Positions 1-64,000 of a stretch of DNA of 64,000 bases are shown here, one piece after another. This stretch comes from Bacteroidota bacterium (GTDB lineage Bacteria > Bacteroidota > Bacteroidia > M30B66), in assembly GCA_947460255.1 (NCBI GenBank), contig CANHIS010000001.1:12113-76112 (forward strand). The letters are read 5' to 3'. The position numbers and the translations under genes are program-made. The stretch's first letter is position 1, and each line of letters starts with the position of its first letter. The notes under the pieces are model-generated. The model saw nothing but the letters and a program-made list of their open reading frames with translations. It made no database searches and was not told the origin of the DNA.

Positions 1-1614
1 GTATTTTCGCTGAGCGGATGCTTGAAAGACGATTTCAACAAGCTCTCTGAGTCTGAGTGGGCTCCCGATTTGGCATTTCCAATTGTTTATTCTGATTTGG
101 GTATTGAAGACATTGCCACCCAAAAAGACAGCACCGTTACAGTAGGAATTGGTGCAAATAATATTGTAGAAATCATTTACACAAGCTTCAACTACACACA
201 AAGAGCAAATGAACTGATTACTTTACCAAGTTTTCTTGAAACCATGAATCCTTCGTTAAGCCCGGCAAATGTTCAAGCATTTAACGGGAACTCAACAATT
301 GGAACTACTATCACCGATTCAAGCACTTTTACCTTCAGCTACAGCCTCGACAATCAACTCAGTGCTGCAGCAGTGCTCGATACAGCGTTTCTAAAATCGG
401 GCATTCTGAATGTTAAAATCAACTCTCAACTCCCGCAGAACTGCCTGATCAGAACAGAAATACCTCAGTTGTTTATTAATGGTCAAGCGTTTTCGCAGAA
501 TCTCACCCTTAATTCATTTGGATCAACACCTGTTGTAAATGAACTTACGCGAAACCTCAACAATGCTTATTTGGTAGGAAGTACAGAGAATATTCAGGTC
601 AAGTTTTATATTACTGTTACAAGAACCAATGCTGCGGCATTGCCCACCAACAGCCAATTTTCGGCCGAAGTAGAAATTGCAGATCCAGAATTCAGGAGAG
701 TTTCGGGGTATTTCGCAGGCCTGCAGATGCCCGTTGTAACGCGCGATACAATGTTTATAGGTATTTTCAGAAATGCTATCGAAGCATTGGAATTAGATTT
801 TGAAGAGCCGGCAGCAGAAATCAGCTTGTACAATTCTACTGGATTAGATTTTACGACATCAATTACTGATGTGGAAGCTCTACGTCCAGGATTTTCGATT
901 CCACAAGTGCAAAGCTCAAGTTACAATCAACCATTTGTGCTTTCAAGTCAAAATCTTAACACTTCAGAACCCGGCTCCGAAATCATTCAATTCACTGCAA
1001 ACAATGGTTCTAACATCCGAAACGTGGTGAATTCATTACCGAAATCTTTAGTCACTGAAACCACCGTTAGCCCAATCGTTTCACCAAGCCAATGGGGCTA
1101 TTTATTAGATACAAGCCGAATCGGCATCCGCACCGATCTCAAACTTCCACTTGATGGCTTAACCTTGAAGCTTTTGTTGGTTGATACATTAGACTTTGAT
1201 TTTTCGGGCATCACAAGCGATATAGAATCGGGCTTAATTCGAATAAACACCGTCAATGGCTTCCCCACCGAAAGTAACGTACAGATCTATTTTTGTAGAA
1301 AAAACATAAATGGATTTGGCCAAACCACATCACTCACCAAAATCGACTCTCTGTTCAATACCGGTGATGAATTGATCTTGGCATCAGGTGTAACAAATTC
1401 TACAGGTTTAGTAACTACCCCAAGTCAGCGAATTGTAGACGCTACCATTAACCAAAATAGATGGTCGGAAATTTTAAATAGCCAAGCTGATGCACTCTTA
1501 ATCAAGGCCGAATTCACCACCTTTAATCAAGCACTCGATATTGTGAAAGTGTTCGAAAGCAACAGGCTACAACTTCGACTTGGTGCCAGAATTCAGGTGA
1601 GAAAAAAATTCTGA
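1..1614 (+). CDS. Hypothetical S/T/N-rich secreted or surface protein, 5'-partial. The reading frame is open back to the window edge, and the TTG at 22 is only the first possible start.
   Basis: Frame 1 has no stop between position 1 and the TTG at 22. The product is low-complexity, S/T/N-rich and non-enzymatic looking. Its stop overlaps the start of the next gene (ATGA at 1611-1614). Confidence 0.45.
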   Translation, partial: VFSLSGCLKDDFNKLSESEWAPDLAFPIVYSDLGIEDIATQKDSTVTVGIGANNIVEIIYTSFNYTQRANELITLPSFLETMNPSLSPANVQAFNGNSTIGTTITDSSTFTFSYSLDNQLSAAAVLDTAFLKSGILNVKINSQLPQNCLIRTEIPQLFINGQAFSQNLTLNSFGSTPVVNELTRNLNNAYLVGSTENIQVKFYITVTRTNAAALPTNSQFSAEVEIADPEFRRVSGYFAGLQMPVVTRDTMFIGIFRNAIEALELDFEEPAAEISLYNSTGLDFTTSITDVEALRPGFSIPQVQSSSYNQPFVLSSQNLNTSEPGSEIIQFTANNGSNIRNVVNSLPKSLVTETTVSPIVSPSQWGYLLDTSRIGIRTDLKLPLDGLTLKLLLVDTLDFDFSGITSDIESGLIRINTVNGFPTESNVQIYFCRKNINGFGQTTSLTKIDSLFNTGDELILASGVTNSTGLVTTPSQRIVDATINQNRWSEILNSQADALLIKAEFTTFNQALDIVKVFESNRLQLRLGARIQVRKKF

Positions 1615-4004
1615 TGAAACACACGCTCCTCTTCATCAATTTTTGTTTGTTATTTCTGTTTGGAACTCCAGACGGCAAAGCACAAAGCGATTTCACACTT
1701 GGCCATAAAACCTTTTCTCCACACGGCTTGAGGGTAAATCCTGCAGCCATGCCAACGGTAGATTTGTTTATCGGACTTCCAATTATTTCCAATAGTTCGG
1801 CATCGTTTGGCAACAACAGTTTTACGTACCGCGACTTTGTGAAACAAAAAGTCAATTCCGATTCTATCTATTTCGATTTCGATGGATTAATCAGTAATAT
1901 GAATGCGCGGCCATCGATCAACCTGATGGCACAAACCGACCTTTTAAGTTTTGGTTGGCTCGAAGGCCGCTACTACTTATCGGCAAACATCACTGAGAAA
2001 TTTGCCCTCAGAAGTAGATTTAGAAAAGAGCTTTTCGAATTGGGTGTTTATGGCAATGGCCCAACAATCGGAGAAACCACTAATTTGGGAGATCTTCGCC
2101 TTAACATGATCCATTACCGAGAATACGCAATAGGCGTTTCACGCGGATTTGGCTGCAAACTCAATGTGGGTATTTCGGCCAAGTTGCTTTACGGGATGGA
2201 GAATATCGACATCGACAGAAGCGACATTTCCTTTAGAACTGATGATGTTACATTCGACCTCACAGGAAGCTCCGACATCCTAATAAATACTTCTGGTTTA
2301 GATGGGTTTACGCAAGATTCACTTTCCCAATTCTCCTATTTATTCGAACGTGGAAATCGAGGCTGGGCAGCGGATCTTGGTGCTACTTACAACCACAATA
2401 AACACTGGAACTTCGGATTGAGCATTCTCGACCTCGGTCGCATAAACTGGAACTACAAACCGGTGAATTACTTCAACCAAATTGAGGAATTTACCTTTAA
2501 AGGCATCCCGATTAATCAGTTTTTTGTAAGCAGCACCGACAGCTTGCAAGACAGTTTTCAAAATCTACTCGATTCATTGTCTGAAATATTTAGCATTAAA
2601 GAACGCAACGAACGATATTCAAATGCGCTTCCATCGAGGTTCTACCTTACTTCGCGATACACCTACAACAAAAACAACGATCTATCCTTCCTATTCATGG
2701 GAAGCTTTTTCAAAGGAAGATTTCAGCCAGCAGCATCCATTGGTTATACGAAAAGGTTCAATGGAATTCTGGAATTCAATGCGAATTGGTCCTATCTAAA
2801 CAACACATTAGCAAATCTAGGTACTGGATTTACCCTCAACCTAGGACTTACACAATTTCATGTTTCAACCGATAATCTGATTGGTATTTTCGGACAGTAC
2901 AATACACGTAGCATCCAATTTAGAGCAGGAATTACATTTGTTTCTGATTATGAAAATGATCGCCCGAACTATTGCGACACCGACAAAGATGGCATTCCAA
3001 ACAAAAAAGATAGTTGCCCCGACGATGCTGGCCCACTTGCCTTAAATGGCTGTCCAGATACCGACAACGACGGAACACCTAACAAAGAAGATGATTGCCC
3101 ATTAGAACCCGGCCTTCCAATGTTGAAAGGTTGTCCAGACAAAGATGGAGATCAGACAATCGACAAAAACGACCTTTGTCCAACAGAACCTGGTCTTGCA
3201 TATTTGAAAGGCTGTCCTGACAGAGATTTGGATTCTATCCCCGATGGGGAAGATGAATGTCCGAACACCTTAGGATTACGAGAATTTAAAGGTTGCCCCG
3301 ACCGCGATTTAGATTCAATTCCCGACAAAGAAGATGAATGTCCGGACCGGAAAGGGCTCAAAATTTTTGGTGGATGCCCAGATTCAGATGGTGATAGTTT
3401 ACCCGATCAGTTAGATGATTGCCCTACCCTCTTTGGACTAAGAGGCTTAAATGGTTGTCCGCAAATCGACAAAGACGGCGATGGGTTGAAGGATGATTTG
3501 GATGATTGCCCAGAAGTGGCTGGCCCGATTTTAAACCGAGGTTGCCCTTATGATGATACCGACAAGGACATGATTCCGGACTTATTGGATAAATGCCCTA
3601 CGGTTCCTGGATCGGTAGAAAACAATGGTTGCCCAGAATTAGAAAAGGAAGAAACTCAAATATTGAAATCGGCCTTTGAAAATCTGGAATTTGAGTCGGG
3701 TAAGGCTGTTATTCGCTCAGGATCATTTTCTTCGTTGAATGGATTGGCAGAATTACTCAAGCAGAAACCCAACTGGCAGTTAATTATTACTGGTCATACC
3801 GACAATTCGGGCAAAGCAGAATCAAACCTGTTGTTATCGAAAAACAGAGCGCGTTCGGTAGAGCGCTATTTGATAGAAAGCGGCGTAAAATCGAGCAACA
3901 TAAAAGCAGAGTGGTTTGGACAAACCCGACCAATCGAAAGCAACGATACTGAGGCTGGGAAACAAAAAAACCGTCGTGTTGAACTAACGGTTAAATTTAA
4001 CTAA
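1614..4004 (+). CDS. OmpA-family outer-membrane protein. It has an N-terminal beta-barrel-like domain (possibly PorP/SprF-like), a central block of thrombospondin type-3 (TSP3) Ca-binding repeats and a C-terminal OmpA_C peptidoglycan-binding domain.
   Basis: There is a signal peptide (MKHTLLFINFCLLFLFG). The first ~440 aa form an aromatic-rich alternating pattern that ends in a C-terminal aromatic residue, with an NPA motif near the N-terminus. The TSP3 block has about 11 repeats of CPDxDxDGxPDxxDxCP. The C-terminus (TGHTDNSGKAESNLLLSKNRARSVERYL ... NRRVEL) is a canonical OmpA_C signature. Confidence 0.8.
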   Translation: MKHTLLFINFCLLFLFGTPDGKAQSDFTLGHKTFSPHGLRVNPAAMPTVDLFIGLPIISNSSASFGNNSFTYRDFVKQKVNSDSIYFDFDGLISNMNARPSINLMAQTDLLSFGWLEGRYYLSANITEKFALRSRFRKELFELGVYGNGPTIGETTNLGDLRLNMIHYREYAIGVSRGFGCKLNVGISAKLLYGMENIDIDRSDISFRTDDVTFDLTGSSDILINTSGLDGFTQDSLSQFSYLFERGNRGWAADLGATYNHNKHWNFGLSILDLGRINWNYKPVNYFNQIEEFTFKGIPINQFFVSSTDSLQDSFQNLLDSLSEIFSIKERNERYSNALPSRFYLTSRYTYNKNNDLSFLFMGSFFKGRFQPAASIGYTKRFNGILEFNANWSYLNNTLANLGTGFTLNLGLTQFHVSTDNLIGIFGQYNTRSIQFRAGITFVSDYENDRPNYCDTDKDGIPNKKDSCPDDAGPLALNGCPDTDNDGTPNKEDDCPLEPGLPMLKGCPDKDGDQTIDKNDLCPTEPGLAYLKGCPDRDLDSIPDGEDECPNTLGLREFKGCPDRDLDSIPDKEDECPDRKGLKIFGGCPDSDGDSLPDQLDDCPTLFGLRGLNGCPQIDKDGDGLKDDLDDCPEVAGPILNRGCPYDDTDKDMIPDLLDKCPTVPGSVENNGCPELEKEETQILKSAFENLEFESGKAVIRSGSFSSLNGLAELLKQKPNWQLIITGHTDNSGKAESNLLLSKNRARSVERYLIESGVKSSNIKAEWFGQTRPIESNDTEAGKQKNRRVELTVKFN
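2960..3645 (+). repeat. In-frame TSP3 calcium-binding repeat array, about 11 units. It includes a near-identical 81-nt tandem duplication at about 3207-3350.
   Basis: The motif D-x-D-x-D-G-x-x-D-x-x-D-x-C-P recurs. Units LKGCPDRDLDSIPDGEDECPN and FKGCPDRDLDSIPDKEDECPD are also nearly identical at the DNA level. Confidence 0.8.
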
Positions 4005-4056
4005 GCGATCAATTGGAAGCAATTGATTGAAACTTCAAAATGTAGGCAATAAAAAA

Positions 4057-4082
4057 CGCTCCACCAGAAAGCTGATGGAGCG
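4057..4082 (-). terminator. Rho-independent terminator hairpin for rpsT (minus strand). It may also terminate the converging plus-strand OmpA-family gene.
   Basis: The hairpin is CGCTCCAcCAG-AAAG-CTGaTGGAGCG. A T-run follows on the minus strand (plus-strand AAAAAA at 4051-4056). Confidence 0.5.
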
Positions 4083-4104
4083 TTGAACTTAAATCTTTAT
4101 CAGA

Positions 4105-4359
4105 TTAAGAAAGTGTGTTAACGTGGCGGGTAAGTTTCCCGATCAAATTACCCGCTTTGTTTTTGTGAATCACATTACGTTTTGCGAGTTTATCAAGCAT
4201 TGAGCTCACTTCTACCAAAAGAGTTGAAGCATCCTTTTTATCAGATGTTAGGCGCAATCTTTTCATTGCGTTTCTTGTGGTTTTGTGAAAATAGCGATTG
4301 CTCAAACGTTTAGTTTCGCTAGAGCGGATGCGCTTAATTGCTGACTTATGATTTGCCAT
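4105..4359 (-). CDS. rpsT: 30S ribosomal protein S20
   Basis: The N-terminus MANHKSAIKRIRSSETKRL is typical of S20. It is small and basic. Confidence 0.9.
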   Translation of the reverse strand: MANHKSAIKRIRSSETKRLSNRYFHKTTRNAMKRLRLTSDKKDASTLLVEVSSMLDKLAKRNVIHKNKAGNLIGKLTRHVNTLS

Positions 4360-4374
4360 TTTATTTTTTTATAG

Positions 4375-4446
<72 letters not shown>

Positions 4447-4629
4447 ATTTTTGAATTTGGACTGCAAATGTAGTCTAATTCACATTTCACGCAAGAGATG
4501 CACACTATGAAATGAACAGCAATAATACTAAACGCCTATTTATCAGCAACATAATTTTACAAAAACCTTTAAATTACAACCTACAAGCAAGTGAAACGGG
4601 CCAAAATATTGCTTACTTTTGCAGCCCTT

Positions 4630-5964
4630 ATGAATCGCGCAGGCAGAGTTTCCTTTTACACCCTCGGTTGCAAACTGAATTTTTCAGAAACTTCCACAAT
4701 AGCCAGATCCTTTAAAGAAATGGGCTATGAAAAAGTGGAGTTCGAAGATGTTCCTGATGTATATGTAATCAATACATGTTCTGTAACTGAAAACGCCGAT
4801 AAAAAATGCAAATCTCTTGTAAGCAAAGCATTGCGAGTGAATCCTGAAGCATTTATTGCCATCATCGGTTGCTACGCACAACTTAAGCCACAAGAAATTG
4901 CTGCAATTCCTGGTGTTGATTTGGTACTTGGTGCTGCGGAGAAATTCAATCTGCCAACCTACATCGCCGATCTTAAGAAAAACTCAGAAACCGAAATCCA
5001 CGCATGCGAAATTCGAGATGTTGAGCAGTTTGTACCGTCTTACTCAAAAGACGATCGCACCCGAACGTTCTTTAAAGTGCAGGATGGTTGCGATTATTCT
5101 TGCGCATTCTGCACAATTCCTCTAGCCCGTGGTAAAAGCCGAAGCGAAACGGTTGAAAAGACAATCGAGGCAGCTAGAAAAATTATTAAAGAAAGTTCGC
5201 CTTCTGAAATTGTACTCACGGGAGTCAATACAGGCGATTTCGGTCGTTATAATGGAGAATCGTTCTTCGATTTGGTAAAGGAACTCGACACATTAGATGG
5301 TGTTAGCCGTTTTCGAATTTCGTCGATAGAACCCAATTTGCTCACCGACGAAATCATTGCATTTTGTGCCCAATCTCAAAAATTCGTTCCGCATTTCCAT
5401 GTTCCGCTTCAATCGGGAAGCAATCGGATTCTTCGCTTGATGCGCCGACGATATCAACGAGAACTTTACACTCAACGTGTGGAAAGCATTCTTCACTTTA
5501 TGCCAGATGCCTGTATCGGTGTAGATGTGATTGTTGGTTTCCCCGGTGAAACCCGGGAAGATTTTCTCGAAACATACCAATACCTAAACGAATTGCCGAT
5601 TTCATATTTGCATGTTTTCACCTATTCGGAACGCGATAACACCTTTGCCATTTCTATGGAAGGCGTGGTAGACCAAAAAGAAAGAGCAGAAAGAAGTAAG
5701 ATGTTGAGAATCCTTTCAGAGAAAAAGAAACGAGCATTTTACAACCAGCACATCGGAAAATCTTACCCTGTACTTTGGGAAGCCGAAAAAACTGAAGATC
5801 AGATGTTTGGATTTACTAGCAACTACATTAAAGTAAAAACAATGTGGAATCCTGACTTGATCAATCAGATCAGGATTGCAGAAGTTACTTCCATCGATGA
5901 AGACGGAATTGCAGCTGTAAAACTGTTGCCGAAAACGACAGATCAAAACTTGGTGAAAGCCTGA
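4630..5964 (+). CDS. mtaB: Radical-SAM methylthiotransferase of the MiaB/RimO/MtaB family, most like MtaB (tRNA t6A37 methylthiotransferase). It has a C-terminal TRAM-like domain.
   Basis: Motifs seen are YTLGCKLNFSE, VINTCSVTENADKK, IIGCYAQ and the radical-SAM CAFCTIP. The ORF track starts at 4591. I moved the start to the ATG at 4630 because a TAnnTTTG -7 box (TActTTTG, 4614-4621) lies inside the longer ORF. Confidence 0.7.
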   Translation: MNRAGRVSFYTLGCKLNFSETSTIARSFKEMGYEKVEFEDVPDVYVINTCSVTENADKKCKSLVSKALRVNPEAFIAIIGCYAQLKPQEIAAIPGVDLVLGAAEKFNLPTYIADLKKNSETEIHACEIRDVEQFVPSYSKDDRTRTFFKVQDGCDYSCAFCTIPLARGKSRSETVEKTIEAARKIIKESSPSEIVLTGVNTGDFGRYNGESFFDLVKELDTLDGVSRFRISSIEPNLLTDEIIAFCAQSQKFVPHFHVPLQSGSNRILRLMRRRYQRELYTQRVESILHFMPDACIGVDVIVGFPGETREDFLETYQYLNELPISYLHVFTYSERDNTFAISMEGVVDQKERAERSKMLRILSEKKKRAFYNQHIGKSYPVLWEAEKTEDQMFGFTSNYIKVKTMWNPDLINQIRIAEVTSIDEDGIAAVKLLPKTTDQNLVKA

Positions 5965-5975
5965 ATTAAACGCTT

Positions 5976-7142
5976 ATGTATCCTACCATCAGTGAATTTC
6001 TGAAAACATTTGGCATCAACTTAAAACTGCCCGTTCAAACTTTCGGATTCTTTGTAGCGATTGCCTTTGGTGTTGCTGCTTACTTCCTTGGAAAAGAACT
6101 GAAACGAAAGCAGGAACAAGGTTTGATTAATCCAACCAAACGAAACCGAACAGTTGGAGCCCCTGCAAAACCCATCGAATATGTACTCAACGCCATTGGA
6201 GGTTTTGTGGCTGGATTTAAAATCGTTTACCTGTTAAGTAACTACACGTTATTCGCCGACAACCCTCAAGAAATGCTGCTTTCAAGTGAAGGTTCATGGC
6301 TAGGTGGATTTGCAGGTGCCATCCTTTTGGCTTATTGGAAATACCGTGAAGTGAAAGCAGCACTTCTGCCTCAACCTAAAATTGTTACAGAGGAAATAAA
6401 CGCTATCGATCACCTTGGAAACATCATCCTTTTCGGAGTGGTTGGCGGCTTGCTAGGTGCTAAAATCTTCCATAATCTTGAAAACCCCAGCGAATTCATG
6501 GCCGATCCAATTGGAGCGCTGCTTTCATTTTCGGGGCTCACTTTTTACGGAGGATTAATCGTTGCTGCATTTCTGATCATCCGTTACGGAAAGAAACAAG
6601 GCATCAAACCACTTTACCTCTGCGATGCAGCCGCGCCAGCATTGATGATTTCTTATGGAATCGGGCGAATCGGCTGCCAGATGTCGGGCGATGGCGACTG
6701 GGGAATCGTGAACACCGCACCGAAACCCAACTGGATGTCGTTTTTGCCAGACTGGATGTGGTCTTTCAAATTTCCGCACAACGTAAACAACGAAGGCGTT
6801 CCGATTCCTGGCTGCGTTGGCCGTTGGTGCAGCGAATTACCAGAGCCAGTTTTTCCAACCTCTTTCTACGAAACACTCATGGCCTTTGCACTTTTTGCCG
6901 TACTCTGGAGCATTCGTAAAAAAATCAACATCCCAGGAATGCTGTTTAGCATTTATCTTATCATGAACGGAATGGAGCGTTTTTTAATTGAAAGCATCCG
7001 TGTAAATTCTTTGTACCACATTGGCGGACTAGCAGTTACACAAGCTCAATTGATTTCCTCTTCCTTAATCATCCTCGGTATTTTCGGCGTTTGGTACACC
7101 AGAAAAAACCAAAACAAACTTACCGATGGAAAACTTTCCTGA
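5976..7142 (+). CDS. lgt: Prolipoprotein diacylglyceryl transferase (long Bacteroidetes-type Lgt)
   Basis: It is polytopic. It has an Lgt-like N-terminus and a GRIGCQMSGDGDWG motif resembling the Lgt GRxGN signature. Confidence 0.55.
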   Translation: MYPTISEFLKTFGINLKLPVQTFGFFVAIAFGVAAYFLGKELKRKQEQGLINPTKRNRTVGAPAKPIEYVLNAIGGFVAGFKIVYLLSNYTLFADNPQEMLLSSEGSWLGGFAGAILLAYWKYREVKAALLPQPKIVTEEINAIDHLGNIILFGVVGGLLGAKIFHNLENPSEFMADPIGALLSFSGLTFYGGLIVAAFLIIRYGKKQGIKPLYLCDAAAPALMISYGIGRIGCQMSGDGDWGIVNTAPKPNWMSFLPDWMWSFKFPHNVNNEGVPIPGCVGRWCSELPEPVFPTSFYETLMAFALFAVLWSIRKKINIPGMLFSIYLIMNGMERFLIESIRVNSLYHIGGLAVTQAQLISSSLIILGIFGVWYTRKNQNKLTDGKLS

Positions 7143-7932
7143 TCTAAACAAATTGGTTGAAGAGGTAAACAATCTCTGCAAACATGTTGGAAAATTCATC
7201 CGGCTTGAACAGTCGAGACTCACACAAAACGGCATCGAATCGAAAGGTATAAACGATTTTGTAACCTACGTTGACAAAGCCGCAGAAACACTTTTGGTAA
7301 GCGAGCTTCAAGCGCTTTTGCCTGGTTGCGGATTTTTAACCGAAGAAAAAACAGTTACCGAAGAAGAAAAAGATTTCATGTGGATCATCGATCCCATAGA
7401 TGGAACAACAAATTTCATACATGGCTTGCCCCTTTTTAGCATCAGCATTGCTTTGATGCACAAAAAGAAAACTGTGCTCGGTGTAGTGTATGAGGTTAGC
7501 CATGAAGAATGCTTTTATGCTGTTGAAGGCGGAAAGGCCATGCTCAATGGAAAAGAAATTCAAGTGTCGAAACGCGATGCTTTAAAGGATTCTCTCCTTG
7601 TTACCGGTTTCCCTTACCGAGATGAAGGCCGACTTGAGGCTTGGATGCAATTGTTTATCAGCCTCCTAAGAAAATCACATGGTGTGCGCAGACTCGGATC
7701 AGCAGCCATCGATTTGGCTTATGTTGCCTGCGGAAGATTCGAGGCTTTTTATGAGTATGGATTAAGTCCATGGGATGTTGCAGGCGGCGCTTTTATCGTG
7801 AAGCAAGCAGGCGGCTTGGTAACAGATTATTCAGGTGGCGACGATTTCATTTTTGGGAAAGAACTTTTGGCCGGCAATGGATTAATGAATGAAGAATTAC
7901 GTGCAGTAATCTTGAATGAATTCAACAAGTAA
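7126..7932 (+). CDS. Inositol-monophosphatase family protein (SuhB-like)
   Basis: WIIDPIDGTTNFIHGLP is the IMPase metal-binding motif. Confidence 0.85.
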   Translation: MENFPDLNKLVEEVNNLCKHVGKFIRLEQSRLTQNGIESKGINDFVTYVDKAAETLLVSELQALLPGCGFLTEEKTVTEEEKDFMWIIDPIDGTTNFIHGLPLFSISIALMHKKKTVLGVVYEVSHEECFYAVEGGKAMLNGKEIQVSKRDALKDSLLVTGFPYRDEGRLEAWMQLFISLLRKSHGVRRLGSAAIDLAYVACGRFEAFYEYGLSPWDVAGGAFIVKQAGGLVTDYSGGDDFIFGKELLAGNGLMNEELRAVILNEFNK

Positions 7933-8812
7933 CCCACATCCGAATAGCCAGATTCTCTTCTTGGTAAATCCAATATCAGGAGGAAAAAGAAAAGACAAGC
8001 TTATCACAAAGCTCGTTGAGCTGCTTCCTCAAAAAGGAATTGAAGCTGAAGTAATTCTTACCACGAGCAAAGAAGATACCATCCAACAAGCGGCAGAGGC
8101 CGTTCGAAAAAACTATAAAATCGTTGTTGCTGTGGGTGGCGACGGCACTATTAACGATATCGCTTCGCAGCTTTCAGGCACAAATACCTCGCTAGGCGTC
8201 ATTCCGATGGGTTCTGGAAATGGCTTGTCGCGCGAATTGAAAATTCCATTTAACATAGAAAAAGCAGTCGATGTTATTCTACGTCATCGTGTAATGCAAG
8301 TGGATACCGGATATATAAATGATAAACCGTTTTTCAACATCGCGGGAATTGGTTTCGATGCACACATTGCAGGCTTATTCGAACAAGCGAAATCGCGCGG
8401 ATTGATAGGCTATATAAAGTTGATACTACAGTCGTTTCACCAATACGTTCCCGAAAAATACACGATCCATTTGAACGGAAAAACCTTTTCACAAACGTCA
8501 TTCTTAATCGCTGTTTGCAACGGACGACAATTCGGCAACAACGCTTGGGTGAACCCAGAGGCAATCCTCGACGATGGTAAATTCAACATTACGGTAATTC
8601 GTTCGGCACGCTGGTTTGAAATTCCTGGATTGCTTTGGTGGATGTTCCAACAAAAAATCAAAAGAAGCAATCAAGTAGATACATTCATAATTAATGAGAT
8701 TCGAATAGAAAGAGAAAATGATGGTTTAGTAAACATAGATGGCGAACCAGTAAACATGTCGAAAACGCTCTATTTTAACATCGTTCCAAAAAGCCTGAAA
8801 GTAATTCACTAA
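7916..8812 (+). CDS. Diacylglycerol/lipid kinase catalytic-domain protein (YegS/BmrU family)
   Basis: The motifs VAVGGDGTINDIA and GSGNG are present. Confidence 0.8.
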   Translation: MNSTSNPHPNSQILFLVNPISGGKRKDKLITKLVELLPQKGIEAEVILTTSKEDTIQQAAEAVRKNYKIVVAVGGDGTINDIASQLSGTNTSLGVIPMGSGNGLSRELKIPFNIEKAVDVILRHRVMQVDTGYINDKPFFNIAGIGFDAHIAGLFEQAKSRGLIGYIKLILQSFHQYVPEKYTIHLNGKTFSQTSFLIAVCNGRQFGNNAWVNPEAILDDGKFNITVIRSARWFEIPGLLWWMFQQKIKRSNQVDTFIINEIRIERENDGLVNIDGEPVNMSKTLYFNIVPKSLKVIH

Positions 8813-8918
8813 CAAAACAACCAAAGATTACTATTTCCAATACTTAACAAGTATTAGCATTTTAGTTAAAGTTATATGTAGTCGCTTGCATGAATAGTTA
8901 GATCCAATTACCTTTACT

Positions 8919-9464
8919 TTGAAACGGTTCGAAAACAAAATGAGATTAATTAGAAAATCACTGCTCATTCTGCTTGCATTTATCGCAATGGTATTGGCAG
9001 TTGCATGGTTTATTCCAGCAGATTTTTCTATCGAATCCTCCATCGAGGTAAATCAACCGCTGATTGAAACGCAAAATGAATTTTCGGATCCAGAGGCTTG
9101 GAAAGAATGGACTAACTGGAAAATCAACGATTCTGTGCAAACAGATGAAACAGTTCTTGCTTTTATACCCGTTCCGGGGATGGGTGACGCAGGATTTAGT
9201 GGGAAATTGTACCAGTTTAAACCTGTAGAGGTAATCTCCGAAGAACTTTGGAGTTTCGAATCCGGGGAAACAGGAAGCAAAATAAATTGGAAATCTTCTG
9301 GTACGCTCAGCTATCCTTTAGGCCGGATTTATGGGTTGTTCTTTTCTGAAATCCGCAGATCTGAAATGGAAGCTCGCCTCGATAGCTTGCGCAATTACCT
9401 CGAAAGTACAATCGATGTTCCGCCTGCTCCACTCGACCAACCTGCAACATTACAACCCGAATAA
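8919..9464 (+). CDS. Hypothetical membrane-anchored or secreted protein
   Basis: It has an N-terminal hydrophobic segment. No motif was recognised. Confidence 0.35.
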   Translation: MKRFENKMRLIRKSLLILLAFIAMVLAVAWFIPADFSIESSIEVNQPLIETQNEFSDPEAWKEWTNWKINDSVQTDETVLAFIPVPGMGDAGFSGKLYQFKPVEVISEELWSFESGETGSKINWKSSGTLSYPLGRIYGLFFSEIRRSEMEARLDSLRNYLESTIDVPPAPLDQPATLQPE

Positions 9465-9525
9465 TTCCAAATCAACATATACGAATCTGAACTTAACCAC
9501 GTTTCGGCTGTTCTTTCTTAGAACT

Positions 9526-10188
9526 ATGAACAGATTCAAATCCATTGTCCTTCCACTTTTAGCTTTACTGCTTCCTGCATTTTTACAGGCTTGTGGACAA
9601 ACACCAACAAACCAAACCCTCATGACAACCGATCAGGAACCAATCAACAACGATAACGACACAATCATTCTTGGCGCTGGATGCTTCTGGTGCGTTGAAG
9701 CTGTTTTCCAAGAACTAAAAGGCATAATCAAGGTTGAATCAGGTTACACAGGCGGTCAAACATTAAATCCTACCTACAAAGACATTTGTACAGGAATGAC
9801 AGGCCATGCAGAAGTAGCTCGACTTACTTACGATCCGAAAGTAGTTTCGATGGACGAAATCTTGGAAGTCTTCTGGCAAACACACGACCCAACAACTTTA
9901 AATCGCCAAGGCGCTGATGTTGGAAGTCAATACAGATCTGCAATCTACTACATCAATGATGACCAAAAACGAATTGCAGAAGGCTACAAGGCTAAACTTG
10001 ATGTTTCAGGAGCTTTCGAGAAACCTATCGTTACCGAGATTACCGCTTTTGATGGCAAGTTTTACATTGCCGAAGATTATCATCAAAACTATTACAGTCA
10101 AAATCCTGAACAAGGATATTGCCGCATGGTAATTCAACCCAAAGTGGAGAAATTCAGAAAAGTCTTTCAAGACAAATTGAAGAACTAA
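9526..10188 (+). CDS. msrA: Peptide-methionine (S)-S-oxide reductase MsrA, probably a lipoprotein
   Basis: GAGCFWCVEAVF is the active-site motif. A lipobox-like LLPAFLQAC follows the start MNRFKSIVLPLL. The ORF track extends upstream to 9331, but the signal peptide argues for the start at 9526. Confidence 0.85.
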   Translation: MNRFKSIVLPLLALLLPAFLQACGQTPTNQTLMTTDQEPINNDNDTIILGAGCFWCVEAVFQELKGIIKVESGYTGGQTLNPTYKDICTGMTGHAEVARLTYDPKVVSMDEILEVFWQTHDPTTLNRQGADVGSQYRSAIYYINDDQKRIAEGYKAKLDVSGAFEKPIVTEITAFDGKFYIAEDYHQNYYSQNPEQGYCRMVIQPKVEKFRKVFQDKLKN

Positions 10189-10201
10189 ATTCAGCAACGA
10201 G

Positions 10202-10663
10202 CTATATTAGTTCTTTCACCAAAATCGCATTTGGAAACTCAACATTTCGAATCACTTTTTGGTATTCTTCAACCAACTCGAATCCAAGTTTCACAAGAAG
10301 CGGACGTAGGTAAAGACTTGCGTCCACTTTTACGTGTGCATACCCTTCCTCATGGGCAAAGTCGGATATAATGTTAATCATTCTCGTCGCAATGCCCTTC
10401 CGCTGGAACTGTGGCAATATATAAAGCATCGAAATTTCACCACGAGACGAGAAAGAGATCAAACCGCACAGCGTGTTCATTTCAAAACAAACCAACACAT
10501 GATGTGTACGCAACATATCATCCCAAAATGCAGGGCGAAGTCCTTGTGAAACCCAAGCCGCTCTTTGATTTACAGTGTACCGTTCTGAAGTATTCTCAAC
10601 CGCTAGGGCAAATACACTTGTCATCCCTGCAATATCTCGTTCCTCTGCTTTTCTGATTACCAT
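10202..10663 (-). CDS. GNAT family N-acetyltransferase
   Basis: The acetyl-CoA binding motif QRKGIATRMI lies in a GNAT-like fold pattern. Confidence 0.75.
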   Translation of the reverse strand: MVIRKAEERDIAGMTSVFALAVENTSERYTVNQRAAWVSQGLRPAFWDDMLRTHHVLVCFEMNTLCGLISFSSRGEISMLYILPQFQRKGIATRMINIISDFAHEEGYAHVKVDASLYLRPLLVKLGFELVEEYQKVIRNVEFPNAILVKELI

Positions 10664-10850
10664 TTCAAGCGCAAGGTATCTTCAACATATATGTTATGCT
10701 GAACAGAATACCTTCAAATCTAACCTCACCTGCGTGCTCAGAAATTATGTCTGAGCCAAATAGTAATCGAATTATTATTGAAATCCATGCCGAATGAACA
10801 AACCATTCGTCTAAATGTAGAGATAACTCACCAAATAAACCAAGGCATCA

Positions 10851-12329
10851 CTATGCCGCAGAAGTAACAATTTTAGGCCTGCTAATCAATAACAGCCCTA
10901 GATAGGTTAGCAAACCATTGATGAGCAACAATTCAAATCCGATTTTATAGCCATATAACAATTGCTCCGAATACAAAGTACAGAGATAAGTGAGAATGGG
11001 AGCAAGCACAGCTACAATAGGAACTCCAACCGAATGCACCTTGCGCTTACTCAAAATCCCGAAAGCAAACAAACCTAACAATGGGCCATAAGTATAACCT
11101 GCAGCGGTGAAAATGCCTGTGATTACAGAATCTTTATTGATGAGTTTGAAAACCAAGATGACCAATAGCAAAACCACCGAGAACCCTGCATGTATCAAGT
11201 TTCTACTTCGTAATTTGGAAGCTTCCGATCGATCCAATCGCTTATCGAGACCCAATATATCAATGTAAAATGATGTCGTGAGCGTGGTCAAAACCGAATC
11301 CGCTGACGAAAACGTAGCAGCCGTAATTCCCAACAAAAACACCACCGAAGCAAAAAGCCCCAAGTGATTCAAAGTCAGCATCGGCAAAAAGGTGTCGGTT
11401 TTTGTAGGGACATCAATTCCAGCCTGGCCAGCGTAGATAAACATCAAAGCGCCGAGCGACACAAAAATGAGATTCACAATCACTACAATCACACTAAACC
11501 ACAGAACGTTCTTTTGTGCTTCAGGTAAACTTTTACAACTCAGGTTTTTCTGCATCATATTTTGATCTAAACCGGTCATCACGATAGCGATGAATGCTCC
11601 AGAAATAAACTGCTTCCAGAAATAGAGCTTCGATTTTACATCCCAATTAAACACCTCAGAATATTCGCTCGATACAATTCCTTGAACAGCTTCACTGAAT
11701 GACCAATCAAGTTTATCGATAATCGACCATGCGGTGAGCACTACTCCCAAAAGCAGGAAGAGCGACTGAAAAGTATCGGTCCATATCAACGACCGAATTC
11801 CGCCTTTCAAAGTGTAAAGCAAAATCAGAATAATGATGATGGTTACCGAAACCCAGAACGGAACCCCCATTGGATCGAAAAGAAAAATCTGAAGCACACT
11901 GGCCGAAATGAAAAGTCGATAAGCAGCTCCGATGGTTCTTGAAAGCAGGAAATAAACTGAGCCTGTTTTTTGTGCAGTGAGTCCAAATCTTTCACCCAAA
12001 TACGAATAAATAGATGTGAGATTCATTCGGTAATACATCGGCAAAAGCACTTTGGCAATCACAAAATAACCAACCAAATAGCCCAAAACCACTTGCATGT
12101 AGGCAAAGTGTTTTATGCCAACTTCACCAGGCACAGAAACAAACGTAACGCCCGAAAGCGAATCGCCAATCATACCGAAAGCGACCAAATACCATGGCGA
12201 CGACTTGTTTCCAAGAAAGTAAGAATCTGCATCCGACTTGCGGCTTTTCCACCAGGAAATTCCCATCAGAGACAAAAAGTACAAGCTGATAATTAAAATC
12301 AGCATCACTGGACTAATCACATTCGGCAT
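10851..12329 (-). CDS. Sodium:solute symporter family (SSF) transporter
   Basis: It has about 13 TM segments and an SSF-like N-terminal pattern. Confidence 0.7.
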   Translation of the reverse strand: MPNVISPVMLILIISLYFLSLMGISWWKSRKSDADSYFLGNKSSPWYLVAFGMIGDSLSGVTFVSVPGEVGIKHFAYMQVVLGYLVGYFVIAKVLLPMYYRMNLTSIYSYLGERFGLTAQKTGSVYFLLSRTIGAAYRLFISASVLQIFLFDPMGVPFWVSVTIIIILILLYTLKGGIRSLIWTDTFQSLFLLLGVVLTAWSIIDKLDWSFSEAVQGIVSSEYSEVFNWDVKSKLYFWKQFISGAFIAIVMTGLDQNMMQKNLSCKSLPEAQKNVLWFSVIVVIVNLIFVSLGALMFIYAGQAGIDVPTKTDTFLPMLTLNHLGLFASVVFLLGITAATFSSADSVLTTLTTSFYIDILGLDKRLDRSEASKLRSRNLIHAGFSVVLLLVILVFKLINKDSVITGIFTAAGYTYGPLLGLFAFGILSKRKVHSVGVPIVAVLAPILTYLCTLYSEQLLYGYKIGFELLLINGLLTYLGLLLISRPKIVTSAA

Positions 12330-12442
12330 AAAACAAATCTACCGATCTGAATGAAGTCTTCCAGCGGCTTACGACATCATTTTCAAAGAATGCAATGTGA
12401 ATAGCCCAAAACTTCAACCAAAAGCAAGCAGAACTGTTAACT

Positions 12443-13072
12443 TTGCAGCCTATGCAATCGTTACCGTCGCGTTTATTAGAAGATGCTGTAAATGAAATGT
12501 CTTCCCTTCCGGGGATAGGTAAAAAAACCGCGCTCCGATTGGTGCTTCATCTGTTAAAGAGGGATGCTCAAGAAATTGATCAGTTTTCGGGAGCATTTGT
12601 AAAGCTGAAGCGAGATATCCGCAACTGTGTAATTTGCCACAACTTGTGTGATGAAGAAACCTGCACCATCTGCATCGACAGAAACCGCGACCGATCACTT
12701 TTGTGCGTAGTTGAAGATGTTCGGGATGTTATGGCCCTCGAAAATACTGGTCAATACCGAGGGCTTTACCATGTGTTGGGCGGAATTATTTCACCTTTAG
12801 AAGGTACCGGACCTTCCGACTTAAACATTGAGAGCCTTCTGCAACGCGTACAAACTGGAGAGCCCAAAGAGGTCATCATGGCCCTAAGTGCGACGATGGA
12901 AGGCGACACCACGAATTTCTACCTATTTCGAAAACTCAAAGATTTTACCATAAAATTGAGCACATTGGCACGTGGCGTTTCTGTTGGCGACGAACTCGAA
13001 TACGCCGACGAAGTTACCCTTGGCCGATCAATCCTCAATCGAACACCCTTTGAAAACAACCTCAACCGATGA
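12443..13072 (+). CDS. recR: Recombination protein RecR
   Basis: An HhH motif ([12 protein letters not shown]), a C4 zinc finger ([16 protein letters not shown]) and a Toprim region are present. Confidence 0.9.
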
Positions 13073-13935
13073 GCGCAGTCAGCATCAAACATTATCTTTC
13101 GCTGGTAAAATTTAGCCATACCGTTTTTGCACTTCCATTTGCAATCATTGGATACTTTTTGGGTGTTGATGCTATTGGAACAACTCCCAACTGGACGCTT
13201 TTCGCAAAAGTTTTGCTTTGCATGGTTTTCGCCCGCTCTGCAGCCATGGGCTTTAACCGCTATATCGACCGTACTTTCGATGAACAAAATGCACGAACAG
13301 CTATTCGCGAAATTCCGGCAGGTGTAATTTCACCCAAATCCGCTTTACTATTTGTGGTTTTGATGTCGCTTGCATTTATTGTTACCACTTGGTTTATCAA
13401 TCCACTTTGCTTTTTTCTTTCGCCTATAGCTTTGGCTGTAATTTTAGGATACAGCATCACAAAACGCTTCACTTGGCTTTGTCATTTGGTGCTCGGAGTA
13501 GGTTTATCGCTTGCTCCAATCGGTGCATATTTGGCTGTTACGGGCGCTTTTGATTGGCTTCCATTGTTCTTTTCCTTTGCAGTGTTGTTTTGGACTGCTG
13601 GCTTCGACATTATCTACGCGCTTCAAGACGAGGAATTCGACCGATCACAACAATTGTTTAGCATTCCAGTTTGGCTCGGCAAAAAGAAAGCCCTCCGACT
13701 ATCAGAGTTCCTGCATGGCATTACAGCTCTCTTTATTCTGGCTGCTGGATTTTATATGCAAGCCGGATTGTTCTATTGGTTTGGTGCGGCTGTTTTTCTA
13801 ACCATGCTTGTTTACCAACATAGCATTGTAAAACCAAACGATTTAAGCCGCGTGAACCTTGCATTCGGCACTACCAATGGAATTGCTAGTGTAGTTTTGG
13901 GTATTTCATACATATTAGAACACTTCATTTCTTAA
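13069..13935 (+). CDS. UbiA-family aromatic prenyltransferase (MenA/UbiA-like)
   Basis: It is polytopic. It has an NRYIDRTFD motif (NxxxDxxxD) and a second aspartate-rich motif ([12 protein letters not shown]). Confidence 0.7.
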
Positions 13936-14025
13936 GAATTCAAGGTTAATAAATGACTGAAAACTCTTTGAGAAGCTAATTGCAGGTTTCCTTAACATTG
14001 AGGTTTCCTTCGAAGCTATCTGCAA

Positions 14026-14967
14026 GTGAAAATTGCCATCATCGATATCGGTACGAATACATTTAAGCTCATGATTGCCCGCGTTCATGAAAACGGGCAG
14101 TTTACAGTTATTTTTAAAGAAAAAATTCCTGTTAAACTTGGTGAAGGCGGCATAAACAATCAGGTAATTTCGCACAGTCCATTCTTACGTGGTATTAAAG
14201 CCATGAACACACACAAGGCCACTATCGACCGTTTCGAAGTTGATGAAATTTTGGCCTTCGCGACTTCTGCAATCCGCAGCGCGAAAAATGGAAAAGAATT
14301 CGTTCGGAAAGTTAAAGCCGAAACTGGTATTGCCATCGAGATTATTTCGGGCGATCGTGAAGCAGAGTTGATCTATTACGGCGTTCGGAAGGCGCTCGAT
14401 ATGGGCAAAGAAAAATGTTTGATCATGGACATTGGCGGTGGAAGCACCGAGTTTATCATTGCCGATATGCATCGTATTTATTGGAAACACAGTTTCGATC
14501 TCGGCGCTGCAAGACTGCTGGAAGTGATCAATCCTTCCGAACCAATCACCAAAAGCGAAATCAAGCAGCTGAAAAACCACCTCGAAGAACAAATGAAATT
14601 GTTGTGGGGCGCGTGCGAAATTTATCCTGTAAAAACACTTGTTGGTTCCTCTGGATCATTCGATTCTCTAGCTGAAATGATTTACTACAAGTTTCAAACG
14701 GAAGAAAACCCTTTGGTGAAAACAGAATATAGCTTCGATATGAAACACTTCGAAGCAATGTATAAACTACTGATGAACAGCACGATTGAAAAGCGTTTCA
14801 AAATCAAAGGCCTTGCAGCTATGCGTGTCGAAATGATCGTTGTTGCAGTAGTGATGATCCGATTCGTTTTCAAGCATTTAAACCTCGATGCAATGCGGCT
14901 TTCCACCTATTCTCTAAAAGAAGGAATTCTTTTTGACCATCTTAGGGCATTAAGTGAAAAAGAGTGA
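14026..14967 (+). CDS. Ppx/GppA-family phosphatase (exopolyphosphatase / guanosine pentaphosphate phosphohydrolase)
   Basis: IAIIDIGTNTFKLMIA and DIGGGSTEF are actin-fold phosphate-binding motifs. The start is a GTG. Confidence 0.8.
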   Translation: MKIAIIDIGTNTFKLMIARVHENGQFTVIFKEKIPVKLGEGGINNQVISHSPFLRGIKAMNTHKATIDRFEVDEILAFATSAIRSAKNGKEFVRKVKAETGIAIEIISGDREAELIYYGVRKALDMGKEKCLIMDIGGGSTEFIIADMHRIYWKHSFDLGAARLLEVINPSEPITKSEIKQLKNHLEEQMKLLWGACEIYPVKTLVGSSGSFDSLAEMIYYKFQTEENPLVKTEYSFDMKHFEAMYKLLMNSTIEKRFKIKGLAAMRVEMIVVAVVMIRFVFKHLNLDAMRLSTYSLKEGILFDHLRALSEKE

Positions 14968-14990
14968 CCGCATTGCTGTAAATTTACTGC

Positions 14991-16160
14991 ATGGCAAAAA
15001 TTCTTATAGTTGACGACGAACGGGCCATCCGAAGCACCCTTAAAGAAATTCTGGAATACGAAAACCATCAAGTGGAAGAAGCGCTAGATGGTGCCGAAGG
15101 CTGGGAAAAAATCCAAAAAGATGGCTATGATGTTATGTTAAGTGACATTAAAATGCCAAGGATGGACGGAACGGAGTTGCTTGAAAAAGTACTCGCCGCT
15201 GGAATCGACTGCCAAGTCATTATGATTTCAGGCCACGGAACCATCGAAACTGCGGTAGAATGCATCAAAAAAGGAGCATACGATTTCATCGCTAAACCAC
15301 TCGATCTCAATCGACTGATGATTACTTTGCGCAATGCTTTGGATAAATCGACTTTGATCGAAGAAACCAAAAGCCTTCGAAAAAAAGTAACCAAAAGCGC
15401 CGAAATGATTGGCGAATCTCCTGCAATCCGCAAGGTGAAAGACATGATCGAAAGAGTAGCTCCAACCGATGCCCGCGTGCTAATAACAGGGCAAAATGGA
15501 ACTGGGAAAGAACTTGTAGCGCGATACATCCACGAAAAAAGCAACAGAAATATTTCGCCGCTTATCGAAGTTAATTGCGCTGCTATTCCATCGGAATTAA
15601 TTGAAAGCGAACTGTTTGGCCACGAAAAAGGAGCATTCACTTCAGCTATAAAACAACGAAAAGGGCAGTTCGAATTGGCACACGGCGGCACTTTATTTCT
15701 TGATGAAATTGGAGATATGAGTCTGTCGGCACAAGCCAAAGTATTGCGTGCACTTCAAGAAAACAAAATCACCCGTGTAGGTGGAGAAAAAGAAATTTCT
15801 GTGGATGTGCGCATCATTGCAGCCACCAACAAAAATCTGAAAGACGAAATCGCAAGAGGCAATTTCCGAGAAGATTTATACCATCGCCTCAGTGTTATCA
15901 TCATCGATGTTCCTTCATTGAATGAGAGAATCGAGGATATTCCGATGCTGGCAAGTCATTTTCTACATCAGATTTGCAGCGACTACGGCATTCCTGTTAA
16001 AACCATGCAGCCAGATGCTATAAAGGAACTGATGGAAATTCAGTGGACTGGCAATATCCGGGAATTCAGGAACGTTGTGGAAAGGCTGATCATTTTGGGG
16101 GAAAAGGAAATTAGACGTGAAGATGTGATCAGTTTTGCACGCCACAGTAAACAATCCTGA
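14991..16160 (+). CDS. Sigma-54-dependent response regulator with a REC domain and an AAA+ sigma-54 activator domain. No C-terminal HTH is apparent.
   Basis: A REC domain is present (DDERAIR ... LSDIKMPRMDG). The protein also has a Walker A motif (GQNGTGKE), a GAFTSA motif (variant of the GAFTGA loop) and the FLDEIGDM motif. It ends about 20 aa after the AAA+ domain. Confidence 0.85.
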   Translation: MAKILIVDDERAIRSTLKEILEYENHQVEEALDGAEGWEKIQKDGYDVMLSDIKMPRMDGTELLEKVLAAGIDCQVIMISGHGTIETAVECIKKGAYDFIAKPLDLNRLMITLRNALDKSTLIEETKSLRKKVTKSAEMIGESPAIRKVKDMIERVAPTDARVLITGQNGTGKELVARYIHEKSNRNISPLIEVNCAAIPSELIESELFGHEKGAFTSAIKQRKGQFELAHGGTLFLDEIGDMSLSAQAKVLRALQENKITRVGGEKEISVDVRIIAATNKNLKDEIARGNFREDLYHRLSVIIIDVPSLNERIEDIPMLASHFLHQICSDYGIPVKTMQPDAIKELMEIQWTGNIREFRNVVERLIILGEKEIRREDVISFARHSKQS

Positions 16161-16178
16161 CAATTCTATCCTCAAACT

Positions 16179-17423
16179 ATGATAAGATTCTGTATTCTCC
16201 TTCTACTAGCGTTCAGCACGAGCGCCATCGCGCAGATCAAAGGGAATCTCAGTGCGGGCATTGAATCCTTCACCGCTGGTGAAAACAGAATGAAAGTAAA
16301 CGATTGGAATGGAGCCGTGCTCGATTACTCAAATGCTATTGCTGCAGATCCAAGTTATGCTGAAGCTTACTACAAACGCAGTGTCGCGTTCACAAAACTG
16401 GGTAGATTCAAAGAAGCCATCAACGACCAAAATGAAGCGCTTCGCCTAAATCCGGGCATCTTGAAAATCTACGACGAACGGGCCAAATTAAGAATGCTTG
16501 TAGAAGATTACCCAGGTGCGGTTGCCGATTTTACAAAAGCCATTGAACTTACGCCAATCGTTCAGCCAAGTTTATTATGCCAACAAGCACATGCTCAACT
16601 TGCCGCAGAAGATTATGCAGGCGCAATCTCAACATTTAACGGAATCATCGAACAAAATCCACGCGACACACTTTCATACGTGTTTAGAGCTTTGGCTTAC
16701 CTAAATCTCGACGAACTTGAAAAGGCAGGCAACGATATAGATATGGCGATTCGGTTGAATCCCAAAAACTCTCTTGCTTACGAAGCTCAAGGTTTGCGTT
16801 ATCTCGAAATGAAAAAATTCGACGACGCAATTGCTTCTTTCACCAAAGTAATCAACATCAATCCGCAATTTGCTCTTGCATGGCACAATCGTGGAATTGC
16901 ATACAAGTTAAAAGGAGAAAACGACAAAGCCGATAAAGACCTTACCAAGGCCATTTCTTTGGATCAAAATCTTAAATCCACTTACTTCAGCAGGGCATTG
17001 ATTCGCAAACGCATGGGCGAAACAGAAGAATCTCTCAAAGATTACAACAACGCTTTAGCGCTCGACAAAGAATACACGCAAGCATTTTTCTATCGTGGAA
17101 TGGTGAAGAAAACATTGGGAGATTACCAAGGTGCAATAAATGATTTTGACGAGTCTATTCGGATCAATCCAAATGATGCTCAAGCATTTAACAACCGTGG
17201 CAACGTGAGAATGTTATTCGGAGATTACTCTCTGGCTGTGCAAGATTACGATCAAGCAATTAGATTGCACGAAGATTATGGAATTGCCTATTTTAACCGA
17301 GGAATTGCAAAGCTCATGCTCCTGAAAAGAGATTCAGCTTGCGACGATTTTAAACAAAGTGAACAATATGGATATGGAGCAGCAGCTGAAACCATCCGCG
17401 ATTTTTGCACACTGCAGCGTTAA
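16179..17423 (+). CDS. TPR-repeat protein with a signal peptide
   Basis: It contains many 34-aa repeats with an AxxYxxRGxAxxxxGxxxxAxxDxxxAxxxNP pattern. Confidence 0.8.
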   Translation: MIRFCILLLLAFSTSAIAQIKGNLSAGIESFTAGENRMKVNDWNGAVLDYSNAIAADPSYAEAYYKRSVAFTKLGRFKEAINDQNEALRLNPGILKIYDERAKLRMLVEDYPGAVADFTKAIELTPIVQPSLLCQQAHAQLAAEDYAGAISTFNGIIEQNPRDTLSYVFRALAYLNLDELEKAGNDIDMAIRLNPKNSLAYEAQGLRYLEMKKFDDAIASFTKVININPQFALAWHNRGIAYKLKGENDKADKDLTKAISLDQNLKSTYFSRALIRKRMGETEESLKDYNNALALDKEYTQAFFYRGMVKKTLGDYQGAINDFDESIRINPNDAQAFNNRGNVRMLFGDYSLAVQDYDQAIRLHEDYGIAYFNRGIAKLMLLKRDSACDDFKQSEQYGYGAAAETIRDFCTLQR

Positions 17424-18666
17424 CTGGTTACTGCTGCTTTTTTTAATAATTGGCTTCAATGCATCATCGCAACAGAAAAAAATATTGTGGGTAGGCAATA
17501 GCTACATTGGAACCAATAATCTTCCATTGGTATTCTATAACCTCGCAATTTCGGGCGGCGACACAGTGCAGTATGATTCCAATACGCCCGGCGGTGCAAC
17601 GCTACAAAATCACGCGAACAGCGCCATCACGCAACAAAAAATCCAGTCGCAACCTTGGGATTTCGTTGTAGTTCAAGCTCAAAGTCAAGAACCTTCCTTT
17701 TCGCCAAATCAAGTTCAAAGTCAAACTTTACCATTTGCTGCCGATCTGGACAGTATGATCAGAGCCAACAATTCTTGCTCAGAAACGGTGTTTTATATGA
17801 CCTGGGGAAGAAAATATGGCGATCAAACAAATTGCCCAAACTACCCGCCATTGTGCACTTTCGAAGGCATGAATAACCGTTTACGTAGTTCTTACAAATT
17901 AATGGCAGATCAAAACCAAGGGATCGTGGCTCCAGTTGGGCCTGCTTGGAAAAACTCTTGGTTTGCCGACAGTACAATTAACCTTTGGGTAAGCGACAAT
18001 AGCCACCCAAGTCCTTCGGGAACTTACCTCACGGCTTGCGTATTTTACTCAACATTTTACCGCAAATCTCCAGTGGGTTTCCCCTACACTGCCGGCTTAA
18101 GCGCTGATGTTGCATCGTATCTCCAAGAAGTAGCTTGGAACACCGTAAATGATAGTTTAGAGACTTGGAACATTGGACGTTGGGACCCACAAGCTGGCTT
18201 TAACTATAACATCGATGAAGCAAGTGTTGACTTCAATCAAACAAGTCTATATGCCACTTCAAACTTGTGGAACTTCGGAGATGGCAATACTTCACCTTTG
18301 GTAAATCCAACCCATACTTTCAACGGCCCTGGAAACTACACGGTATCTCTGATAGCAAGCGGTTGCGGCCGTTCCGATACCCTCACTGAGCAAATCAGCA
18401 TCAATACAACTTCAATCACCGAAAAGGTGAAAGACATCGACTGGAGAATTTTTCCAAATCCATCCACACGCGATGTGATGATACAGGCTGAAGATGTTAC
18501 CACTTTTAAAATTGAAGTGTATGGTCCTGACGGTAAACTAGCTAAAAGAAAAAGTGAAACAGGTCGTTTGATAAAACTCGATTTCTCAGATCTTCCAGCA
18601 GGAATTTACCAAGTGTATTGCTACGGTAACGGGAGTTCGAGAATCTTCCGATTGATGAAAGAGTAA
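17359..18666 (+). CDS. T9SS-secreted protein. It has an SGNH/DUF4886-like hydrolase domain, a PKD domain and a type-A C-terminal sorting domain.
   Basis: A signal peptide is present. KILWVGNSYIGTNNLP is an SGNH block-I-like motif. The PKD-like segment is WNFGDGNTSPLVNPTHTFNGPGNYTVSLIASGCG. The C-terminus (IFPNPSTRDVMIQ ... AGIYQVYCYGNGSSRIFRLMKE) is a TIGR04183-like CTD. Confidence 0.75.
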   Translation: MNNMDMEQQLKPSAIFAHCSVNWLLLLFLIIGFNASSQQKKILWVGNSYIGTNNLPLVFYNLAISGGDTVQYDSNTPGGATLQNHANSAITQQKIQSQPWDFVVVQAQSQEPSFSPNQVQSQTLPFAADLDSMIRANNSCSETVFYMTWGRKYGDQTNCPNYPPLCTFEGMNNRLRSSYKLMADQNQGIVAPVGPAWKNSWFADSTINLWVSDNSHPSPSGTYLTACVFYSTFYRKSPVGFPYTAGLSADVASYLQEVAWNTVNDSLETWNIGRWDPQAGFNYNIDEASVDFNQTSLYATSNLWNFGDGNTSPLVNPTHTFNGPGNYTVSLIASGCGRSDTLTEQISINTTSITEKVKDIDWRIFPNPSTRDVMIQAEDVTTFKIEVYGPDGKLAKRKSETGRLIKLDFSDLPAGIYQVYCYGNGSSRIFRLMKE

Positions 18667-18669
18667 TCG

Positions 18670-21093
18670 CTATCTTAATTCAGCTCCGAGCTGTTCTGTC
18701 AAGGCTTTAATCAATCGTTCCATCGATTTCTCAATGTGTTTGTCGGTGAGCGTTTGCTCTTCATCCTTAAACACAAACGAAACAGCATATGATTTCTTCC
18801 CTTCAGGGAGTTTGTCGCCTTGGTAAACATCAAAAAGATTCACTTCCCGCAACAATTTTCGCTCCGCTGAATAGGCGATTCGTTCAATTTGATCATATGA
18901 AATAGATTGATCAATGAGCAAAGCCAAATCTCGCCGAACCGATGGAAATTTCGAAACTTCACGGTATTGGATCTTCGTTGCACCGAAGTTTCGCAACATC
19001 AAATCCCAATTACATTCAGCAAACCAAACTGGTCCTTGAACGTCGAAGCGTTTCAGCAAAGCACCATGAACACTGCCGATTCGGGCGAGCTCCTTCTCCC
19101 CTTTCCTAATCGACCAAGCTTGGCTGTAAGAAGGATCTTCAACCAAAACTCCCGATAACAGATTAGCATCCAAACCACACAATTGCAAAATATGCTGAAC
19201 AACTCCTTTTAGGTGGTAAAAATCGGTCTTGTTTTGCTTTCCTTGCCAATGTTCTGGCTTGTCGTTTCCATAAATAAGCAAAGCCAACCGTTGCTTTTCT
19301 GCATATCCTTCGCCTTGCTTGAAATAAACTTTCCCCCATTCAAACAACTGAAGATCTGACTGTTGGCGATTCTTGTTCCAAGCAATATTCTCCAACAATG
19401 CTGGAATCATGCTCATCCGTAAAATATCAAGCTCCGAACTCAATGGGTTAGCCAACTTTACAGCTTGTTCGGCGCCCTCCGGGGAAAATGCAGCAAGTTC
19501 ACCCGGACTTAACGAATTATTCAAGGCCTCCATGAATCCGATTCCGCACAAATGATCTGAGATTCGATTTTTAATTTGAACAGGGTCAGGCTTCGGCGCA
19601 GGCGATACAGAATTACGAACCTGTGAAGGAATTGCGATTCGATTGTACCCATAAATTCTCAGAATTTCTTCGGTAACATCAGCAGATCCTTCCACACCAA
19701 CTTTGAAAGGTGGAATTTCCAAGTGCAGCCCGTCAACAGTTTCTTCCGATACATATATGTGTAATCTTTCAAGAATCTTTTTAGCCGCATCACGCGGGAT
19801 GGCTTCTCCAACCAAACGGTCCATGTCGGCCCAACGGTAAAACAGCTTCACTGGTTCTGCAGCAGTTGGATAAAAATCGGTTCCTCCTTGATGCAATTTC
19901 CCACCAGCAAGCGACACAATTAAATCGGCGGCACGTTGCAAAGTGTACAAGGTTGCATCAGGATTGGTACCACGCTCAAAGCGGAAAGATGAATCGGTTT
20001 TCAAGTTGTGGTTCCGCGACGATTTTCGCACCCAAACTGGATGAAAAGTGGCGCACTCAAGTAAAATCTCAGAAGTTAAACTGGTTACACCTGAATCGAT
20101 TCCTCCATAAATTCCAGCCATGCACAGTGGTTTTTGCGCATCACAAATCATCAAATCTTGTTCTGTAAGCTTGTGTTCCGATCCATCCAACGCAGTAAAG
20201 ACGGTACCTGGCAGACAGGTTTTCACAATAATTTTTCCACCTTGAATTTCCTGAGCATCAAATGCGTGAAGCGGCTGCCCCGTTTCGTGCAAAACATAAT
20301 TAGTTATGTCGACCACATTGTTGATCGGGCGCAAACCGATGCTCGTTAAAGCATTTTTCAACCACATCGGACTTTCAGCCACTTGAATTTCGGAGATTCT
20401 GATTGTGCTGTATCTATGAACGGCTTCGGTAGTTTCTACAGAAACCTGCACATCGTGACCATTACTTGAGAAGGTTGACTTTACTTCTGGTTTCAAAAGT
20501 TTCACCTCATTGTTTTCGTAAAGTACGGCCGAAAGATCGCGCGCTACACCAAAGTGAGATGCAGCATCGATGCGATTCGGCGTTAAACCAATCTCAAAAA
20601 CTTGATCGGTTGATACACCAAAGATTTCGGCAGCTGGCATTCCTACTTTTGTTTCGGGCGGCAAAACCAAGATACCGTCGTGGCTATGTCCTGTGCCAAT
20701 TTCATCTTCGGCACAAATCATCCCTTGGGAAATTTCTCCGCGGATCTTACTTTCTTTAATCTGAAATGATTCTCCCGAAATCGGATACAAAGTTGTTCCA
20801 ATAGTTGCAACAAGCACTTTCTGCCCAGCAGCCACATTGGGTGCGCCGCAAACGATCGAAAGCAATTCGCCCATTCCGACATCCACTTTTGTTAAAGAAA
20901 GTCGGTCGGCATTAGGATGCTGTTGACGATCCATTACCTCTCCAACCACTATACCTTTCAAACCTCCTTTGATACTCTCAAAAGATTCAAGGCTTTCTAC
21001 TTCCAATCCACAATCGGTAAGCAGCGGCGAAATTTCTTCAGGTGAAGGGGAAAAACTTAAGTATTGACGAAGCCAGTTGGCAGAAATTTTCAT
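18670..21093 (-). CDS. pheT: Phenylalanine--tRNA ligase beta subunit
   Basis: It is 807 aa. It has tRNA-binding, B3/B4, B5 and FDX-ACB domain patterns and is broadly PheT-like. Confidence 0.9.
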   Translation of the reverse strand: MKISANWLRQYLSFSPSPEEISPLLTDCGLEVESLESFESIKGGLKGIVVGEVMDRQQHPNADRLSLTKVDVGMGELLSIVCGAPNVAAGQKVLVATIGTTLYPISGESFQIKESKIRGEISQGMICAEDEIGTGHSHDGILVLPPETKVGMPAAEIFGVSTDQVFEIGLTPNRIDAASHFGVARDLSAVLYENNEVKLLKPEVKSTFSSNGHDVQVSVETTEAVHRYSTIRISEIQVAESPMWLKNALTSIGLRPINNVVDITNYVLHETGQPLHAFDAQEIQGGKIIVKTCLPGTVFTALDGSEHKLTEQDLMICDAQKPLCMAGIYGGIDSGVTSLTSEILLECATFHPVWVRKSSRNHNLKTDSSFRFERGTNPDATLYTLQRAADLIVSLAGGKLHQGGTDFYPTAAEPVKLFYRWADMDRLVGEAIPRDAAKKILERLHIYVSEETVDGLHLEIPPFKVGVEGSADVTEEILRIYGYNRIAIPSQVRNSVSPAPKPDPVQIKNRISDHLCGIGFMEALNNSLSPGELAAFSPEGAEQAVKLANPLSSELDILRMSMIPALLENIAWNKNRQQSDLQLFEWGKVYFKQGEGYAEKQRLALLIYGNDKPEHWQGKQNKTDFYHLKGVVQHILQLCGLDANLLSGVLVEDPSYSQAWSIRKGEKELARIGSVHGALLKRFDVQGPVWFAECNWDLMLRNFGATKIQYREVSKFPSVRRDLALLIDQSISYDQIERIAYSAERKLLREVNLFDVYQGDKLPEGKKSYAVSFVFKDEEQTLTDKHIEKSMERLIKALTEQLGAELR

Positions 21094-21129
21094 GAGAATT
21101 CGGGTAATAAATCAGTTTTCAATTCGGAA

Positions 21130-22452
21130 TTAGTAGCGCAACCAACGGAGCATTTCTCTCCAAGTTGGACGCTTACCATACATTAAAATACCTGTGCGGT
21201 AAATTTTTCCAGCTGCCCAGGTTGTAAAGATGAAGCCAAGTATGAGCATGCCCATCGAAAGCAGTAGTTCGGAATAATGCACACCAAATGGAAGCCGCAC
21301 CATCATGATGATTGGGGAGGTAAATGGAATGATGGAAAGCCAGAAGGCTAAGCTCCCATTAGGATCATTTAGCACTGTTTGAGCCATCACGAAGGAGAAA
21401 ATGAGTGGAGCAGAAACTGGCAACATAAATTGTTGCGTATCAGCCTCACTATCAACAGCTCCTCCAATTGCGGCAAACATGGCTCCATAAAGTAAATATC
21501 CACCAAGAAAATAAAAGATAAAACAAGGAATCATCAACCCCCAATTTATTCGAGCAACCTCGTTTACAACTTGTTGGGTTTGGCGAAGCTCATCGAAATC
21601 TGCCACAGAAGTACCATCCGGACTTTGCTTCATGAGGGCTTCCATTTTGTCGGGACTTAACTTATCCTTCACAACAGTAGCCATAAAAATTGTGTAGATG
21701 GAACCTGTAAGAACGACCCAAAGTAGGAATTGCGTAAGTCCAACAAGTGCGATACCGAGGATTTTCCCCATCATCAACTGGAAGGGTTTCACCGAGGAAA
21801 TGATCACTTCAACGATTCGATTGGTTTTCTCTTCAATTACACCGCGCATCACTTGAGCGCCAAAAAGGAAAATGAAAAGGTAAATCAAGACACCACCAAT
21901 CATTCCGAGAGCGGTATTCATTTCTACACCTGAACTTGCTTCGCCTTTTAATGGGATGATGTCAAGCGGCACATTTACAGTTTTCTTCACATTGTCGACC
22001 AAGTCTTGATCCACACCTTGTGATTGAAGTTTCAGTCTTTCGATTTGTTTTTCGATCTGATTCCTTACGAACAACTTCATGCTGAGCGACACCTGTTTTG
22101 CAGAATACAACTTGATTTGACGCTGTAAATGGTTGATGTCGTTATCTTGAAATTTCGGAATATGGACCAATGCAAAGTATTCTTCAGAGTCTAAAGTGGC
22201 CAAAGATTTTTTTAGCGGGGTTCGGGTGTAGAAAAACTTCACGTCGTCGTTTTCTTGCAGTAAACCTTCGATAAATCCTGCTTCATCAAGAACCAGAACC
22301 TTTTTTACCGATACATTCACCGAAGCCATCCACACGGGCACAATCATGATGGCGCCCATAATGAGCGGCCCAAGAATGGTCATGATCAAGAAAGATCTTT
22401 TCCTTACCCGAGTAAGGTATTCTCTTCTGATAATTAGTCCGATTTTGCCCAT
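21130..22452 (-). CDS. ABC-2 type transporter permease
   Basis: It has an N-terminal TM segment, a large extracytoplasmic loop and then a 5-TM bundle. It is adjacent to an ABC ATPase. Confidence 0.7.
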   Translation of the reverse strand: MGKIGLIIRREYLTRVRKRSFLIMTILGPLIMGAIMIVPVWMASVNVSVKKVLVLDEAGFIEGLLQENDDVKFFYTRTPLKKSLATLDSEEYFALVHIPKFQDNDINHLQRQIKLYSAKQVSLSMKLFVRNQIEKQIERLKLQSQGVDQDLVDNVKKTVNVPLDIIPLKGEASSGVEMNTALGMIGGVLIYLFIFLFGAQVMRGVIEEKTNRIVEVIISSVKPFQLMMGKILGIALVGLTQFLLWVVLTGSIYTIFMATVVKDKLSPDKMEALMKQSPDGTSVADFDELRQTQQVVNEVARINWGLMIPCFIFYFLGGYLLYGAMFAAIGGAVDSEADTQQFMLPVSAPLIFSFVMAQTVLNDPNGSLAFWLSIIPFTSPIIMMVRLPFGVHYSELLLSMGMLILGFIFTTWAAGKIYRTGILMYGKRPTWREMLRWLRY

Positions 22453-22454
22453 GA

Positions 22455-23381
22455 TTATTGGTTGTTGGGTTGAACTGTTCTAATAAAGATTTCGCTCATC
22501 GATGGAATTACTTCGTTGAAGGAAACAATTTCACAACTAGGCATTACTGCCGCAAAGAGATTGTTTACCGTGTTGTTGCCTGTTAACCGAAGCGTTACAC
22601 TACAATGGTTATCTACTTGTTTTCTTTCAAGCAGTTCAGCACCTGTCCAAAGTGCATTTGTAAATGAGAGCATATTTCCAATAAACTCCATGCGATATGT
22701 TTGAGTACGAAACTGCTTGCGGATATCGGCAACTTTTCCATCGAGAATTTTTTGGCTTTTGTTGATCAATGCAATGCTATCGCATAGTTCTTCAACAGTC
22801 TCCATTCGATGCGTAGAAAATATAATGGTAGATCCGTTTCTGCTTAATTCTAAAATTTCATCACGAATCAAATTGGCATTTACAGGGTCAAATCCAGTGA
22901 ATGGCTCATCAAATATGAGGAGTTCAGGTTCATGCAGAACAGTAACAATGAACTGTACTTTCTGCGCCATGCCCTTTGAAAGTTCTTCTACTTTCTTGTT
23001 CCACCAACCTTGAATTTCGAATTTCTCGAACCAATTGCGCAACTTTTTCCGTGCAGTGGCACTATCTAAACCTTTAAGTTGGGCAAGATACATGCACTGC
23101 TCTCCCACTTGCATTTTCTTGTAAAGGCCTCTTTCTTCTGGCATATAGCCAATTCTAGAAACATGTTCGGGTTTAAGGGTCTCACCATTAAAAAACACAT
23201 GCCCCTCGTCGGGCGCTGTAATTTGATTGATGATACGGATAAGTGAAGTTTTCCCCGCACCATTTGGACCTAGCAAGCCAAACACGCTGCCTTTTTCAAC
23301 CTTGATGCTAACATCGTTAAGTGCAGTGTAATTCCCGTAGGTTTTTCGGATGTTTCGGGCTTCAAAAATGGGAACGCTCAT
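22455..23381 (-). CDS. ABC transporter ATP-binding protein
   Basis: Walker A (GPNGAGKTS), the signature LSKGMAQK and Walker B (LLIFDEP) are present. Confidence 0.9.
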   Translation of the reverse strand: MSVPIFEARNIRKTYGNYTALNDVSIKVEKGSVFGLLGPNGAGKTSLIRIINQITAPDEGHVFFNGETLKPEHVSRIGYMPEERGLYKKMQVGEQCMYLAQLKGLDSATARKKLRNWFEKFEIQGWWNKKVEELSKGMAQKVQFIVTVLHEPELLIFDEPFTGFDPVNANLIRDEILELSRNGSTIIFSTHRMETVEELCDSIALINKSQKILDGKVADIRKQFRTQTYRMEFIGNMLSFTNALWTGAELLERKQVDNHCSVTLRLTGNNTVNNLFAAVMPSCEIVSFNEVIPSMSEIFIRTVQPNNQ

Positions 23382-23460
23382 AGGTTGAAAGTCCTTAGAT
23401 AATCACATAAAAAATAAGCCTGCCGGGGATTCCTGACAGGCTTCAAATATAAGGTTTGTC

Positions 23461-24606
23461 TTAGTGAAAGTACTCTTTTACCCGATCAAAGAATGACTTT
23501 TCCTTTTTTCCGGGTTGAGGTTGGAAATTTCCTGCTTCACGAAGTTTCTCAAGGATCAACTTTTCCTCTGTAGTGAGGGTTTGTGGTGTCCAAACATTTA
23601 CATCCACCATCAGATCTCCACGTTGATAGCTATTTACTTCTGGCAAACCTTTTCCGCGCAAGCGATACACTTTACCCGATTGGGTGCCAGGATCAATTTT
23701 GAACTTGGCTTTTCCTTCTAAAGTTGGTATTTCTATAGACGTGCCTAGGGCTGCATCTGCAAAATTGATATAACAGTTGTAGTAAAGATTATTGCCGTCA
23801 CGTTTAAGTTCGGCATGTTCAACTTCTTCTATACTTACGAGTAAATCACCTGGAATGCCTCCGCGAGGTGCAGCATTTCCTTTTCCGGCAACATTGAGTT
23901 GCATTCCTTCTCCAACGCCAGCAGGAATTTGAATTGAAATGATATCTTCCTCTCTGGTTATTCCGTCGCCGCTGCAAGTTTTGCACTTGCTTGCAATGAT
24001 TTTCCCTTCACCATCACATGCCGGACAGGTCGCGGTGGTTTGCATTTGCCCAAGAATAGTATTGGTAATACGGTGCACTCTTCCTGCTCCATTGCAGGTT
24101 GAACAAGTTGAAAACGAAGAACCTTTATCGGCACCTGTACCAGTGCAAGTTCTGCAGGATACAAACTTGTTTACCTTGATTTTCTTTTCCACACCAGTAG
24201 CGATTTCCTCCATGGTGAGTTTTACTTTAATTCGGAGGTTGCTGCCACGGTTTACTCTACGACCTTGGCTTTGACCGCCGAAGCCACCAAAACCTCCTTG
24301 GCCAAAAATATCTCCAAATTGGCTGAAGATATCGTCCATGTTCATTCCGCCACCGCCAAATCCTCCACCTCCAGCTGAGGCACCACCCGCTTGATGGCCG
24401 AAACGGTCATAACGAGCACGTTTATCGGGATTACTCAATACTTCGTATGCTTCAGCAGCTTCTTTAAAATTGTCTTCAGCAGCTTTATCGCCAGGGTTCT
24501 TATCAGGGTGATATTTCACCGCCATCTTGCGGTAGGCCTTTTTCAGCTCTTGCTCGTCGGCGTTTTTAGTAACACCTAAAATTTCATAGTAATCTCTCTT
24601 TGCCAT
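23461..24606 (-). CDS. dnaJ: Molecular chaperone DnaJ
   Basis: It has a J domain (YYEILGV ... HPDKN), a G/F-rich region and four CxxCxGxG zinc-finger repeats. Confidence 0.95.
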
Positions 24607-24617
24607 CTTGGTGTTTA

Positions 24618-25325
24618 TCAGCTTCCAACTACAACTTTGGCAAAGCGGATTACTTTACCATTGAGTGAATATCCTTTTTCGAGTTCATCGATCACTTTCC
24701 CTTTCAGAGACTCGTCTGGTGCCGGTATTTGTGTGATTGCTTCATGTAAATCAGCATCGAACTCTTGCCCTTTAGCGTTCATTTCTTCAAGTCCACGATT
24801 TGTCAGAATGCCCTTCAACTTTTGCGAAATAAGCAGCATTCCTTCTTGAGCAGGATTTGATTCACCTGAAGCTTCAAGTGCTTTTGATGCTCGCTCGAAA
24901 TCGTCGAGAACAGGCAGAATGGCAGCAAAAATGTCAGAACCTGCCGTTTTGATTAAGTCAGCGCGCTCCTTTATGGTGCGTTTGCGGTAGTTGTCGAATT
25001 CCGAATACATGCGGAGGTAGCGATCATTTATGTCTTGATACTTGGCTTCCCAATTAGCGAGCGTTGCTTCTTCTGCATTTAGAGCTTCCGGATTGAGAGA
25101 CTCATCTGTCGTAACTGGCCCTTCGGCAACAATTTGTTCTTGTGTACCTGAATCATTCATAGATTGAGCAGGTGCTTCCATCTGTGGTGTTTCGGGAGCT
25201 TTTTCTTCGGCGTTCATTTGACTAAAAAATTTTCTGATCCTGTTTTTCATCGGATTTCGCGCGGCATTTGCAACCTTAGTGCCATGCACCGATTTGCGAC
25301 AATATGACATGAAAAAAGCAGGCAA
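24618..25325 (-). CDS. grpE: Nucleotide exchange factor GrpE. The start is uncertain; ATGs at 25250 or 25220 are alternatives.
   Basis: The C-terminal GrpE pattern is present ([28 protein letters not shown] ... [17 protein letters not shown]). It lies adjacent to dnaJ. Confidence 0.85.
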
Positions 25326-25364
25326 TCTTTTGAAGAATGCCTGCTTTAAAGGTTTACTTAAAAC

Positions 25365-25916
25365 TTATTTCGCAAGTTGCTTATCAAGTTCGGCTTCAAG
25401 GGAAGCGCCACGAAGGTTCTTAGCGAGGATAATTCCTTTGCCATCAAGCAAGTAATTCATTGGAATAGAATTTACGCCATAAATAGCAGCAGCTTGCGAA
25501 CTCCATCCCATCAAATCGCTCACGTGATTTTCCCAAACCAGACCATCTTTCTGAATAGCCTTTTCCCAAGCTTCTTTCTTCATGTCGAGAGAAACATTGT
25601 AAATGGTAAAGCCTTTTCCAGAAGTGAATTTTTGTTTGTTGTATTTGTTGTATGCCTTCACAACATTTGGGTTTTCCATGCGGCAAGGACCGCACCATGA
25701 TGCCCAAAAATCAAGAAGTACAACCTGACCACGAAGTGAAGAAAGTTTAATTTCTTTTCCCGCTGGAGTTTTAAATGCTAAGTCGGGTGCTTGATTGCCA
25801 ACATTTAGCCCAACAATAGGCTTTGGTGCGTTTGAACTGAAATTAATTGCTAACATGCTGCCTGCAGTGATAAAGGCAAGCAAAAACAATGACCAAAAGA
25901 TTTTATTTGATTTCAT
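25365..25916 (-). CDS. TlpA-like thiol-disulfide oxidoreductase (thioredoxin fold), signal-anchored
   Basis: WASWCGPC is a CxxC active site. It has an N-terminal TM segment. Confidence 0.8.
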   Translation of the reverse strand: MKSNKIFWSLFLLAFITAGSMLAINFSSNAPKPIVGLNVGNQAPDLAFKTPAGKEIKLSSLRGQVVLLDFWASWCGPCRMENPNVVKAYNKYNKQKFTSGKGFTIYNVSLDMKKEAWEKAIQKDGLVWENHVSDLMGWSSQAAAIYGVNSIPMNYLLDGKGIILAKNLRGASLEAELDKQLAK

Positions 25917-26016
25917 GAAATGATTTTATGGAAACGCGAATTTACAAAAATAACGCCAAGCTTTTTAGCTTCTTCGAAAAGTGAAAATGGATTAAATTTT
26001 AGGTAGCAAAGCCATT

Positions 26017-27321
26017 TTACTTGCGCTTAATCTCTGCACCGATAGCTCTCAAACGGGTATCGATATTCTGGTAGCCACGGTCGATTTGCTCAATATTGTC
26101 AATTATCGAGGTGCCTTCCGCCGATAGCGCGGCAATAAGCAAAGAAACACCTGCACGAATGTCAGGAGAAGTCATTCTGATTCCACGTAATTTATACCTG
26201 CGGTTGATGCCAATTATTGTGGCTCTGTGTGGATCGCAGAGAATAATTTGAGCGCCCATGTCGATGAGTTTATCTACAAAGAACAAACGGCTTTCAAACA
26301 TCTTTTGGTGAATCAGCACCGAACCGTTGGCTTGCGTGGCTACAACCAATACAATTGAGAGTAGATCGGGTGTGAAACCAGGCCATGGAGCATCGGCTAC
26401 TGTTAAAATGGAGCCATCGATATATTTGTTAATCGTGTAGCTGTCTTGTTGCGGAATCACAATATCATCACCATCACGGAGCACTTCGATACCTAGACGG
26501 CGAAACACATCTGGAATCATACCCAAATGGTCGTAGCCAGTGTCTTTGATGCGAATGTTCGACTGTGTCATGGCTGCCAATCCAATGAACGAACCAATTT
26601 CGATCATGTCTGGAAGCATGCGATGTTCACAACCTCCCAGTTCACGAACGCCTTCGATGCTCAGAAGATTTGATCCAACACCAGAAATTTTCGCGCCCAT
26701 GCTGTTGAGCATCTTACACAATTGCTGGATATATGGTTCGCAAGCAGCATTGAAAATTGTGGTAATACCTTTTGCAAGGACAGCTGCCATCACAATGTTT
26801 GCAGTGCCTGTAACTGAGGCTTCGTCGAGCAGCATGGCGGCTCCACGAAGTTCCTTTGCTTCAACTTTATAAAAATTCTCAACACTGTCGAAGTCGAATT
26901 CGGCACCTAGATTTTGGAATCCAATAAAGTGTGTGTCTAGTCGACGGCGACCAATCTTATCTCCACCTGGCTTAGGAATGTAGCCACGGCCAAATCGAGC
27001 AAGTAACGGACCAACGATCATAACAGATCCACGGAGTGCTGCGCCTCGTTTTTTAAAATCTTCGGAGATGAGAAAATCTACATTTACATCATCAGCTTGA
27101 AAAGCCCATGAGCCATTTCCAAGGTTTTCTACCTTTACACCAAGTGCACCGAGAAGATCGATGAGTTTATTTACATCGACAATGTCTGGTACATTGTTAA
27201 TAACGCAGCGCTCTGCCGTTAACAAGACTGCGCAAAGGATTTGTAGAGCCTCATTCTTGGCTCCTTGTGGGGTGAGTTCACCTGAAAGGCGCTTACCTCC
27301 TGTTATTTCGAAACTATTCAT
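26017..27321 (-). CDS. murA: UDP-N-acetylglucosamine 1-carboxyvinyltransferase
   Basis: It is 434 aa with an EPSP-synthase-fold pattern and is MurA-like throughout. Confidence 0.9.
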   Translation of the reverse strand: MNSFEITGGKRLSGELTPQGAKNEALQILCAVLLTAERCVINNVPDIVDVNKLIDLLGALGVKVENLGNGSWAFQADDVNVDFLISEDFKKRGAALRGSVMIVGPLLARFGRGYIPKPGGDKIGRRRLDTHFIGFQNLGAEFDFDSVENFYKVEAKELRGAAMLLDEASVTGTANIVMAAVLAKGITTIFNAACEPYIQQLCKMLNSMGAKISGVGSNLLSIEGVRELGGCEHRMLPDMIEIGSFIGLAAMTQSNIRIKDTGYDHLGMIPDVFRRLGIEVLRDGDDIVIPQQDSYTINKYIDGSILTVADAPWPGFTPDLLSIVLVVATQANGSVLIHQKMFESRLFFVDKLIDMGAQIILCDPHRATIIGINRRYKLRGIRMTSPDIRAGVSLLIAALSAEGTSIIDNIEQIDRGYQNIDTRLRAIGAEIKRK

Positions 27322-27326
27322 GCGGA

Positions 27327-27977
27327 TCAGTAGCTATTACTTGTGCCGAATTTACGCTTGAATGGTTTCTGTTTTTGTTTGTTGCGATTAAACTTCTTAC
27401 CCTGTCCTTGTGAATAATTTGCTGTTAACACCTCTGTAGCTGCTCCCAACTGAGTGCCATCAGGCATTTCAAGCGTTCCAGCAGAAAGATCTTTAAGGTC
27501 TTTAAAAATTATATCATCAGCCACGGAATCGCGGTTCCAAGCGAGATAAGATTTTTTCAAATGGTGCGCAACAGCACTAACCATCGACATTTTAAGTTCT
27601 GGATCTTCGATTTTCTTGGCATTATCAATCATTTTCTCAATGATCTTTCCGTAATGCCGATACCGAATATGGTTGTTTGGATATTGTAAACTTGAAGGCT
27701 TTGTCGAAAGGCTCTCTCGAGAAGGTATCGGGTAAGGAGAATCAACATCCAAACGGAAATCCGACATGATAAACAAGTGATCCCAAAGTTTATGTCTGAA
27801 ATCATTTTGATCTCTCAAATGCGGATTGAGTTGCCCCATAACAGCGATGATTGCTTTGGCTGCAAGGTTTCGTTGTTCTCGGTCTTCGATCGCACAGGCG
27901 TTATCGATCATTTTTTGAATATGCCTACCGTATTCGGAGATGATCAGCTTAGGTCGCTGAGAATTGTACTGCATCAT
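27327..27977 (-). CDS. DUF4290-like protein containing an internal tandem duplication
   Basis: Two homologous ~70-aa halves are present (GRHIQKMIDNACAIEDREQRNLAAKAIIAVMGQL and YGKIIEKMIDNAKKIEDPELKMSMVSAVAHHLKK). I recall this family lying upstream of murA in Flavobacteriia. Confidence 0.5.
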   Translation of the reverse strand: MMQYNSQRPKLIISEYGRHIQKMIDNACAIEDREQRNLAAKAIIAVMGQLNPHLRDQNDFRHKLWDHLFIMSDFRLDVDSPYPIPSRESLSTKPSSLQYPNNHIRYRHYGKIIEKMIDNAKKIEDPELKMSMVSAVAHHLKKSYLAWNRDSVADDIIFKDLKDLSAGTLEMPDGTQLGAATEVLTANYSQGQGKKFNRNKQKQKPFKRKFGTSNSY

Positions 27978-28041
27978 AGGTTAAGAGTGCCTGAAATAAA
28001 AAGCATTGGTGCTAAAATGGCTGTAAAAAACAGCGAGATTA

Positions 28042-30456
28042 TCAGGCCTTGATAATTTTAAGTCTTGCAAACTTAAGCAATAATTGTTTCTGTCCCGCTA
28101 CTTCAAAGAGTACTGTGGCCTTTTTTTCACCAGGACGACCATCTACGTGAATCACTTTCCCTTTCCCAAATTTTTCGTGTTCGACAGACATGCCCTCGCT
28201 TAATTTACTCAAATCGTCGACTTCAAATCCAGGTTTTGGAATTGCTTGTGCAGCTGACGTCAATTTGGGTTTTGGTTGAAAACCAGGTGTTGCAGGCACA
28301 GAACTTGTTTTTGTCGCAAATCCAGTTTCAGTCTTTTCTCTTGGTTTGAATGCTGCTGGTGAATTTTGCCTGGAAGTGAATCCCCCAAAACCGAGACGTT
28401 CGTCTTCAAAATTCATAAATGCTCCTCGTTGAGGTTCTGGCGGTAATTCAAGTAAATTCTGGTCAATCTCTTCCAAAAATCGGCTTGGCTCTGAAAAGTC
28501 TATTTTACCCCAACGATATCGGCTTGTTGCATAAGTAATAGTGAGAAATCTTTCTGCACGAGTGATCGCGACATAAAACAATCGACGTTCTTCCTCTAAT
28601 TCTTCTCGAGAGTTAAGAGCCAACTGAGAAGGGAATAAATTCTCTTCCAAACCAACCACAAAAACTGCCTTAAACTCCAATCCTTTGGCAGCATGAATGG
28701 TCATCATCGTTACCTTATTGGTGTCTTCATCGTCCTTTTCATCGGCATCAGTTAGCAAAGCAATGTCGCGCATAAAAACGTCGAGCGTTCTTTCTGCAAC
28801 TTCATCATCACTTTCAGGCGGGGTATCAACAAATTCTTGGATACCATTTAGAAGTTCCATTACGTTATCGTGTTTCGAAACTCCTTCCGGGGTTTTATCT
28901 GCATGCAGCTCTTTCAATAAACCCGAAGATCTAGCAATGTGCATCGCCAAATCGTATGCATTGGAAGTTGCGAGACCATGACGAAAACTTCGGATCATCA
29001 TAACGAATTCTCCGATTTTCTGGGCAGTTGCTCCAGTAACCGTCCTAAATTGATCGAGATTTTCGATGATTTCAAAAATGCTCACATTGTTTTGGTCCGC
29101 AGCTACAACAAGCTTTTCGAGTGTGGTTTTGCCAATTCCACGGGCTGGATAATTAATCACTCTACGGAGAGCTTCCTCATCGGCAGAATTAATCGCTAAT
29201 CTGAAATAGGCGAGCAGATCTTTAATTTCCTTCCTCTTGTAAAAAGACAATCCACCATAAATACGATATGGAATTCCACGCTTTCTGAGCGCCTCTTCCA
29301 TTGCCCTACTTTGAGCATTGGTTCGATAAAGGATCGCGATATCTTTATTCGGAAGTTGATGTTGCATCCGAAGGTCGAAAATACTGCTAGCTACAATATT
29401 TCCTTCTTCATTATCGGATCCTGCACGCATCAAACGAATTCGATCACCATCGTTGTTGTCTGTCCAAACAACTTTCTTTAACTGATCTTTATTGTTACGA
29501 ATAACGGAATTTGCGGCTTCTACAATTGTTTTAGTTGACCGATAATTCTGTTCTAACTTAAACACTTTCAATTCGGGATAATCCTTTTCAAAATTGAGAA
29601 TGTTTTGAATATTCGCTCCGCGGAAGGCATAAATACTCTGTGCATCATCGCCTACTACACAAATATTTTGGTACATGGCAGAGAGTTTCTTGACAATCAA
29701 GTACTGACTAAAATTCGTGTCTTGGTACTCGTCTACAAGGATAAACTTAAACTTCTGTTGATATTTATAAAGGACTTCTGGAAACTGTTTGAGCAGGACG
29801 TTGGTTTTAAAGAGCAAGTCATCGAAATCCATTGCCGACGATTTGAAAAGGCGCTTATCATATGTTTCATAAACCAGCCCCAGTTTAGGCTTACCGCTCT
29901 GGCGGTCTTCATCTAAGATTTGAGCGTGGCTGTTGTATTCTCGTGAAGTAATCAGGTTATTTTTAGCTGATGATATTCTACTCAAGACCAAACCAGGCTT
30001 GTAAATCTTATCATCGAGTTGAAGTTCCGTTAAGATGTTTTTTATAAGTCCTTTTGAATCTTCCGTGTCGTATATAGTGAAGTTCGAAGGGTAACCAAGT
30101 CGTTCACCCTCAGCCCTAAGGATTCTTGCAAAAATGGAGTGAAAAGTCCCCATCCATAAGTTTCTTGCTTCAGTACCAACAACCAAATGGTTTATACGCT
30201 CCTTCATTTCACGCGCAGCTTTATTGGTGAAGGTTAGAGCTAAAATATTAAATGAATCCACTCCTTTATGAAGGAGATTTGCAATTCTGTAGGTAAGAAC
30301 GCGCGTTTTACCTGATCCTGCACCAGCAATAATCATAACAGGGCCATCGGTTGTTTCAGCAGCCTGGCGTTGAATTGGGTTTAGTTCACTCAGAAAGTCG
30401 CGATTCATTGGGCAAAAGTAAGGAACCACATCTTTAATGTTAGAAAATATGCACAC
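28042..30456 (-). CDS. UvrD/PcrA-family ATP-dependent DNA helicase with a C-terminal Tudor-like tail
   Basis: Walker A (AGAGSGKT), a DEYQD box and the TIHAAKGLEF motif are present. Confidence 0.9.
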   Translation of the reverse strand: MCIFSNIKDVVPYFCPMNRDFLSELNPIQRQAAETTDGPVMIIAGAGSGKTRVLTYRIANLLHKGVDSFNILALTFTNKAAREMKERINHLVVGTEARNLWMGTFHSIFARILRAEGERLGYPSNFTIYDTEDSKGLIKNILTELQLDDKIYKPGLVLSRISSAKNNLITSREYNSHAQILDEDRQSGKPKLGLVYETYDKRLFKSSAMDFDDLLFKTNVLLKQFPEVLYKYQQKFKFILVDEYQDTNFSQYLIVKKLSAMYQNICVVGDDAQSIYAFRGANIQNILNFEKDYPELKVFKLEQNYRSTKTIVEAANSVIRNNKDQLKKVVWTDNNDGDRIRLMRAGSDNEEGNIVASSIFDLRMQHQLPNKDIAILYRTNAQSRAMEEALRKRGIPYRIYGGLSFYKRKEIKDLLAYFRLAINSADEEALRRVINYPARGIGKTTLEKLVVAADQNNVSIFEIIENLDQFRTVTGATAQKIGEFVMMIRSFRHGLATSNAYDLAMHIARSSGLLKELHADKTPEGVSKHDNVMELLNGIQEFVDTPPESDDEVAERTLDVFMRDIALLTDADEKDDEDTNKVTMMTIHAAKGLEFKAVFVVGLEENLFPSQLALNSREELEEERRLFYVAITRAERFLTITYATSRYRWGKIDFSEPSRFLEEIDQNLLELPPEPQRGAFMNFEDERLGFGGFTSRQNSPAAFKPREKTETGFATKTSSVPATPGFQPKPKLTSAAQAIPKPGFEVDDLSKLSEGMSVEHEKFGKGKVIHVDGRPGEKKATVLFEVAGQKQLLLKFARLKIIKA

Positions 30457-30677
30457 TAATTTTATTAACTATAACAAGCGAAAAACAGAACCATTCAGAT
30501 AATTTCAGTAATGTTGGAACATTGTCAACAACGGATCGTAAGAGGATGGCCAAAAAAAACGAGCTAAATCAACTTAACAAATTGCAGAATAACCATGTGT
30601 AGCTTAGGTTTGAAGCTAAACGAAGAACATCTGACAAAAAAAACGATGCATCATTGAAAAAAAAATCTAACTATCAG

Positions 30678-30707
30678 TTGGTTAATCAAAACTACTTCCT
30701 ATCTTTG
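30678..30707 (+). promoter_or_regulatory. Bacteroidetes-type sigma-A promoter for the rpsL supercluster
   Basis: TTG at 30678-30680, then 19 nt, then TAtcTTTG at 30700-30707, matching the TAnnTTTG -7 consensus. It lies 68 nt upstream of the rpsL ATG. Confidence 0.55.
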
Positions 30708-30774
30708 CGCTCCCAAAATTCGGCCGAGTAGACCGTTTTAATAAGATAATCACAACATAATCAAGCAGTAAAGC

Positions 30775-31194
30775 ATGCCTACCATTCAGCAGCTTGTACG
30801 TAAAGGCCGCACGCCTAACGCCACTAAGAGTAAGAGTCCAGCATTGGATTCATGTCCTCAGCGCCGTGGAGTTTGTACCCGGGTTTACACTACAACCCCT
30901 AAGAAGCCAAACTCAGCGATGCGTAAAGTAGCGCGTGTACGCCTTACAAACACGAAAGAAGTTAATGCCTACATCCCGGGCGAAGGTCACAACCTACAAG
31001 AGCACTCGATTGTTCTTATCCGCGGTGGAAGGGTAAAAGATCTTCCAGGAGTTCGTTACCACATTGTACGTGGAGCGCTCGATACATCAGGTGTAGAAGG
31101 TCGTAATCAGCGTCGTTCAAAATACGGAACGAAGCGTCCTAAACCAGGCCAACCAGCAGCAGCAGCTGGCAAAGGAAAAGGCAAGAAAAAATAA
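30775..31194 (+). CDS. rpsL: 30S ribosomal protein S12 with a short Lys/Ala/Gly-rich C-terminal extension
   Basis: [11 protein letters not shown] ... PKKPNSA is the S12 signature. Confidence 0.95.
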
Positions 31195-31220
31195 TCTGAA
31201 GCTCTCAGCACAGCAATAAA

Positions 31221-31688
31221 ATGAGAAAATCCACACCCAAACGAATTCCCCGTCTTCCGGATCCACGCTTCGGAGACCCAGTTGTTACTCGCTTCGTGAA
31301 TAACATGATGTATGATGGCAAGAAAAGTATTGCCTTCAAACTTTTCTACGACGCAGTTGACATTGTAGCTAAGCGTACGGAAGAAAATGGTCATGAAGTA
31401 TGGAAAAGAGCGTTGGAAAACGTTAGTCCTGCGGTTGAAGTAAAAAGTCGCCGAGTTGGTGGAGCTACATTCCAAATTCCAATGGAAATCCGTCCAGATA
31501 GACGCACTGCTCTTGGAATGAAATGGTTAATCATGTATGCTCGCAAGCGCAACGAAAAGTCAATGGCAATGAAACTTGCTGGTGAAATTGTTGCTGCAAG
31601 CAAAGGTGAGGGATCTGCACACAAGAAGAAAGAAGATACACACCGCATGGCGGAAGCCAATAAGGCATTCTCACATTTCAGATTCTAA
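31221..31688 (+). CDS. rpsG: 30S ribosomal protein S7
   Basis: It matches S7 throughout. Confidence 0.95.
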   Translation: MRKSTPKRIPRLPDPRFGDPVVTRFVNNMMYDGKKSIAFKLFYDAVDIVAKRTEENGHEVWKRALENVSPAVEVKSRRVGGATFQIPMEIRPDRRTALGMKWLIMYARKRNEKSMAMKLAGEIVAASKGEGSAHKKKEDTHRMAEANKAFSHFRF

Positions 31689-31710
31689 GCAAACCGAATA
31701 GATAAGTGCT

Positions 31711-33813
31711 ATGAGCCACGATCTTAAATATACGCGTAACATTGGTATTGCAGCTCACATTGATGCTGGAAAAACTACCACTACTGAGCGAATCCTTTAT
31801 TACACCGGTGTTAATCACAAAATTGGTGAGGTACATGATGGTGCTGCTACGATGGACTGGATGGTTCAGGAGCAAGAAAGAGGTATAACCATCACTTCTG
31901 CTGCTACAACCTGCTTCTGGAACTATCGTGACAATAACTACAAGATGAACATCATCGATACTCCAGGTCACGTGGACTTTACCGTAGAGGTAAACCGTTC
32001 GTTACGTGTACTTGATGGTCTGGTGTTTTTGTTTTCTGCAGTGGATGGTGTGGAGCCCCAATCAGAAACAAACTGGCGTCTTGCAAATAATTACAACGTA
32101 ACTCGTCTTGGGTTTGTAAATAAAATGGACCGCCAAGGTGCCGACTTCCTCAGTGTTGTGAAGCAGGTTAAAGAAATCTTGGGTGGTAATCCACTTCCGC
32201 TTCAATTACCAATTGGTGCAGAAGAAACATTCAAAGGTGTAGTTGACTTGATCAACTGGCGTGGAATGGTATGGAATGAGCACGACAAAGGGATGACCTA
32301 TGAAGTGGTAGAAATTCCTGCCGACATGGTTGAAGAAGCAAGAGAGTGGAGAGAAAAACTTCTTGAAGCTGCTGCGGAGTTCGATGAAACCCTCATGGAG
32401 AAATATTTCGAAGATCCTGAGTCTCTTACTGAAGCAGAAATCCTTCACGCACTCCGCAAGGCTTGTGTAGCAAATAAAGTTGTTCCAATGCTATGTGGTT
32501 CAGCATTCAAGAATAAAGGAGTTCAAACTATGCTTGACCTCGTAATGGAGCTCATGCCTAGTCCAATGGATAAGGAAAATACTATCGGAACAAATCCTGA
32601 TACAGGAGCTGAGGTAGTTCGCCGTCCAGACGTTAAAGATCCGTTCACAGCCTTAGCCTTCAAGATTGCAACAGATCCATTTGTTGGTCGCTTGTGTTTC
32701 TTCCGCGCTTATTCAGGTCGTCTGGACGCAGGTTCATATGTTTTGAATACCAGAAGTGGTAATAAGGAGCGTATTAGCCGTATCTTCCAGATGCACGCTA
32801 ACAAGCAGAATTCTATCGATTATATCGAAGCAGGTGATATTGGAGCAGCAGTTGGCTTTAAAGACATCAAAACAGGCGATACGCTTTGCGATGAAAAGAA
32901 TCCAATCATTCTTGAAGCAATGAACTTCCCTGAACCAGTAATCGGTATTGCAATTGAGCCTAAAACTCAAGCAGATGTCGATAAATTGGGAATTTCATTA
33001 GGTAAACTTTCAGAAGAGGATCCTACATTCCGAGTTCGAACAGACGAAGAAACAGGTCAAACAATTATTTCCGGAATGGGTGAGCTTCACTTGGAAATTA
33101 TTATGGACCGCTTGAAACGCGAGTTTAAAGTAGAATGTAATCAAGGTGCTCCACAAGTTAACTACAAGGAAACAATCAACGGTACAGTTACTCACCGCGA
33201 AGTTTACAAGAAGCAAACTGGTGGTCGTGGTAAATTTGCAGATATCGTTGTTACTATCGGACCTGTTGACGAAGGTAAAGAGGGTCTTCAGTTTGTTAAT
33301 GAAGTTGTTGGAGGTAATGTTCCTCGTGAATTTATTCCTTCAGTTGAAAAAGGATTCAAAGCAGCTATGCAAAATGGTGTTCTAGCTGGTTACACAATGG
33401 ATAGTTTGAAGGTTAGATTAACTGATGGTTCTTACCACGCAGTTGACTCCGATGCACTTTCATTTGAAATCTGTGCTAGGACAGCATTCCGTGAAGCACT
33501 TCCTAAAGCAAAGCCTGTACTCCTAGAACCAATCATGAAGGTTGAAGTTCTAACCCCTGAAGATTATATGGGTGATATCATCGGCGACTTGAATAAGCGT
33601 CGTGGTCAACTGGAAGGAATGGACAGTCGTGCAGGAGCCCAAGTAATTCGTGCTAAAGTTCCTTTGAGCGAAATGTTTGGATATGTAACTACACTCCGTA
33701 CAATTTCTTCGGGGCGTGCAACATCAACAATGGAGCCTTCACATTATGCTGAAGCACCACGCCAAGTTGCAGAAGAAGTAATAGCAAAAGCAAAAGGTAA
33801 AGCAAAAGTTTAA
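31711..33813 (+). CDS. fusA: Elongation factor G
   Basis: The G-domain motifs [17 protein letters not shown] and NKMD are present. It is 700 aa. Confidence 0.95.
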
Positions 33814-33831
33814 TCGTTCTTTATACTCTAC

Positions 33832-34137
33832 ATGAGCCAGAAAATCCGCATCAAACTCAAGTCGTACGACTACAATCTCGTAGATAAGTCGGCTGAGAAA
33901 ATTGTTAAGACGGTAAAGTCTACCGGAGCTGTAGTAAGTGGACCAATTCCACTTCCTACAAACAAAAAGATTTACACGGTGCTTCGTTCACCGCACGTTA
34001 ACAAGAAAGCACGTGAGCAGTTTCAGCTTTGTTCTTACAAGCGCTTGCTGGACATCTACTCTACTACATCTAAAACTGTAGACGCGCTTATGAAACTTGA
34101 ACTTCCTAGTGGAGTTGAAGTGGAAATCAAAGTGTGA
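33832..34137 (+). CDS. rpsJ: 30S ribosomal protein S10
   Basis: [13 protein letters not shown] is S10. Confidence 0.95.
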
Positions 34138-34180
34138 CGTTGATTTTTTCAGAATTAGTTTTTTCTTTCAATACAACAAA

Positions 34181-34798
34181 ATGTCAGGTATCATAGGTAA
34201 AAAAATCGGAATGACTAGTCTTTACAGTGCCGCTGGTAAGAACATACCATGCACAGTTATCGAAGCTGGTCCTTGCGTAGTAACGCAAGTAAGAACCATC
34301 GAAAAAGATGGTTATAGCGCTGTTCAACTGGCGTATGATGAAAAAAAGGAGAAACATACTTCTTCCGCAATGAAAGGGCACTTCAGCAAGGCGTCAACCA
34401 CGCCCAAAAGAAAAATTGCTGAATTCCGCAAATTCATCTCCGAGAAAACTCTTGGAGAAACGGTTACAGTGGAGTTGTTTTCAGAAGGTGAATTTGTTGA
34501 TGTAATAGGCACATCAAAAGGTAAGGGTTTTCAAGGCGTTGTGAAACGTCATGGATTCAGCGGTGTTGGTATGGCCACTCACGGTCAGCACAATCGTCTA
34601 AGGGCTCCAGGTTCACTTGGTGCATCTTCTTACCCATCGCGTGTATTCAAGGGAATGCGTATGGCTGGCCGTACTGGTGGTTCCCGTGTAAAGATTCAAA
34701 ACTTAGAGGTTTTGAAAGTAATCCCAGAACAGAATCTAATCGTTATCCAAGGCGCAGTGCCAGGTCCGAAAGGTTCGTACGTAATGCTTGAGAAATAA
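34181..34798 (+). CDS. rplC: 50S ribosomal protein L3
   Basis: [13 protein letters not shown] is L3. I chose the start at 34181; the longer track ORF overlaps rpsJ. Confidence 0.9.
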
Positions 34799-34800
34799 CA

Positions 34801-35432
34801 TGGAATTAGCAATCTATAACTCAAACGGTCAAGAAACCGGCCGCAAAATGACGCTAAATAGCGAAGTTTTCGGAATTGAGCCCAATGATCACGCGATCTA
34901 TCTCGATGTAAAGCAAATTCTTGCTAATCGTCGTCAAGGGACACATAAATCAAAAGAAAGAGCGGAAGTTTCCTACTCTACAAAAAAGCTAAAACGTCAA
35001 AAGGGAACTGGTGGAGCTCGTGCTGGTAGCATTAAATCTCCTGTGTTCGTTGGTGGTGGTAGAATTTTCGGTCCAAAACCAAGAGATTACAGTTTTCGAC
35101 TGAATAAAAAAGTTAAGCAATTGGCACGTAAATCGGCACTTGCTTACAAAGCACAAGACAACGGAATTGTTTTGGTAGAGGGGTTCAACTTTGATTCTCC
35201 ATCTACAAAGGGTTTCACTTCAATCTTAAGCAAACTTAAGTTAAACGGAAAGAAAACACTTGTTATCATTCCTGAATTGAACCAAAATATCTATTTGTCG
35301 AGTCGCAATCTTCAAAATAGCAAAGTTGTTATTGCAAACGATATCAACACATTTGATATCCTTAATGCTAACAACGTAGTACTTTTCGAAGGTTCAGTTA
35401 AGACTATTGAAAACCTCTTAAACCAAAACTGA
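34801..35432 (+). CDS. rplD: 50S ribosomal protein L4
   Basis: It is L4-like. I chose the start MELAIYN at 34801. Confidence 0.9.
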
Positions 35433-35433
35433 A

Positions 35434-35724
35434 ATGAATATCATCATTAAACCAATCATTACGGAGAAGATGACTAGCATTTCTGAAAAGCTAAACCGTT
35501 TCGGTTTTGTGGTTCATGAGGATGCTAATAAGCTCCAGATTAAAAATGCCATCCAGCAGATGTATGGTGTAACCGTAGAACGTGTGAACACTCAACGTTA
35601 TATTGGTAAAGTAAAAATGCGTAACACTAAAAATGGTTTCAACACTGGGCTTACAGGCAACTGCAAAAAAGCGATCGTGATCTTGAAAGAAGGAGAGACC
35701 ATTGACTTTTACAGCAATCTCTGA
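35434..35724 (+). CDS. rplW: 50S ribosomal protein L23
   Basis: It is L23-like, 96 aa. Confidence 0.9.
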
Positions 35725-35729
35725 TAGAC

Positions 35730-36554
35730 ATGGGACTTAAGAAATTTAATCCGATAACTCCCGGTACCCGCTTTAAGGTTGCCGATACATTCTCAGATGT
35801 TACTACATCAACTCCCGAGAAAACACTTCTTGTAAGCAACAAGAAATCAGGTGGTCGTAACCACTCTGGAAAAATGACAATGCGCTATATTGGTGGAGGT
35901 AACAAACAACGTTACCGCTTAATCGATTTCCGCAGAGACAAACATGGTGTTCCTGCCAAAGTTGCAACTATTGAATATGATCCTAATCGTTCTGGTCGTA
36001 TCGCTCTTCTCCAATATATAGATGGAGAAAAACGCTACATCTTAGCACCAGATAAGTTAGAGGTTGGAAACACTGTACTTTCTGGTGAGAATGCTCCTGT
36101 AGAACCAGGAAATGCTCTTTTCCTAAAAGACATTCCATTAGGTACAATGATTCACCATATTGAAATGCGTCCTGGTCAAGGAGCTGTGCTTGTAAGAAGC
36201 GCAGGCGTTTCAGCCCAGCTTCAAGCAAGAGATGGAAAATATGCGATTATCCGCATGCCTTCTGGTGAAATCAGAATGATTCTTAACACTTGCCTTGCAG
36301 TTGTTGGAACTGTAAGCAACTCAGATCACCGATTGGTTCGTTCTGGTAAGGCAGGTAGATCGCGTTGGTTGGGCCGCCGCCCAAGAGTTCGAGGTGTTGC
36401 AATGAACCCTGTAGATCACCCAATGGGTGGTGGTGAGGGACGTGCATCTGGAGGTCACCCACGCAGCCGCAAAGGTATTCCTGCTAAAGGATACAAAACT
36501 CGCGCGCCAAAGAACAGAAGTTCGAAGTACATCATCGAGCGTCGCAAGAAATAA
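35730..36554 (+). CDS. rplB: 50S ribosomal protein L2
   Basis: [15 protein letters not shown] is L2. Confidence 0.95.
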
Positions 36555-36584
36555 TTTGTTCAACACCTGATATAACGACAACAC

Positions 36585-36866
36585 ATGAGCCGTTCGCTTA
36601 AAAAAGGACCTTTTATCGACTTCAAGCTAGAGAAGAAAGTTTTAGCTATGATCGATTCAAGCAAAAAATCTGTGATTAAAACCTGGGCACGACGCTCAAT
36701 GATTTCTCCGGATTTCGTTGGACAAACGATTGCTGTTCACAATGGCAATAAATTCATTCCCGTTTACGTAACTGAAAACATGGTAGGCCACAAACTTGGA
36801 GAGTTTGCTCCAACTAGGACCTATCGTGGACACGCAGGAAATCGCAAAGACAAAGGGAAGAAATAA
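36585..36866 (+). CDS. rpsS: 30S ribosomal protein S19
   Basis: [12 protein letters not shown] is S19. Confidence 0.95.
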
Positions 36867-36895
36867 TCATTCACGTTCTTTATCTCTCACAAACA

Positions 36896-37300
36896 ATGGG
36901 ATCTCGTAAAAAAAATATGGCTGAGGCGATGAAAGCAGAGCGCAAGACAATTGCATTCGCCAAGCTAAATAATTGTCCAACCTCTCCAAGAAAGATGCGC
37001 TTAGTAGCTGATCTTATTAGAGGTGTGGATGTTGATCGCGCTTTATCAATCCTCAAATTCACTAACAAGGATGCCGCTGGCCGTCTTGAGAAACTTTTAC
37101 TTTCTGCTATTGCAAATTGGCAAGCAAAAAATGAAGGAGCTAGATTGGAAGACAGCAATGTTGTTGTTACAGAAGTTAAAGTTGATGGAGGACGTCAATT
37201 AAAACGTTTACGCCCAGCTCCGCAAGGCCGTGGATACAGAATTCGTAAGCGTTCAAACCACGTTACATTAGTTGTAGGAACTAAAGTAGCCGCTAATTAA
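36896..37300 (+). CDS. rplV: 50S ribosomal protein L22
   Basis: It is L22-like. Confidence 0.9.
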
Positions 37301-37331
37301 TCCTATTCTCAAAAGACAATACAACAATTAC

Positions 37332-38096
37332 ATGGGACAAAAAGCAAATCCGATCGGTCTTCGTCTAGGGATTATTCGTGGCTGGGATTCTAACTGGTAT
37401 GGAGGAAAGAACTTCACAGAAAAATTGGTTGAAGATCACAAAATACGCAAGTATCTTAGTGCTCGTTTAGTTAAAGCCGGTATTTCCAAAATCGTTATCG
37501 AGCGAACTCTTAAGTTAGTTACTGTTACTATAAATACAGCGCGACCAGGAATTATCATTGGTAAGGGTGGCCAAGAGGTTGACAAACTTAAAGAGGAACT
37601 TAAAAAGTTAACCAAGAAGGAAGTACAAATCAATATCTTCGAGATTAAACGTCCAGAGTTGGATGCACGTCTAGTTGCTGATGGAATAGCTAGACAACTC
37701 GAAGGAAGAATTTCTTTCCGTCGTGCGATGAAAACTTCCATTGCTTCAACAATGAGAATGGGTGCTGAGGGTATAAAATGCAAAATCTCTGGTCGATTAG
37801 GAGGAGCTGAAATGGCTCGAGTGGAAGGTTACAAAGAAGGTCGGACTCCGCTTCATACATTGCGCGCAGACATCGATTATGCTTTAGCAGAAGCTCACAC
37901 TACTTACGGTCGAATCGGAATTAAAGTCTGGATCTGTAAAGGTGAAATTTACGGAAAGCGCGATTTAAGCCCAAATATTGGACTTCAAGCCCAGAAGGCT
38001 ACTGGTTCTAGTAATCAAGGAGGCAATGATCGCAATGATCGCGATAGAGGTCCTCGTAGAGGTGGCGATCGCGACCGCAGAAGCAGAAATAAATAG
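37332..38096 (+). CDS. rpsC: 30S ribosomal protein S3 with an Arg/Asp/Gly-rich C-terminal tail
   Basis: [13 protein letters not shown] is S3, and a KH domain is present. The tail reads [24 protein letters not shown]. Confidence 0.95.
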
Positions 38097-38120
38097 TCTA
38101 AAGCTTAAAGATAATACCAA

Positions 38121-38147
38121 AGAGGACATAGTGTCCTCTTTTTTTTT
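38121..38147 (+). terminator. Rho-independent terminator immediately after rpsC, inside the S10-spc array
   Basis: The hairpin is AGAGGACA-tag-TGTCCTCT followed by T9. Confidence 0.6.
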
Positions 38148-38242
38148 GAGTTTCGTTAAAGTTGTATTGCCCGTCAATGTTAGTGTTTAACATGAAATTA
38201 AGCTTACAACCAGAATACTTTGAAAAAAAATGTATTTCTCTG

Positions 38243-38271
38243 TTGCAAATAAAAAACATCTTACTATCTTT
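38243..38271 (+). promoter_or_regulatory. Internal Bacteroidetes-type promoter upstream of rplP
   Basis: TTG at 38243, then 19 nt, then TAtcTTTG at 38264-38271. It sits in a 256-bp gap between rpsC and rplP. Confidence 0.5.
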
Positions 38272-38352
38272 GCCGTCCCCAAAATAGCAGGCTGAAACAA
38301 GTTTGCTTAGTTGGGAATAAGTAAAAAAAGAATCCAGTAAAATCAATTTTCC

Positions 38353-38781
38353 ATGTTACAGCCGAAACGTACCAAGTACAGGAAGCAGCATAAAATGAAA
38401 ATGAAGGGCAATGCGACTCGTGGACACGAGCTAGCATTTGGCTCTTTTGGTATCAAAGCAATGGAAGGTGTTTGGATGACTGCACGTCAGATCGAAGCCG
38501 CTCGTATTGCTGTGACACGTTACATGAAGCGTGAAGGCCAAATCTGGATCCGAGTTTTTCCAGACAAACCAATTACCAAAAAACCTGCAGAGGTTCGAAT
38601 GGGTAAGGGTAAAGGTTCCCCTGAATATTGGGTGGCCGTTGTAAAACCAGGAACCATCATTTTTGAAGCTGAAGGTGTACCAATGGATATTGCAAAAGAA
38701 GCACTCCGTTTGGCATCACAAAAATTACCAGTAACGACGAAATTTATCGTTCGTCGTGATTATCAAGAAGCTACAGCCTGA
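38353..38781 (+). CDS. rplP: 50S ribosomal protein L16
   Basis: [12 protein letters not shown] is L16. Confidence 0.95.
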
Positions 38782-38789
38782 TTGAAGTT

Positions 38790-38993
38790 ATGAAACAGGA
38801 AGAGATCAAAAACCTTTCACTCGTTGAGCTGAAAGATAAAGTAAAAGAAATGACTCAGTTACAGTCACGTTTGGAATTTAACCATGCAGTGTCCGCTTCT
38901 GAAAATCCGCTCAGCATACGTCATAACAGACGCACGATTGCACGTATCAATACGGAAATCCGCGTACGTGAAACACAAGAAGCTGTAAAATAA
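38790..38993 (+). CDS. rpmC: 50S ribosomal protein L29
   Basis: It is L29-like, 67 aa. Confidence 0.9.
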
Positions 38994-39001
38994 TCTTCAC
39001 G

Positions 39002-39265
39002 ATGGAAACAATTGAAAGAAATCTACGCAAAGAGCGTGTTGGTCTAGTAAGAAGTACAAAAATGGATAAAACCATTGTTGTAGCCGTTGAACGTAAGGTA
39101 AAGCACCCTAAATACGGAAAATTCGTGAAGAAGACTACTACATTTATGGTTCATGATGACAAGAACGAATGTGGATCAGGTGATACCGTGAAAATCATGG
39201 AAACACGTCCAATGAGCAAAAATAAGCGTTGGAGACTAGTTGAAATTCTAGAGAAAGCGAAGTAA
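39002..39265 (+). CDS. rpsQ: 30S ribosomal protein S17
   Basis: It is S17-like. Confidence 0.9.
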
Positions 39266-39293
39266 TTCATTACAAGAATAATATCATTGAATC

Positions 39294-39662
39294 ATGATAC
39301 AGCAGGAATCCAGGCTGACAGTCGCAGATAACTCAGGTGCAAAAGAAGTTCTTTGTATCAGAGTATTAGGCGGAACAAAAAAGCGTTACGCATCTGTCGG
39401 CGATAAAATTGTAGTTACAATTAAGCATGCCTTGCCTAGTGGTAACTCCAAAAAAGGTTCTGTTACCAAAGCGGTAGTAGTACGCACAAGAAAAGAAATC
39501 CGTCGTCCAGATGGTTCATATATTCGTTTCGATGACAACGCTGTAGTGTTGCTCAACAACAATGATGAATTACGAGGTACACGTATTTTCGGACCTGTTG
39601 CACGTGAACTGCGTGAAAAACAGTACATGAAAATTGTTTCACTAGCTCCAGAGGTGCTTTAA
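39294..39662 (+). CDS. rplN: 50S ribosomal protein L14
   Basis: [17 protein letters not shown] is L14. Confidence 0.95.
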
Positions 39663-39675
39663 ATCAGCTGTCACA

Positions 39676-39996
39676 ATGAAACTTCATATCAAAAAAGGAG
39701 ACAAAGTTCTTGTTATTGCCGGAAATCACAAAGGCGAATCTGGAGAGATACAAGAAGTGAATATTCAGAAACTAAGAGCAATTGTTTCAGGTGTTAATTT
39801 AACAGCTCGTCACAATAAGCCTACATCTGAAAACCCACAAGGAGGAATCGTTAAAAAAGAAGGTTCGATTCACATTTCAAACCTGATGGTTATAGATCCT
39901 TCTACAGGTAAAGCTGCACGAACAGGACGCAAAACCGACGAAAATGGTAAAACCGTTCGTTTTTTCAAAACAAAAAAAACAGAGGCAAGTAAGTGA
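39676..39996 (+). CDS. rplX: 50S ribosomal protein L24
   Basis: It has a KOW motif and is L24-like. Confidence 0.9.
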
Positions 39997-40553
39997 TGAT
40001 TTATACACCCAACCTCAAGACTAAGTATCGCAACGAAATTAAAAGTGCGTTGTTGAAGGAGTTTCAATATAAAAGCTCCATGCAAGTTCCGGTGCTTAAA
40101 AAGATCTGTATTAATCAAGGTATTGGTTCAGCAGTTTCTGATAAAAAGATGATCGAGTCTGCTATTGTCGAAATGACTACAATTACTGGTCAGAAAGCAG
40201 TAGCTACAAAATCCAAAAAAGATATTTCCAACTTCAAACTTCGTAAAGGAGTTCCTATTGGAGTACGTGTTACTCTGCGTGGTGACAAAATGTATGAATT
40301 TCTGGAACGTCTGATTGTTGTGGCGTTGCCTCGAATTAGAGATTTTCGTGGTATCAACGACAAAGGTTTCGACGGTCGTGGAAATTACACATTAGGTGTT
40401 ACTGAACAAATTATCTTTCCGGAGATTAACATTGATAAAGTTTCTAAAATCATGGGTATGGATATCACATTTGTGACTAATGCACCAACTGATAAAGAAG
40501 CCTTTGCTCTCCTAAAAGAATTCGGTCTACCATTCAAAAATTTAAAAAAGTAA
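39993..40553 (+). CDS. rplE: 50S ribosomal protein L5
   Basis: It is L5-like. Confidence 0.9.
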
Positions 40554-40560
40554 AGATCCG

Positions 40561-40830
40561 ATGGCAAAAGAAAGCATGAAGGCCCGAGAAGTAAAAAGGG
40601 CTAAATTGGTTGCTAAATTCGCTGCGAAAAGAGAAGCTTTGAAGGCTGCAGGTGATTCTGTAGGTTTACAAAAACTCCCACGCAATTCTAGTAAAATTCG
40701 TCTTCGGAATCGTTGTCAACTAACCGGCCGCCCAAGAGGTTACATTCGTCAGTTCGGACTTTCAAGGATAACATTCCGCGAAATGGCTCTTGACGGCAAA
40801 ATCCCAGGAATCACCAAATCAAGCTGGTAA
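40561..40830 (+). CDS. rpsN: 30S ribosomal protein S14
   Basis: It is S14-like, 89 aa. Confidence 0.9.
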
Positions 40831-40864
40831 TCCTTTCTATCTAACAAGCAATAACAAAAAAACA

Positions 40865-41269
40865 ATGACTGATCCGATAGCAGACTACCTTACTAGGCTC
40901 CGGAACGCCATTCACGCAAATCATCGCGTGGTTGAAATTTCAGCTTCCAAATTGAAGCAAAATATGACCAAAATTCTTTTTGAAAAAGGGTATATTTTGA
41001 GTTACAAATTTGAAGCACCTTCTGAAGGAAATCCACAAGGAACGATCAAAATCGCGTTGAAATATCATCCGGTTACAAAAATTCCTGCAATACGCACACT
41101 TACTCGCGTATCAAAGCCTGGCTTACGTCGTTATGTTCACGTTGAAAAAATCCCACGTGTTATTAACGGTTTAGGAATTGCCATTGTTTCCACATCTAAA
41201 GGTCTTATGACTGATAAAGAAGCTAGAAACGAAAACGTTGGTGGAGAGGTTCTCTGCTATATCTACTAA
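40865..41269 (+). CDS. rpsH: 30S ribosomal protein S8
   Basis: MTDPIADYLTRLRNA is S8. I chose the start at 40865. Confidence 0.9.
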   Translation: MTDPIADYLTRLRNAIHANHRVVEISASKLKQNMTKILFEKGYILSYKFEAPSEGNPQGTIKIALKYHPVTKIPAIRTLTRVSKPGLRRYVHVEKIPRVINGLGIAIVSTSKGLMTDKEARNENVGGEVLCYIY

Positions 41270-41288
41270 TAAAAAGCAGCATAAAGAG

Positions 41289-41846
41289 ATGTCACGGATT
41301 GGAAAACTGCCGATAAACTTACCTAAGGGTGTTAGCGTTACAATTAACGCTGAAAACATCGTGTCGGTAAAAGGCCCATTAGGAGAACTGCATCAAGCAG
41401 TTGATCCGGCAATCGAAGTAAAAATTGAGGAAAACACTATTCTTGTTTCAAGAAGCAGCGATGTTAAGGATCACCGTGCGAAACATGGTCTTTACAGGTC
41501 ATTAATCAATAACATGGTGAATGGTGTTTCTGAAGGGTTCAAAACCGAACAAGAATTAGTTGGTGTAGGTTACCGTGCATCTAACACAGATCAGTTGCTA
41601 GAACTATCATTGGGCTTCTCTCACAATATCGTGTTTGACATCCCGTCCGAAATCAAGGTTGAAACAAAAACTGAGAGAGGGAAGAATCCAATAATAATTT
41701 TGAAGTCTATAGATAAGCAACTTCTTGGTATGGTAGCGGCTAAAATTCGCTCCATGAGGAAACCAGAACCATACAAAGGTAAAGGGATCAAGTTTGTTAA
41801 TGAAGTGCTACGTCGCAAAGCCGGTAAATCTGCTGGTAAGAAATAA
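41289..41846 (+). CDS. rplF: 50S ribosomal protein L6
   Basis: MSRIGKLPINLPKGV is L6. I chose the start at 41289. Confidence 0.9.
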   Translation: MSRIGKLPINLPKGVSVTINAENIVSVKGPLGELHQAVDPAIEVKIEENTILVSRSSDVKDHRAKHGLYRSLINNMVNGVSEGFKTEQELVGVGYRASNTDQLLELSLGFSHNIVFDIPSEIKVETKTERGKNPIIILKSIDKQLLGMVAAKIRSMRKPEPYKGKGIKFVNEVLRRKAGKSAGKK

Positions 41847-41861
41847 TTTGATAACAGGATC

Positions 41862-42218
41862 ATGGCTATCACCAAAGAATACAGAAGAAGTCGGATTAAG
41901 AAGAGAATCCGCAAAGTGGTATCGGGAGATTCAAGCGCTCCGCGCATGAGTGTTTTTCGCAGCAATAGCGAAATCTACGTTCAGTTAATTGATGATCTTC
42001 AAGGACATACCTTGGCTGCTGCATCATCGGCAGAAACCGAAATTGCAAATCAAAAAGTAACCAAAATCGAAAAAGCAGCACTAGTTGGAAAATCTATAGC
42101 AGCGAAAGCTAAAGAAGCTGGAATCGACGCCGTTCGATTTGATAGAGGTGGTTATTTATATCATGGACGTGTCAAATCACTTGCAGACGGTGCTCGTGAA
42201 GGCGGACTAAAATTCTAA
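41862..42218 (+). CDS. rplR: 50S ribosomal protein L18
   Basis: It is L18-like. Confidence 0.9.
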
Positions 42219-42225
42219 ACAGATC

Positions 42226-42744
42226 ATGGCGAACGCAAATATAAAAAGAGTACGCTCAAGCGATATTGAACTTAAAGACAAGCTTGTTGCTGTAAACCGA
42301 GTTACCAAAGTAACTAAAGGTGGTCGTACATTCTCATTCTCTGCAATTGTAGTTGTAGGTAATGAAAAAGGAATTGTAGGTCATGGCCTAGGAAAAGCGA
42401 AGGAAGTAACCGACGCCATCAGCAAAGGAGTTGATGACGCAAAAAAGACTCTAATTAAAGTACCCGTAATTAATGGTACTGTGCCGCATGAACAACATGG
42501 CAAATTTGGTGGAGCTTTAGTATTTCTTAAACCAGCAGCTCACGGAACTGGAGTTATTGCAGGTGGTGCAATGCGTTCAGTATTAGAAAGCGTTGGTATT
42601 ACAGACGTACTGGCTAAGTCAAAAGGATCTTCTAATCCACACAACGTGGTTAAAGCAACAATCGATGCTTTAAGTCAAATGCGGGATCCTGCAACGATAG
42701 CTCAACAGCGTGGGATTTCAATGGAAAAAGTATTCAACGGTTAA
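42226..42744 (+). CDS. rpsE: 30S ribosomal protein S5
   Basis: It is S5-like. Confidence 0.9.
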
Positions 42745-42755
42745 TTGAAATAACC

Positions 42756-42935
42756 ATGGCAAAAATTCGCATTCAACAAATTAAGAGCGGCATCGATCGC
42801 CCTGAAAATCAAAAGCGCACGCTTCGTGCCCTAGGTATCACCAAAATGAATGTTCCTGTTGAACATGAAGCTACAGCCCAAATTCTTGGAATGGTAGATA
42901 AAGTGAAACACCTAGTAATCGTAACAGAACTCTGA
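42756..42935 (+). CDS. rpmD: 50S ribosomal protein L30 (59 aa; below the ORF-track cutoff)
   Basis: I translated it by eye as MAKIRIQQIKSGIDRPENQKRTLRALGITKMNVPVEHEATAQILGMVDKVKHLVIVTEL. Confidence 0.85.
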   Translation: MAKIRIQQIKSGIDRPENQKRTLRALGITKMNVPVEHEATAQILGMVDKVKHLVIVTEL

Positions 42936-42954
42936 TCTTAACAGAAAATAAATC

Positions 42955-43404
42955 ATGAATCTCAGTAATCTTAAACCGGCGGTTGGCGCCACGAAGGCTT
43001 CAAAGAGAATAGGCAGAGGCCAAGGCTCTGGTAGAGGTGGTACATCAACCCGTGGACACAAGGGTGCTAAATCTAGATCAGGCTATTCATCAAAAGCTGG
43101 TTTTGAAGGCGGTCAGATGCCTTTGCAGCGCCGTCTACCAAAATTTGGATTTAAGAATATCAATCGCATCGATTATCGCGGAATTAACTTAGATACACTT
43201 CAAACGCTTTCGGAGAAAATTAACGGAGGGATAATTACGTTCGATACTCTTAGAGAAAACGGATTAGCCGGTAAAAACGATTTGATTAAAATCCTTGGAA
43301 GAGGTGAAATTTCAGTTAAATTGGATGTAACTGCTCACGCTTTCACTGCTACTGCAAAAGCTGCTATTGAATCTAAAGGTGGAACCGCTACAATTCTTGC
43401 CTAA
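42955..43404 (+). CDS. rplO: 50S ribosomal protein L15
   Basis: It is L15-like. Confidence 0.9.
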   Translation: MNLSNLKPAVGATKASKRIGRGQGSGRGGTSTRGHKGAKSRSGYSSKAGFEGGQMPLQRRLPKFGFKNINRIDYRGINLDTLQTLSEKINGGIITFDTLRENGLAGKNDLIKILGRGEISVKLDVTAHAFTATAKAAIESKGGTATILA

Positions 43405-44756
43405 TGAAAAGACTTATTAATACCATCAAGAATATTTACAAAATTGAAGAACTACGTTCTAAATTAGGGAACACATTGCTCTTTCTTCTTGTATACCGCC
43501 TTGGTTCGTTTGTAGTTCTTCCAGGTGTTAATCCTGAATCATTGGATGCACTAAAACAACAAACTTCTGATGGTATTTTGGGTCTATTGAACATGTTCTC
43601 AGGTGGAGCGTTCTCAAATGCATCCATTTTTGCTCTTGGCATTATGCCTTACATATCGGCATCTATTGTTGTTCAATTATTGACAATTGCAGTTCCTTAC
43701 TTTCAGAAAATGCAGAAAGAAGGGGAAAGTGGTCGTAAGAAAATGAATCAAATAACTCGTTACTTAACTGTAGCGATTTGTGCACTTCAGGCACCAAGTT
43801 ATCTCGCTAACCTGAACAATCAAATTGGAACACAAGCTATCACAGATTCAAGTTCGTTCTTTTGGATTTCTTCAACTATTATATTGGTAGCAGGAACAAT
43901 GTTTATCATGTGGTTAGGCGAGAGAATTACCGACAGAGGAATCGGAAATGGTATTTCATTGATCATCATGGTTGGTATCATTGCAGAACTTCCTGGAGCA
44001 CTATTGGGTGAATTTGGATCCCGCATTGCTCAAGCAGGTGGAGGTACAGTAATGTTTCTAATTGAATTAATTGGTCTTCTCTTTGTGGTTATTCTGTCCA
44101 TCATGCTTGTTCAAGGTGTTAGAAGAATACCAGTTCAGGTTGCTAAGAGAATTCAAGGTAGTAATACACCCGTGGGCGGCGTTCGCCAATATATTCCACT
44201 TCGTGTAAATACAGCTGGAGTTATGCCCATCATTTTTGCTCAGGCAATCATGTTCATTCCGATCACAATTGCAGGTTTTGCAAACTTGGATAGCTTGCAA
44301 GGTTTCATGGCTACATTCAGCAATCCAACAAGTTTTTGGTATAACTTCACATTTGCGATGCTGATAATAGTTTTCACCTATTTTTACACTGCTATTGCAG
44401 TTAATCCAAAAAATATGGCTGAAGAAATGAAAAGAAGCGGTGGTTTTGTTCCAGGGGTAAAACCAGGTGAGGCAACAGCAGAATTTATCGATTCTATAAT
44501 GTCTAAGATAACACTTCCAGGAGCAATATTCTTGGCATTCGTTGCTATAATGCCATCTTTAGCAATGCTTTTTGGAGTTACAAACAAATTCGCACAATTT
44601 TACGGAGGTACATCTTTACTAATTTTAGTGGGTGTAGTTCTTGATACACTTCAGCAGATTGAAAGCCATCTGTTAATGCGTCAATATGACGGATTAATGA
44701 AAAGCGGCAAAATCAAAGGCCGTGCAACGGCAGCTGCAGTTACAATGCCTAGTTAA
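43404..44756 (+). CDS. secY: Preprotein translocase subunit SecY
   Basis: It has 10 TM segments and a SecY pattern. Its start overlaps the rplO stop. Confidence 0.95.
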   Translation: MKRLINTIKNIYKIEELRSKLGNTLLFLLVYRLGSFVVLPGVNPESLDALKQQTSDGILGLLNMFSGGAFSNASIFALGIMPYISASIVVQLLTIAVPYFQKMQKEGESGRKKMNQITRYLTVAICALQAPSYLANLNNQIGTQAITDSSSFFWISSTIILVAGTMFIMWLGERITDRGIGNGISLIIMVGIIAELPGALLGEFGSRIAQAGGGTVMFLIELIGLLFVVILSIMLVQGVRRIPVQVAKRIQGSNTPVGGVRQYIPLRVNTAGVMPIIFAQAIMFIPITIAGFANLDSLQGFMATFSNPTSFWYNFTFAMLIIVFTYFYTAIAVNPKNMAEEMKRSGGFVPGVKPGEATAEFIDSIMSKITLPGAIFLAFVAIMPSLAMLFGVTNKFAQFYGGTSLLILVGVVLDTLQQIESHLLMRQYDGLMKSGKIKGRATAAAVTMPS

Positions 44757-44768
44757 TCTATTTTTTCG

Positions 44769-45560
44769 ATGATCTATTACAAGACCAACGAAGAAATTGA
44801 AAAGATAAGAGTTAGTTCTTTACTTGTTGCCCGCGCCCTGGCGGAAGTTGCTAAAATTATACGTCCGGGTGTTACCAGTCTTGAGCTGGATAAAATTGCT
44901 GAGGAATTTATTCGTGACAACGGAGGAATACCTGCATTCAAAGGATATAATGGATTTCCAAACTCTCTGTGCATTTCACCAAATGAACAAGTTGTGCATG
45001 GAATTCCTAATAATCGTCCTTACGAAAACGGTGATATTATTTCAGTCGATTGCGGTGTTTTAAAGGATGGTTACTTCGGTGACTCTGCTTACACATTTGC
45101 AATCGGAACCATAAGTGATGAAGTACAAAACCTACTTGATACTACAAAAGAGAGCCTTTACAGAGGCATTTCAGTTGCAGTAGAAGGCAAGAGATTACAT
45201 GACATCAGTTATGAAATTCAAAATTTCTGTGAATCAAAAGGCTATTCTGTAGTAAGAGAGTTGGTTGGTCATGGAATAGGAAAAAGTCTACATGAAGCTC
45301 CAGAAGTTCCTAACTTTGGCAAAAGAGGTTCAGGACCGAAACTGAAAACGGGATTGGTAATCGCAATTGAACCCATGATCAACATGGGCAGAAAAAACAT
45401 CATCCATGGAAAAGATGGATGGACCATCAAAACGTCTGATGGGATGCCTTCTGCTCATTTCGAACATACGATTGCGATTGGTAAAGAATCAGCACAAATT
45501 CTTTCATCCTTTGAGTTTATCGAAAAGGCATTGGAAGAGCAGAAACTAAAGTTTGTTTAA
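44769..45560 (+). CDS. map: Type I methionine aminopeptidase
   Basis: It has the pita-bread fold with metal ligands in a MAP pattern. Confidence 0.9.
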   Translation: MIYYKTNEEIEKIRVSSLLVARALAEVAKIIRPGVTSLELDKIAEEFIRDNGGIPAFKGYNGFPNSLCISPNEQVVHGIPNNRPYENGDIISVDCGVLKDGYFGDSAYTFAIGTISDEVQNLLDTTKESLYRGISVAVEGKRLHDISYEIQNFCESKGYSVVRELVGHGIGKSLHEAPEVPNFGKRGSGPKLKTGLVIAIEPMINMGRKNIIHGKDGWTIKTSDGMPSAHFEHTIAIGKESAQILSSFEFIEKALEEQKLKFV

Positions 45561-45581
45561 CAATTAAAATAATTCAAATAC

Positions 45582-45800
45582 GTGTCCAAGCAATCGTCAA
45601 TAGAACAAGACGGAACAATCATCGAGGCATTGTCGAACGCAATGTTTCGAGTTGAGCTTGAGAACGAGCACATCATTATTGCTCACATTTCTGGCAAGAT
45701 GAGAATGAATTACATTAAAATACTACCAGGTGATAGGGTAAAAGTGGAGATGTCTCCATATGACTTATCAAAAGGACGAATCACTTACCGATACAAATAA
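45582..45800 (+). CDS. infA: Translation initiation factor IF-1
   Basis: It has the S1-like pattern of IF-1. Confidence 0.9.
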
Positions 45801-45809
45801 ACCGGAACA

Positions 45810-45926
45810 ATGAAAGTAAAAGCCTCCATCAAAAAAAGGAGTGCGGAGTGCAAAATTGTACGCCGCAAGGGGAGACTCTATGTAATAAACAAGAAGAACC
45901 CAAAATTCAAACAACGTCAAGGTTAA
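45810..45926 (+). CDS. rpmJ: 50S ribosomal protein L36 (38 aa; below the ORF-track cutoff)
   Basis: I translated it by eye as [38 protein letters not shown]. Confidence 0.85.
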
Positions 45927-45946
45927 GCCTCAAATAAAAGAAGCAA

Positions 45947-46324
45947 ATGGCTCGTATATCAGGAATTGATCTTCCAAAAAATAAGCGCGGAGAAATCGGT
46001 CTTACCTACATTTTCGGTATTGGACGCTCTACTGCACAAAGCATTCTAACAGAAGCAGGAATCGACTTTAACAAGAAGGTTTCCCAGTGGGATGATAGTG
46101 ATTTAGGGAAAATCCGCGAAATCATCAATGAAAAAATTAAAGTTGAGGGTGCACTTCGTTCAGAAGTACAGCTCAATATTAAACGACTGATGGACATTGG
46201 TTCATATCGTGGAATTCGTCACCGTGTAGGTTTACCTGTTCGTGGACAAACTACGAAGAACAATGCCCGGACCAGAAAGGGTAAAAAGAAAACAGTTGCC
46301 AATAAGAAAAAGGTAACTAAGTAA
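45947..46324 (+). CDS. rpsM: 30S ribosomal protein S13
   Basis: [10 protein letters not shown] is S13. Confidence 0.95.
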
Positions 46325-46363
46325 TCTTCTCCCGATACGAAAACGATCTGATTTAAAACAGAA

Positions 46364-46753
46364 ATGGCGAAAACAACCAAAACAACCAAAAAACGTGTTG
46401 TAAAGGTGGAATCCGTTGGTCATGCCCACATCAACGCCACATTCAACAACATCATTGTGTCTCTGACCAATCTAACTGGTCAGGTGATCAGCTGGTCATC
46501 TGCCGGAAAAATGGGTTTCCGTGGATCAAAGAAAAACACACCTTATGCTGCTCAAATGGCAGCCACTGACTGCTCTAAAGTAGCATACGATCTCGGACTC
46601 CGTAAGGTGAAAGTATTCGTTAAAGGTCCAGGTGGTGGGCGTGAATCAGCGATTCGTACTATCCACAATTCAGGAATTGAAGTTTCTGAAATTGTAGATG
46701 TAACTCCAGTTCCGCACAATGGTTGCCGTCCTCCTAAACGTCGCCGTGTTTAA
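46364..46753 (+). CDS. rpsK: 30S ribosomal protein S11
   Basis: It is S11-like. Confidence 0.95.
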
Positions 46754-46779
46754 TCAATCAATTTAAATCAAAAAGAACA

Positions 46780-47385
46780 ATGGCTAGATATACCGGCCCC
46801 AAGTCTAAGATTGCGCGTAAATTCCGTGAGGCTATTTACGGTCCAGATAAGGTTTTGACCAAGAAAAATTATCCTCCAGGACAACACGGACAATCAAAAA
46901 AGAGAGCCAAAACATCTGAATATGCAATTCAGTTGCTCGAAAAGCAAAAAGCTAAATACACATACGGCATTCTGGAGAAACAGTTTGCAAGAATTTTTGA
47001 CCGTGCGTTAAGAGCTAAGGGAATTACAGGTGAAAACCTATTAAAATTTATTGAAGCTCGTTTAGACAATGTAGTATACCGCATGGGAATTGCTCCAACA
47101 CGAGATGGAGCTCGTCAATTGGTATCTCACAGACACATCACTGTTAACGGCAGCGTTGTTAATATTCCTTCTTACACGTTAAAGCCAGGAGATGTGATTG
47201 CTGTTAGAGAGAAATCAAAGTCTCTTGAGGTAATTGCAACTTCAGTTGCTGGTCGCACAAACAAATTTTCATGGATAGAATTCAACAATGGTTCCCTTTC
47301 TGGAACATTCTTGAACATGCCTGAAAGAGAGCAGATTCCGGAAAATATCCGCGAACAACTCATCGTCGAATTGTACTCTAAATAA
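46780..47385 (+). CDS. rpsD: 30S ribosomal protein S4
   Basis: [15 protein letters not shown] is S4. Confidence 0.95.
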
Positions 47386-47423
47386 TTCGGGTTCTCCTGC
47401 CCACAAACAATAAAACTACAACT

Positions 47424-48416
47424 ATGGCAATACTGGCGTTTCAAAAACCCGACAAAGTAGTAATGATCTCTTCAACCGATCAACATGGTCAGTTTGAGTT
47501 CAGACCTTTGGAACCAGGGTATGGAATTACTGTTGGTAATGCACTCCGCAGAATTCTACTTTCTTCACTTGAAGGTTTTGCAATTACTTCAGTGAAAATT
47601 GAAAGTGTAGAACATGAATTCTCAACTGTTAAAGGAGTTGTTGAAGACGTAACTGAGATTATTCTCAATTTGAAACAAGTTCGTTTCAAACGTCAGATCG
47701 ATTCTACCGAGCATGAAAAAGTAATGATCACAGTTAGTGGACAAGATCAGTTCTCAGCTGGCGATATCGGTAGATTTACATCTGGATTCCAAGTGCTTAA
47801 TCACGATTTTGTGATTTGCAACATGGATCCTTCTGTAACCCTAAAATTGGAGATTACCATTGATAAGGGAAGAGGTTATGTTCCTGCAGAAGAAAATAAG
47901 TCTTCTAATCCTCAGGTGGGTCAAATTGCAATCGACTCAATCCATACACCAATTCGTAACGTTAAATATTCTGTTGAGAATTATCGTGTTGAGCAAAAAA
48001 CGGATTACGAAAAACTCATCATTGAAATTACCAGCGATGGTTCTATTCATCCAAAAGATGCATTGAAAGAGGCTGCTAAAATTCTTATTCAGCATTTTAT
48101 GCTTTTCTCTGATGAGAAGATTACAGAGGATGTTGAAGAGAAAGTTACAACTGAAGAGTTTGACGAAGACATTCTTCACATGCGTCAACTTTTGAAGACA
48201 AGACTTGTGGACATGGATCTTTCAGTTCGTGCCCTGAATTGCTTGAAAGCTGCAGATGTTGATACAATAGCTGATTTAGTTTCTTACAATAAAAATGATC
48301 TGTTGAAATTCAGAAACTTTGGTAAGAAATCCCTAACCGAACTAGAAGAACTTGTTCAAAGCAAGCAACTTACATTCGGAATGAATCTCGCAAAATACAA
48401 ACTGGATAAAGACTAA
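47424..48416 (+). CDS. rpoA: DNA-directed RNA polymerase alpha subunit
   Basis: It has N-terminal dimerisation and C-terminal alpha-CTD patterns. Confidence 0.95.
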
Positions 48417-48453
48417 TTATAGCCGGGAGGCTAGAAGAAAATAACACCCGATC

Positions 48454-48951
48454 ATGAGACACGGAAAGAAACTAAATCACCTGAGCAGAACTGCACCGCA
48501 CCGTAAAGCCCTTATGGCAAATATGGCATGTTCACTTATTCTGCACAAGCGAATCAATACAACCCTCGCGAAAGCTAAAGCGCTTCGTACTTATGTCGAA
48601 CCTTTGATTACAAAATCAAAAGAAGATACCACACACAGTCGTCGTACAGTGTTCTCTTACTTGAAAGATAAAAACGCGGTTTCTGAACTATTTCGTGAAG
48701 TTTCTGTAAAAGTATCTGAAAGACAAGGAGGCTACTGCAGAATTATCAAACTACCAAATCGTTTGGGTGATAACTCAGCAATGGCACTTATAGAACTCGT
48801 TGACTTTAATGAAACCCTTTTGGCTGATTCACTTGCTTCGAAAGGAGTAGAAAAGAAAACTACTCGTCGTAGCCGTGGAGGAGCTAAAAAATCCACTCCT
48901 ACAGCCGAATCTCCTGCAACTGATTCAACCGAAGAACAAACTGCAGAGTGA
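48454..48951 (+). CDS. rplQ: 50S ribosomal protein L17
   Basis: [20 protein letters not shown] is L17. Confidence 0.95.
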
Positions 48952-48978
48952 TTTACAAACTAATCTGATATTTAAAAA

Positions 48979-49010
48979 GGATAAAACATCACGTTTTATC
49001 CTTTTTTTTT
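48979..49010 (+). terminator. Rho-independent terminator ending the ribosomal supercluster
   Basis: GGATAAAAC-atcac-GTTTTATCC followed by T9. Confidence 0.7.
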
Positions 49011-49030
49011 GATCTTCGCACCACTTTCTT

Positions 49031-51455
<2,425 letters not shown>

Positions 51456-51522
51456 AATCCTCAATAGTTTTGTTAAAAGTTTCGATAAACGAACCATAAC
51501 CTAAGGGCTTTACACACATCAG

Positions 51523-52944
51523 ATGAAAAAATATCTCGAAAAGAATTTTTTGGTTTCAATCAGCATTTTGGCCATCCTAATGCTTCCATTTCTATTACTT
51601 TCGAAATATAATCTTCCTTCATACGACGATTATGCGGTTCCCAATACACTGAATAAAATGGGGTACTTTCAAACCCAATGGCATTGGTATATCAACTGGA
51701 GCGGCAGATATTCTTCTAGTGCGATTATTGCACTCGTGCATCCGATGATTTATGCAAAGTCAGGTTTAGGGTTTTATGGGCTCTTTAGTACCGCTATACT
51801 GCTTGCTTTTGTAGCTTCATTATACAGATTCATTGCAGCTTTGATACCTGCGGCTAATAGCGGGTATAAATTGAGTACCCTTGCAGGCTTATTGTTTTTG
51901 TATTTATTTGAAATGCCCTCTCCAACCGAAGGTTTTTACTGGCTGGTTGGAGCATGGACTTATACTTTGGGTTTAATTATTGCGTTGGAGCTTGGATCAA
52001 GATTAATGGTTTATTCACAGAATAACAGCAAGTTACAACTTGGATACATTCTATTTCTGGCAATTTTAATACCTGGAACAAGCGAGGTAATCGATATCAT
52101 TTTCATTGCGAGCTATTGTCTGGTGCTTTCGCTGATGTTTCTTCAAAAAGGGAAAATTGATCGAATCCATTTAATTGTTTTAAGTGTTTTGGCGGTATTC
52201 ACGATGTTCTCTTTTCTAGCTCCAGGTAATTCTGTTAGAGCAATAAATGTGGTGGAATCAGGAGTGGCAAGCAAAGATCTAGCAGTTGTTTTGCCTGAAA
52301 CGATTAAGCTTGGCATCAAACACATGGTCCAATGGACTATTCTGGGGCCATTCTTGTTAATAGCTTTTTTAACTCTTTCGTTAAAATCTAAATTACGTAA
52401 CGATTTACTAAGCCTTGTTGATAACTGGATAAAGTTTGGTTATTGGATTTTCGCTAGCAACGGATTTGTTTTTGTGTTCATATTCCCTGTGCTTTGGTCT
52501 TCTGGAATTGCACCTGATCGCATTTTTAATCCCATCGCACTTTACTATATGATAGTGAGCTTGTTGAGCTTGATGTTTTTATTCAATCTGCTGAAAATTA
52601 GAAGCCTAGAAATTCCCATGCCAGCTGTAATCATGATAAGCCTTTTTCTATTCGGTTATACACTCTCTTCCCAGAACCGTATTTCCAGAACGTGGATAGA
52701 GTTGCGCAGTGGAGAGGCTAAAGCATACTATAACGAAATGCAGGAGATCTATTCTATGTGTAAAGAAAATCCAGGTAAAAAATTCGTAATGCGACCAATG
52801 CAGAATAGGCCAAACACAATTTTCATCAACGATTTACACGAAGATTCAACCCACTGGGAAAACCGCTTTTTCAGTAAATTTCATGGTATTGGTTCAGCCC
52901 GGACAGTCGATAGCACGGTTACTTATATTGAATCATTTCAGTAG
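51523..52944 (+). CDS. Polytopic membrane protein of unknown function, candidate GT-C-fold (Gtr-type / ArnT-like) glycosyltransferase
   Basis: It has about 11-13 TM segments. A DD motif (SYDDYAVPN) lies in the first predicted extracytoplasmic loop. It has a ~70-aa C-terminal soluble tail. It converges on the GtrA/GtrB-like operon. Confidence 0.35.
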   Translation: MKKYLEKNFLVSISILAILMLPFLLLSKYNLPSYDDYAVPNTLNKMGYFQTQWHWYINWSGRYSSSAIIALVHPMIYAKSGLGFYGLFSTAILLAFVASLYRFIAALIPAANSGYKLSTLAGLLFLYLFEMPSPTEGFYWLVGAWTYTLGLIIALELGSRLMVYSQNNSKLQLGYILFLAILIPGTSEVIDIIFIASYCLVLSLMFLQKGKIDRIHLIVLSVLAVFTMFSFLAPGNSVRAINVVESGVASKDLAVVLPETIKLGIKHMVQWTILGPFLLIAFLTLSLKSKLRNDLLSLVDNWIKFGYWIFASNGFVFVFIFPVLWSSGIAPDRIFNPIALYYMIVSLLSLMFLFNLLKIRSLEIPMPAVIMISLFLFGYTLSSQNRISRTWIELRSGEAKAYYNEMQEIYSMCKENPGKKFVMRPMQNRPNTIFINDLHEDSTHWENRFFSKFHGIGSARTVDSTVTYIESFQ

Positions 52945-53292
52945 GGAATAAATTCACAAAAATTGTTTCAGACTTTAAGTTGATTTTTGCTGGACATAGA
53001 TTCTTACTATAAACAATATCATAAAAGAAAAAAATTACGACAAAGCTAAAAAGGAATTGATTATATCACTTTTTGTGGTCGAGAAGCGTTTGTGAACTGT
53101 TTATTATCTATGCTTTGGTTTAAGAATACTACTGTTTAATAAAAGATAACTTATCCATCTTTCTGAAGCAAGTTATCTTGAAATTGGCAAAACCATATTC
53201 TGAAGAACAAAACAAATAATCAAATCCGCTATCTAAGATTTTACCTAGTTTATTGTGGCAAATAAACTTTGACTTGTTTTAACAATAACATT

Positions 53293-53736
53293 TCACTTTT
53301 CGGTTGAAGAAGTCGAAGGATATTGAAAATGAGCGCGAAGTCGGTCGAAAATGATGGTTGCGAAAACAAAATTCCATGCAACTGTGATAGGAATCACCAA
53401 GCAAGAATACACGAAGTCGGAATAATCTAGATATGATTTTAAAACTGAAATCATAGCCAATCCGAATAACATTCCAGAAAAATAGGCCAAATAAAATGCG
53501 CCTAAGTGTATCCAAGAAAACGACTTCTTAAATACCAATTTAGCATTGAGCAAATAGCTTACAAAGATGCTTAGTAGATAGACTATAGAATAGGCAATGT
53601 AAACCTGCCATTGAAGCACTTCCAAGAATAGATATAAGACTGCTGCCGAGGCTGCAGTCATAATCAATCCAACATTTGCAAACCCAATTAGGCGTTTTAC
53701 AAGCGGCTGGAAACGTGGACTAATTCTGGAAATCAT
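53293..53736 (-). CDS. GtrA-family small membrane protein (putative lipid-linked sugar flippase component)
   Basis: It has 4 TM segments and a GtrA-like N-terminal pattern ([27 protein letters not shown]). Confidence 0.6.
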
Positions 53737-54838
53737 TACAAACTTGAATCACCCTTTTAATTTCCTCAGGTAACATTACTGGGCTCATTGGCAAGCTAAT
53801 CACATCGTTGTGTATAGCTTCTGAAACTGGATAAACAAGATGATTCAATTCTTTGTAAGCCTGTTGCTTGTGAGGCGGAATTGGGTAATGAACTACCGTT
53901 TGAACTCCTTGATCTGCTAAGTAATCTTTGAACCTATCACGTAAACCATTCTTCAAACGAATGGCGAAAATATGCCAGATGTGCTCACCATAAGATGCTG
54001 CAACTGGAAGCTGGATCAGTGGATTACAAATTTCTGCCAAGTATTGTTGGGCCACTAGATTACGTTTTGCGTTTTCATCATCAAGATGGGATAATTTTAC
54101 CCCAAGCAAGGCTGCTTGGAGCTCATCTAGACGGCTGTTCACTCCTGGATATAAATTCTCGTACTTCACTTTAGAACCATAATTGTGAAGTGCCAATATG
54201 ACCTCTGCCAGTTGGTCATCGTTGGTTGTAATTGCGCCTGCATCTCCGAGGGCTCCAAGATTTTTGCCTGGATAAAAACTAAATCCAGCGGCATCACCAA
54301 GAGCTCCTGCTCTGATGCCTTTGTATTTCGCACCTTGAGATTGTGCAGCATCTTCAATGAGTTTCAGATGATGATTTGCACAAATATCCTTCAGTGGGCT
54401 CATGTCGGCAGTTTGACCATACAGATGTACCGCGAGAACTGCACGTGTTCTTGGCGTGATCAAACGTTCTACTTCAAGAGGATCCAGATTAAAAGTTGCT
54501 TCATCTGGCTCTGCCAAAACAGGCACTAAATTATTTCTTGAAATAGCTAAAACACTTGCTATATAGGTATTTGAAGGCACAATGATCTCATCACCATCCT
54601 TGAAAATCCCCATAGTTTTATAGGCTTCTATAATAAGAATTAGTGCATCTAATCCATTGGCGACTCCAATGCAATGCTTTACACCACAATAAGTTGCGAA
54701 ATCTTTTTCAAACTGCTCGAGTTCCTTTCCTTTGATGAACCAACCTGAATGCAAAACACGATGAAAAGCTTCTATCAGTTCAGATTCATATTGAAGATTG
54801 ATCCCTTTCAGGTCAAGGAATTTAACAGGAATGCTCAT
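53720..54838 (-). CDS. DegT/DnrJ/EryC1/StrS-family PLP-dependent nucleotide-sugar aminotransferase
   Basis: It has the fold-type-I pattern with the PLP lysine in [15 protein letters not shown]. Confidence 0.85.
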
Positions 54839-54840
54839 AA

Positions 54841-55836
54841 TTAAGAATTTAAAGGCTTCTCGTTAGGTTTCATACCAACAGCTTCATCTACCACAAAGTT
54901 TGGTCGATTTCTAGATGCGTCGAGTGTTCTCCAAACATACTCACCAATTATACCTAAGGCAATCATTTGAAATGACGACAGCAATAAAATCACTGCCATC
55001 AATGCCGCCCAACCCTTCACTTCGATGAAGCCACTCAGTCGAGCAAAGATAATTGCAATTCCATAAATGAATGAGATCAGACCCAAACCAATTCCCAAAA
55101 CTGTAATCAACCGAATTGGAAAAAAGGAGAATGACACAAATGCATCAATGAATAGCTTAATCTTTTTAGAAAGAGTCCACCGCGACTTTCCAATTTCACG
55201 TTTTAGTCGTGTATATGAGATGGTCACATAATCGAACTGAAGCCATGCAAAAAGGTAGGTTTGACTTGAGTTTTTTTCTGAAATCTTTACAACTTCGTGT
55301 TGGAGTTGTTTATCGAAGAGTACAACATCGAAACCATTTTCGGGTATGTTTTTCAACGCGTAACGTTTCATCATTTTGTGATAGAAGGAGGCAAAAAGCT
55401 TTTTAAAAAAACCCTCTTCTCGATCAGATCGATTGGCAATTACGAGCTTTACTCCATTCTGCCAATGGCTAAAGAGTCGCGGTATGAGTTCGGGTGGATC
55501 TTGCAAGTCGGCTGCAATCATGCAACAACAATCACCAGTTGCATAGTGCATTCCCGCCAACACAGCATTGTGCGATCCAACGTTACCAGCAAGCTTTATG
55601 ACTTTTACCCTGTCGGGATATTGCAAATGAAAATCGAATAAGCGTTGGTAGGTTTGATCTTTACTTCCATCATCTACAAACACATACTCCACCTCAGTTC
55701 CTTCTGGAAAACCTTTTTCGTTGTCGATCAGTTTGGCAGTTAGCGAAGGAATATTGCCTTCGTTATAGTAACACGGTATAATGATGCTGATTTTACTCAT
55801 TTTCTTCCTTAACTGATTAATACTAGTTGGAAGCAA
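54841..55836 (-). CDS. GT2 polyprenyl-phosphate glycosyltransferase (GtrB/ArnC/DPM1-like) with two C-terminal TM helices
   Basis: [12 protein letters not shown] ... VFVDDGSKD ... AADLQDP are GT-A motifs. It has a C-terminal membrane anchor. Confidence 0.8.
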
Positions 55837-56521
55837 TCACCAAAATTTCTGCACAAAGTTCAGGATAATCCTTGCCTAATTCATAGAAAGCCTGAATCAT
55901 ATCTTGTGAAAACCACTGTTCAATTTGACCATTAGCTAAAAATTTCAAAAACACTCCTGTTTCATGGCTGATAGAGAATCCAGCTTCGGTTAGATGAGCT
56001 TTCAACAAATCCATATCATACACTCGTTCATGACCTAACTGAAGGTCGCGTTCGTTGAGGCTATAAATGCTTTCAAGTAAGCCCATTTTCACTGCTACCA
56101 TGCGGTGGAATGACTTGGCATTGGGCACACCTACAATAAACTTACCGCCAGGTGAAAGCCAAGCGAGAATCTGCTTCAACAATGGAACTGGGTCAGCAAT
56201 ATGTTCCAACACATGGTTGAGGATGATGGTATCAAATTTTTCATCCGTTTGAAAATCTTGAAACAAACTACACACTTTCACAAGATTGGGCGCGTCTGCA
56301 ATTTTCTCAACAAGATCAGCAGCACCTTCAACAGCTACTACTCTTTCGAAATCGTTCAACAAAAACCGAGTCATATAACCCGATGATGGCCCTAGCTCTA
56401 AACAGTTTTTACCATGAAAATAAGGCTTCGCAGCCTCATAACAATAGGTAGTTAACTGGTAATCGATTTGCAGAATCTTATTTGAATAGAAACTAGCAAA
56501 ATTGTCAGGATGTGCGCTCAT
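55823..56521 (-). CDS. Class I SAM-dependent methyltransferase
   Basis: It has SAM motif I (CLELGPSSGYMT) and a Methyltransf_11-like layout. Confidence 0.75.
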   Translation of the reverse strand: MSAHPDNFASFYSNKILQIDYQLTTYCYEAAKPYFHGKNCLELGPSSGYMTRFLLNDFERVVAVEGAADLVEKIADAPNLVKVCSLFQDFQTDEKFDTIILNHVLEHIADPVPLLKQILAWLSPGGKFIVGVPNAKSFHRMVAVKMGLLESIYSLNERDLQLGHERVYDMDLLKAHLTEAGFSISHETGVFLKFLANGQIEQWFSQDMIQAFYELGKDYPELCAEILVIASN

Positions 56522-56530
56522 CGAAGAAAA

Positions 56531-57289
56531 TCAAGGATTGTAAATGAGGTAACCAGAATTGGCTCTAAATGGAGAGTGTTTTATTTCAAACGATGATGTT
56601 CCAAGAATTTCGCGCAGAGCTGCAGTTTCTCCCGGCCATTCTTTGTCGTTGATTTCATCAAATCCGATCACTGCACCTCTATTCAAATAAGGTTTAATCG
56701 CCTTTAAACACTCTGCAGTAGGCTTGTAAATGTCGAAATCAAAATAAGCCATCGATATGATAGTTTCTGGATGAGCTTCTAGATACTGGTGAACAGTTTC
56801 AGTTGCATCGCCTTTCACCAATTCGAATTTCTTGATGCTTTCAACAGGAGCTAATTTTTCGTGTGTGAGCAAAATATGCTCTAGATACTGCTCATATCCT
56901 TCAGGCACATTAAAATCTCCTGCCTTCCACTTTTCGGTATCTACTGCTTCAACATCAGGGAATCCAGAAAATGTATCAAAGCCAACAATTTTCCGGTTGT
57001 GATTAAATGGCTCATAAATACCACGCATTGAAGTCAATAGCGCAAGATTTTGCCCATAACGTACTCCAAATTCAAAAATAGACCCATGCAATTTCATTTG
57101 TGCAGTGTATAGTTCTTGCACATATAAAAAACGTGAAAACAAGCGTCGGTCGATGTACAACCCAATATTTAGCAAAATTTCCTCCTTAGGAATTGGTGAG
57201 CTAAATAGCAATTCTTTGAGCTGACTTCTGTTCGCGAAATCCTCAGGATTCAATCGTTTCTGTTGTTCGCTATCGTGGGTAAAATTCAT
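56531..57289 (-). CDS. TylF/MycF-family (macrocin-O-methyltransferase-like) sugar O-methyltransferase
   Basis: FEFGVRYGQN and VGFDTFSGFPD are motifs characteristic of the TylF family. Confidence 0.65.
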   Translation of the reverse strand: MNFTHDSEQQKRLNPEDFANRSQLKELLFSSPIPKEEILLNIGLYIDRRLFSRFLYVQELYTAQMKLHGSIFEFGVRYGQNLALLTSMRGIYEPFNHNRKIVGFDTFSGFPDVEAVDTEKWKAGDFNVPEGYEQYLEHILLTHEKLAPVESIKKFELVKGDATETVHQYLEAHPETIISMAYFDFDIYKPTAECLKAIKPYLNRGAVIGFDEINDKEWPGETAALREILGTSSFEIKHSPFRANSGYLIYNP

Positions 57290-57522
57290 GCGTTTGCTTT
57301 CTTTTGAATGAGGTCAAGTAAAATATGCACCGATTTTATAGATTCGATTTCTTCTGGAGTAAATTGAAAATTCAATTGATCTTCCAATTCAACAATGAGA
57401 TTCAAATGGTTTATAGAATCCCATTCTGGAAGGTTCTCCTTACTTGTTTCCGAATTAATCGAAACATCTGAAGAAAAGGCATTTCTAAATATTTCTTGAA
57501 GCTGTTCGATTGTTATTGCCAT
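57286..57522 (-). CDS. Discrete acyl carrier protein
   Basis: It is a 78-aa acidic four-helix pattern with the phosphopantetheinylation motif LPEWDSINHLNL. Confidence 0.75.
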   Translation of the reverse strand: MAITIEQLQEIFRNAFSSDVSINSETSKENLPEWDSINHLNLIVELEDQLNFQFTPEEIESIKSVHILLDLIQKKANA

Positions 57523-59042
57523 ATCGGGTCTTTTGAAAGTTGAAGATAGAAATCCTCAGCGGGTTTATTTCTATCTGTTTTAACAAATTCGAATTGATTA
57601 ATTGAAAGTCCTTGTTGTTGAAATTCGCTGTAAACATAGTTCAGAAAATCAGATTCGATGCGCCTTCCCAATGCTCTGCAGCTCATTAAAAAATTATGGA
57701 GGATAAAGGATTCGTCGTTTTTCAATAATAAGATAACGCCAACCAAGCCATAATCTCCGTATTTATCGGAAACTCGCAAGGTATATATTCGATTTCCCGA
57801 GGTTGAAAGTTCTAAAATTTCAGCAGGGGAATAAGCAATTTTATTAAAATTAAATTGATTGGTCTTCTGCGTTAATTGGGAAACCCTTTCAAAATCTCCT
57901 GCATCGTTACAACGAATATCCAGTTTGATCGATAAGCTTTTAATGTAATCTTCCATCGAACCAAAAGAGGCTTCATCAAGCTTTCGTGAAGCTTCTTCAA
58001 CATACTGCTGATGCTTTCTCAGGTCTTCAGCACTGAGGTGTTTCCTTTTGAAAAGAAAAGAATCGATGGTTACTAAAAAATCTGAATAATCTTTTTTCAC
58101 CTGAAAAACACTGACTTCAGGAAGCAATGAGCGAACACTTTGGACTTCAAAATCGCTATCATCTAAAAAGATGAGTGAATCCGTTCCAATGTTTAATGCA
58201 ACAGCAATAGAGCGCAAATTCATTGATTTATCCTCCCAATTCACTTTTTTCAAAATGAAATCATCCCATTTCAATGGCATGTTGAGGGTATCGAAAGCTT
58301 CTTTTACATCATTTTCATTATTCTTGGAACAAAGACATAAAAGGAAACCCAAGTTTTTGCGCTCAATTAAAAATTGTTGGAGGTGATAGAATAAAATCCC
58401 TTCGTGACTTAAATCGCAACGAATTCCTGACAATCCATCTTCGCCAATTATCCCATTCCAAAGCGTATTGTCGCAGTCTAATACAATAACTTTTTTCTCT
58501 GGTTGATGAAGGAAATCGGTCCATTGGTTTATCATTGATGCAAAAGCACCAATTGCCCTTTTATTGTAAGGCATCTGATAAAGATGGCCTAACGAATACG
58601 TATAGATATTTGAATATCCGATCAAACGGAATTGTTCATCAATGTTCAGCCAATAAAAGTTCGGCAATACATTAAGTTTTTCAACCTCTTGGTGAAGTAA
58701 CTGCCAAGCATCTTGAACACCATTTATACCTTTCGAAAGTATTGCTTTGGGATAAGGTAGTTCGATTAAATCCGAGCATAAAATATTCACCGATGTGTTC
58801 TTGCACAAAAACTCTATTTGCTTAAGCAATCCTGCAATCTTTTCAGTTGTGTGTTTTTTAAACCGAACATCTGTATGGATTATTATCAAATCATAAGATT
58901 GCAATTTTACCGGTTCGGTTGAATGCAATCCGCCTAAGAGATCCTCATGATAAGCAATTTCAATTTGGTGTTTACCATCTTGTTGGAGCAATTTTGCAAC
59001 GGGCTCCAATACAATATCCGAGAGAAAAAATATTTTCATCAC
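57513..59042 (-). CDS. FkbH-like protein (HAD-superfamily subfamily IIIC) with an N-terminal extension
   Basis: Motifs seen are VIVLDCDNTLWNGIIGEDG, LCSKNNENDV, KVNWEDKSMNL and LIFLDDSDFE. These match the HAD-IIIC/FkbH core. Confidence 0.75.
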   Translation of the reverse strand: MMKIFFLSDIVLEPVAKLLQQDGKHQIEIAYHEDLLGGLHSTEPVKLQSYDLIIIHTDVRFKKHTTEKIAGLLKQIEFLCKNTSVNILCSDLIELPYPKAILSKGINGVQDAWQLLHQEVEKLNVLPNFYWLNIDEQFRLIGYSNIYTYSLGHLYQMPYNKRAIGAFASMINQWTDFLHQPEKKVIVLDCDNTLWNGIIGEDGLSGIRCDLSHEGILFYHLQQFLIERKNLGFLLCLCSKNNENDVKEAFDTLNMPLKWDDFILKKVNWEDKSMNLRSIAVALNIGTDSLIFLDDSDFEVQSVRSLLPEVSVFQVKKDYSDFLVTIDSFLFKRKHLSAEDLRKHQQYVEEASRKLDEASFGSMEDYIKSLSIKLDIRCNDAGDFERVSQLTQKTNQFNFNKIAYSPAEILELSTSGNRIYTLRVSDKYGDYGLVGVILLLKNDESFILHNFLMSCRALGRRIESDFLNYVYSEFQQQGLSINQFEFVKTDRNKPAEDFYLQLSKDPIWQ

Positions 59043-59434
59043 AAATGGTTTGGATCAATTAAAAATTCAACAACCTGTTGATTTCTTGTGTAGTAAAAAA
59101 CAACTTCTTTGCCTTCGAAAAGTATAGCAGGAACGGGGCCTAACACTTTTATCATTCTTAATTGGATGGCGTAATCCTCCGCAATTTTGATGTCGTTCAC
59201 GGTATAACAAAAGTGGTGAAAATGATTCCCGTTCTTTTGCAATGCATTCCACGTAAAAGCTGAATTTCCTAATGGTTGAATCAATTCAATTAAGACATCA
59301 GAATGGTTGTTGTAGAGCGCCAAACGAGCATTTTGTATAGGATCTTCAACACTTGCAACACACTCACCCAATGGATGTTTCTTCGCATACTGAGCAATGT
59401 CGGCCACTACAAATCCTGTATGGTGTAATTTCAT
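59039..59434 (-). CDS. VOC-family (glyoxalase / methylmalonyl-CoA-epimerase-like) protein
   Basis: MKLHHTGFVVADI is a glyoxalase-fold N-terminus. It is 131 aa. Confidence 0.65.
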   Translation of the reverse strand: MKLHHTGFVVADIAQYAKKHPLGECVASVEDPIQNARLALYNNHSDVLIELIQPLGNSAFTWNALQKNGNHFHHFCYTVNDIKIAEDYAIQLRMIKVLGPVPAILFEGKEVVFYYTRNQQVVEFLIDPNHL

Positions 59435-60027
59435 CCTGCGAAGCGAGCAATTAATTGATCAATTTTAGTGTAATTGAAACCTTGATAAGCCTCCTGGGTA
59501 ATTCCTTGGACATGCAAATCGAAATTAGTTTGCGGGTCGAATTCATTTCCACAGTCGGTAAATCCGAACCGGAGATGCTGTCTCCATACAGCTTCATTTG
59601 ATTCTGCAGTGCGGCAATATAGATACTTCAAACCAATCTCTTCAAAAGCAATTTGAAGTATCATTCTTTCGGATTCAACAGCCTGAACGGCTTGTGTACA
59701 AACATATCTGCCAAATTCTCCAGATCCATTTTTAATGTTATAAATGGAAATGGTTCCAACAGGAATTTCATTTAGGTTGAGGATCATGAAATAATGTTGA
59801 TCAGTAGCCTCCAAATTTTTCCGCAACCAAGCCAATTGATCTTCTATTGTAAGGGGCTTGCTGGATGATAAAAATCGATTAATAGATGGATTGTTGCGCA
59901 TTTCAATTATAGCAGCAGCATCTTCTTCAGTAACCGAACGAAGGATGGTATTTTTCCCTTTAAACTGTTTTTTCATTTCGGTATTGAAGAAATTCATCCA
60001 TATCTCTGATGTAATCATTTGCTTCAT
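59431..60027 (-). CDS. GNAT-family N-acyltransferase (RimL/RimJ-like). An alternative start lies near 59976.
   Basis: It has the GNAT fold pattern. The first ATG overlaps the upstream cupin by 68 nt, so an internal start is likely. Confidence 0.7.
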   Translation of the reverse strand: MKQMITSEIWMNFFNTEMKKQFKGKNTILRSVTEEDAAAIIEMRNNPSINRFLSSSKPLTIEDQLAWLRKNLEATDQHYFMILNLNEIPVGTISIYNIKNGSGEFGRYVCTQAVQAVESERMILQIAFEEIGLKYLYCRTAESNEAVWRQHLRFGFTDCGNEFDPQTNFDLHVQGITQEAYQGFNYTKIDQLIARFAG

Positions 60028-60391
60028 AAGTGTGAGAAGCCAGCACTAAGCAAACAGCACCTGAAGAAAAATTAACTTCTTCGGCCCAAACCCCTGGAGG
60101 AATATGCAAGCCCATGTATGGTCGATTAAGCTGCACTTGACGCTTAATAGCTCCATCGAATAGAATGACTTCGAAGCTCCCACAAACTGCAACCAAAAAT
60201 TGATGACATGTGTAATGCGCGTGAGCTCCACGATTTTCACCGCCTGGAATGTCGTATAAATAAAATACACGATTAACGTCAAACGACAAATGACGAGAAT
60301 TCTCTACGTAGGTTAAATTCCCTCTATCGTCTTTGATCTTTGGAAGATAAATCAACTCACAATTGTAAACGGTTGGCAATTTATTATCCAT
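59960..60391 (-). CDS. FdtA/QdtA/WxcM-like cupin (dTDP-4-keto-6-deoxyhexose 3,4-ketoisomerase family), copy 2
   Basis: DDRGNLTYVE ... IPGGENRGAHAHY ... matches the WxcM-like domain. I moved the start to ATG 60391 (MDNKLP), which overlaps the upstream cupin stop in ATGGATAA. Confidence 0.7.
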   Translation of the reverse strand: MDNKLPTVYNCELIYLPKIKDDRGNLTYVENSRHLSFDVNRVFYLYDIPGGENRGAHAHYTCHQFLVAVCGSFEVILFDGAIKRQVQLNRPYMGLHIPPGVWAEEVNFSSGAVCLVLASHTYEANDYIRDMDEFLQYRNEKTV

Positions 60392-60782
60392 GTGCGATAA
60401 AGGATTTAAATTGGTCGTAATCCCTGATATAGTCCGACTCGTCGTAAACTTCAGATGCTGAAACAAGGCAAACTGCGTTGGTAGAAAAATTTTGCAAACT
60501 TCTCCAAGTTCCTGCAGGTAAATACAATGCATTGTATGATCTATTCAAGGAAAAAATCTCCGATCCAGTTCTTCCCTCTACGTGTACATCAAAGCTGCCC
60601 GACAATGCAATTACAATTTCTTGCAATGACTTGTAGGCATGTCCTCCACGTGTTTCACCACCTGGAACATCGTAAATCCAATAAGTACGTTTTATCTCAA
60701 AAGGAATTTGATTAGCACTTTCGAAAAAAGACAGGTTGCCTCTGCGATCTATAATCTTGGGTAATTGTATAATTTTCACCAT
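60384..60782 (-). CDS. FdtA/QdtA/WxcM-like cupin (3,4-ketoisomerase family), copy 1
   Basis: DRRGNLSFFE ... VPGGETRGGHAYK ... matches the WxcM-like domain. Confidence 0.7.
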   Translation of the reverse strand: MVKIIQLPKIIDRRGNLSFFESANQIPFEIKRTYWIYDVPGGETRGGHAYKSLQEIVIALSGSFDVHVEGRTGSEIFSLNRSYNALYLPAGTWRSLQNFSTNAVCLVSASEVYDESDYIRDYDQFKSFIAHG

Positions 60783-60798
60783 GCCTGAAACTAATGCA

Positions 60799-60806
60799 CA
60801 AATATA
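60799..60806 (-). promoter_or_regulatory. Bacteroidetes -7 promoter element (TAtaTTTG) driving the cupin-to-GtrA operon
   Basis: The minus strand reads TATATTTG, 16 nt upstream of the ATG at 60782. This sits in a 330-bp AT-rich spacer. Confidence 0.45.
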
Positions 60807-61112
60807 TAAAGTTCGATGATGCTTCCTAAGGCTTAATGATGATTGTAAATGATGTGAATTTCTTTAAAAACAAGTGGCAAATCGATTTAAAAATCATGAG
60901 GAAAACAAAATCGAAAGGATCACTTATTATTGGGGAATGTAGATTTGTAAAACAATAAATTCATGAAGAACAAAGACTTTTCAGACCCTTATAAACCAAC
61001 TTGAGTTTCAACTTCGATTTTCAAGACTACTACAATTAGGTCAGAAAGACCAAAGCTGCATGCGATCTTTTGAGATCGATATTGTCATCAAATCAGACAC
61101 AAAAATCAAACT

Positions 61113-61994
61113 CTATGATTTAATGTTAATTAAACTCGAATGTTCACTAATCCTGAAACACATCCTCGAAAAATCGAACACTCTTTTATTTCTGTTAAAT
61201 AATAAAAGACCTAACAAACTGAATAATATTAAAAAGAAAAATGTAAGAATATAAAACCATTTTGAACCTAAAGATAAACTAGTCAAAACAACTACGCTAA
61301 AAAATGAAATCAAGAGAAACACACCTTTAACACTTGAAAAGAATGCCTCTAAAGCATAATTAACCTTCCTGAAAAACGTCCACTGCGATTTCCCCCTCTT
61401 TCTTGCCCGGCGTTCATAAGGCAAAAATGATTTAATGGCATTTAACTGAATAACATCGCCTTGGAGAAAACTCCTACCAGTTCTGATGCAATTAAATTCA
61501 TCAATTGCTTTACGATCCAAGCCGAAGAAATCAAACCCTCCAAATGGTATTCTTGGATAAATTAACCTAATCGACTTATAGAAAGCTGCCGAGAAAAACC
61601 GGTCTATCCAACGATCTTCCCGTGAAGTTCTAAAACAAATAATCACTTCAAAGCAAGCTTCCCAGCTTCTCAAGATCTCTTGAATCATCTCTACTGGATC
61701 TTGCAAATCGGCCGACATAACAACTGCTAAATCCCCTTTACAGTGCTTCAAACCAGCCTGAATAGCAGGAACTTGACCGTAATTTCTATCAAATGATAAA
61801 TATTGAACGCGTGAATCATTGGAATTTAATTTCTTGATGATTTCCAACGATTCGTCATCAGATCCATCATCAACAAAAATCAATTCGGGTTTTAAGTCAG
61901 GCTGTTTGTTAAACACACCTAGCAATTCACTGTACAGCTCTATTAAAGTAGAAGCGTTGCGAAAAACAGGAACAACTACCGAAACAATCTTCAT
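61113..61994 (-). CDS. GT2 polyprenyl-phosphate glycosyltransferase (GtrB/ArnC-like), second copy, with C-terminal TM helices
   Basis: VVVPVFRNASTL ... IFVDDGSDDES ... SADLQDP are GT-A motifs. It has C-terminal hydrophobic helices. Confidence 0.8.
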   Translation of the reverse strand: MKIVSVVVPVFRNASTLIELYSELLGVFNKQPDLKPELIFVDDGSDDESLEIIKKLNSNDSRVQYLSFDRNYGQVPAIQAGLKHCKGDLAVVMSADLQDPVEMIQEILRSWEACFEVIICFRTSREDRWIDRFFSAAFYKSIRLIYPRIPFGGFDFFGLDRKAIDEFNCIRTGRSFLQGDVIQLNAIKSFLPYERRARKRGKSQWTFFRKVNYALEAFFSSVKGVFLLISFFSVVVLTSLSLGSKWFYILTFFFLILFSLLGLLLFNRNKRVFDFSRMCFRISEHSSLINIKS

Positions 61995-62623
61995 TTTCTT
62001 GTAACAATTCTTGCAGGATTACCATAAGCCATCACGCCATTGGGAAGATCTTTTGTAACTACCGAACCTGCACCAACAGTAACGAAATCGCCAATCTTCA
62101 CGCCTGGTAAAACAATTGATCCCGCTCCTAGAAAAGATTGTGTACCAACTTTAGACTTGCCCAATAACTTGACTCCAGGCCCAATTTCAGCAAAATCGCC
62201 AACGCTCACTTGATGGGTAACCATGCTGCCTAAATTGAGAATAACTCCTTTTCCAATTGAGCAAGTCGGCTCAACTATCGCTTGTGCTAAACAAATAACT
62301 CCCGATAGATTGTTCAATAAACCAGTTGGTAAAACAGCTGATGGATCAATTACAGAAGTGAGCGTCCCTCCAATTTTTTCAAACCGCTCGCACATTTCAG
62401 CTCTATTCGTTCTAACGCCCGTGCCTAAACAAAACCTATTATCTACGGTTTCCAAATAGTGTTTTGCCAATTGTACAGACCTCAACAATTTAAACTGTTG
62501 ATTTAAATGCGTATCGACTTGAAATTCAGGATCGCAGAAAAAAGCTGGATTTAATGTAGCATCCATTCGTTGCATGGCGAACAAAACCTGATTGGCAAAA
62601 CCTCCTGCACCTAAAATTAACAT
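61991..62623 (-). CDS. NeuD/PglD-family hexapeptide-repeat sugar N-acetyltransferase
   Basis: It has an N-terminal Rossmann-like MLILGAGGFANQV and a C-terminal left-handed beta-helix of hexapeptide repeats. Confidence 0.75.
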   Translation of the reverse strand: MLILGAGGFANQVLFAMQRMDATLNPAFFCDPEFQVDTHLNQQFKLLRSVQLAKHYLETVDNRFCLGTGVRTNRAEMCERFEKIGGTLTSVIDPSAVLPTGLLNNLSGVICLAQAIVEPTCSIGKGVILNLGSMVTHQVSVGDFAEIGPGVKLLGKSKVGTQSFLGAGSIVLPGVKIGDFVTVGAGSVVTKDLPNGVMAYGNPARIVTRK

Positions 62624-63699
62624 CCTGATTGAATTATCAATTCGGAAATAAAATTCACGTCCTTCTCCGTTAAATCAGGACTTAAGGGCAAACACAGCAC
62701 TCGTTTCGACAAATCGGTAGATGTGTCGTTGATCAAATTGTTGTTCACATAATTTAATCGATTCAACGATGGATAAAAATATCTCCTCGGGAAAATTTGT
62801 TTGTCTGCAAGAACTGAACGAGCTGCTAGCAAGCGTTCTTCCGAAGAAAATAAAACTGGAAAATAAGCATGGTTAACTCGCGTAGTTCCTTCTTGAATCT
62901 GCATCATTTGTAAGCCAGAGTTGAACAAGCGATCTTGATAAAAACCTACAACCTTGCTTCGTTTTTCGATAATTTCATCCACATAAGGAAACACCGAAAG
63001 CCCCATTGCTGCTTGAAATTCTGAAGCTTTGGCATTAATTCCAATCCCAAAAAAATCTTCAGGTCCGTTGTAACCAAAATTTCTCATATAGCCGATTTTG
63101 TGAGCTACAGCATCGTTGTTGGTTACCAAAGCTCCACCCTCGATTGTATGAAAAATCTTTGTTGCATGAAAACTCAATACGGTAACATCACCGTAAGAAG
63201 CTAAAGGTTTTCCTTTATAATCTACTCCAAATGCATGTGCTCCGTCGAAAATTAAAGGGATTTCATATTCTTCAGCGATTTCGGTCAATGCCTCTATTTC
63301 ACAAGGATTTCCGTATACGTGTGTTGCCAAAATAGCTTCAACCTCTGAAGTCAATTCTGCTCGAATTGAGGTAGGTGAAATAGTAAAAGTCTTTGGGTTT
63401 ATGTCTGCAAAAACTGGCTCAACACCTTCCCAAACCATAGCGCTTGTGGTAGCTACACATGAAAATGGCGTGGTGATAATTTTCTTCTGAATACCGAGAG
63501 CCTTCGCTGCAATTTGCAAGGCCATCGTGCCATTTGTTACAAAAAATACATGTTTTACCTGCAAATAATCTGCAAGCACTTTTTCAAGTTCTAAAACCAA
63601 AGGACCATGATTTGTTAGCTGCCCACGCTCCCAAATTCCTTTCAGATATTCGATGTACGAATCTAACGGTGGTAAAAAAGATTTGGTAACCTGAATCAT
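62617..63699 (-). CDS. DegT/DnrJ/EryC1/StrS-family sugar aminotransferase (PglE-like)
   Basis: It has the fold-type-I pattern with a lysine in SFHATKIF. Confidence 0.85.
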   Translation of the reverse strand: MIQVTKSFLPPLDSYIEYLKGIWERGQLTNHGPLVLELEKVLADYLQVKHVFFVTNGTMALQIAAKALGIQKKIITTPFSCVATTSAMVWEGVEPVFADINPKTFTISPTSIRAELTSEVEAILATHVYGNPCEIEALTEIAEEYEIPLIFDGAHAFGVDYKGKPLASYGDVTVLSFHATKIFHTIEGGALVTNNDAVAHKIGYMRNFGYNGPEDFFGIGINAKASEFQAAMGLSVFPYVDEIIEKRSKVVGFYQDRLFNSGLQMMQIQEGTTRVNHAYFPVLFSSEERLLAARSVLADKQIFPRRYFYPSLNRLNYVNNNLINDTSTDLSKRVLCLPLSPDLTEKDVNFISELIIQSGC

Positions 63700-64000
63700 C
63701 CTTCAATCAAGTGAAATTATTTGTTGAAGAAAGCTTCATCATATCTAATTCCATCAATTGCAAATATATCCAAACCATTAATTACCTAATAAAAGAATTG
63801 AATTGCTGTTTATTTAAACAATCAGTGAATAATTTCCTATTCTACTGCTAATTCACGGCACGAATTTGGTAATATTGCGCGGTCATACATATAAATACAG
63901 CTTTTTAACAAATTCAAATGAGTCAGTCGCTGAAATCGCTTTTTGCCGAAGTTATCCATCCACATGCTGCAGCCGTTAAGCAAATGGTAGCCGAACACGG

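Follow-up and report, generated by a model that had tools for sequence, protein, structure and literature searches.

A probable chromosomal three-component (Gtr-type) periplasmic glycosylation island in Bacteroidota, with a transferase gene that is swapped between closely related strains

Background

Three-component glycosylation systems have reportedly been treated in general terms by Mann and Whitfield in 2016. Their members, which include the Gram-positive CsbB/GtcA/YfhO systems and Pgf of S. mutans, combine a polyprenyl-phosphate sugar synthase, a small flippase and a GT-C (Kelly et al. 2024, PMC11127046). In Salmonella enterica the gtrABC family III operon (STM0559-STM0557, O:12-2 glucosylation) has a GT-C partnered with GtrA and a GtrB-type GT2; its donor genes are preserved between close strains in which the GT-C has diverged extremely, and the divergent GtrCs share one donor (PMC3688519). 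The Arn pathway (ArnB/ArnC/ArnE-F/ArnT) equips lipid A with aminoarabinose: an ArnC-type GT2 uses the nucleotide amino sugar to load Und-P, a small flippase then carries the product outwards, and a GT-C completes the transfer in the periplasm.

Two further loci are relevant to the sugar itself. In wxc region 3 (wxcK-wxcO) of Xanthomonas campestris, WxcN is GtrA-like and WxcL is GtrB-like. An FdtA/WxcM-type isomerase and a DegT enzyme (WxcK) lead there to a dTDP-3-amino-3,6-dideoxyhexose, the region produces 3-acetamido-3,6-dideoxy-D-galactose side branches of the O-antigen with the help of the small membrane protein WxcN, and the side branch is lost in wxcK and wxcN mutants (PMC4878081). The flagellin-glycosylation genes near cj1302 of Campylobacter jejuni are known from strains that make 2,3-di-O-methylglyceroyl nonulosonic acids (PMC7099621, PMC3068675, bioRxiv 10.64898/2026.04.20.719630).

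The stretch of DNA analyzed here (the window, 64,000 nucleotides) carries a locus which is probably a chromosomal island for periplasmic glycosylation of the three-component (Gtr) type in Bacteroidota, and which as such is a further example of a well-known mechanism. The host has a periplasm, as shown by a T9SS cargo gene and a gene for a DUF5723 protein in the window and by homologues that come from Bacteroidota.

Results

Layout of the island

The island comprises 16 genes in 12 kb (51523-63699), is flanked by eno and gltA, and contains two donor modules. The minus-strand operon of module A, which runs upstream as far as 60782, holds two FdtA isomerases, a DegT enzyme, an FdhC-like GNAT, FkbH, ACP and VOC proteins, two methyltransferases, GT2-A and GtrA; module B, which reaches 63699, consists of a DesI-like aminotransferase, a NeuD/PglD-family acetyltransferase and GT2-B. 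The gene for a GT-C membrane protein faces the module A operon across a spacer of 348 bp and, being convergent, is not co-transcribed with it. The island is without wzx, wzy, waaL or an initiating transferase, that is, without any acceptor-pathway gene, and its setting in the eno-gltA interval shows no prophage or tRNA context.

A preliminary description of this DNA had reported a trio of GtrA, DegT and GT2 genes opposed by a GT-C gene. All four open reading frames were found where it had placed them, and chance is no concern for them because they are long and their family matches are strong. The trio is not self-contained, as the island around it is larger and has two modules with Und-P-sugar synthases, but its interpretation as a three-component system is supported by the score of the GtrA profile, by a full-length GtrB/ArnC-type GT2 and by the linkage of GT-C and GT2 genes in six contexts.

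Candidate Bacteroidota-type -7 promoter boxes (TAnnTTTG) lie approximately 50 nt 5' of the GT-C start (TAGTTTTG, 51465..51472, plus strand), upstream of the first gene of module A (TATATTTG, 60799-60806, from the motif list) and upstream of the first gene of module B (TATATTTG, 63761-63768, from inspection of the sequence). Three such motifs were found, where approximately 0.23 would be expected for the three upstream regions together; they are to be read as candidates.

The GT-C membrane protein

The gene at 51523..52944 (plus strand) encodes a GT-C-fold membrane glycosyltransferase of 473 aa which belongs to Pfam PF19528 (DUF6056/GT_STM0557_N) and not to the ArnT/PMT_2 family. Some gene callers use an alternative start that gives 454 aa, but the 19 additional N-terminal residues of the 473-aa form are conserved in homologues and belong to TM1, which makes the longer form preferable. 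The topology was taken from the positive-inside rule and the helices of the structural model, rather than from a dedicated predictor. Twelve long helices are seen in the model, of which 11 are most likely transmembrane. The DD motif that had been assigned to the first extracytoplasmic loop is D35-D36, in the loop after TM1, which is predicted to be periplasmic; the pair is invariant in 19 homologues, and constant acidic residues at this place are a hallmark of GT-C enzymes. The soluble C-terminal tail is likewise present, as a region of approximately 90 aa that is predicted to be periplasmic.

The fold comparison had been set beforehand as the test of the GT-C assignment, and its top structural matches are GT-C enzymes (TM-score 0.35-0.47, compared to approximately 0.12 for transporters), with no Wzy, WaaL or transporter structure among them. 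These matches are at the level of the fold, with 6-11% identity, and give no means of telling acceptor classes apart. A search of solved structures by sequence with the 473-aa protein returned no match.

Comparison with other genomes

GT-C genes of this family have GtrB-like GT2 neighbours in six gene contexts, the window and five others, which between them involve GT2s of three non-orthologous types, flippases of two types (GtrA and EamA-like) and two phyla. The arrangement of the window recurs in the loci L002/L003 and L017, and in L017 the 3' ends of gtrA and the GT-C gene overlap. In L004 the GT-C gene is convergent with a set of EamA-like 4-TM protein, DegT and GT2, in L009 (39% GT-C identity) it is directly convergent with a module-B-like GT2, a PglD-like enzyme and a 360-aa DegT, and in L011 (Oscillospiraceae) the GT-C, GtrB-like GT2 and EamA-like genes lie in series. 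The GT-C gene is also adjoined by an Acyl_transf_3 gene in L002 and by polysaccharide genes in L004. L018 holds module A, including its GT2, with no GT-C nearby, and more distant PF19528 members (approximately 27% identity) are found within large glycosyltransferase clusters or alone, with no GtrA near.

The genomes of L002 and L017 are congeneric with the window. Compared to L017, identity is 98.5% for RpoA, 97.0% for enolase and 96.6% for GT2-A, but 24.7% for the GT-C, and DNA similarity is interrupted from 51455 to 53338, a segment made up of the GT-C gene, the spacer between the genes and the last gtrA codons; compared to L002, the values are 90% for GT2-A and 51.4% for the GT-C. Closely related strains differ by exchange of the transferase gene, and at the level of sequence identity the combination of a conserved GT2-A with a divergent GT-C corresponds to the Salmonella GtrC pattern. 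GT2-B, in contrast to GT2-A, is strongly divergent between the window and L017, as the GT-C is.

Genes of module A

The last gene of module A (53293..53736, minus strand), which overlaps the DegT gene by 17 nt, encodes a GtrA-family 4-TM protein of 147 aa, a candidate Und-P-sugar flippase. It has four hydrophobic segments, and its score against Pfam GtrA_DPMS_TM (E 2.4e-11, 44.3 bits) exceeds the gathering threshold of 26.1, so the GtrA call stands. The gene is 74.7% identical in L017 and absent from the otherwise near-identical L002 island, and is therefore dispensable or replaceable.

GT2-A is a GtrB/ArnC-type polyprenyl-phosphate glycosyltransferase according to structure, PHROG and NCBIfam profiles. 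Its open reading frame spans 54841-55836 (minus strand), but the ATG at 55800 (54841..55800, 319 aa) is the more likely start because it fits the N-termini of the GtrB profile and is used by gene callers. The GT2 domain is followed by two C-terminal TM helices, which confirms the membrane anchor described earlier, and by the tail motif GEYxWR..RPxF. The match is full length to Synechocystis GtrB (5ekp, 1.9e-52), and extends to ArnC structures (1e-34) and PHROG GtrB (3.9e-71); the NCBIfam profiles PgfS (2e-53, 182 bits against a cut-off of 500) and ArnC (8e-43) are both under their equivalog cut-offs.

The DegT-family PLP aminotransferase (53720..54838, minus strand, 372 aa; Pfam DegT_DnrJ_EryC1, E 7e-108) is a predicted dTDP-3-keto-6-deoxyhexose 3-aminotransferase. 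Its best solved relatives are 5u1z (2e-131), QdtB 3frk (5e-115) and 2oga (4e-96), with ArnB at just 6e-39, and it scores 189 bits on the ArnB equivalog against a cut-off of 631. Structures and equivalog scores thus replace the ArnB-like enzyme of the preliminary description by a WlaRG/QdtB/FdtB-type 3-aminotransferase in an FdtA-GNAT pathway.

The remaining genes of the module are all on the minus strand. The first encodes FdtA/QdtA-type cupin copy 1 (60384..60782; Pfam FdtA 1.3e-49, FdtA 2pa7 7.6e-30), which has HAY instead of the HAH motif kept by copy 2, an FdtA/QdtA-type 3,4-ketoisomerase (59960..60391; PDB 5tpu 1.8e-32, FdtA 2pa7 3.9e-30). These are followed by an FdhC/PseH-like GNAT N-acyltransferase (59431..59976; Pfam Acetyltransf_3 6.6e-17, FdhC 5kta 1.9e-12, PseH 1.8e-8) and by a VOC/glyoxalase-fold protein that weakly resembles methylmalonyl-CoA epimerase (59039..59434; Pfam Glyoxalase_4 6.5e-10, PDB epimerase 6e-5). 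The FkbH-like HAD-IIIC protein (57513..59039; TIGR01686 FkbH domain 2.3e-78, 263.6 bits against a cut-off of 146.65) has more than 5,204 homologues, those named being from Bacteroidia MAGs. The founders of the FkbH family load a glyceryl unit onto an ACP, and the C. jejuni cassette is assigned to the glyceroyl group. A candidate acyl-carrier-protein-like gene of 78 aa (57286..57522), which is also called as a gene, was recognized by its position and by the DS motif in EWDSINHLNL. The two methyltransferases are a CalS11-like nucleotide-sugar O-methyltransferase (56531..57289; full-length match at 5.3e-60 to CalS11, the TDP-rhamnose 3'-O-methyltransferase, 4gf5/3tos) and a class I SAM-dependent enzyme (55823..56521; Pfam Methyltransf_23, E 7.6e-17).

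Genes of module B

Module B, also on the minus strand, begins with a DesI-like sugar 4-aminotransferase (62617..63699; TIGR04427 PLP_DesI 3.3e-75, under the equivalog cut-off; PDB 2po3 5.7e-51), followed by a NeuD/PglB/VioB-family hexapeptide sugar N-acetyltransferase (61991..62623; TIGR03570 8.9e-46, 156 bits, slightly under the cut-off of 160.8). GT2-B (61113..61994) is a further polyprenyl-phosphate glycosyltransferase of GtrB-like type, again with two TM helices (PHROG GtrB 2e-44, NCBIfam PgfS 1.9e-41), 47% identical to the GT2 that adjoins the GT-C in L009. In alignment its C-terminus is divergent and shortened, without the GEYxWR..RP motif that other GtrB-like enzymes keep.

Discussion

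In the most likely reading, an unusual amino sugar with an acyl group is made on a lipid carrier, flipped across the inner membrane and joined to a glycan of the cell surface. Which genes are present, their families, the fold, the conserved motif, the linkage and the replacement of the GT-C between strains are observed, whereas all catalytic steps, and likewise the donor, acyl group and acceptor, are predicted. From the family assignments we infer that the FdtA/QdtA-type enzymes would isomerise dTDP-4-keto-6-deoxyglucose, after which the sugar would be aminated at C-3 by the DegT enzyme, N-acylated by the FdhC-like GNAT and O-methylated by the CalS11-like enzyme. The FkbH-like enzyme would probably assemble the acyl group on the small ACP, which would make this group glycerate-derived and possibly O-methylated. 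By analogy with GtrB, GtrA and GtrC, GT2-A would move the finished sugar to undecaprenyl phosphate, GtrA would assist its flipping to the periplasmic face, and the PF19528 GT-C, via D35/D36 in its first periplasmic loop, would move it to a periplasmic acceptor, most likely a lipid-linked O-antigen-like or other surface polysaccharide. Module B probably yields a second Und-P-linked sugar, a 4-acetamido-4,6-dideoxyhexose, which could feed this GT-C or one encoded elsewhere.

The donor is ambiguous because the island has two GtrB-like GT2s and one GT-C, and it is possible, if doubtful, that the real donor is this module-B product of DegT2, the NeuD/PglD-like acetyltransferase and GT2-B, with the module-A sugar being used by a GT-C elsewhere, or that both sugars are used. 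In L009 a module-B-type set alone adjoins the GT-C, L018 holds module A with its GT2 and no GT-C near, and GT2-B shares with the GT-C a strong divergence from L017 that GT2-A does not show. Since divergent Salmonella GtrCs share one donor, however, the divergence of the GT-C says nothing about the donor that it uses; furthermore, the operon that abuts the GT-C in the window, L002 and L017 is module A, in which gtrA is the last gene, and in these genomes GT2-B has the short C-terminus described above.

With module A as the preferred source of the donor, the nature of the acceptor and of the transferase must be weighed. An action on glycoproteins, either as decoration of the O-glycans made by the general protein O-glycosylation system of Bacteroidota or as direct protein glycosylation of the PMT/Streptococcus Pgf type, with an acceptor that is not an LPS-type polysaccharide, is unlikely: the PgfS score is far under its cut-off, the structural matches are at fold level, the sole characterised locus tied to PF19528 modifies O-antigen, and the GT-C adjoins Acyl_transf_3 in L002 and polysaccharide genes in L004. 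An Arn/Flm/Lgm-type modification of lipid A or core with a cationic amino sugar that alters surface charge and antimicrobial peptide resistance is very improbable, because the DegT enzyme is approximately 90 orders of magnitude nearer to dTDP-3-keto-6-deoxyhexose 3-aminotransferases than to ArnB, the scores fall far short of the ArnB and ArnC equivalog cut-offs, the GT-C is of PF19528 rather than ArnT/PMT_2, the island has no ArnA- or ArnD-like gene, and the FdhC-like N-acyltransferase and FkbH/ACP predict an acylated, uncharged amine. A sugar with an N-acylated amine would be neutral, and the Arn-style argument of the preliminary description from surface charge and antimicrobial peptides is therefore not transferable. 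Convergent orientation, the 348-bp spacer, separate candidate promoters and distant family members without GtrB or GtrA neighbours would all be compatible with a chance adjacency, in which the PF19528 protein uses an unrelated donor made elsewhere and the GT2s serve another pathway, but this is highly unlikely in view of the recurrence of the neighbourhood in six contexts with three GT2 types, two flippase types and two phyla, and of the tail-to-tail overlap in L017. The 473-aa protein can hardly be a polymerase of the Wzy type, a ligase of the WaaL type or a transporter; it is a polytopic membrane protein without a cytoplasmic catalytic domain and matches no solved structure by sequence, but the top structural matches, the low TM-scores of transporters and the invariant acidic pair in the first loop all argue for a GT-C.

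Comparison with known systems

The likeness to Salmonella gtrABC family III lies in the partnership of a GT-C with GtrA and GtrB-type proteins and in the strain-level divergence of the GT-C; PF19528 is named after STM0557, the Pfam family name being the whole of that link. The island differs in its donor, predicted to be a tailored N-acyl amino-dideoxyhexose instead of glucose, in a GT-C gene that is convergent instead of third in a gtrABC operon, in its lack of a prophage or tRNA context, in its two GtrB-like genes and in its host, a member of the Bacteroidota. The isomerase and DegT enzymes recall those of Xanthomonas wxc region 3, which belongs to another phylum and in which the N-acyl group is acetyl, whereas a larger acyl group and O-methylation are predicted here (FdhC-like GNAT, FkbH, ACP, VOC, methyltransferases). 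With the Arn pathway the island shares the order of steps from nucleotide amino sugar to periplasmic GT-C, and a relationship to ArnC and ArnT can be detected in structure or sequence, but none of its aminotransferase, GT2 and GT-C passes the Arn equivalog tests. The island also lacks ArnA and ArnD, its predicted product is N-acylated and neutral, and there is no indication of lipid A as the acceptor. The C. jejuni cj1302 region likewise has an FkbH-domain gene in a glycan locus, in a strain with a methylated glyceroyl N-acyl group (PMC7099621, PMC3068675, bioRxiv 10.64898/2026.04.20.719630), and by gene description the comparable set here is FkbH, ACP, epimerase-like VOC, methyltransferase and GNAT; there, however, a CMP-nonulosonic acid is used in the cytoplasm, as opposed to an Und-P-linked hexose. 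From three-component systems generally the island does not differ in principle: the mechanism is already known, and it is the donor-sugar pathway and the host phylum that differ from those of the known members.

Fold and family of the 473-residue membrane protein

In its general mechanism the locus is probably a three-component periplasmic glycosylation system in the sense defined in PMC11127046, and the four ORFs that a preliminary description had assigned to a Gtr/Arn-like set were all found at the coordinates proposed for them. The transferase candidate, here called the GT-C protein, is encoded by a 473-aa ORF at 51523-52944 (+), the stop codon of which lies 348 bp from that of the 147-aa GtrA ORF. 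One gene caller picked a 454-aa form, and the longer form is preferred because its first 19 residues are conserved among homologues and are part of TM1. The sole Pfam match is to PF19528 (DUF6056) and is full length (E 1.2e-18; 67.6 bits against a gathering threshold of 27), covering residues 10-461 of the protein and positions 6-439 of the 442 in the profile. The newer name of this family, GT_STM0557_N, is used in the annotation precomputed for this gene on ENA contig k141_1538623, to which the window belongs. In Salmonella Typhimurium, STM0557-STM0559 form a gtr operon of GtrC family III, the product of which is an alpha-1,4-linked glucose on O-antigen galactose, giving factor O:12-2 (PMC3688519; PMC13505456). 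The tie between the GT-C protein and STM0557 is by Pfam family name. No NCBIfam or PHROGs model matched either the GT-C protein or GtrA, and a literature search on DUF6056 gave one mention, which was unrelated. The family is nevertheless large, since a search with the GT-C family profile returned 11,844 clusters (at 50% identity) at E<=1e-3.

A sequence search of the GT-C protein against PDB chains returned only noise (E above 2), so that a fold comparison was needed. In the AlphaFold2 model built from 19 homologues (mean pLDDT 90.3, pTM 0.91), the Foldseek matches include STT3, PglB, AftB and DPY19 at TM scores of 0.35-0.47 with probabilities of at least 0.54, and the probability is near 1.0 for the top 14 matches. 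No Wzy, WaaL or transporter fold competes, the transporters reaching a TM score of about 0.12, and the possibility that the protein belongs to one of these classes is scarcely credible. The 473-aa protein is thus, on its modelled structure, a glycosyltransferase of the PF19528 family with the GT-C fold that the preliminary description had proposed.

The residues that are invariant in the alignment of 19 sequences are P32, D35, D36, W59, G61, Y63, Y85, W140, Y147, G185, P234, G235, R239, R333 and W445. In the model, D35-D36 opens the first of two short helices after TM1, the site at which GT-C enzymes carry their catalytic acidic residue. The chain is inferred to cross the membrane 11 times, from an inside N-terminus to an outside C-terminus, supposing that the amphipathic helix 253-272 is periplasmic and does not cross the membrane; the earlier count of about 12 segments is lowered accordingly, this helix being taken as lying on the surface. 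Under the 11-helix topology every invariant polar residue is periplasmic and the short loops rich in K and R are cytoplasmic. Both marks of a three-component transferase, the GT-C fold and a conserved acidic residue within extracytoplasmic loop 1, are present.

Donor genes and limits of the island

The small membrane protein opposite the GT-C gene (147 aa; 53293-53736, -) was rightly called GtrA, as it exceeds the Pfam GtrA_DPMS_TM threshold (44.3 bits against 26.1); it has the four hydrophobic segments of a small multi-TM flippase candidate, and its ORF overlaps that of the DegT aminotransferase by 17 nt. The closest solved relatives of the latter (372 aa; 53720-54838, -) are 5u1z/5u21 (2e-131), 7n63, QdtB 3frk (5e-115) and 2oga, all of which are aminotransferases acting at C-3 of dTDP-3-keto-6-deoxyhexoses. 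Identity with ArnB was rejected, the ArnB match reaching merely 6e-39 against 2e-131 for 5u1z.

The GT2 gene just upstream of DegT, GT2-A, extends over 54841-55836 (-) if read from a TTG or over 54841-55800 if read from an ATG; the ATG at 55800, which gives 319 aa, is the more likely start, since it is used by the gene callers and aligns at residue 2-3 of GtrB profiles. GT2-A matches Synechocystis GtrB 5ekp (1.9e-52) and the ArnC structures (1e-34) over its full length, as well as the phage GtrB family phrog_841 (3.9e-71), and it contains an ADLQDPPE motif, two C-terminal TM helices and a GEYxWR..RPxF tail. It therefore has the GT2 domain and C-terminal TM helices of a polyprenyl-phosphate glycosyltransferase, which bears out the membrane-anchored GT2 first described. 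It falls under the PgfS and ArnC equivalog cut-offs, and is therefore a member of the family but an orthologue of neither.

The idea that these four genes form a self-contained unit had to be abandoned, because the operon runs on upstream and a second module follows. The genes upstream of GT2-A in this operon (module A) lie tightly packed on the same minus strand and encode a class I methyltransferase (55823-56521), a CalS11-like TDP-sugar O-methyltransferase (56531-57289; 5.3e-60), a 78-aa ACP-like protein with the motif EWDSINHLNL (57286-57522), an FkbH-domain protein (57513-59039; TIGR01686 at 2.3e-78, above the cut-off), a VOC-fold protein with a weak likeness to methylmalonyl-CoA epimerase (59039-59434), a GNAT protein (59431-59976) and two tandem FdtA/QdtA-type 3,4-ketoisomerases, copy 2 (59960-60391) and copy 1 (60384-60782). 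After a gap of 330 bp, module B comprises three further minus-strand genes, namely GT2-B (61113-61994), a NeuD/PglB/VioB-family acetyltransferase (61991-62623; 156 bits, just below the cut-off of 160.8) and a DesI-like 4-aminotransferase (62617-63699). GT2-B is GtrB-like, with two TM helices, and has every feature of a polyprenyl-phosphate glycosyltransferase except the C-terminal motif. The GEYxWR..RPxY motif, conserved in GT2-A and in the GtrB-like enzymes of loci L009 and L018 from other genomes, is likewise missing from the GT2-B orthologues of two congeneric genomes (L017 6177-7034; L002 17064-17416), which are 285-295 aa long and keep the two TM helices.

The island as a whole has 16 genes and is limited to 51523-63699, since module B ends against citrate synthase (gltA) and housekeeping genes, while its opposite border faces enolase, carA and the ribosomal-protein/rpoA operon. 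Neither wzx, wzy or waaL nor a gene for an initiating transferase is found in it. Each of its three units is preceded by a TAnnTTTG box, the Bacteroidota -7 promoter consensus, at 51465-51472 (+) for GT-C, 60799-60806 (-) for module A and 63761-63768 (-) for module B. These three exceed the roughly 0.23 expected in correct orientation over about 620 bp, although the motif is not enriched over the whole window (47 seen, 65 expected). The boxes are treated as candidate Bacteroidota promoters only. Scans of 51300-53800 for sigma-70 promoters and intrinsic terminators gave counts at or below shuffle expectation, no significant inverted repeats hinting at an invertible promoter were found, and the single Rfam match in the window is a tRNA gene (4375-4446, -), with no rRNA.

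The host is a T9SS-bearing Bacteroidota, as indicated by a T9SS cargo gene with DUF4886, PKD and Por_Secre_tail domains (17359-18666, +), a DUF5723 protein in the window, and the taxonomy of the homologues, the named ones being MAGs of Flavobacteriia, Cytophagia and Bacteroidia. At the start of the window, a 530-aa ORF with no Pfam match (22-1614, +) overlaps by one base the next ORF, which encodes a 796-aa outer-membrane protein with DUF5723, thrombospondin-type-3 and OmpA domains (1614-4004, +).

Predicted donor sugars

A 3,4-ketoisomerase, a 3-aminotransferase and an N-acyltransferase are all present in module A, as in the N-acyl pathways of Fuc3N and Qui3N; RmlA and RmlB are absent from the island. 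The FdtA Pfam match is at 1.3e-49, and both cupin copies match 2pa7/5tpu/QdtA. The best solved relative of the GNAT protein is FdhC, the N-acyltransferase that adds a 3-hydroxybutanoyl group to dTDP-Fuc3N, and this match (1.9e-12) is weaker than the others in the pathway and is to be read at the family level. The predicted product of module A, starting from dTDP-4-keto-6-deoxyglucose, is accordingly a dTDP-3-amino-3,6-dideoxyhexose with N-acyl and O-methyl groups, which GT2-A would load onto undecaprenyl phosphate. Module B is predicted from its genes to yield an Und-P-linked 4-acetamido-4,6-dideoxyhexose. Of the cupins, copy 2 retains HAH (RGAHAHY) and copy 1 has HAY (RGGHAYK); if HAH is the paired-histidine motif of FdtA/QdtA, the activity of copy 1 may be changed or lost. 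The tandem pair is also kept in L002, L017 and L018.

Least certain in this pathway is the acyl group. The founding members of the FkbH family charge an ACP with a glyceryl unit. In Campylobacter jejuni strains producing 2,3-di-O-methylglyceroyl nonulosonic acids, an fkbH-domain gene, cj1302, is part of the locus for flagellin glycosylation (PMC7099621; PMC3068675; bioRxiv 10.64898/2026.04.20.719630). On these two grounds a glycerate-derived, possibly methylated acyl group is tentatively favoured for module A, with rather less than even confidence. No literature match was found for FkbH together with O-antigen. Since the amine is predicted to be N-acylated, the sugar should be neutral; the amino sugar of the preliminary description is thus retained as a prediction, and the proposed change in surface charge and in susceptibility to antimicrobial peptides is not.

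Genomic neighbourhoods and strain-level variation of the GT-C gene

Over the loci listed here, which do not amount to a genome-wide statistic, the GT-C gene adjoins a GtrB-like GT2 in six contexts: the window itself (L001), L002/L003, L004/L005, L009, L011 and L017. L002/L003 (GT-C 51-52% identical) have the same island without gtrA, of which neither tblastn nor blastn detected a remnant in L002, and with an extra Acyl_transf_3 gene upstream of GT-C. In L004/L005 (49%) GT-C converges on a different operon, which encodes a 121-aa EamA-like 4-TM protein, DegT, WbqC, PhyH, one hexapeptide transferase and one methyltransferase, and a GtrB-like GT2 of 313 aa. In L009 (39-40%) eno and GT-C converge directly on a GT2 of module-B type, a PglD-like enzyme and DegT, and in L017 (25%) the whole island is present, with gtrA and GT-C overlapping tail to tail. 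In the distant L011 (Oscillospiraceae), a PF19528-like gene with the motif NHPSYDDYG has immediately behind it the genes for a GtrB-like GT2 and for a small membrane protein of EamA-like type. The small flippase candidate therefore varies among relatives: in two of these loci (L004 9501-9866; L011 12584-12994) a small EamA/ArnE-F-like 4-TM protein stands in GtrA's place, apparently by non-orthologous replacement.

The partners of GT-C thus span three non-orthologous types of GtrB-like GT2, two kinds of small flippase candidate and two phyla, and it is very unlikely that the adjacency of GT-C and donor genes is coincidental. The PF19528 family is not always in the trio arrangement, as its distant members (about 27% identity) lie within large glycosyltransferase clusters in Flavobacteriaceae and, in one Hymenobacter case, alone. 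A single-protein scan of genome contigs with GT-C found no relative, and a scan with the close-clade alignment found five distant relatives only, which indicates that GTDB species representatives lack the GT-C clade.

The strongest indirect argument for the role of GT-C comes from closely related strains. The hosts of L017 and L002 are very near that of the window (RpoA 98.5% and enolase 97% identical), and identity to the window is 96.6% and 90.0%, respectively, for GT2-A, 82.0% and 76.5% for DegT, 74.7% for GtrA in L017 (absent from L002), 51.6% for GT2-B in L017, and only 24.7% and 51.4% for GT-C. DNA similarity between the window and L017 extends up to the enolase stop codon (51454), is lost over 51455-53338, which holds the GT-C gene, the spacer and the final gtrA codons, and is back at 53339. 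This suggests, from sequence comparison, that the GT-C gene has been exchanged while the donor machinery was kept. In Salmonella, GtrA and GtrB are conserved and the GtrC families, under 18-46% identity or similarity, set acceptor and linkage (PMC3688519). The same combination of conserved GtrA/GtrB with a highly divergent transferase among close relatives is found here, and by this analogy GT-C would be the specificity-determining transferase on a conserved donor supply.

The island is mosaic between congeneric genomes, with a swapped GT-C allele (25% or 51% identical), and an Acyl_transf_3 gene occupies different positions in L002 and L017 and is absent from the window. In L018 (8253-14192; Bacteroidia MAG GCA_035429925.1) a nine-gene FdtA-FdtA-GNAT-VOC-FkbH-ACP-MT-MT-GT2 cassette recurs intact, DegT, GtrA and GT-C being absent from its vicinity. 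A Por_Secre_tail gene and PorV adjoin it, and to connect it with glycans that anchor T9SS cargo would be pure speculation.

Significance

In Proteobacteria, the textbook route to O-antigen seroconversion and to the decoration of lipid A is three-component periplasmic glycosylation, and the same holds in Firmicutes for the decoration of teichoic acids and rhamnans. The present locus places Gtr-type logic in an uncultured Bacteroidota lineage and provides a concrete gene context for a very large, mostly unannotated GT-C family. Judging from gene content, three features appear to be new, namely the Bacteroidota setting, the elaborate FkbH/ACP-linked donor tailoring, and the pairing of one strain-variable GT-C with two donor modules. 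If GT-C is indeed exchanged, then environmental Bacteroidota vary their surface glycans strain by strain, in the manner of GtrC in Salmonella, with phages or grazers as the presumed selective pressure, and with a neutral donor the consequence would be antigenic or phage-receptor variation rather than resistance to cationic peptides.

A more specific conjecture, which must be considered unlikely as a whole, is that FkbH, ACP, VOC, the methyltransferases and GNAT build an N-acyl group, derived from glycerate and possibly O-methylated, on a 3-amino-3,6-dideoxyhexose that is delivered via Und-P, GtrA and GT-C, the strain-variable GT-C cassette serving as a chromosomal, non-phage "serotype switch" which draws on two Und-P-amino-sugar donors. 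If true, three-component systems would gain a new donor class, and the N-glyceroyl amino sugars of Bacteroidota a genetic basis. The conserved set of genes running from FdtA via FkbH/ACP/GNAT to GT2 is a candidate for the genetics of glyceroyl-type N-acyl sugars.

Alternative readings and comparison with known systems

The acceptor is a surface polysaccharide of O-antigen type with roughly even probability, a reading suggested by analogy with the sole characterised locus tied to PF19528, which modifies O-antigen, and by the Acyl_transf_3 gene beside GT-C in L002 and the polysaccharide genes beside it in L004. A glycoprotein acceptor is distinctly less likely. It is also possible, though somewhat doubtful, that module B, or both modules, feeds the GT-C donor, which would be compatible with the main reading. 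Lipid A modification of Arn type, the analogy first drawn for this locus, is improbable, because the ArnB, ArnC and ArnT tests failed: the ArnB profile gives 189 bits where 631 are required and the ArnC profile 146.6 where 529 are required, while the GT-C protein matches PF19528 only and not the PMT_2/ArnT Pfam family. Neither ArnA nor ArnD is present, the island containing no formyltransferase/decarboxylase or deformylase, and the prediction for the amine is that it carries an acyl group.

Identity with a phage gtrABC cassette is excluded by orientation, gene order and context: phage cassettes have co-directional gtrA-gtrB-gtrC on a prophage or remnant beside a tRNA, whereas here GT-C is convergent, the order is GT2-DegT-GtrA, and the island is bordered by gltA at one end and by eno, carA and the ribosomal-protein operon at the other, without phage genes. 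A phage origin is also unsupported by tblastn of GT-C against 50,697 phage records, which gave a single weak unannotated match (24% identity, E 3e-5). The donor of Salmonella GtrC family III is glucose, whereas the donor genes here predict an amino-dideoxyhexose. For the predicted module-A sugar the nearest functional precedent is region 3 of the Xanthomonas wxc cluster, where the O-antigen receives its 3-amino-3,6-dideoxyhexose side branches only if a pathway of DegT/FdtA type and a small membrane protein are both functional (PMC4878081). With three-component systems as a class, the locus agrees at every sequence- and structure-level test of membership.

Follow-up and report, generated by a model that had tools for sequence, protein, structure and literature searches.

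Why should an enzyme and a carrier protein known from antibiotic pathways, an FkbH protein and a discrete acyl carrier protein (ACP), be encoded inside a sugar-decoration operon? The locus lies in a 64-kb stretch of DNA (the window) from a metagenome bin of an uncultured Bacteroidota, whose surface glycan is predicted here from its genes. The ORFs read from positions 55823-60782 form a module of eight closely packed genes, all on the minus strand and all found where an initial annotation had placed them. The gene overlaps of 4-17 nt claimed there hold with the corrected starts of cupin 2 and the GNAT, and the motifs LDCDNTLWNG, SKN, NWEDK and FLDD, plus DSI in the ACP, are readable in the translations. 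The full operon (53293-63699) is larger. It adds a WlaRG/QdtB-type C3 aminotransferase, a GtrB/ArnC-like polyprenyl-phosphate glycosyltransferase and GtrA, and is adjoined by a divergently oriented GtrC-like GT-C gene. This Gtr/Arn-like context had been overlooked, and the DegT aminotransferase of the pathway falls outside 55823-60782. The features are:

51523..52944, plus strand: polytopic membrane protein, 473 aa, GtrC-like (PF19528, E 1e-18 over 10-461)
53293..53736, minus strand: GtrA-family small membrane protein (PF04138, E 2e-11)
53720..54838, minus strand: DegT-family aminotransferase, 372 aa, WlaRG/QdtB-type (PF01041, E 7e-108)
54841..55836, minus strand: GT2 glycosyltransferase, GtrB/ArnC/PgfS type (PF00535, E 4e-24)
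55823..56521, minus strand: class I SAM methyltransferase, 232 aa (PF13489, Methyltransf_23, E 8e-17)
56531..57289, minus strand: SAM O-methyltransferase, 252 aa, CalS11-like (TylF/MycF/NovP superfamily; 4gf5 match)
57286..57522, minus strand: discrete ACP, 78 aa (NCBIfam ACP models)
57513..59042, minus strand: FkbH-domain protein, 509 aa (TIGR01686, above cutoff)
59039..59434, minus strand: VOC-fold protein, 131 aa (PF13669, Glyoxalase_4, E 6.5e-10)
59431..60027, minus strand: GNAT acyltransferase, FdhC/PseH-like (PF13302, E 7e-17)
59960..60391, minus strand: FdtA-family cupin 2, 143 aa (PF05523, E 1e-51)
60384..60782, minus strand: FdtA-family cupin 1, 132 aa (PF05523, E 1e-49)
60783..61112, no strand: non-coding gap of 330 nt (intergenic sequence)
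61113..61994, minus strand: GT2 glycosyltransferase, 293 aa, with a hydrophobic C-terminus (PF00535, E 9e-25)
61991..62623, minus strand: left-handed beta-helix sugar N-acetyltransferase, NeuD/PglB/VioB family (TIGR03570)
62617..63699, minus strand: DegT-family aminotransferase, 360 aa, DesI/perosamine-synthase (C4) type (PF01041, E 2e-81)

The reading that we favour, with a probability of roughly 0.55, is that of a self-contained Gtr/Arn-type surface-glycan decoration operon making an unusually N-acylated 3-amino-3,6-dideoxyhexose, the acyl group of which is supplied by the FkbH protein and the ACP and is probably glycerate-derived. The module would thus be the component of a Gtr/Arn-like operon that delivers its sugar via undecaprenyl phosphate. 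For the "glyceroyl" groups of surface sugars in bacteria, this offers an explanation at the level of genes that can be tested. We infer which acyl unit is loaded, whether the GNAT draws on ACP or CoA as its donor, and what the VOC protein catalyses.

The sugar itself can be predicted from close homology. Both cupins match PF05523, in agreement with the initial annotation. The ORF of cupin 2 spans 59960-60532, the most likely start being an internal Met at 60391 that gives 143 aa, like its relative in locus L002. Cupin 2 has the canonical His-Ala-His, its nearest solved structures are 5tpu (E 2e-32) and FdtA, and it is presumed to be the dTDP-4-keto-6-deoxyglucose 3,4-ketoisomerase. Cupin 1 is closest to FdtA 2pa7 (E 8e-30) but carries His-Ala-Tyr at the place of His49-Ala-His51 of FdtA, a HAY/HAF form that is kept in the first cupin of the pairs in L001, L002, L003 and L006. 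The dTDP-4-keto-6-deoxyglucose isomerised by these FdtA-type cupins would come from rmlA and rmlB elsewhere, neither gene being found in the 64-kb window. The 372-aa DegT protein (nearest solved structures 5u1z, E 2e-131, and QdtB 3frk, E 5e-115) would then aminate C3 of the 3-keto sugar to yield a dTDP-3-amino-3,6-dideoxyhexose, dTDP-Fuc3N and/or dTDP-Qui3N.

In parallel, the FkbH protein would take 1,3-bisphosphoglycerate and strip its 3-phosphate with the HAD domain. The 509-aa protein is not a plain HAD phosphatase; it scores 65.5 bits against TIGR01681 (HAD-IIIC) and 263.6 bits against the NCBIfam model TIGR01686 (cutoff 146.65), over profile positions 2-319 of 323, so that the C-terminal part of the FkbH domain is included. 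It consists of an N-terminal alpha/beta part, an HAD-IIIC phosphatase and a GNAT-like C-terminal domain containing Ser454-Cys455-Arg456. All HAD catalytic residues are kept; 85 relatives, some of them fused to megasynthases, share without exception D189, D191, T193, K240, N241, D294, D295, S454-C455-R456 and E463. In the three-domain AlphaFold model (pLDDT 85.4), Cys455 sits at a strand-helix junction of the GNAT-like domain, and Foldseek matches the model to 3slr, MDP-1 and GNATs. A conserved Cys is expected to hold the glyceryl unit. Cys455, in the invariant SCR motif, fits this role (85/85), but Cys190 is likewise conserved (84/86), which leaves two candidates for the Cys that carries the acyl group.

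From this Cys the glyceryl unit would be handed to the phosphopantetheine on Ser36 of the ACP, a step that we propose because of the known OzmB/FkbH mechanism (summarised for OzmB in PMC9057759) and the conserved residues. The ACP alone stays under the PF00550 cutoff (16.7 bits, cutoff 20.8), yet it matches NCBIfam ACP models (E 1e-6), and 15 of 21 positional homologues match PF00550. Its W34-D35-S36 is invariant in these 21 proteins and WDS is kept across 60 FkbH-adjacent ACP homologues; Ser36, the predicted phosphopantetheine attachment site, is thus conserved.

The FdhC-like GNAT could then use the loaded ACP to acylate the dTDP-sugar on its 3-amino group, a step put forward because of the conserved GNAT-(VOC)-FkbH-ACP cassette. 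With its most likely start at 59976, the GNAT has 181 aa. Neither it nor the ACP reaches the curated cutoff of the specific model nearest to it (68.8 bits for the GNAT against the PseH model). The nearest solved structures, FdhC 5kta (E 2e-12) and PseH 4xpk (E 2e-8), together with the conservation of the cassette, lend weight to the earlier proposal of an amino-sugar N-acyltransferase, presumably acting on a dTDP-3-amino sugar; FdhC puts 3-hydroxybutanoyl on dTDP-Fuc3N (PMC4869667). The VOC protein may act on the thioester beforehand, most likely inverting C2 of the glyceryl-S-ACP. It resembles methylmalonyl-CoA epimerase and glyoxalase I (nearest solved structures 2qh0, 3hdp and MMCE 3rmu), although its score against TIGR03081, the methylmalonyl-CoA epimerase model, is far under the 115-bit cutoff (34 bits, E 3e-8). 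Four metal ligands, H5, E50, H73 and E123, are kept in 13 orthologues, and the likeness and the ligands speak for the suggested acyl-ACP epimerase. The protein is not essential to the cassette, since L003 and L004 have it without a VOC gene.

A nine-gene block recurs in L001, L002 and L037 at 46-72% protein identity, and hence the arrangement is not due to chance. In all 12 close loci the GNAT gene is directly upstream of fkbH and the ACP gene follows fkbH, as it does in 40/58 distant loci; a VOC gene stands between GNAT and FkbH in 10/12, and genes of the cassette often overlap. The cassette adjoins FdtA/DegT genes in L001, L002, L003, L006, L011 and L037. Among the 26 distant loci with enough flank, FkbH-ACP pairs lie beside FdtA/DegT in 7 and 13, respectively. 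In L089 and L090 other acyl-donor cassettes fill the place between the FdtA pair and the genes for the 232-aa methyltransferase and DegT, which marks it as a swappable "acyl" slot.

Could the GNAT be an ordinary CoA-dependent N-acyltransferase transferring acetyl or 3-hydroxybutanoyl, while FkbH, ACP and VOC serve another acceptor, for example by O-acylating the glycan or some other molecule of the envelope? FdhC and PseH use CoA thioesters, whereas the GNAT considered here is presumed to take an ACP-bound acyl group. Moreover, a plasmid of Sinorhizobium meliloti has an FkbH-like gene whose neighbours are a small carrier-like ORF and the gene for an MBOAT O-acyltransferase, indicating other acceptors for FkbH-loaded carriers. 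We nevertheless regard this as unlikely: the three genes are adjacent in every close locus, the cassette occupies the slot of other N-acyl donor cassettes, and this stretch of the operon encodes no other acyltransferase able to use the ACP, the left-handed beta-helix enzyme belonging to the upstream C4-amine branch. The unit loaded might also be something other than glycerate, so that the N-acyl group would not be glyceroyl. This FkbH subfamily is marked by an extra N-terminal domain of ~180 aa whose only likeness is to the structural-genomics entry 3slr, shares only 25-38% identity with actinomycete and Bacillus FkbH-type genes, and has no assayed member in the literature searched. However, neither the HAD phosphatase residues nor the SCR motif vary anywhere in the family, and a phosphatase step fits only a donor that combines an acyl phosphate with a phosphate ester. 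Given the established FkbH/OzmB chemistry, 1,3-bisphosphoglycerate is the obvious metabolite of this kind (PMC9057759, PMC7489565); a non-glycerate unit is therefore similarly improbable.

Far less credible still is the idea that the genes belong to, or are left over from, a polyketide extender-unit (methoxymalonyl-ACP) or tetronate pathway. Of the five methoxymalonyl-ACP genes three do have counterparts here, namely those for FkbH, the discrete ACP and an O-methyltransferase (PMC9057759, PMC7489565), but neither the operon nor the whole 64-kb window contains a KS, AT, FkbI/FkbK-type dehydrogenase or FabH-like gene, extending the absence already pointed out in the initial annotation. The methyltransferases are not FkbG-like, one resembling CalS11 and the other 2p7h, and all neighbouring genes are sugar-pathway genes. 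A glyceryl-derived N-acyl sugar thus remains our preferred product. In the literature searched, no paper characterises this system and there is a single related link: a C. jejuni strain with pseudogenised cj1302, which encodes an FkbH domain, is without dimethylglycerate-modified pseudaminic acid, a correlation only (PMC7099621).

The initial interpretation is supported for FkbH, ACP, GNAT and VOC, but not for methylation of the glyceryl unit. The two methyltransferases may add O-methyl groups to hydroxyls of either the sugar ring or the glyceroyl unit. The 252-aa enzyme is nearest to CalS11 (4gf5, E 5e-60), a TDP-rhamnose 3'-O-methyltransferase. Its TylF-type label is only partly upheld, as it lacks a PF05711 (TylF) match of its own (Methyltransf_24 at 24.6 bits, under cutoff) while some homologues carry PF05711 or the NCBI name "TylF/MycF/NovP-related". 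It accompanies the module only in L001, L002 and L037 and has relatives outside glycan loci too. The 232-aa enzyme is nearest to the hypothetical protein 2p7h (E 7e-37); its relatives lie directly upstream of DegT in L011, L013, L089 and L090, and in clusters without FkbH and ACP they have DegT on one side and a different acyl cassette on the other. With the CalS11 kinship of the one and the FkbH-free clusters of the other, glyceryl methylation is unproven.

Gene content suggests how the finished sugar would be exported. The GtrB/ArnC-type GT2 (likely start 55800, 319 aa) matches the PgfS (181.6 bits) and ArnC (146.6 bits, 3-314/316) models over its full length, both under the equivalog cutoffs, and comes after the module in L001, L002, L004, L007 and L009. 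It is presumed to load the sugar on undecaprenyl phosphate as a polyprenyl-phosphate sugar transferase, with the GtrA-family protein as the presumed flippase. The divergently encoded GtrC-like protein, presumably the periplasmic transferase to the final acceptor, would attach the sugar to LPS, polysaccharide or glycoprotein; its family PF19528 (DUF6056) is now named GT_STM0557_N in precomputed Pfam hits, and its gene has the same position in L002.

The first gene of the operon, encoding the 360-aa DegT protein, belongs to a separate 4-amino-sugar branch: its best NCBIfam match is DesI (253.6 bits, under cutoff), and among solved structures it comes closest to 2po3 and perosamine synthetases. 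The left-handed beta-helix acetyltransferase scores 156 bits against TIGR03570 (cutoff 160.8) and is closest to PerB 4ea7 (E 6e-20), PglD and VioB. The 293-aa GT2, which the PgfS and ArnC models match in part, is probably a second polyprenyl-phosphate sugar transferase. The 330-nt gap that follows, at the place of which L002 has an Acyl_transf_3 gene, possibly holds an internal promoter: TATATTTG, a motif with only 5 occurrences in the window, is found at 60799-60806 on the minus strand, 17 nt ahead of the cupin 1 start.

The minus-strand genes run unbroken from 63699 down to 53293, and the ORF list places a divergent plus-strand gene at 51523-52944. Pfam and NCBIfam assignments within 55823-60782 bore out the gene set of the initial annotation, namely two FdtA-like cupins, a GNAT, a VOC-fold protein, an FkbH protein of 509 aa, an ACP of 78 aa and two SAM methyltransferases of 252 and 232 aa, here called MT252 and MT232. 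The overlaps of 4-17 nt were also reproduced when internal Met starts were used for cupin 2 (60391) and the GNAT (59976), starts that agree with the gene lengths in L002, a 72% identical relative. A GT2 gene, the aminotransferase gene DegT372 (53720-54838) and a GtrA-family gene lie 3′ of both methyltransferases.

To a mechanism that combines glyceryl loading by FkbH and the ACP with FdhC-type N-acylation of an amino sugar, in an operon for Gtr/Arn-like delivery, we assign a probability of about 0.55. The sugar-scaffold part of this reading is far better founded than either the nature of the acyl unit or the methyltransferase targets. The mechanism requires no new principle: the enzyme types are all known, and earlier work had already remarked on FkbH in a glycan locus. 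The gene families and layout described initially thus stand, while the interpretation does so only in part, the proposed methyltransferase targets being its weakest point.

Both cupins match PF05523 (E 1e-49 for cupin 1, the upstream one, and 1e-51 for cupin 2) and are nearest to FdtA (2pa7), 5tpu, 7n67, QdtA and WlaRA. The catalytic His-x-His of FdtA (His49/His51) is found as HAH in cupin 2, while cupin 1 has HAY. In every pair (the window, L001, L002, L003 and L006) the upstream cupin carries His-Ala-Tyr or His-Ala-Phe and the downstream one His-Ala-His. A conserved division of labour of this kind, read from the motifs, could mean that the two cupins yield products of different stereochemistry, that one of them is a regulatory or non-catalytic partner, or that they form a heterodimer. 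The solved structures closest to DegT372 are 5u1z (E 2e-131) and QdtB 3frk (E 5e-115), a kinship that makes it a C3 aminotransferase for dTDP-3-keto-6-deoxyhexoses. The WlaRA/WlaRB/WlaRG system of C. jejuni 81116, two 3,4-ketoisomerases that share an aminotransferase, likewise has two adjoining FdtA-family cupins and a very similar aminotransferase, with 5tpu, 5tpv and 5u1z among the best matches to the window proteins, but cupin 1 of the window has His-Ala-Tyr instead of His-Ala-His and the N-acyl chemistry also differs. We take 5tpu to be WlaRB and 5u1z to be WlaRG, their PDB titles saying only 'putative'. Papers by Holden and Gilbert reportedly describe galacto and gluco 3-keto sugars as the products of WlaRA and WlaRB of this strain.

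The GNAT belongs to PF13302 (E 7e-17) and reaches 68.8 bits with the PseH equivalog model, below the cutoff of 93.1, so that it is not PseH itself. In comparison with solved structures it comes closest to FdhC 5kta (E 2e-12), then to PseH 4xpk (E 2e-8), and both this sequence kinship and its place in an FdtA/FdtB-type cluster make it an FdhC/QdhC-type enzyme. In E. coli O103, Acinetobacter and Hafnia, FdhC and QdhC transfer 3-hydroxybutanoyl groups to dTDP-Fuc3N and dTDP-Qui3N (PMC4869667). Indeed, the layout of cupin isomerase, C3 aminotransferase and GNAT is that of the FdtA/FdtB/FdhC and QdtA/QdtB/QdhC pathways (PMC4869667). The donor of the N-(R)-3-hydroxybutanoyl group in those pathways is a CoA thioester from general metabolism, whereas the window operon has a dedicated FkbH-ACP-VOC cassette, a gene context that argues for a putative ACP donor for the GNAT.

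The 509-aa protein is a true FkbH and not a plain HAD phosphatase lacking the C-terminal region. TIGR01686 matches residues 182-504 with 263.6 bits (cutoff 146.65), and the alignment covers profile positions 2-319 of 323, taking in the C-terminal region of FkbH. Residue conservation was followed in an alignment of 25 homologues and then in 85 relatives from 84 loci, among which D189, D191, T193, S239, K240, N241, D294, D295, S454-C455-R456 and E463 are invariant. HAD motifs I-IV (DxDxT, S/T, K, DD) are intact in the window protein, motif I consisting of D189, D191 and T193. Cys455 of the SCR motif is kept in 85/85 sequences, and Cys190, which lies between the motif-I aspartates (DCDNT), in 84/86; both are candidates for carrying the glyceryl thioester. 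The invariance of these residues extends to relatives fused into ORFs of 2,000-4,000 residues. In the metagenome loci L054, L056 and L077 the FkbH domains form part of single ORFs 2,372-4,347 residues long, presumably megasynthases of the PKS/NRPS type, and share the invariant DxDxT and SCR residues with the free-standing proteins associated with glycans.

OzmB (366 aa) converts 1,3-bisphosphoglycerate via phosphoglyceryl-S-enzyme and glyceryl-S-enzyme to glyceryl-S-ACP (PMC9057759; PMC7489565), and all residues required by this mechanism are present in the window FkbH, which has an additional N-terminal domain not found in OzmB (PMC9057759). The AlphaFold model (pLDDT 85.4) has three domains. 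Foldseek paired the N-terminal alpha/beta and HAD domains with 3slr (E 1.5e-20), a Bacteroides fragilis entry titled 'N-terminal part of BF1531'; it also matched the HAD domain to MDP-1 phosphatases, and the C-terminal domain to GNATs (the AprA GNAT and AtNATA1/2). The unpublished 3slr, a fragment from structural genomics of an FkbH-like protein of B. fragilis, is the only solved relative of the N-terminal and HAD domains, and the PDB searched holds no full-length FkbH structure. In the model Cys455 sits in the GNAT-like domain at the junction of strand 445-453 with helix 456-476. By analogy, the equivalent junction of GNATs (beta4-alpha3) would seat the thioester of a pantetheine-bound acyl group.

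The putative acyl carrier scores 16.7 bits against PF00550, below the cutoff of 20.8, and E 1e-6 with NCBIfam ACP models. W34-D35-S36 is invariant among 21 proteins in the same FkbH-adjoining position, 15 of which match PF00550 (best E 1.6e-9), and WDS is at least 90% conserved in 60 FkbH-adjacent proteins. The NCBIfam models, the positional homologues and W34-D35-S36 together place the protein in the ACP family (PF00550 with a phosphopantetheine serine), S36 being the modifiable residue. The VOC protein matches Glyoxalase_4 (E 6.5e-10) and the methylmalonyl-CoA epimerase model TIGR03081 (E 3e-8), the latter with 34.2 bits against a cutoff of 114.95. Among solved structures it is nearest to two glyoxalase-I-like proteins from structural genomics and to human methylmalonyl-CoA epimerase, and the metal ligands H5, E50, H73 and E123 are kept in 13 orthologues. 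Methylmalonyl-CoA epimerase inverts the alpha-carbon of a thioester. Given the score below the TIGR03081 cutoff, the VOC protein may act like an epimerase without being a member of that family, and the simplest analogous job would be inversion of glyceryl-S-ACP at C2 to the L-glyceroyl form.

The TIGR01686 domain, the HAD motifs, the conserved cysteine and the adjoining small ACP all recall FkbH/OzmB and the discrete ACP of the methoxymalonyl-ACP and tetronate pathways. However, the downstream dehydrogenases of those pathways, an FkbG-type methyltransferase, a FabH-like enzyme and a PKS are absent here, and the neighbours of FkbH are the GNAT, the VOC gene and nucleotide-sugar genes. The FkbK-type 3-hydroxyacyl and FkbI-type acyl dehydrogenases of the methoxymalonyl-ACP set (FkbG/H/I/J/K) are absent from the operon and the window, and the FabH-like condensing enzyme of tetronate glycerate utilisation is absent beside FkbH and the ACP. 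The initially noted absence of KS, AT and FkbI/K-type dehydrogenases holds for the operon and for the whole 64-kb window. Since the condensing and oxidising partners are all absent from the window, a polyketide or tetronate role was ruled out.

A neighbourhood survey covered 84 loci encoding FkbH relatives, in which ORFs were called and searched with the proteins of the window. The close subfamily, with at least 40% identity, comprises 14 loci, and the denominators below are loci with enough flank.

Genes accompanying FkbH in loci of the close subfamily
ACP 3′ of FkbH: 12/12
window-type GNAT 5′ of FkbH: 12/12
VOC between GNAT and FkbH: 10/12 (absent in L003 and L004)
MT232 near FkbH: 5/10
MT252 near FkbH: 3/11
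GtrB-like GT2 near FkbH: 5/10

The GNAT-(VOC)-FkbH-ACP cassette has several settings: L003 and L037 are Wzx/Wzy-type clusters with the cassette next to an FdtA pair and DegT, the window and L002 carry it in Gtr-like operons, and L004, L007 and L009 in other amino-sugar clusters. A scan of species-representative genome contigs yielded L001 (46% identity) as the sole locus, the protein collection has no sequence identical to the window FkbH, and the homologue names point to Bacteroidia and Chitinophagaceae. Of the loci with more distant FkbH relatives, 40/58 have an ACP after FkbH, 13/26 a DegT at most 8 kb away and 7/26 an FdtA, the order being FkbH, ACP, AMP-dependent ligase, (GNAT), FdtA and DegT. 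Two of these loci (L079 4868-14333 and L029 32-5171) have a distant FkbH of ~600 aa and an ACP, followed by an AMP-dependent ligase, GNAT, FdtA and DegT; upstream of FkbH, L079 also encodes a GNAT, an SDR, a metallo-beta-lactamase-fold protein, FabH and a MaoC-dehydratase/SDR fusion. This arrangement looks like a small type-II-FAS-like line building a longer hydroxyacyl amide on a 3-amino sugar. Judging from these gene orders, carrier-protein assembly of N-acyl groups for 3-amino-3,6-dideoxyhexoses is a recurring theme, of which the window is the minimal form. 

A tblastn search of plasmids with FkbH gave only distant relatives (<38% identity), mostly from Streptomyces, Bacillus, Ralstonia and Sinorhizobium, with no annotated glycan example among them, the Sinorhizobium record itself being unannotated. 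The homologue occurs on ~40 Sinorhizobium plasmids. On pRmeGR4d of Sinorhizobium meliloti GR4 (L091, NC_019849.2, 5119-10170) an MBOAT membrane O-acyltransferase, an unknown 409-aa ORF and an 82-aa ORF directly precede a 628-aa FkbH-like gene. This layout recalls Dlt and, by analogy, suggests carrier-protein-dependent glyceroylation of an extracytoplasmic polymer.

The assignment of the methyltransferases is less straightforward. In Pfam MT252 matches only Methyltransf_24, below the cutoff, and does not match PF05711, which some homologues carry; homologues also bear TylF/MycF/NovP-related names. TylF, MycF and NovP are sugar-hydroxyl methyltransferases. MT252 joins the TylF/CalS11 group of sugar O-methyltransferases through its sequence similarity to CalS11 of the calicheamicin pathway, a TDP-rhamnose 3'-O-methyltransferase (E 5e-60 over 235 residues). 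Since position 3 of the sugar bears nitrogen here, the target of MT252 must differ from that of CalS11 and would be the ring O-2 or O-4, or a glyceroyl hydroxyl. Its relatives at 60-64% identity lie in loci without any glycan genes (L087, L088). MT232 belongs to Methyltransf_23 (E 8e-17), its nearest structure being the uncharacterised 2p7h, and relatives with 50-55% identity are encoded directly upstream of DegT in two FdtA-pair clusters that have neither FkbH nor ACP.

Clusters with an MT232 relative and an FdtA pair
L089, 5474-10831: FdtA, FdtA, middle genes, MT232-like, DegT, GT2; the middle genes encode an unknown 355-aa protein, an SDR and a HAD hydrolase
L090, 5105-10808: same frame as L089; the middle genes encode a fused E1/transketolase-like protein of 654 aa and an LbH acyltransferase of 376 aa

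The middle gene pair of L090 may provide a two-carbon, glycolyl-type unit. Because other gene sets occupy the place between the cupins and MT232 in these clusters, GNAT-VOC-FkbH-ACP would be one acyl-donor cassette among several that can replace each other, a point in favour of the N-acylation model. An FdtA-to-DegT slot that behaves as an exchangeable 'acyl cassette' site helps to predict glycan chemistry from metagenomes.

Occurrence of MT232 relatives in FkbH-less clusters also makes MT232 independent of glyceryl-ACP. Together with the CalS11-like character of MT252 and the non-glycan loci of its relatives, this weakens the proposal that both enzymes methylate the glyceryl unit. On the other hand, L089 and L090 may also make hydroxyacyl groups, and for this reason both enzymes could still act on the acyl group, which we nevertheless hold to be unlikely. 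Methylation of the sugar ring (O-2 or O-4) by both enzymes is rather doubtful as well, one methyl group on the ring and one on the glyceroyl is a tentative possibility, and any other combination appears very improbable.

The most specific product that can be drawn from the operon is a 3-(2,3-di-O-methyl-glyceroyl)amino-3,6-dideoxyhexose. FkbH and the ACP would form D-glyceryl-S-ACP, the VOC protein would invert it at C2, and MT252 and MT232 would methylate both glyceroyl hydroxyls. We consider this outcome improbable as a whole. If true, it would for the first time trace the 'dimethylglyceric acid' and N-glyceroyl amides of Campylobacter and Tannerella surface sugars from genes to chemistry. 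It would also mean that carrier-protein loading, a step characteristic of polyketide assembly, has been taken up broadly, with thousands of homologues, as an exchangeable cassette for the N-acylation of nucleotide sugars. Such N-glyceroyl and di-O-methylglyceroyl amides decorate surface sugars of pathogens, as in Pse5Am7Gra of Tannerella forsythia and DMGA-Pse of Campylobacter jejuni. For the former, the genetic basis of the N-glyceroyl group was stated in 2017 to be unknown and 'a major challenge' (PMC5378307). The flagellin glycosylation locus of C. jejuni resembles the window in having an FkbH-domain gene (cj1302) in a glycan locus, and the C. jejuni glycan bears a methylated glyceroyl amide (PMC7099621; PMC3068675), but its scaffold is a nonulosonic acid whereas that of the window is a 3-amino-3,6-dideoxyhexose. 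Strains without cj1302 or the neighbouring 'epimerase' gene cj1301 are without 2,3-di-O-methylglyceroyl pseudaminic acid (PMC7099621), and Cj1295 alone has been shown to be necessary for the dimethylglyceroyl-pseudaminic acid glycan (PMC3068675). The link between cj1302 and the glycan is correlative, and we liken the two loci by published description; the genetic origin of glyceroyl and di-O-methylglyceroyl amides is still correlative in general (PMC7099621). In the openly searchable full-text literature FkbH is tied to glycan N-acylation nowhere beyond a side remark in PMC7099621, and within these bounds the enzyme combination is uncharacterised, as had been supposed. The compact, conserved GNAT-VOC-FkbH-ACP cassette within the well-understood dTDP-Fuc3N/Qui3N pathway offers a clean in vitro system for the origin of the glyceroyl group, with the sugar substrates and close structural relatives of the remaining enzymes already at hand. 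It would also extend the use of ACP-tethered acyl donors beyond lipid A and polyketides to the tailoring of nucleotide sugars.

The genes around the module point to delivery of the sugar. The GT2 downstream of the methyltransferases aligns with the PgfS and ArnC models from end to end, with scores below the equivalog cutoffs. Both models describe undecaprenyl-phosphate sugar transferases. The GtrA-family protein matches PF04138, and the divergent gene encodes a 473-aa membrane protein matching PF19528 (DUF6056, a family since renamed GT_STM0557_N), which is GtrC-like. The Gtr (GtrA/GtrB/GtrC) and Arn (ArnC/ArnT) systems decorate envelope glycans via undecaprenyl phosphate, and the window resembles them in encoding together a GtrA-family protein, a putative GtrB/ArnC/PgfS-type GT2 and a GT_STM0557_N protein. 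It differs from them in its cargo, which would be an acylated, methylated dTDP-derived amino-dideoxyhexose instead of glucose or Ara4N, and in adding a full sugar-tailoring pathway and a second GT2 branch. The latter is at the start of the operon.

61113-63699, minus strand: first three genes of the operon, encoding a DesI/perosamine-synthase-like DegT, a NeuD/PglB/VioB-family acetyltransferase and a 293-aa GT2 with a hydrophobic tail

From their families these genes look like a separate, independent branch for a 4-acetamido-4,6-dideoxy-type sugar on lipid phosphate. The operon has two GT2 genes, yet one GtrA and one GT-C gene. Housekeeping genes fill the remainder of the 64-kb window (ribosomal protein operon, rpoA, carA, eno, pheT, dnaJ/grpE, uvrD-like and others), and rmlA and rmlB are absent from it. 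A type IX secretion sorting domain occurs in another protein of the window and, with the Bacteroidia and Chitinophagaceae names of homologues, puts the organism in Bacteroidota; the contig stems from a metagenome assembly.

The two-box Bacteroidota-type promoter pattern TTTG-N17-21-TAnnTTTG has two matches in the window against 2.8 expected, none of them near the operon. The element TATATTTG, which is like the -7 box of Bacteroidota promoters, occurs in five copies in the 64 kb, including the following three.

60799-60806, minus strand: TATATTTG, just upstream of FdtA1, in the gap 60783-61112
63761-63768, minus strand: TATATTTG, just upstream of the first DegT gene of the operon, in 63700-63910
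23444-23451: TATATTTG, upstream of an ABC-transporter gene

As a candidate promoter element, a single -7-like box of this kind is suggestive. The 330-nt gap 5′ of FdtA1 (60783-61112) is occupied in L002 by an Acyl_transf_3 gene, which suggests gene loss in the window and two transcription units.
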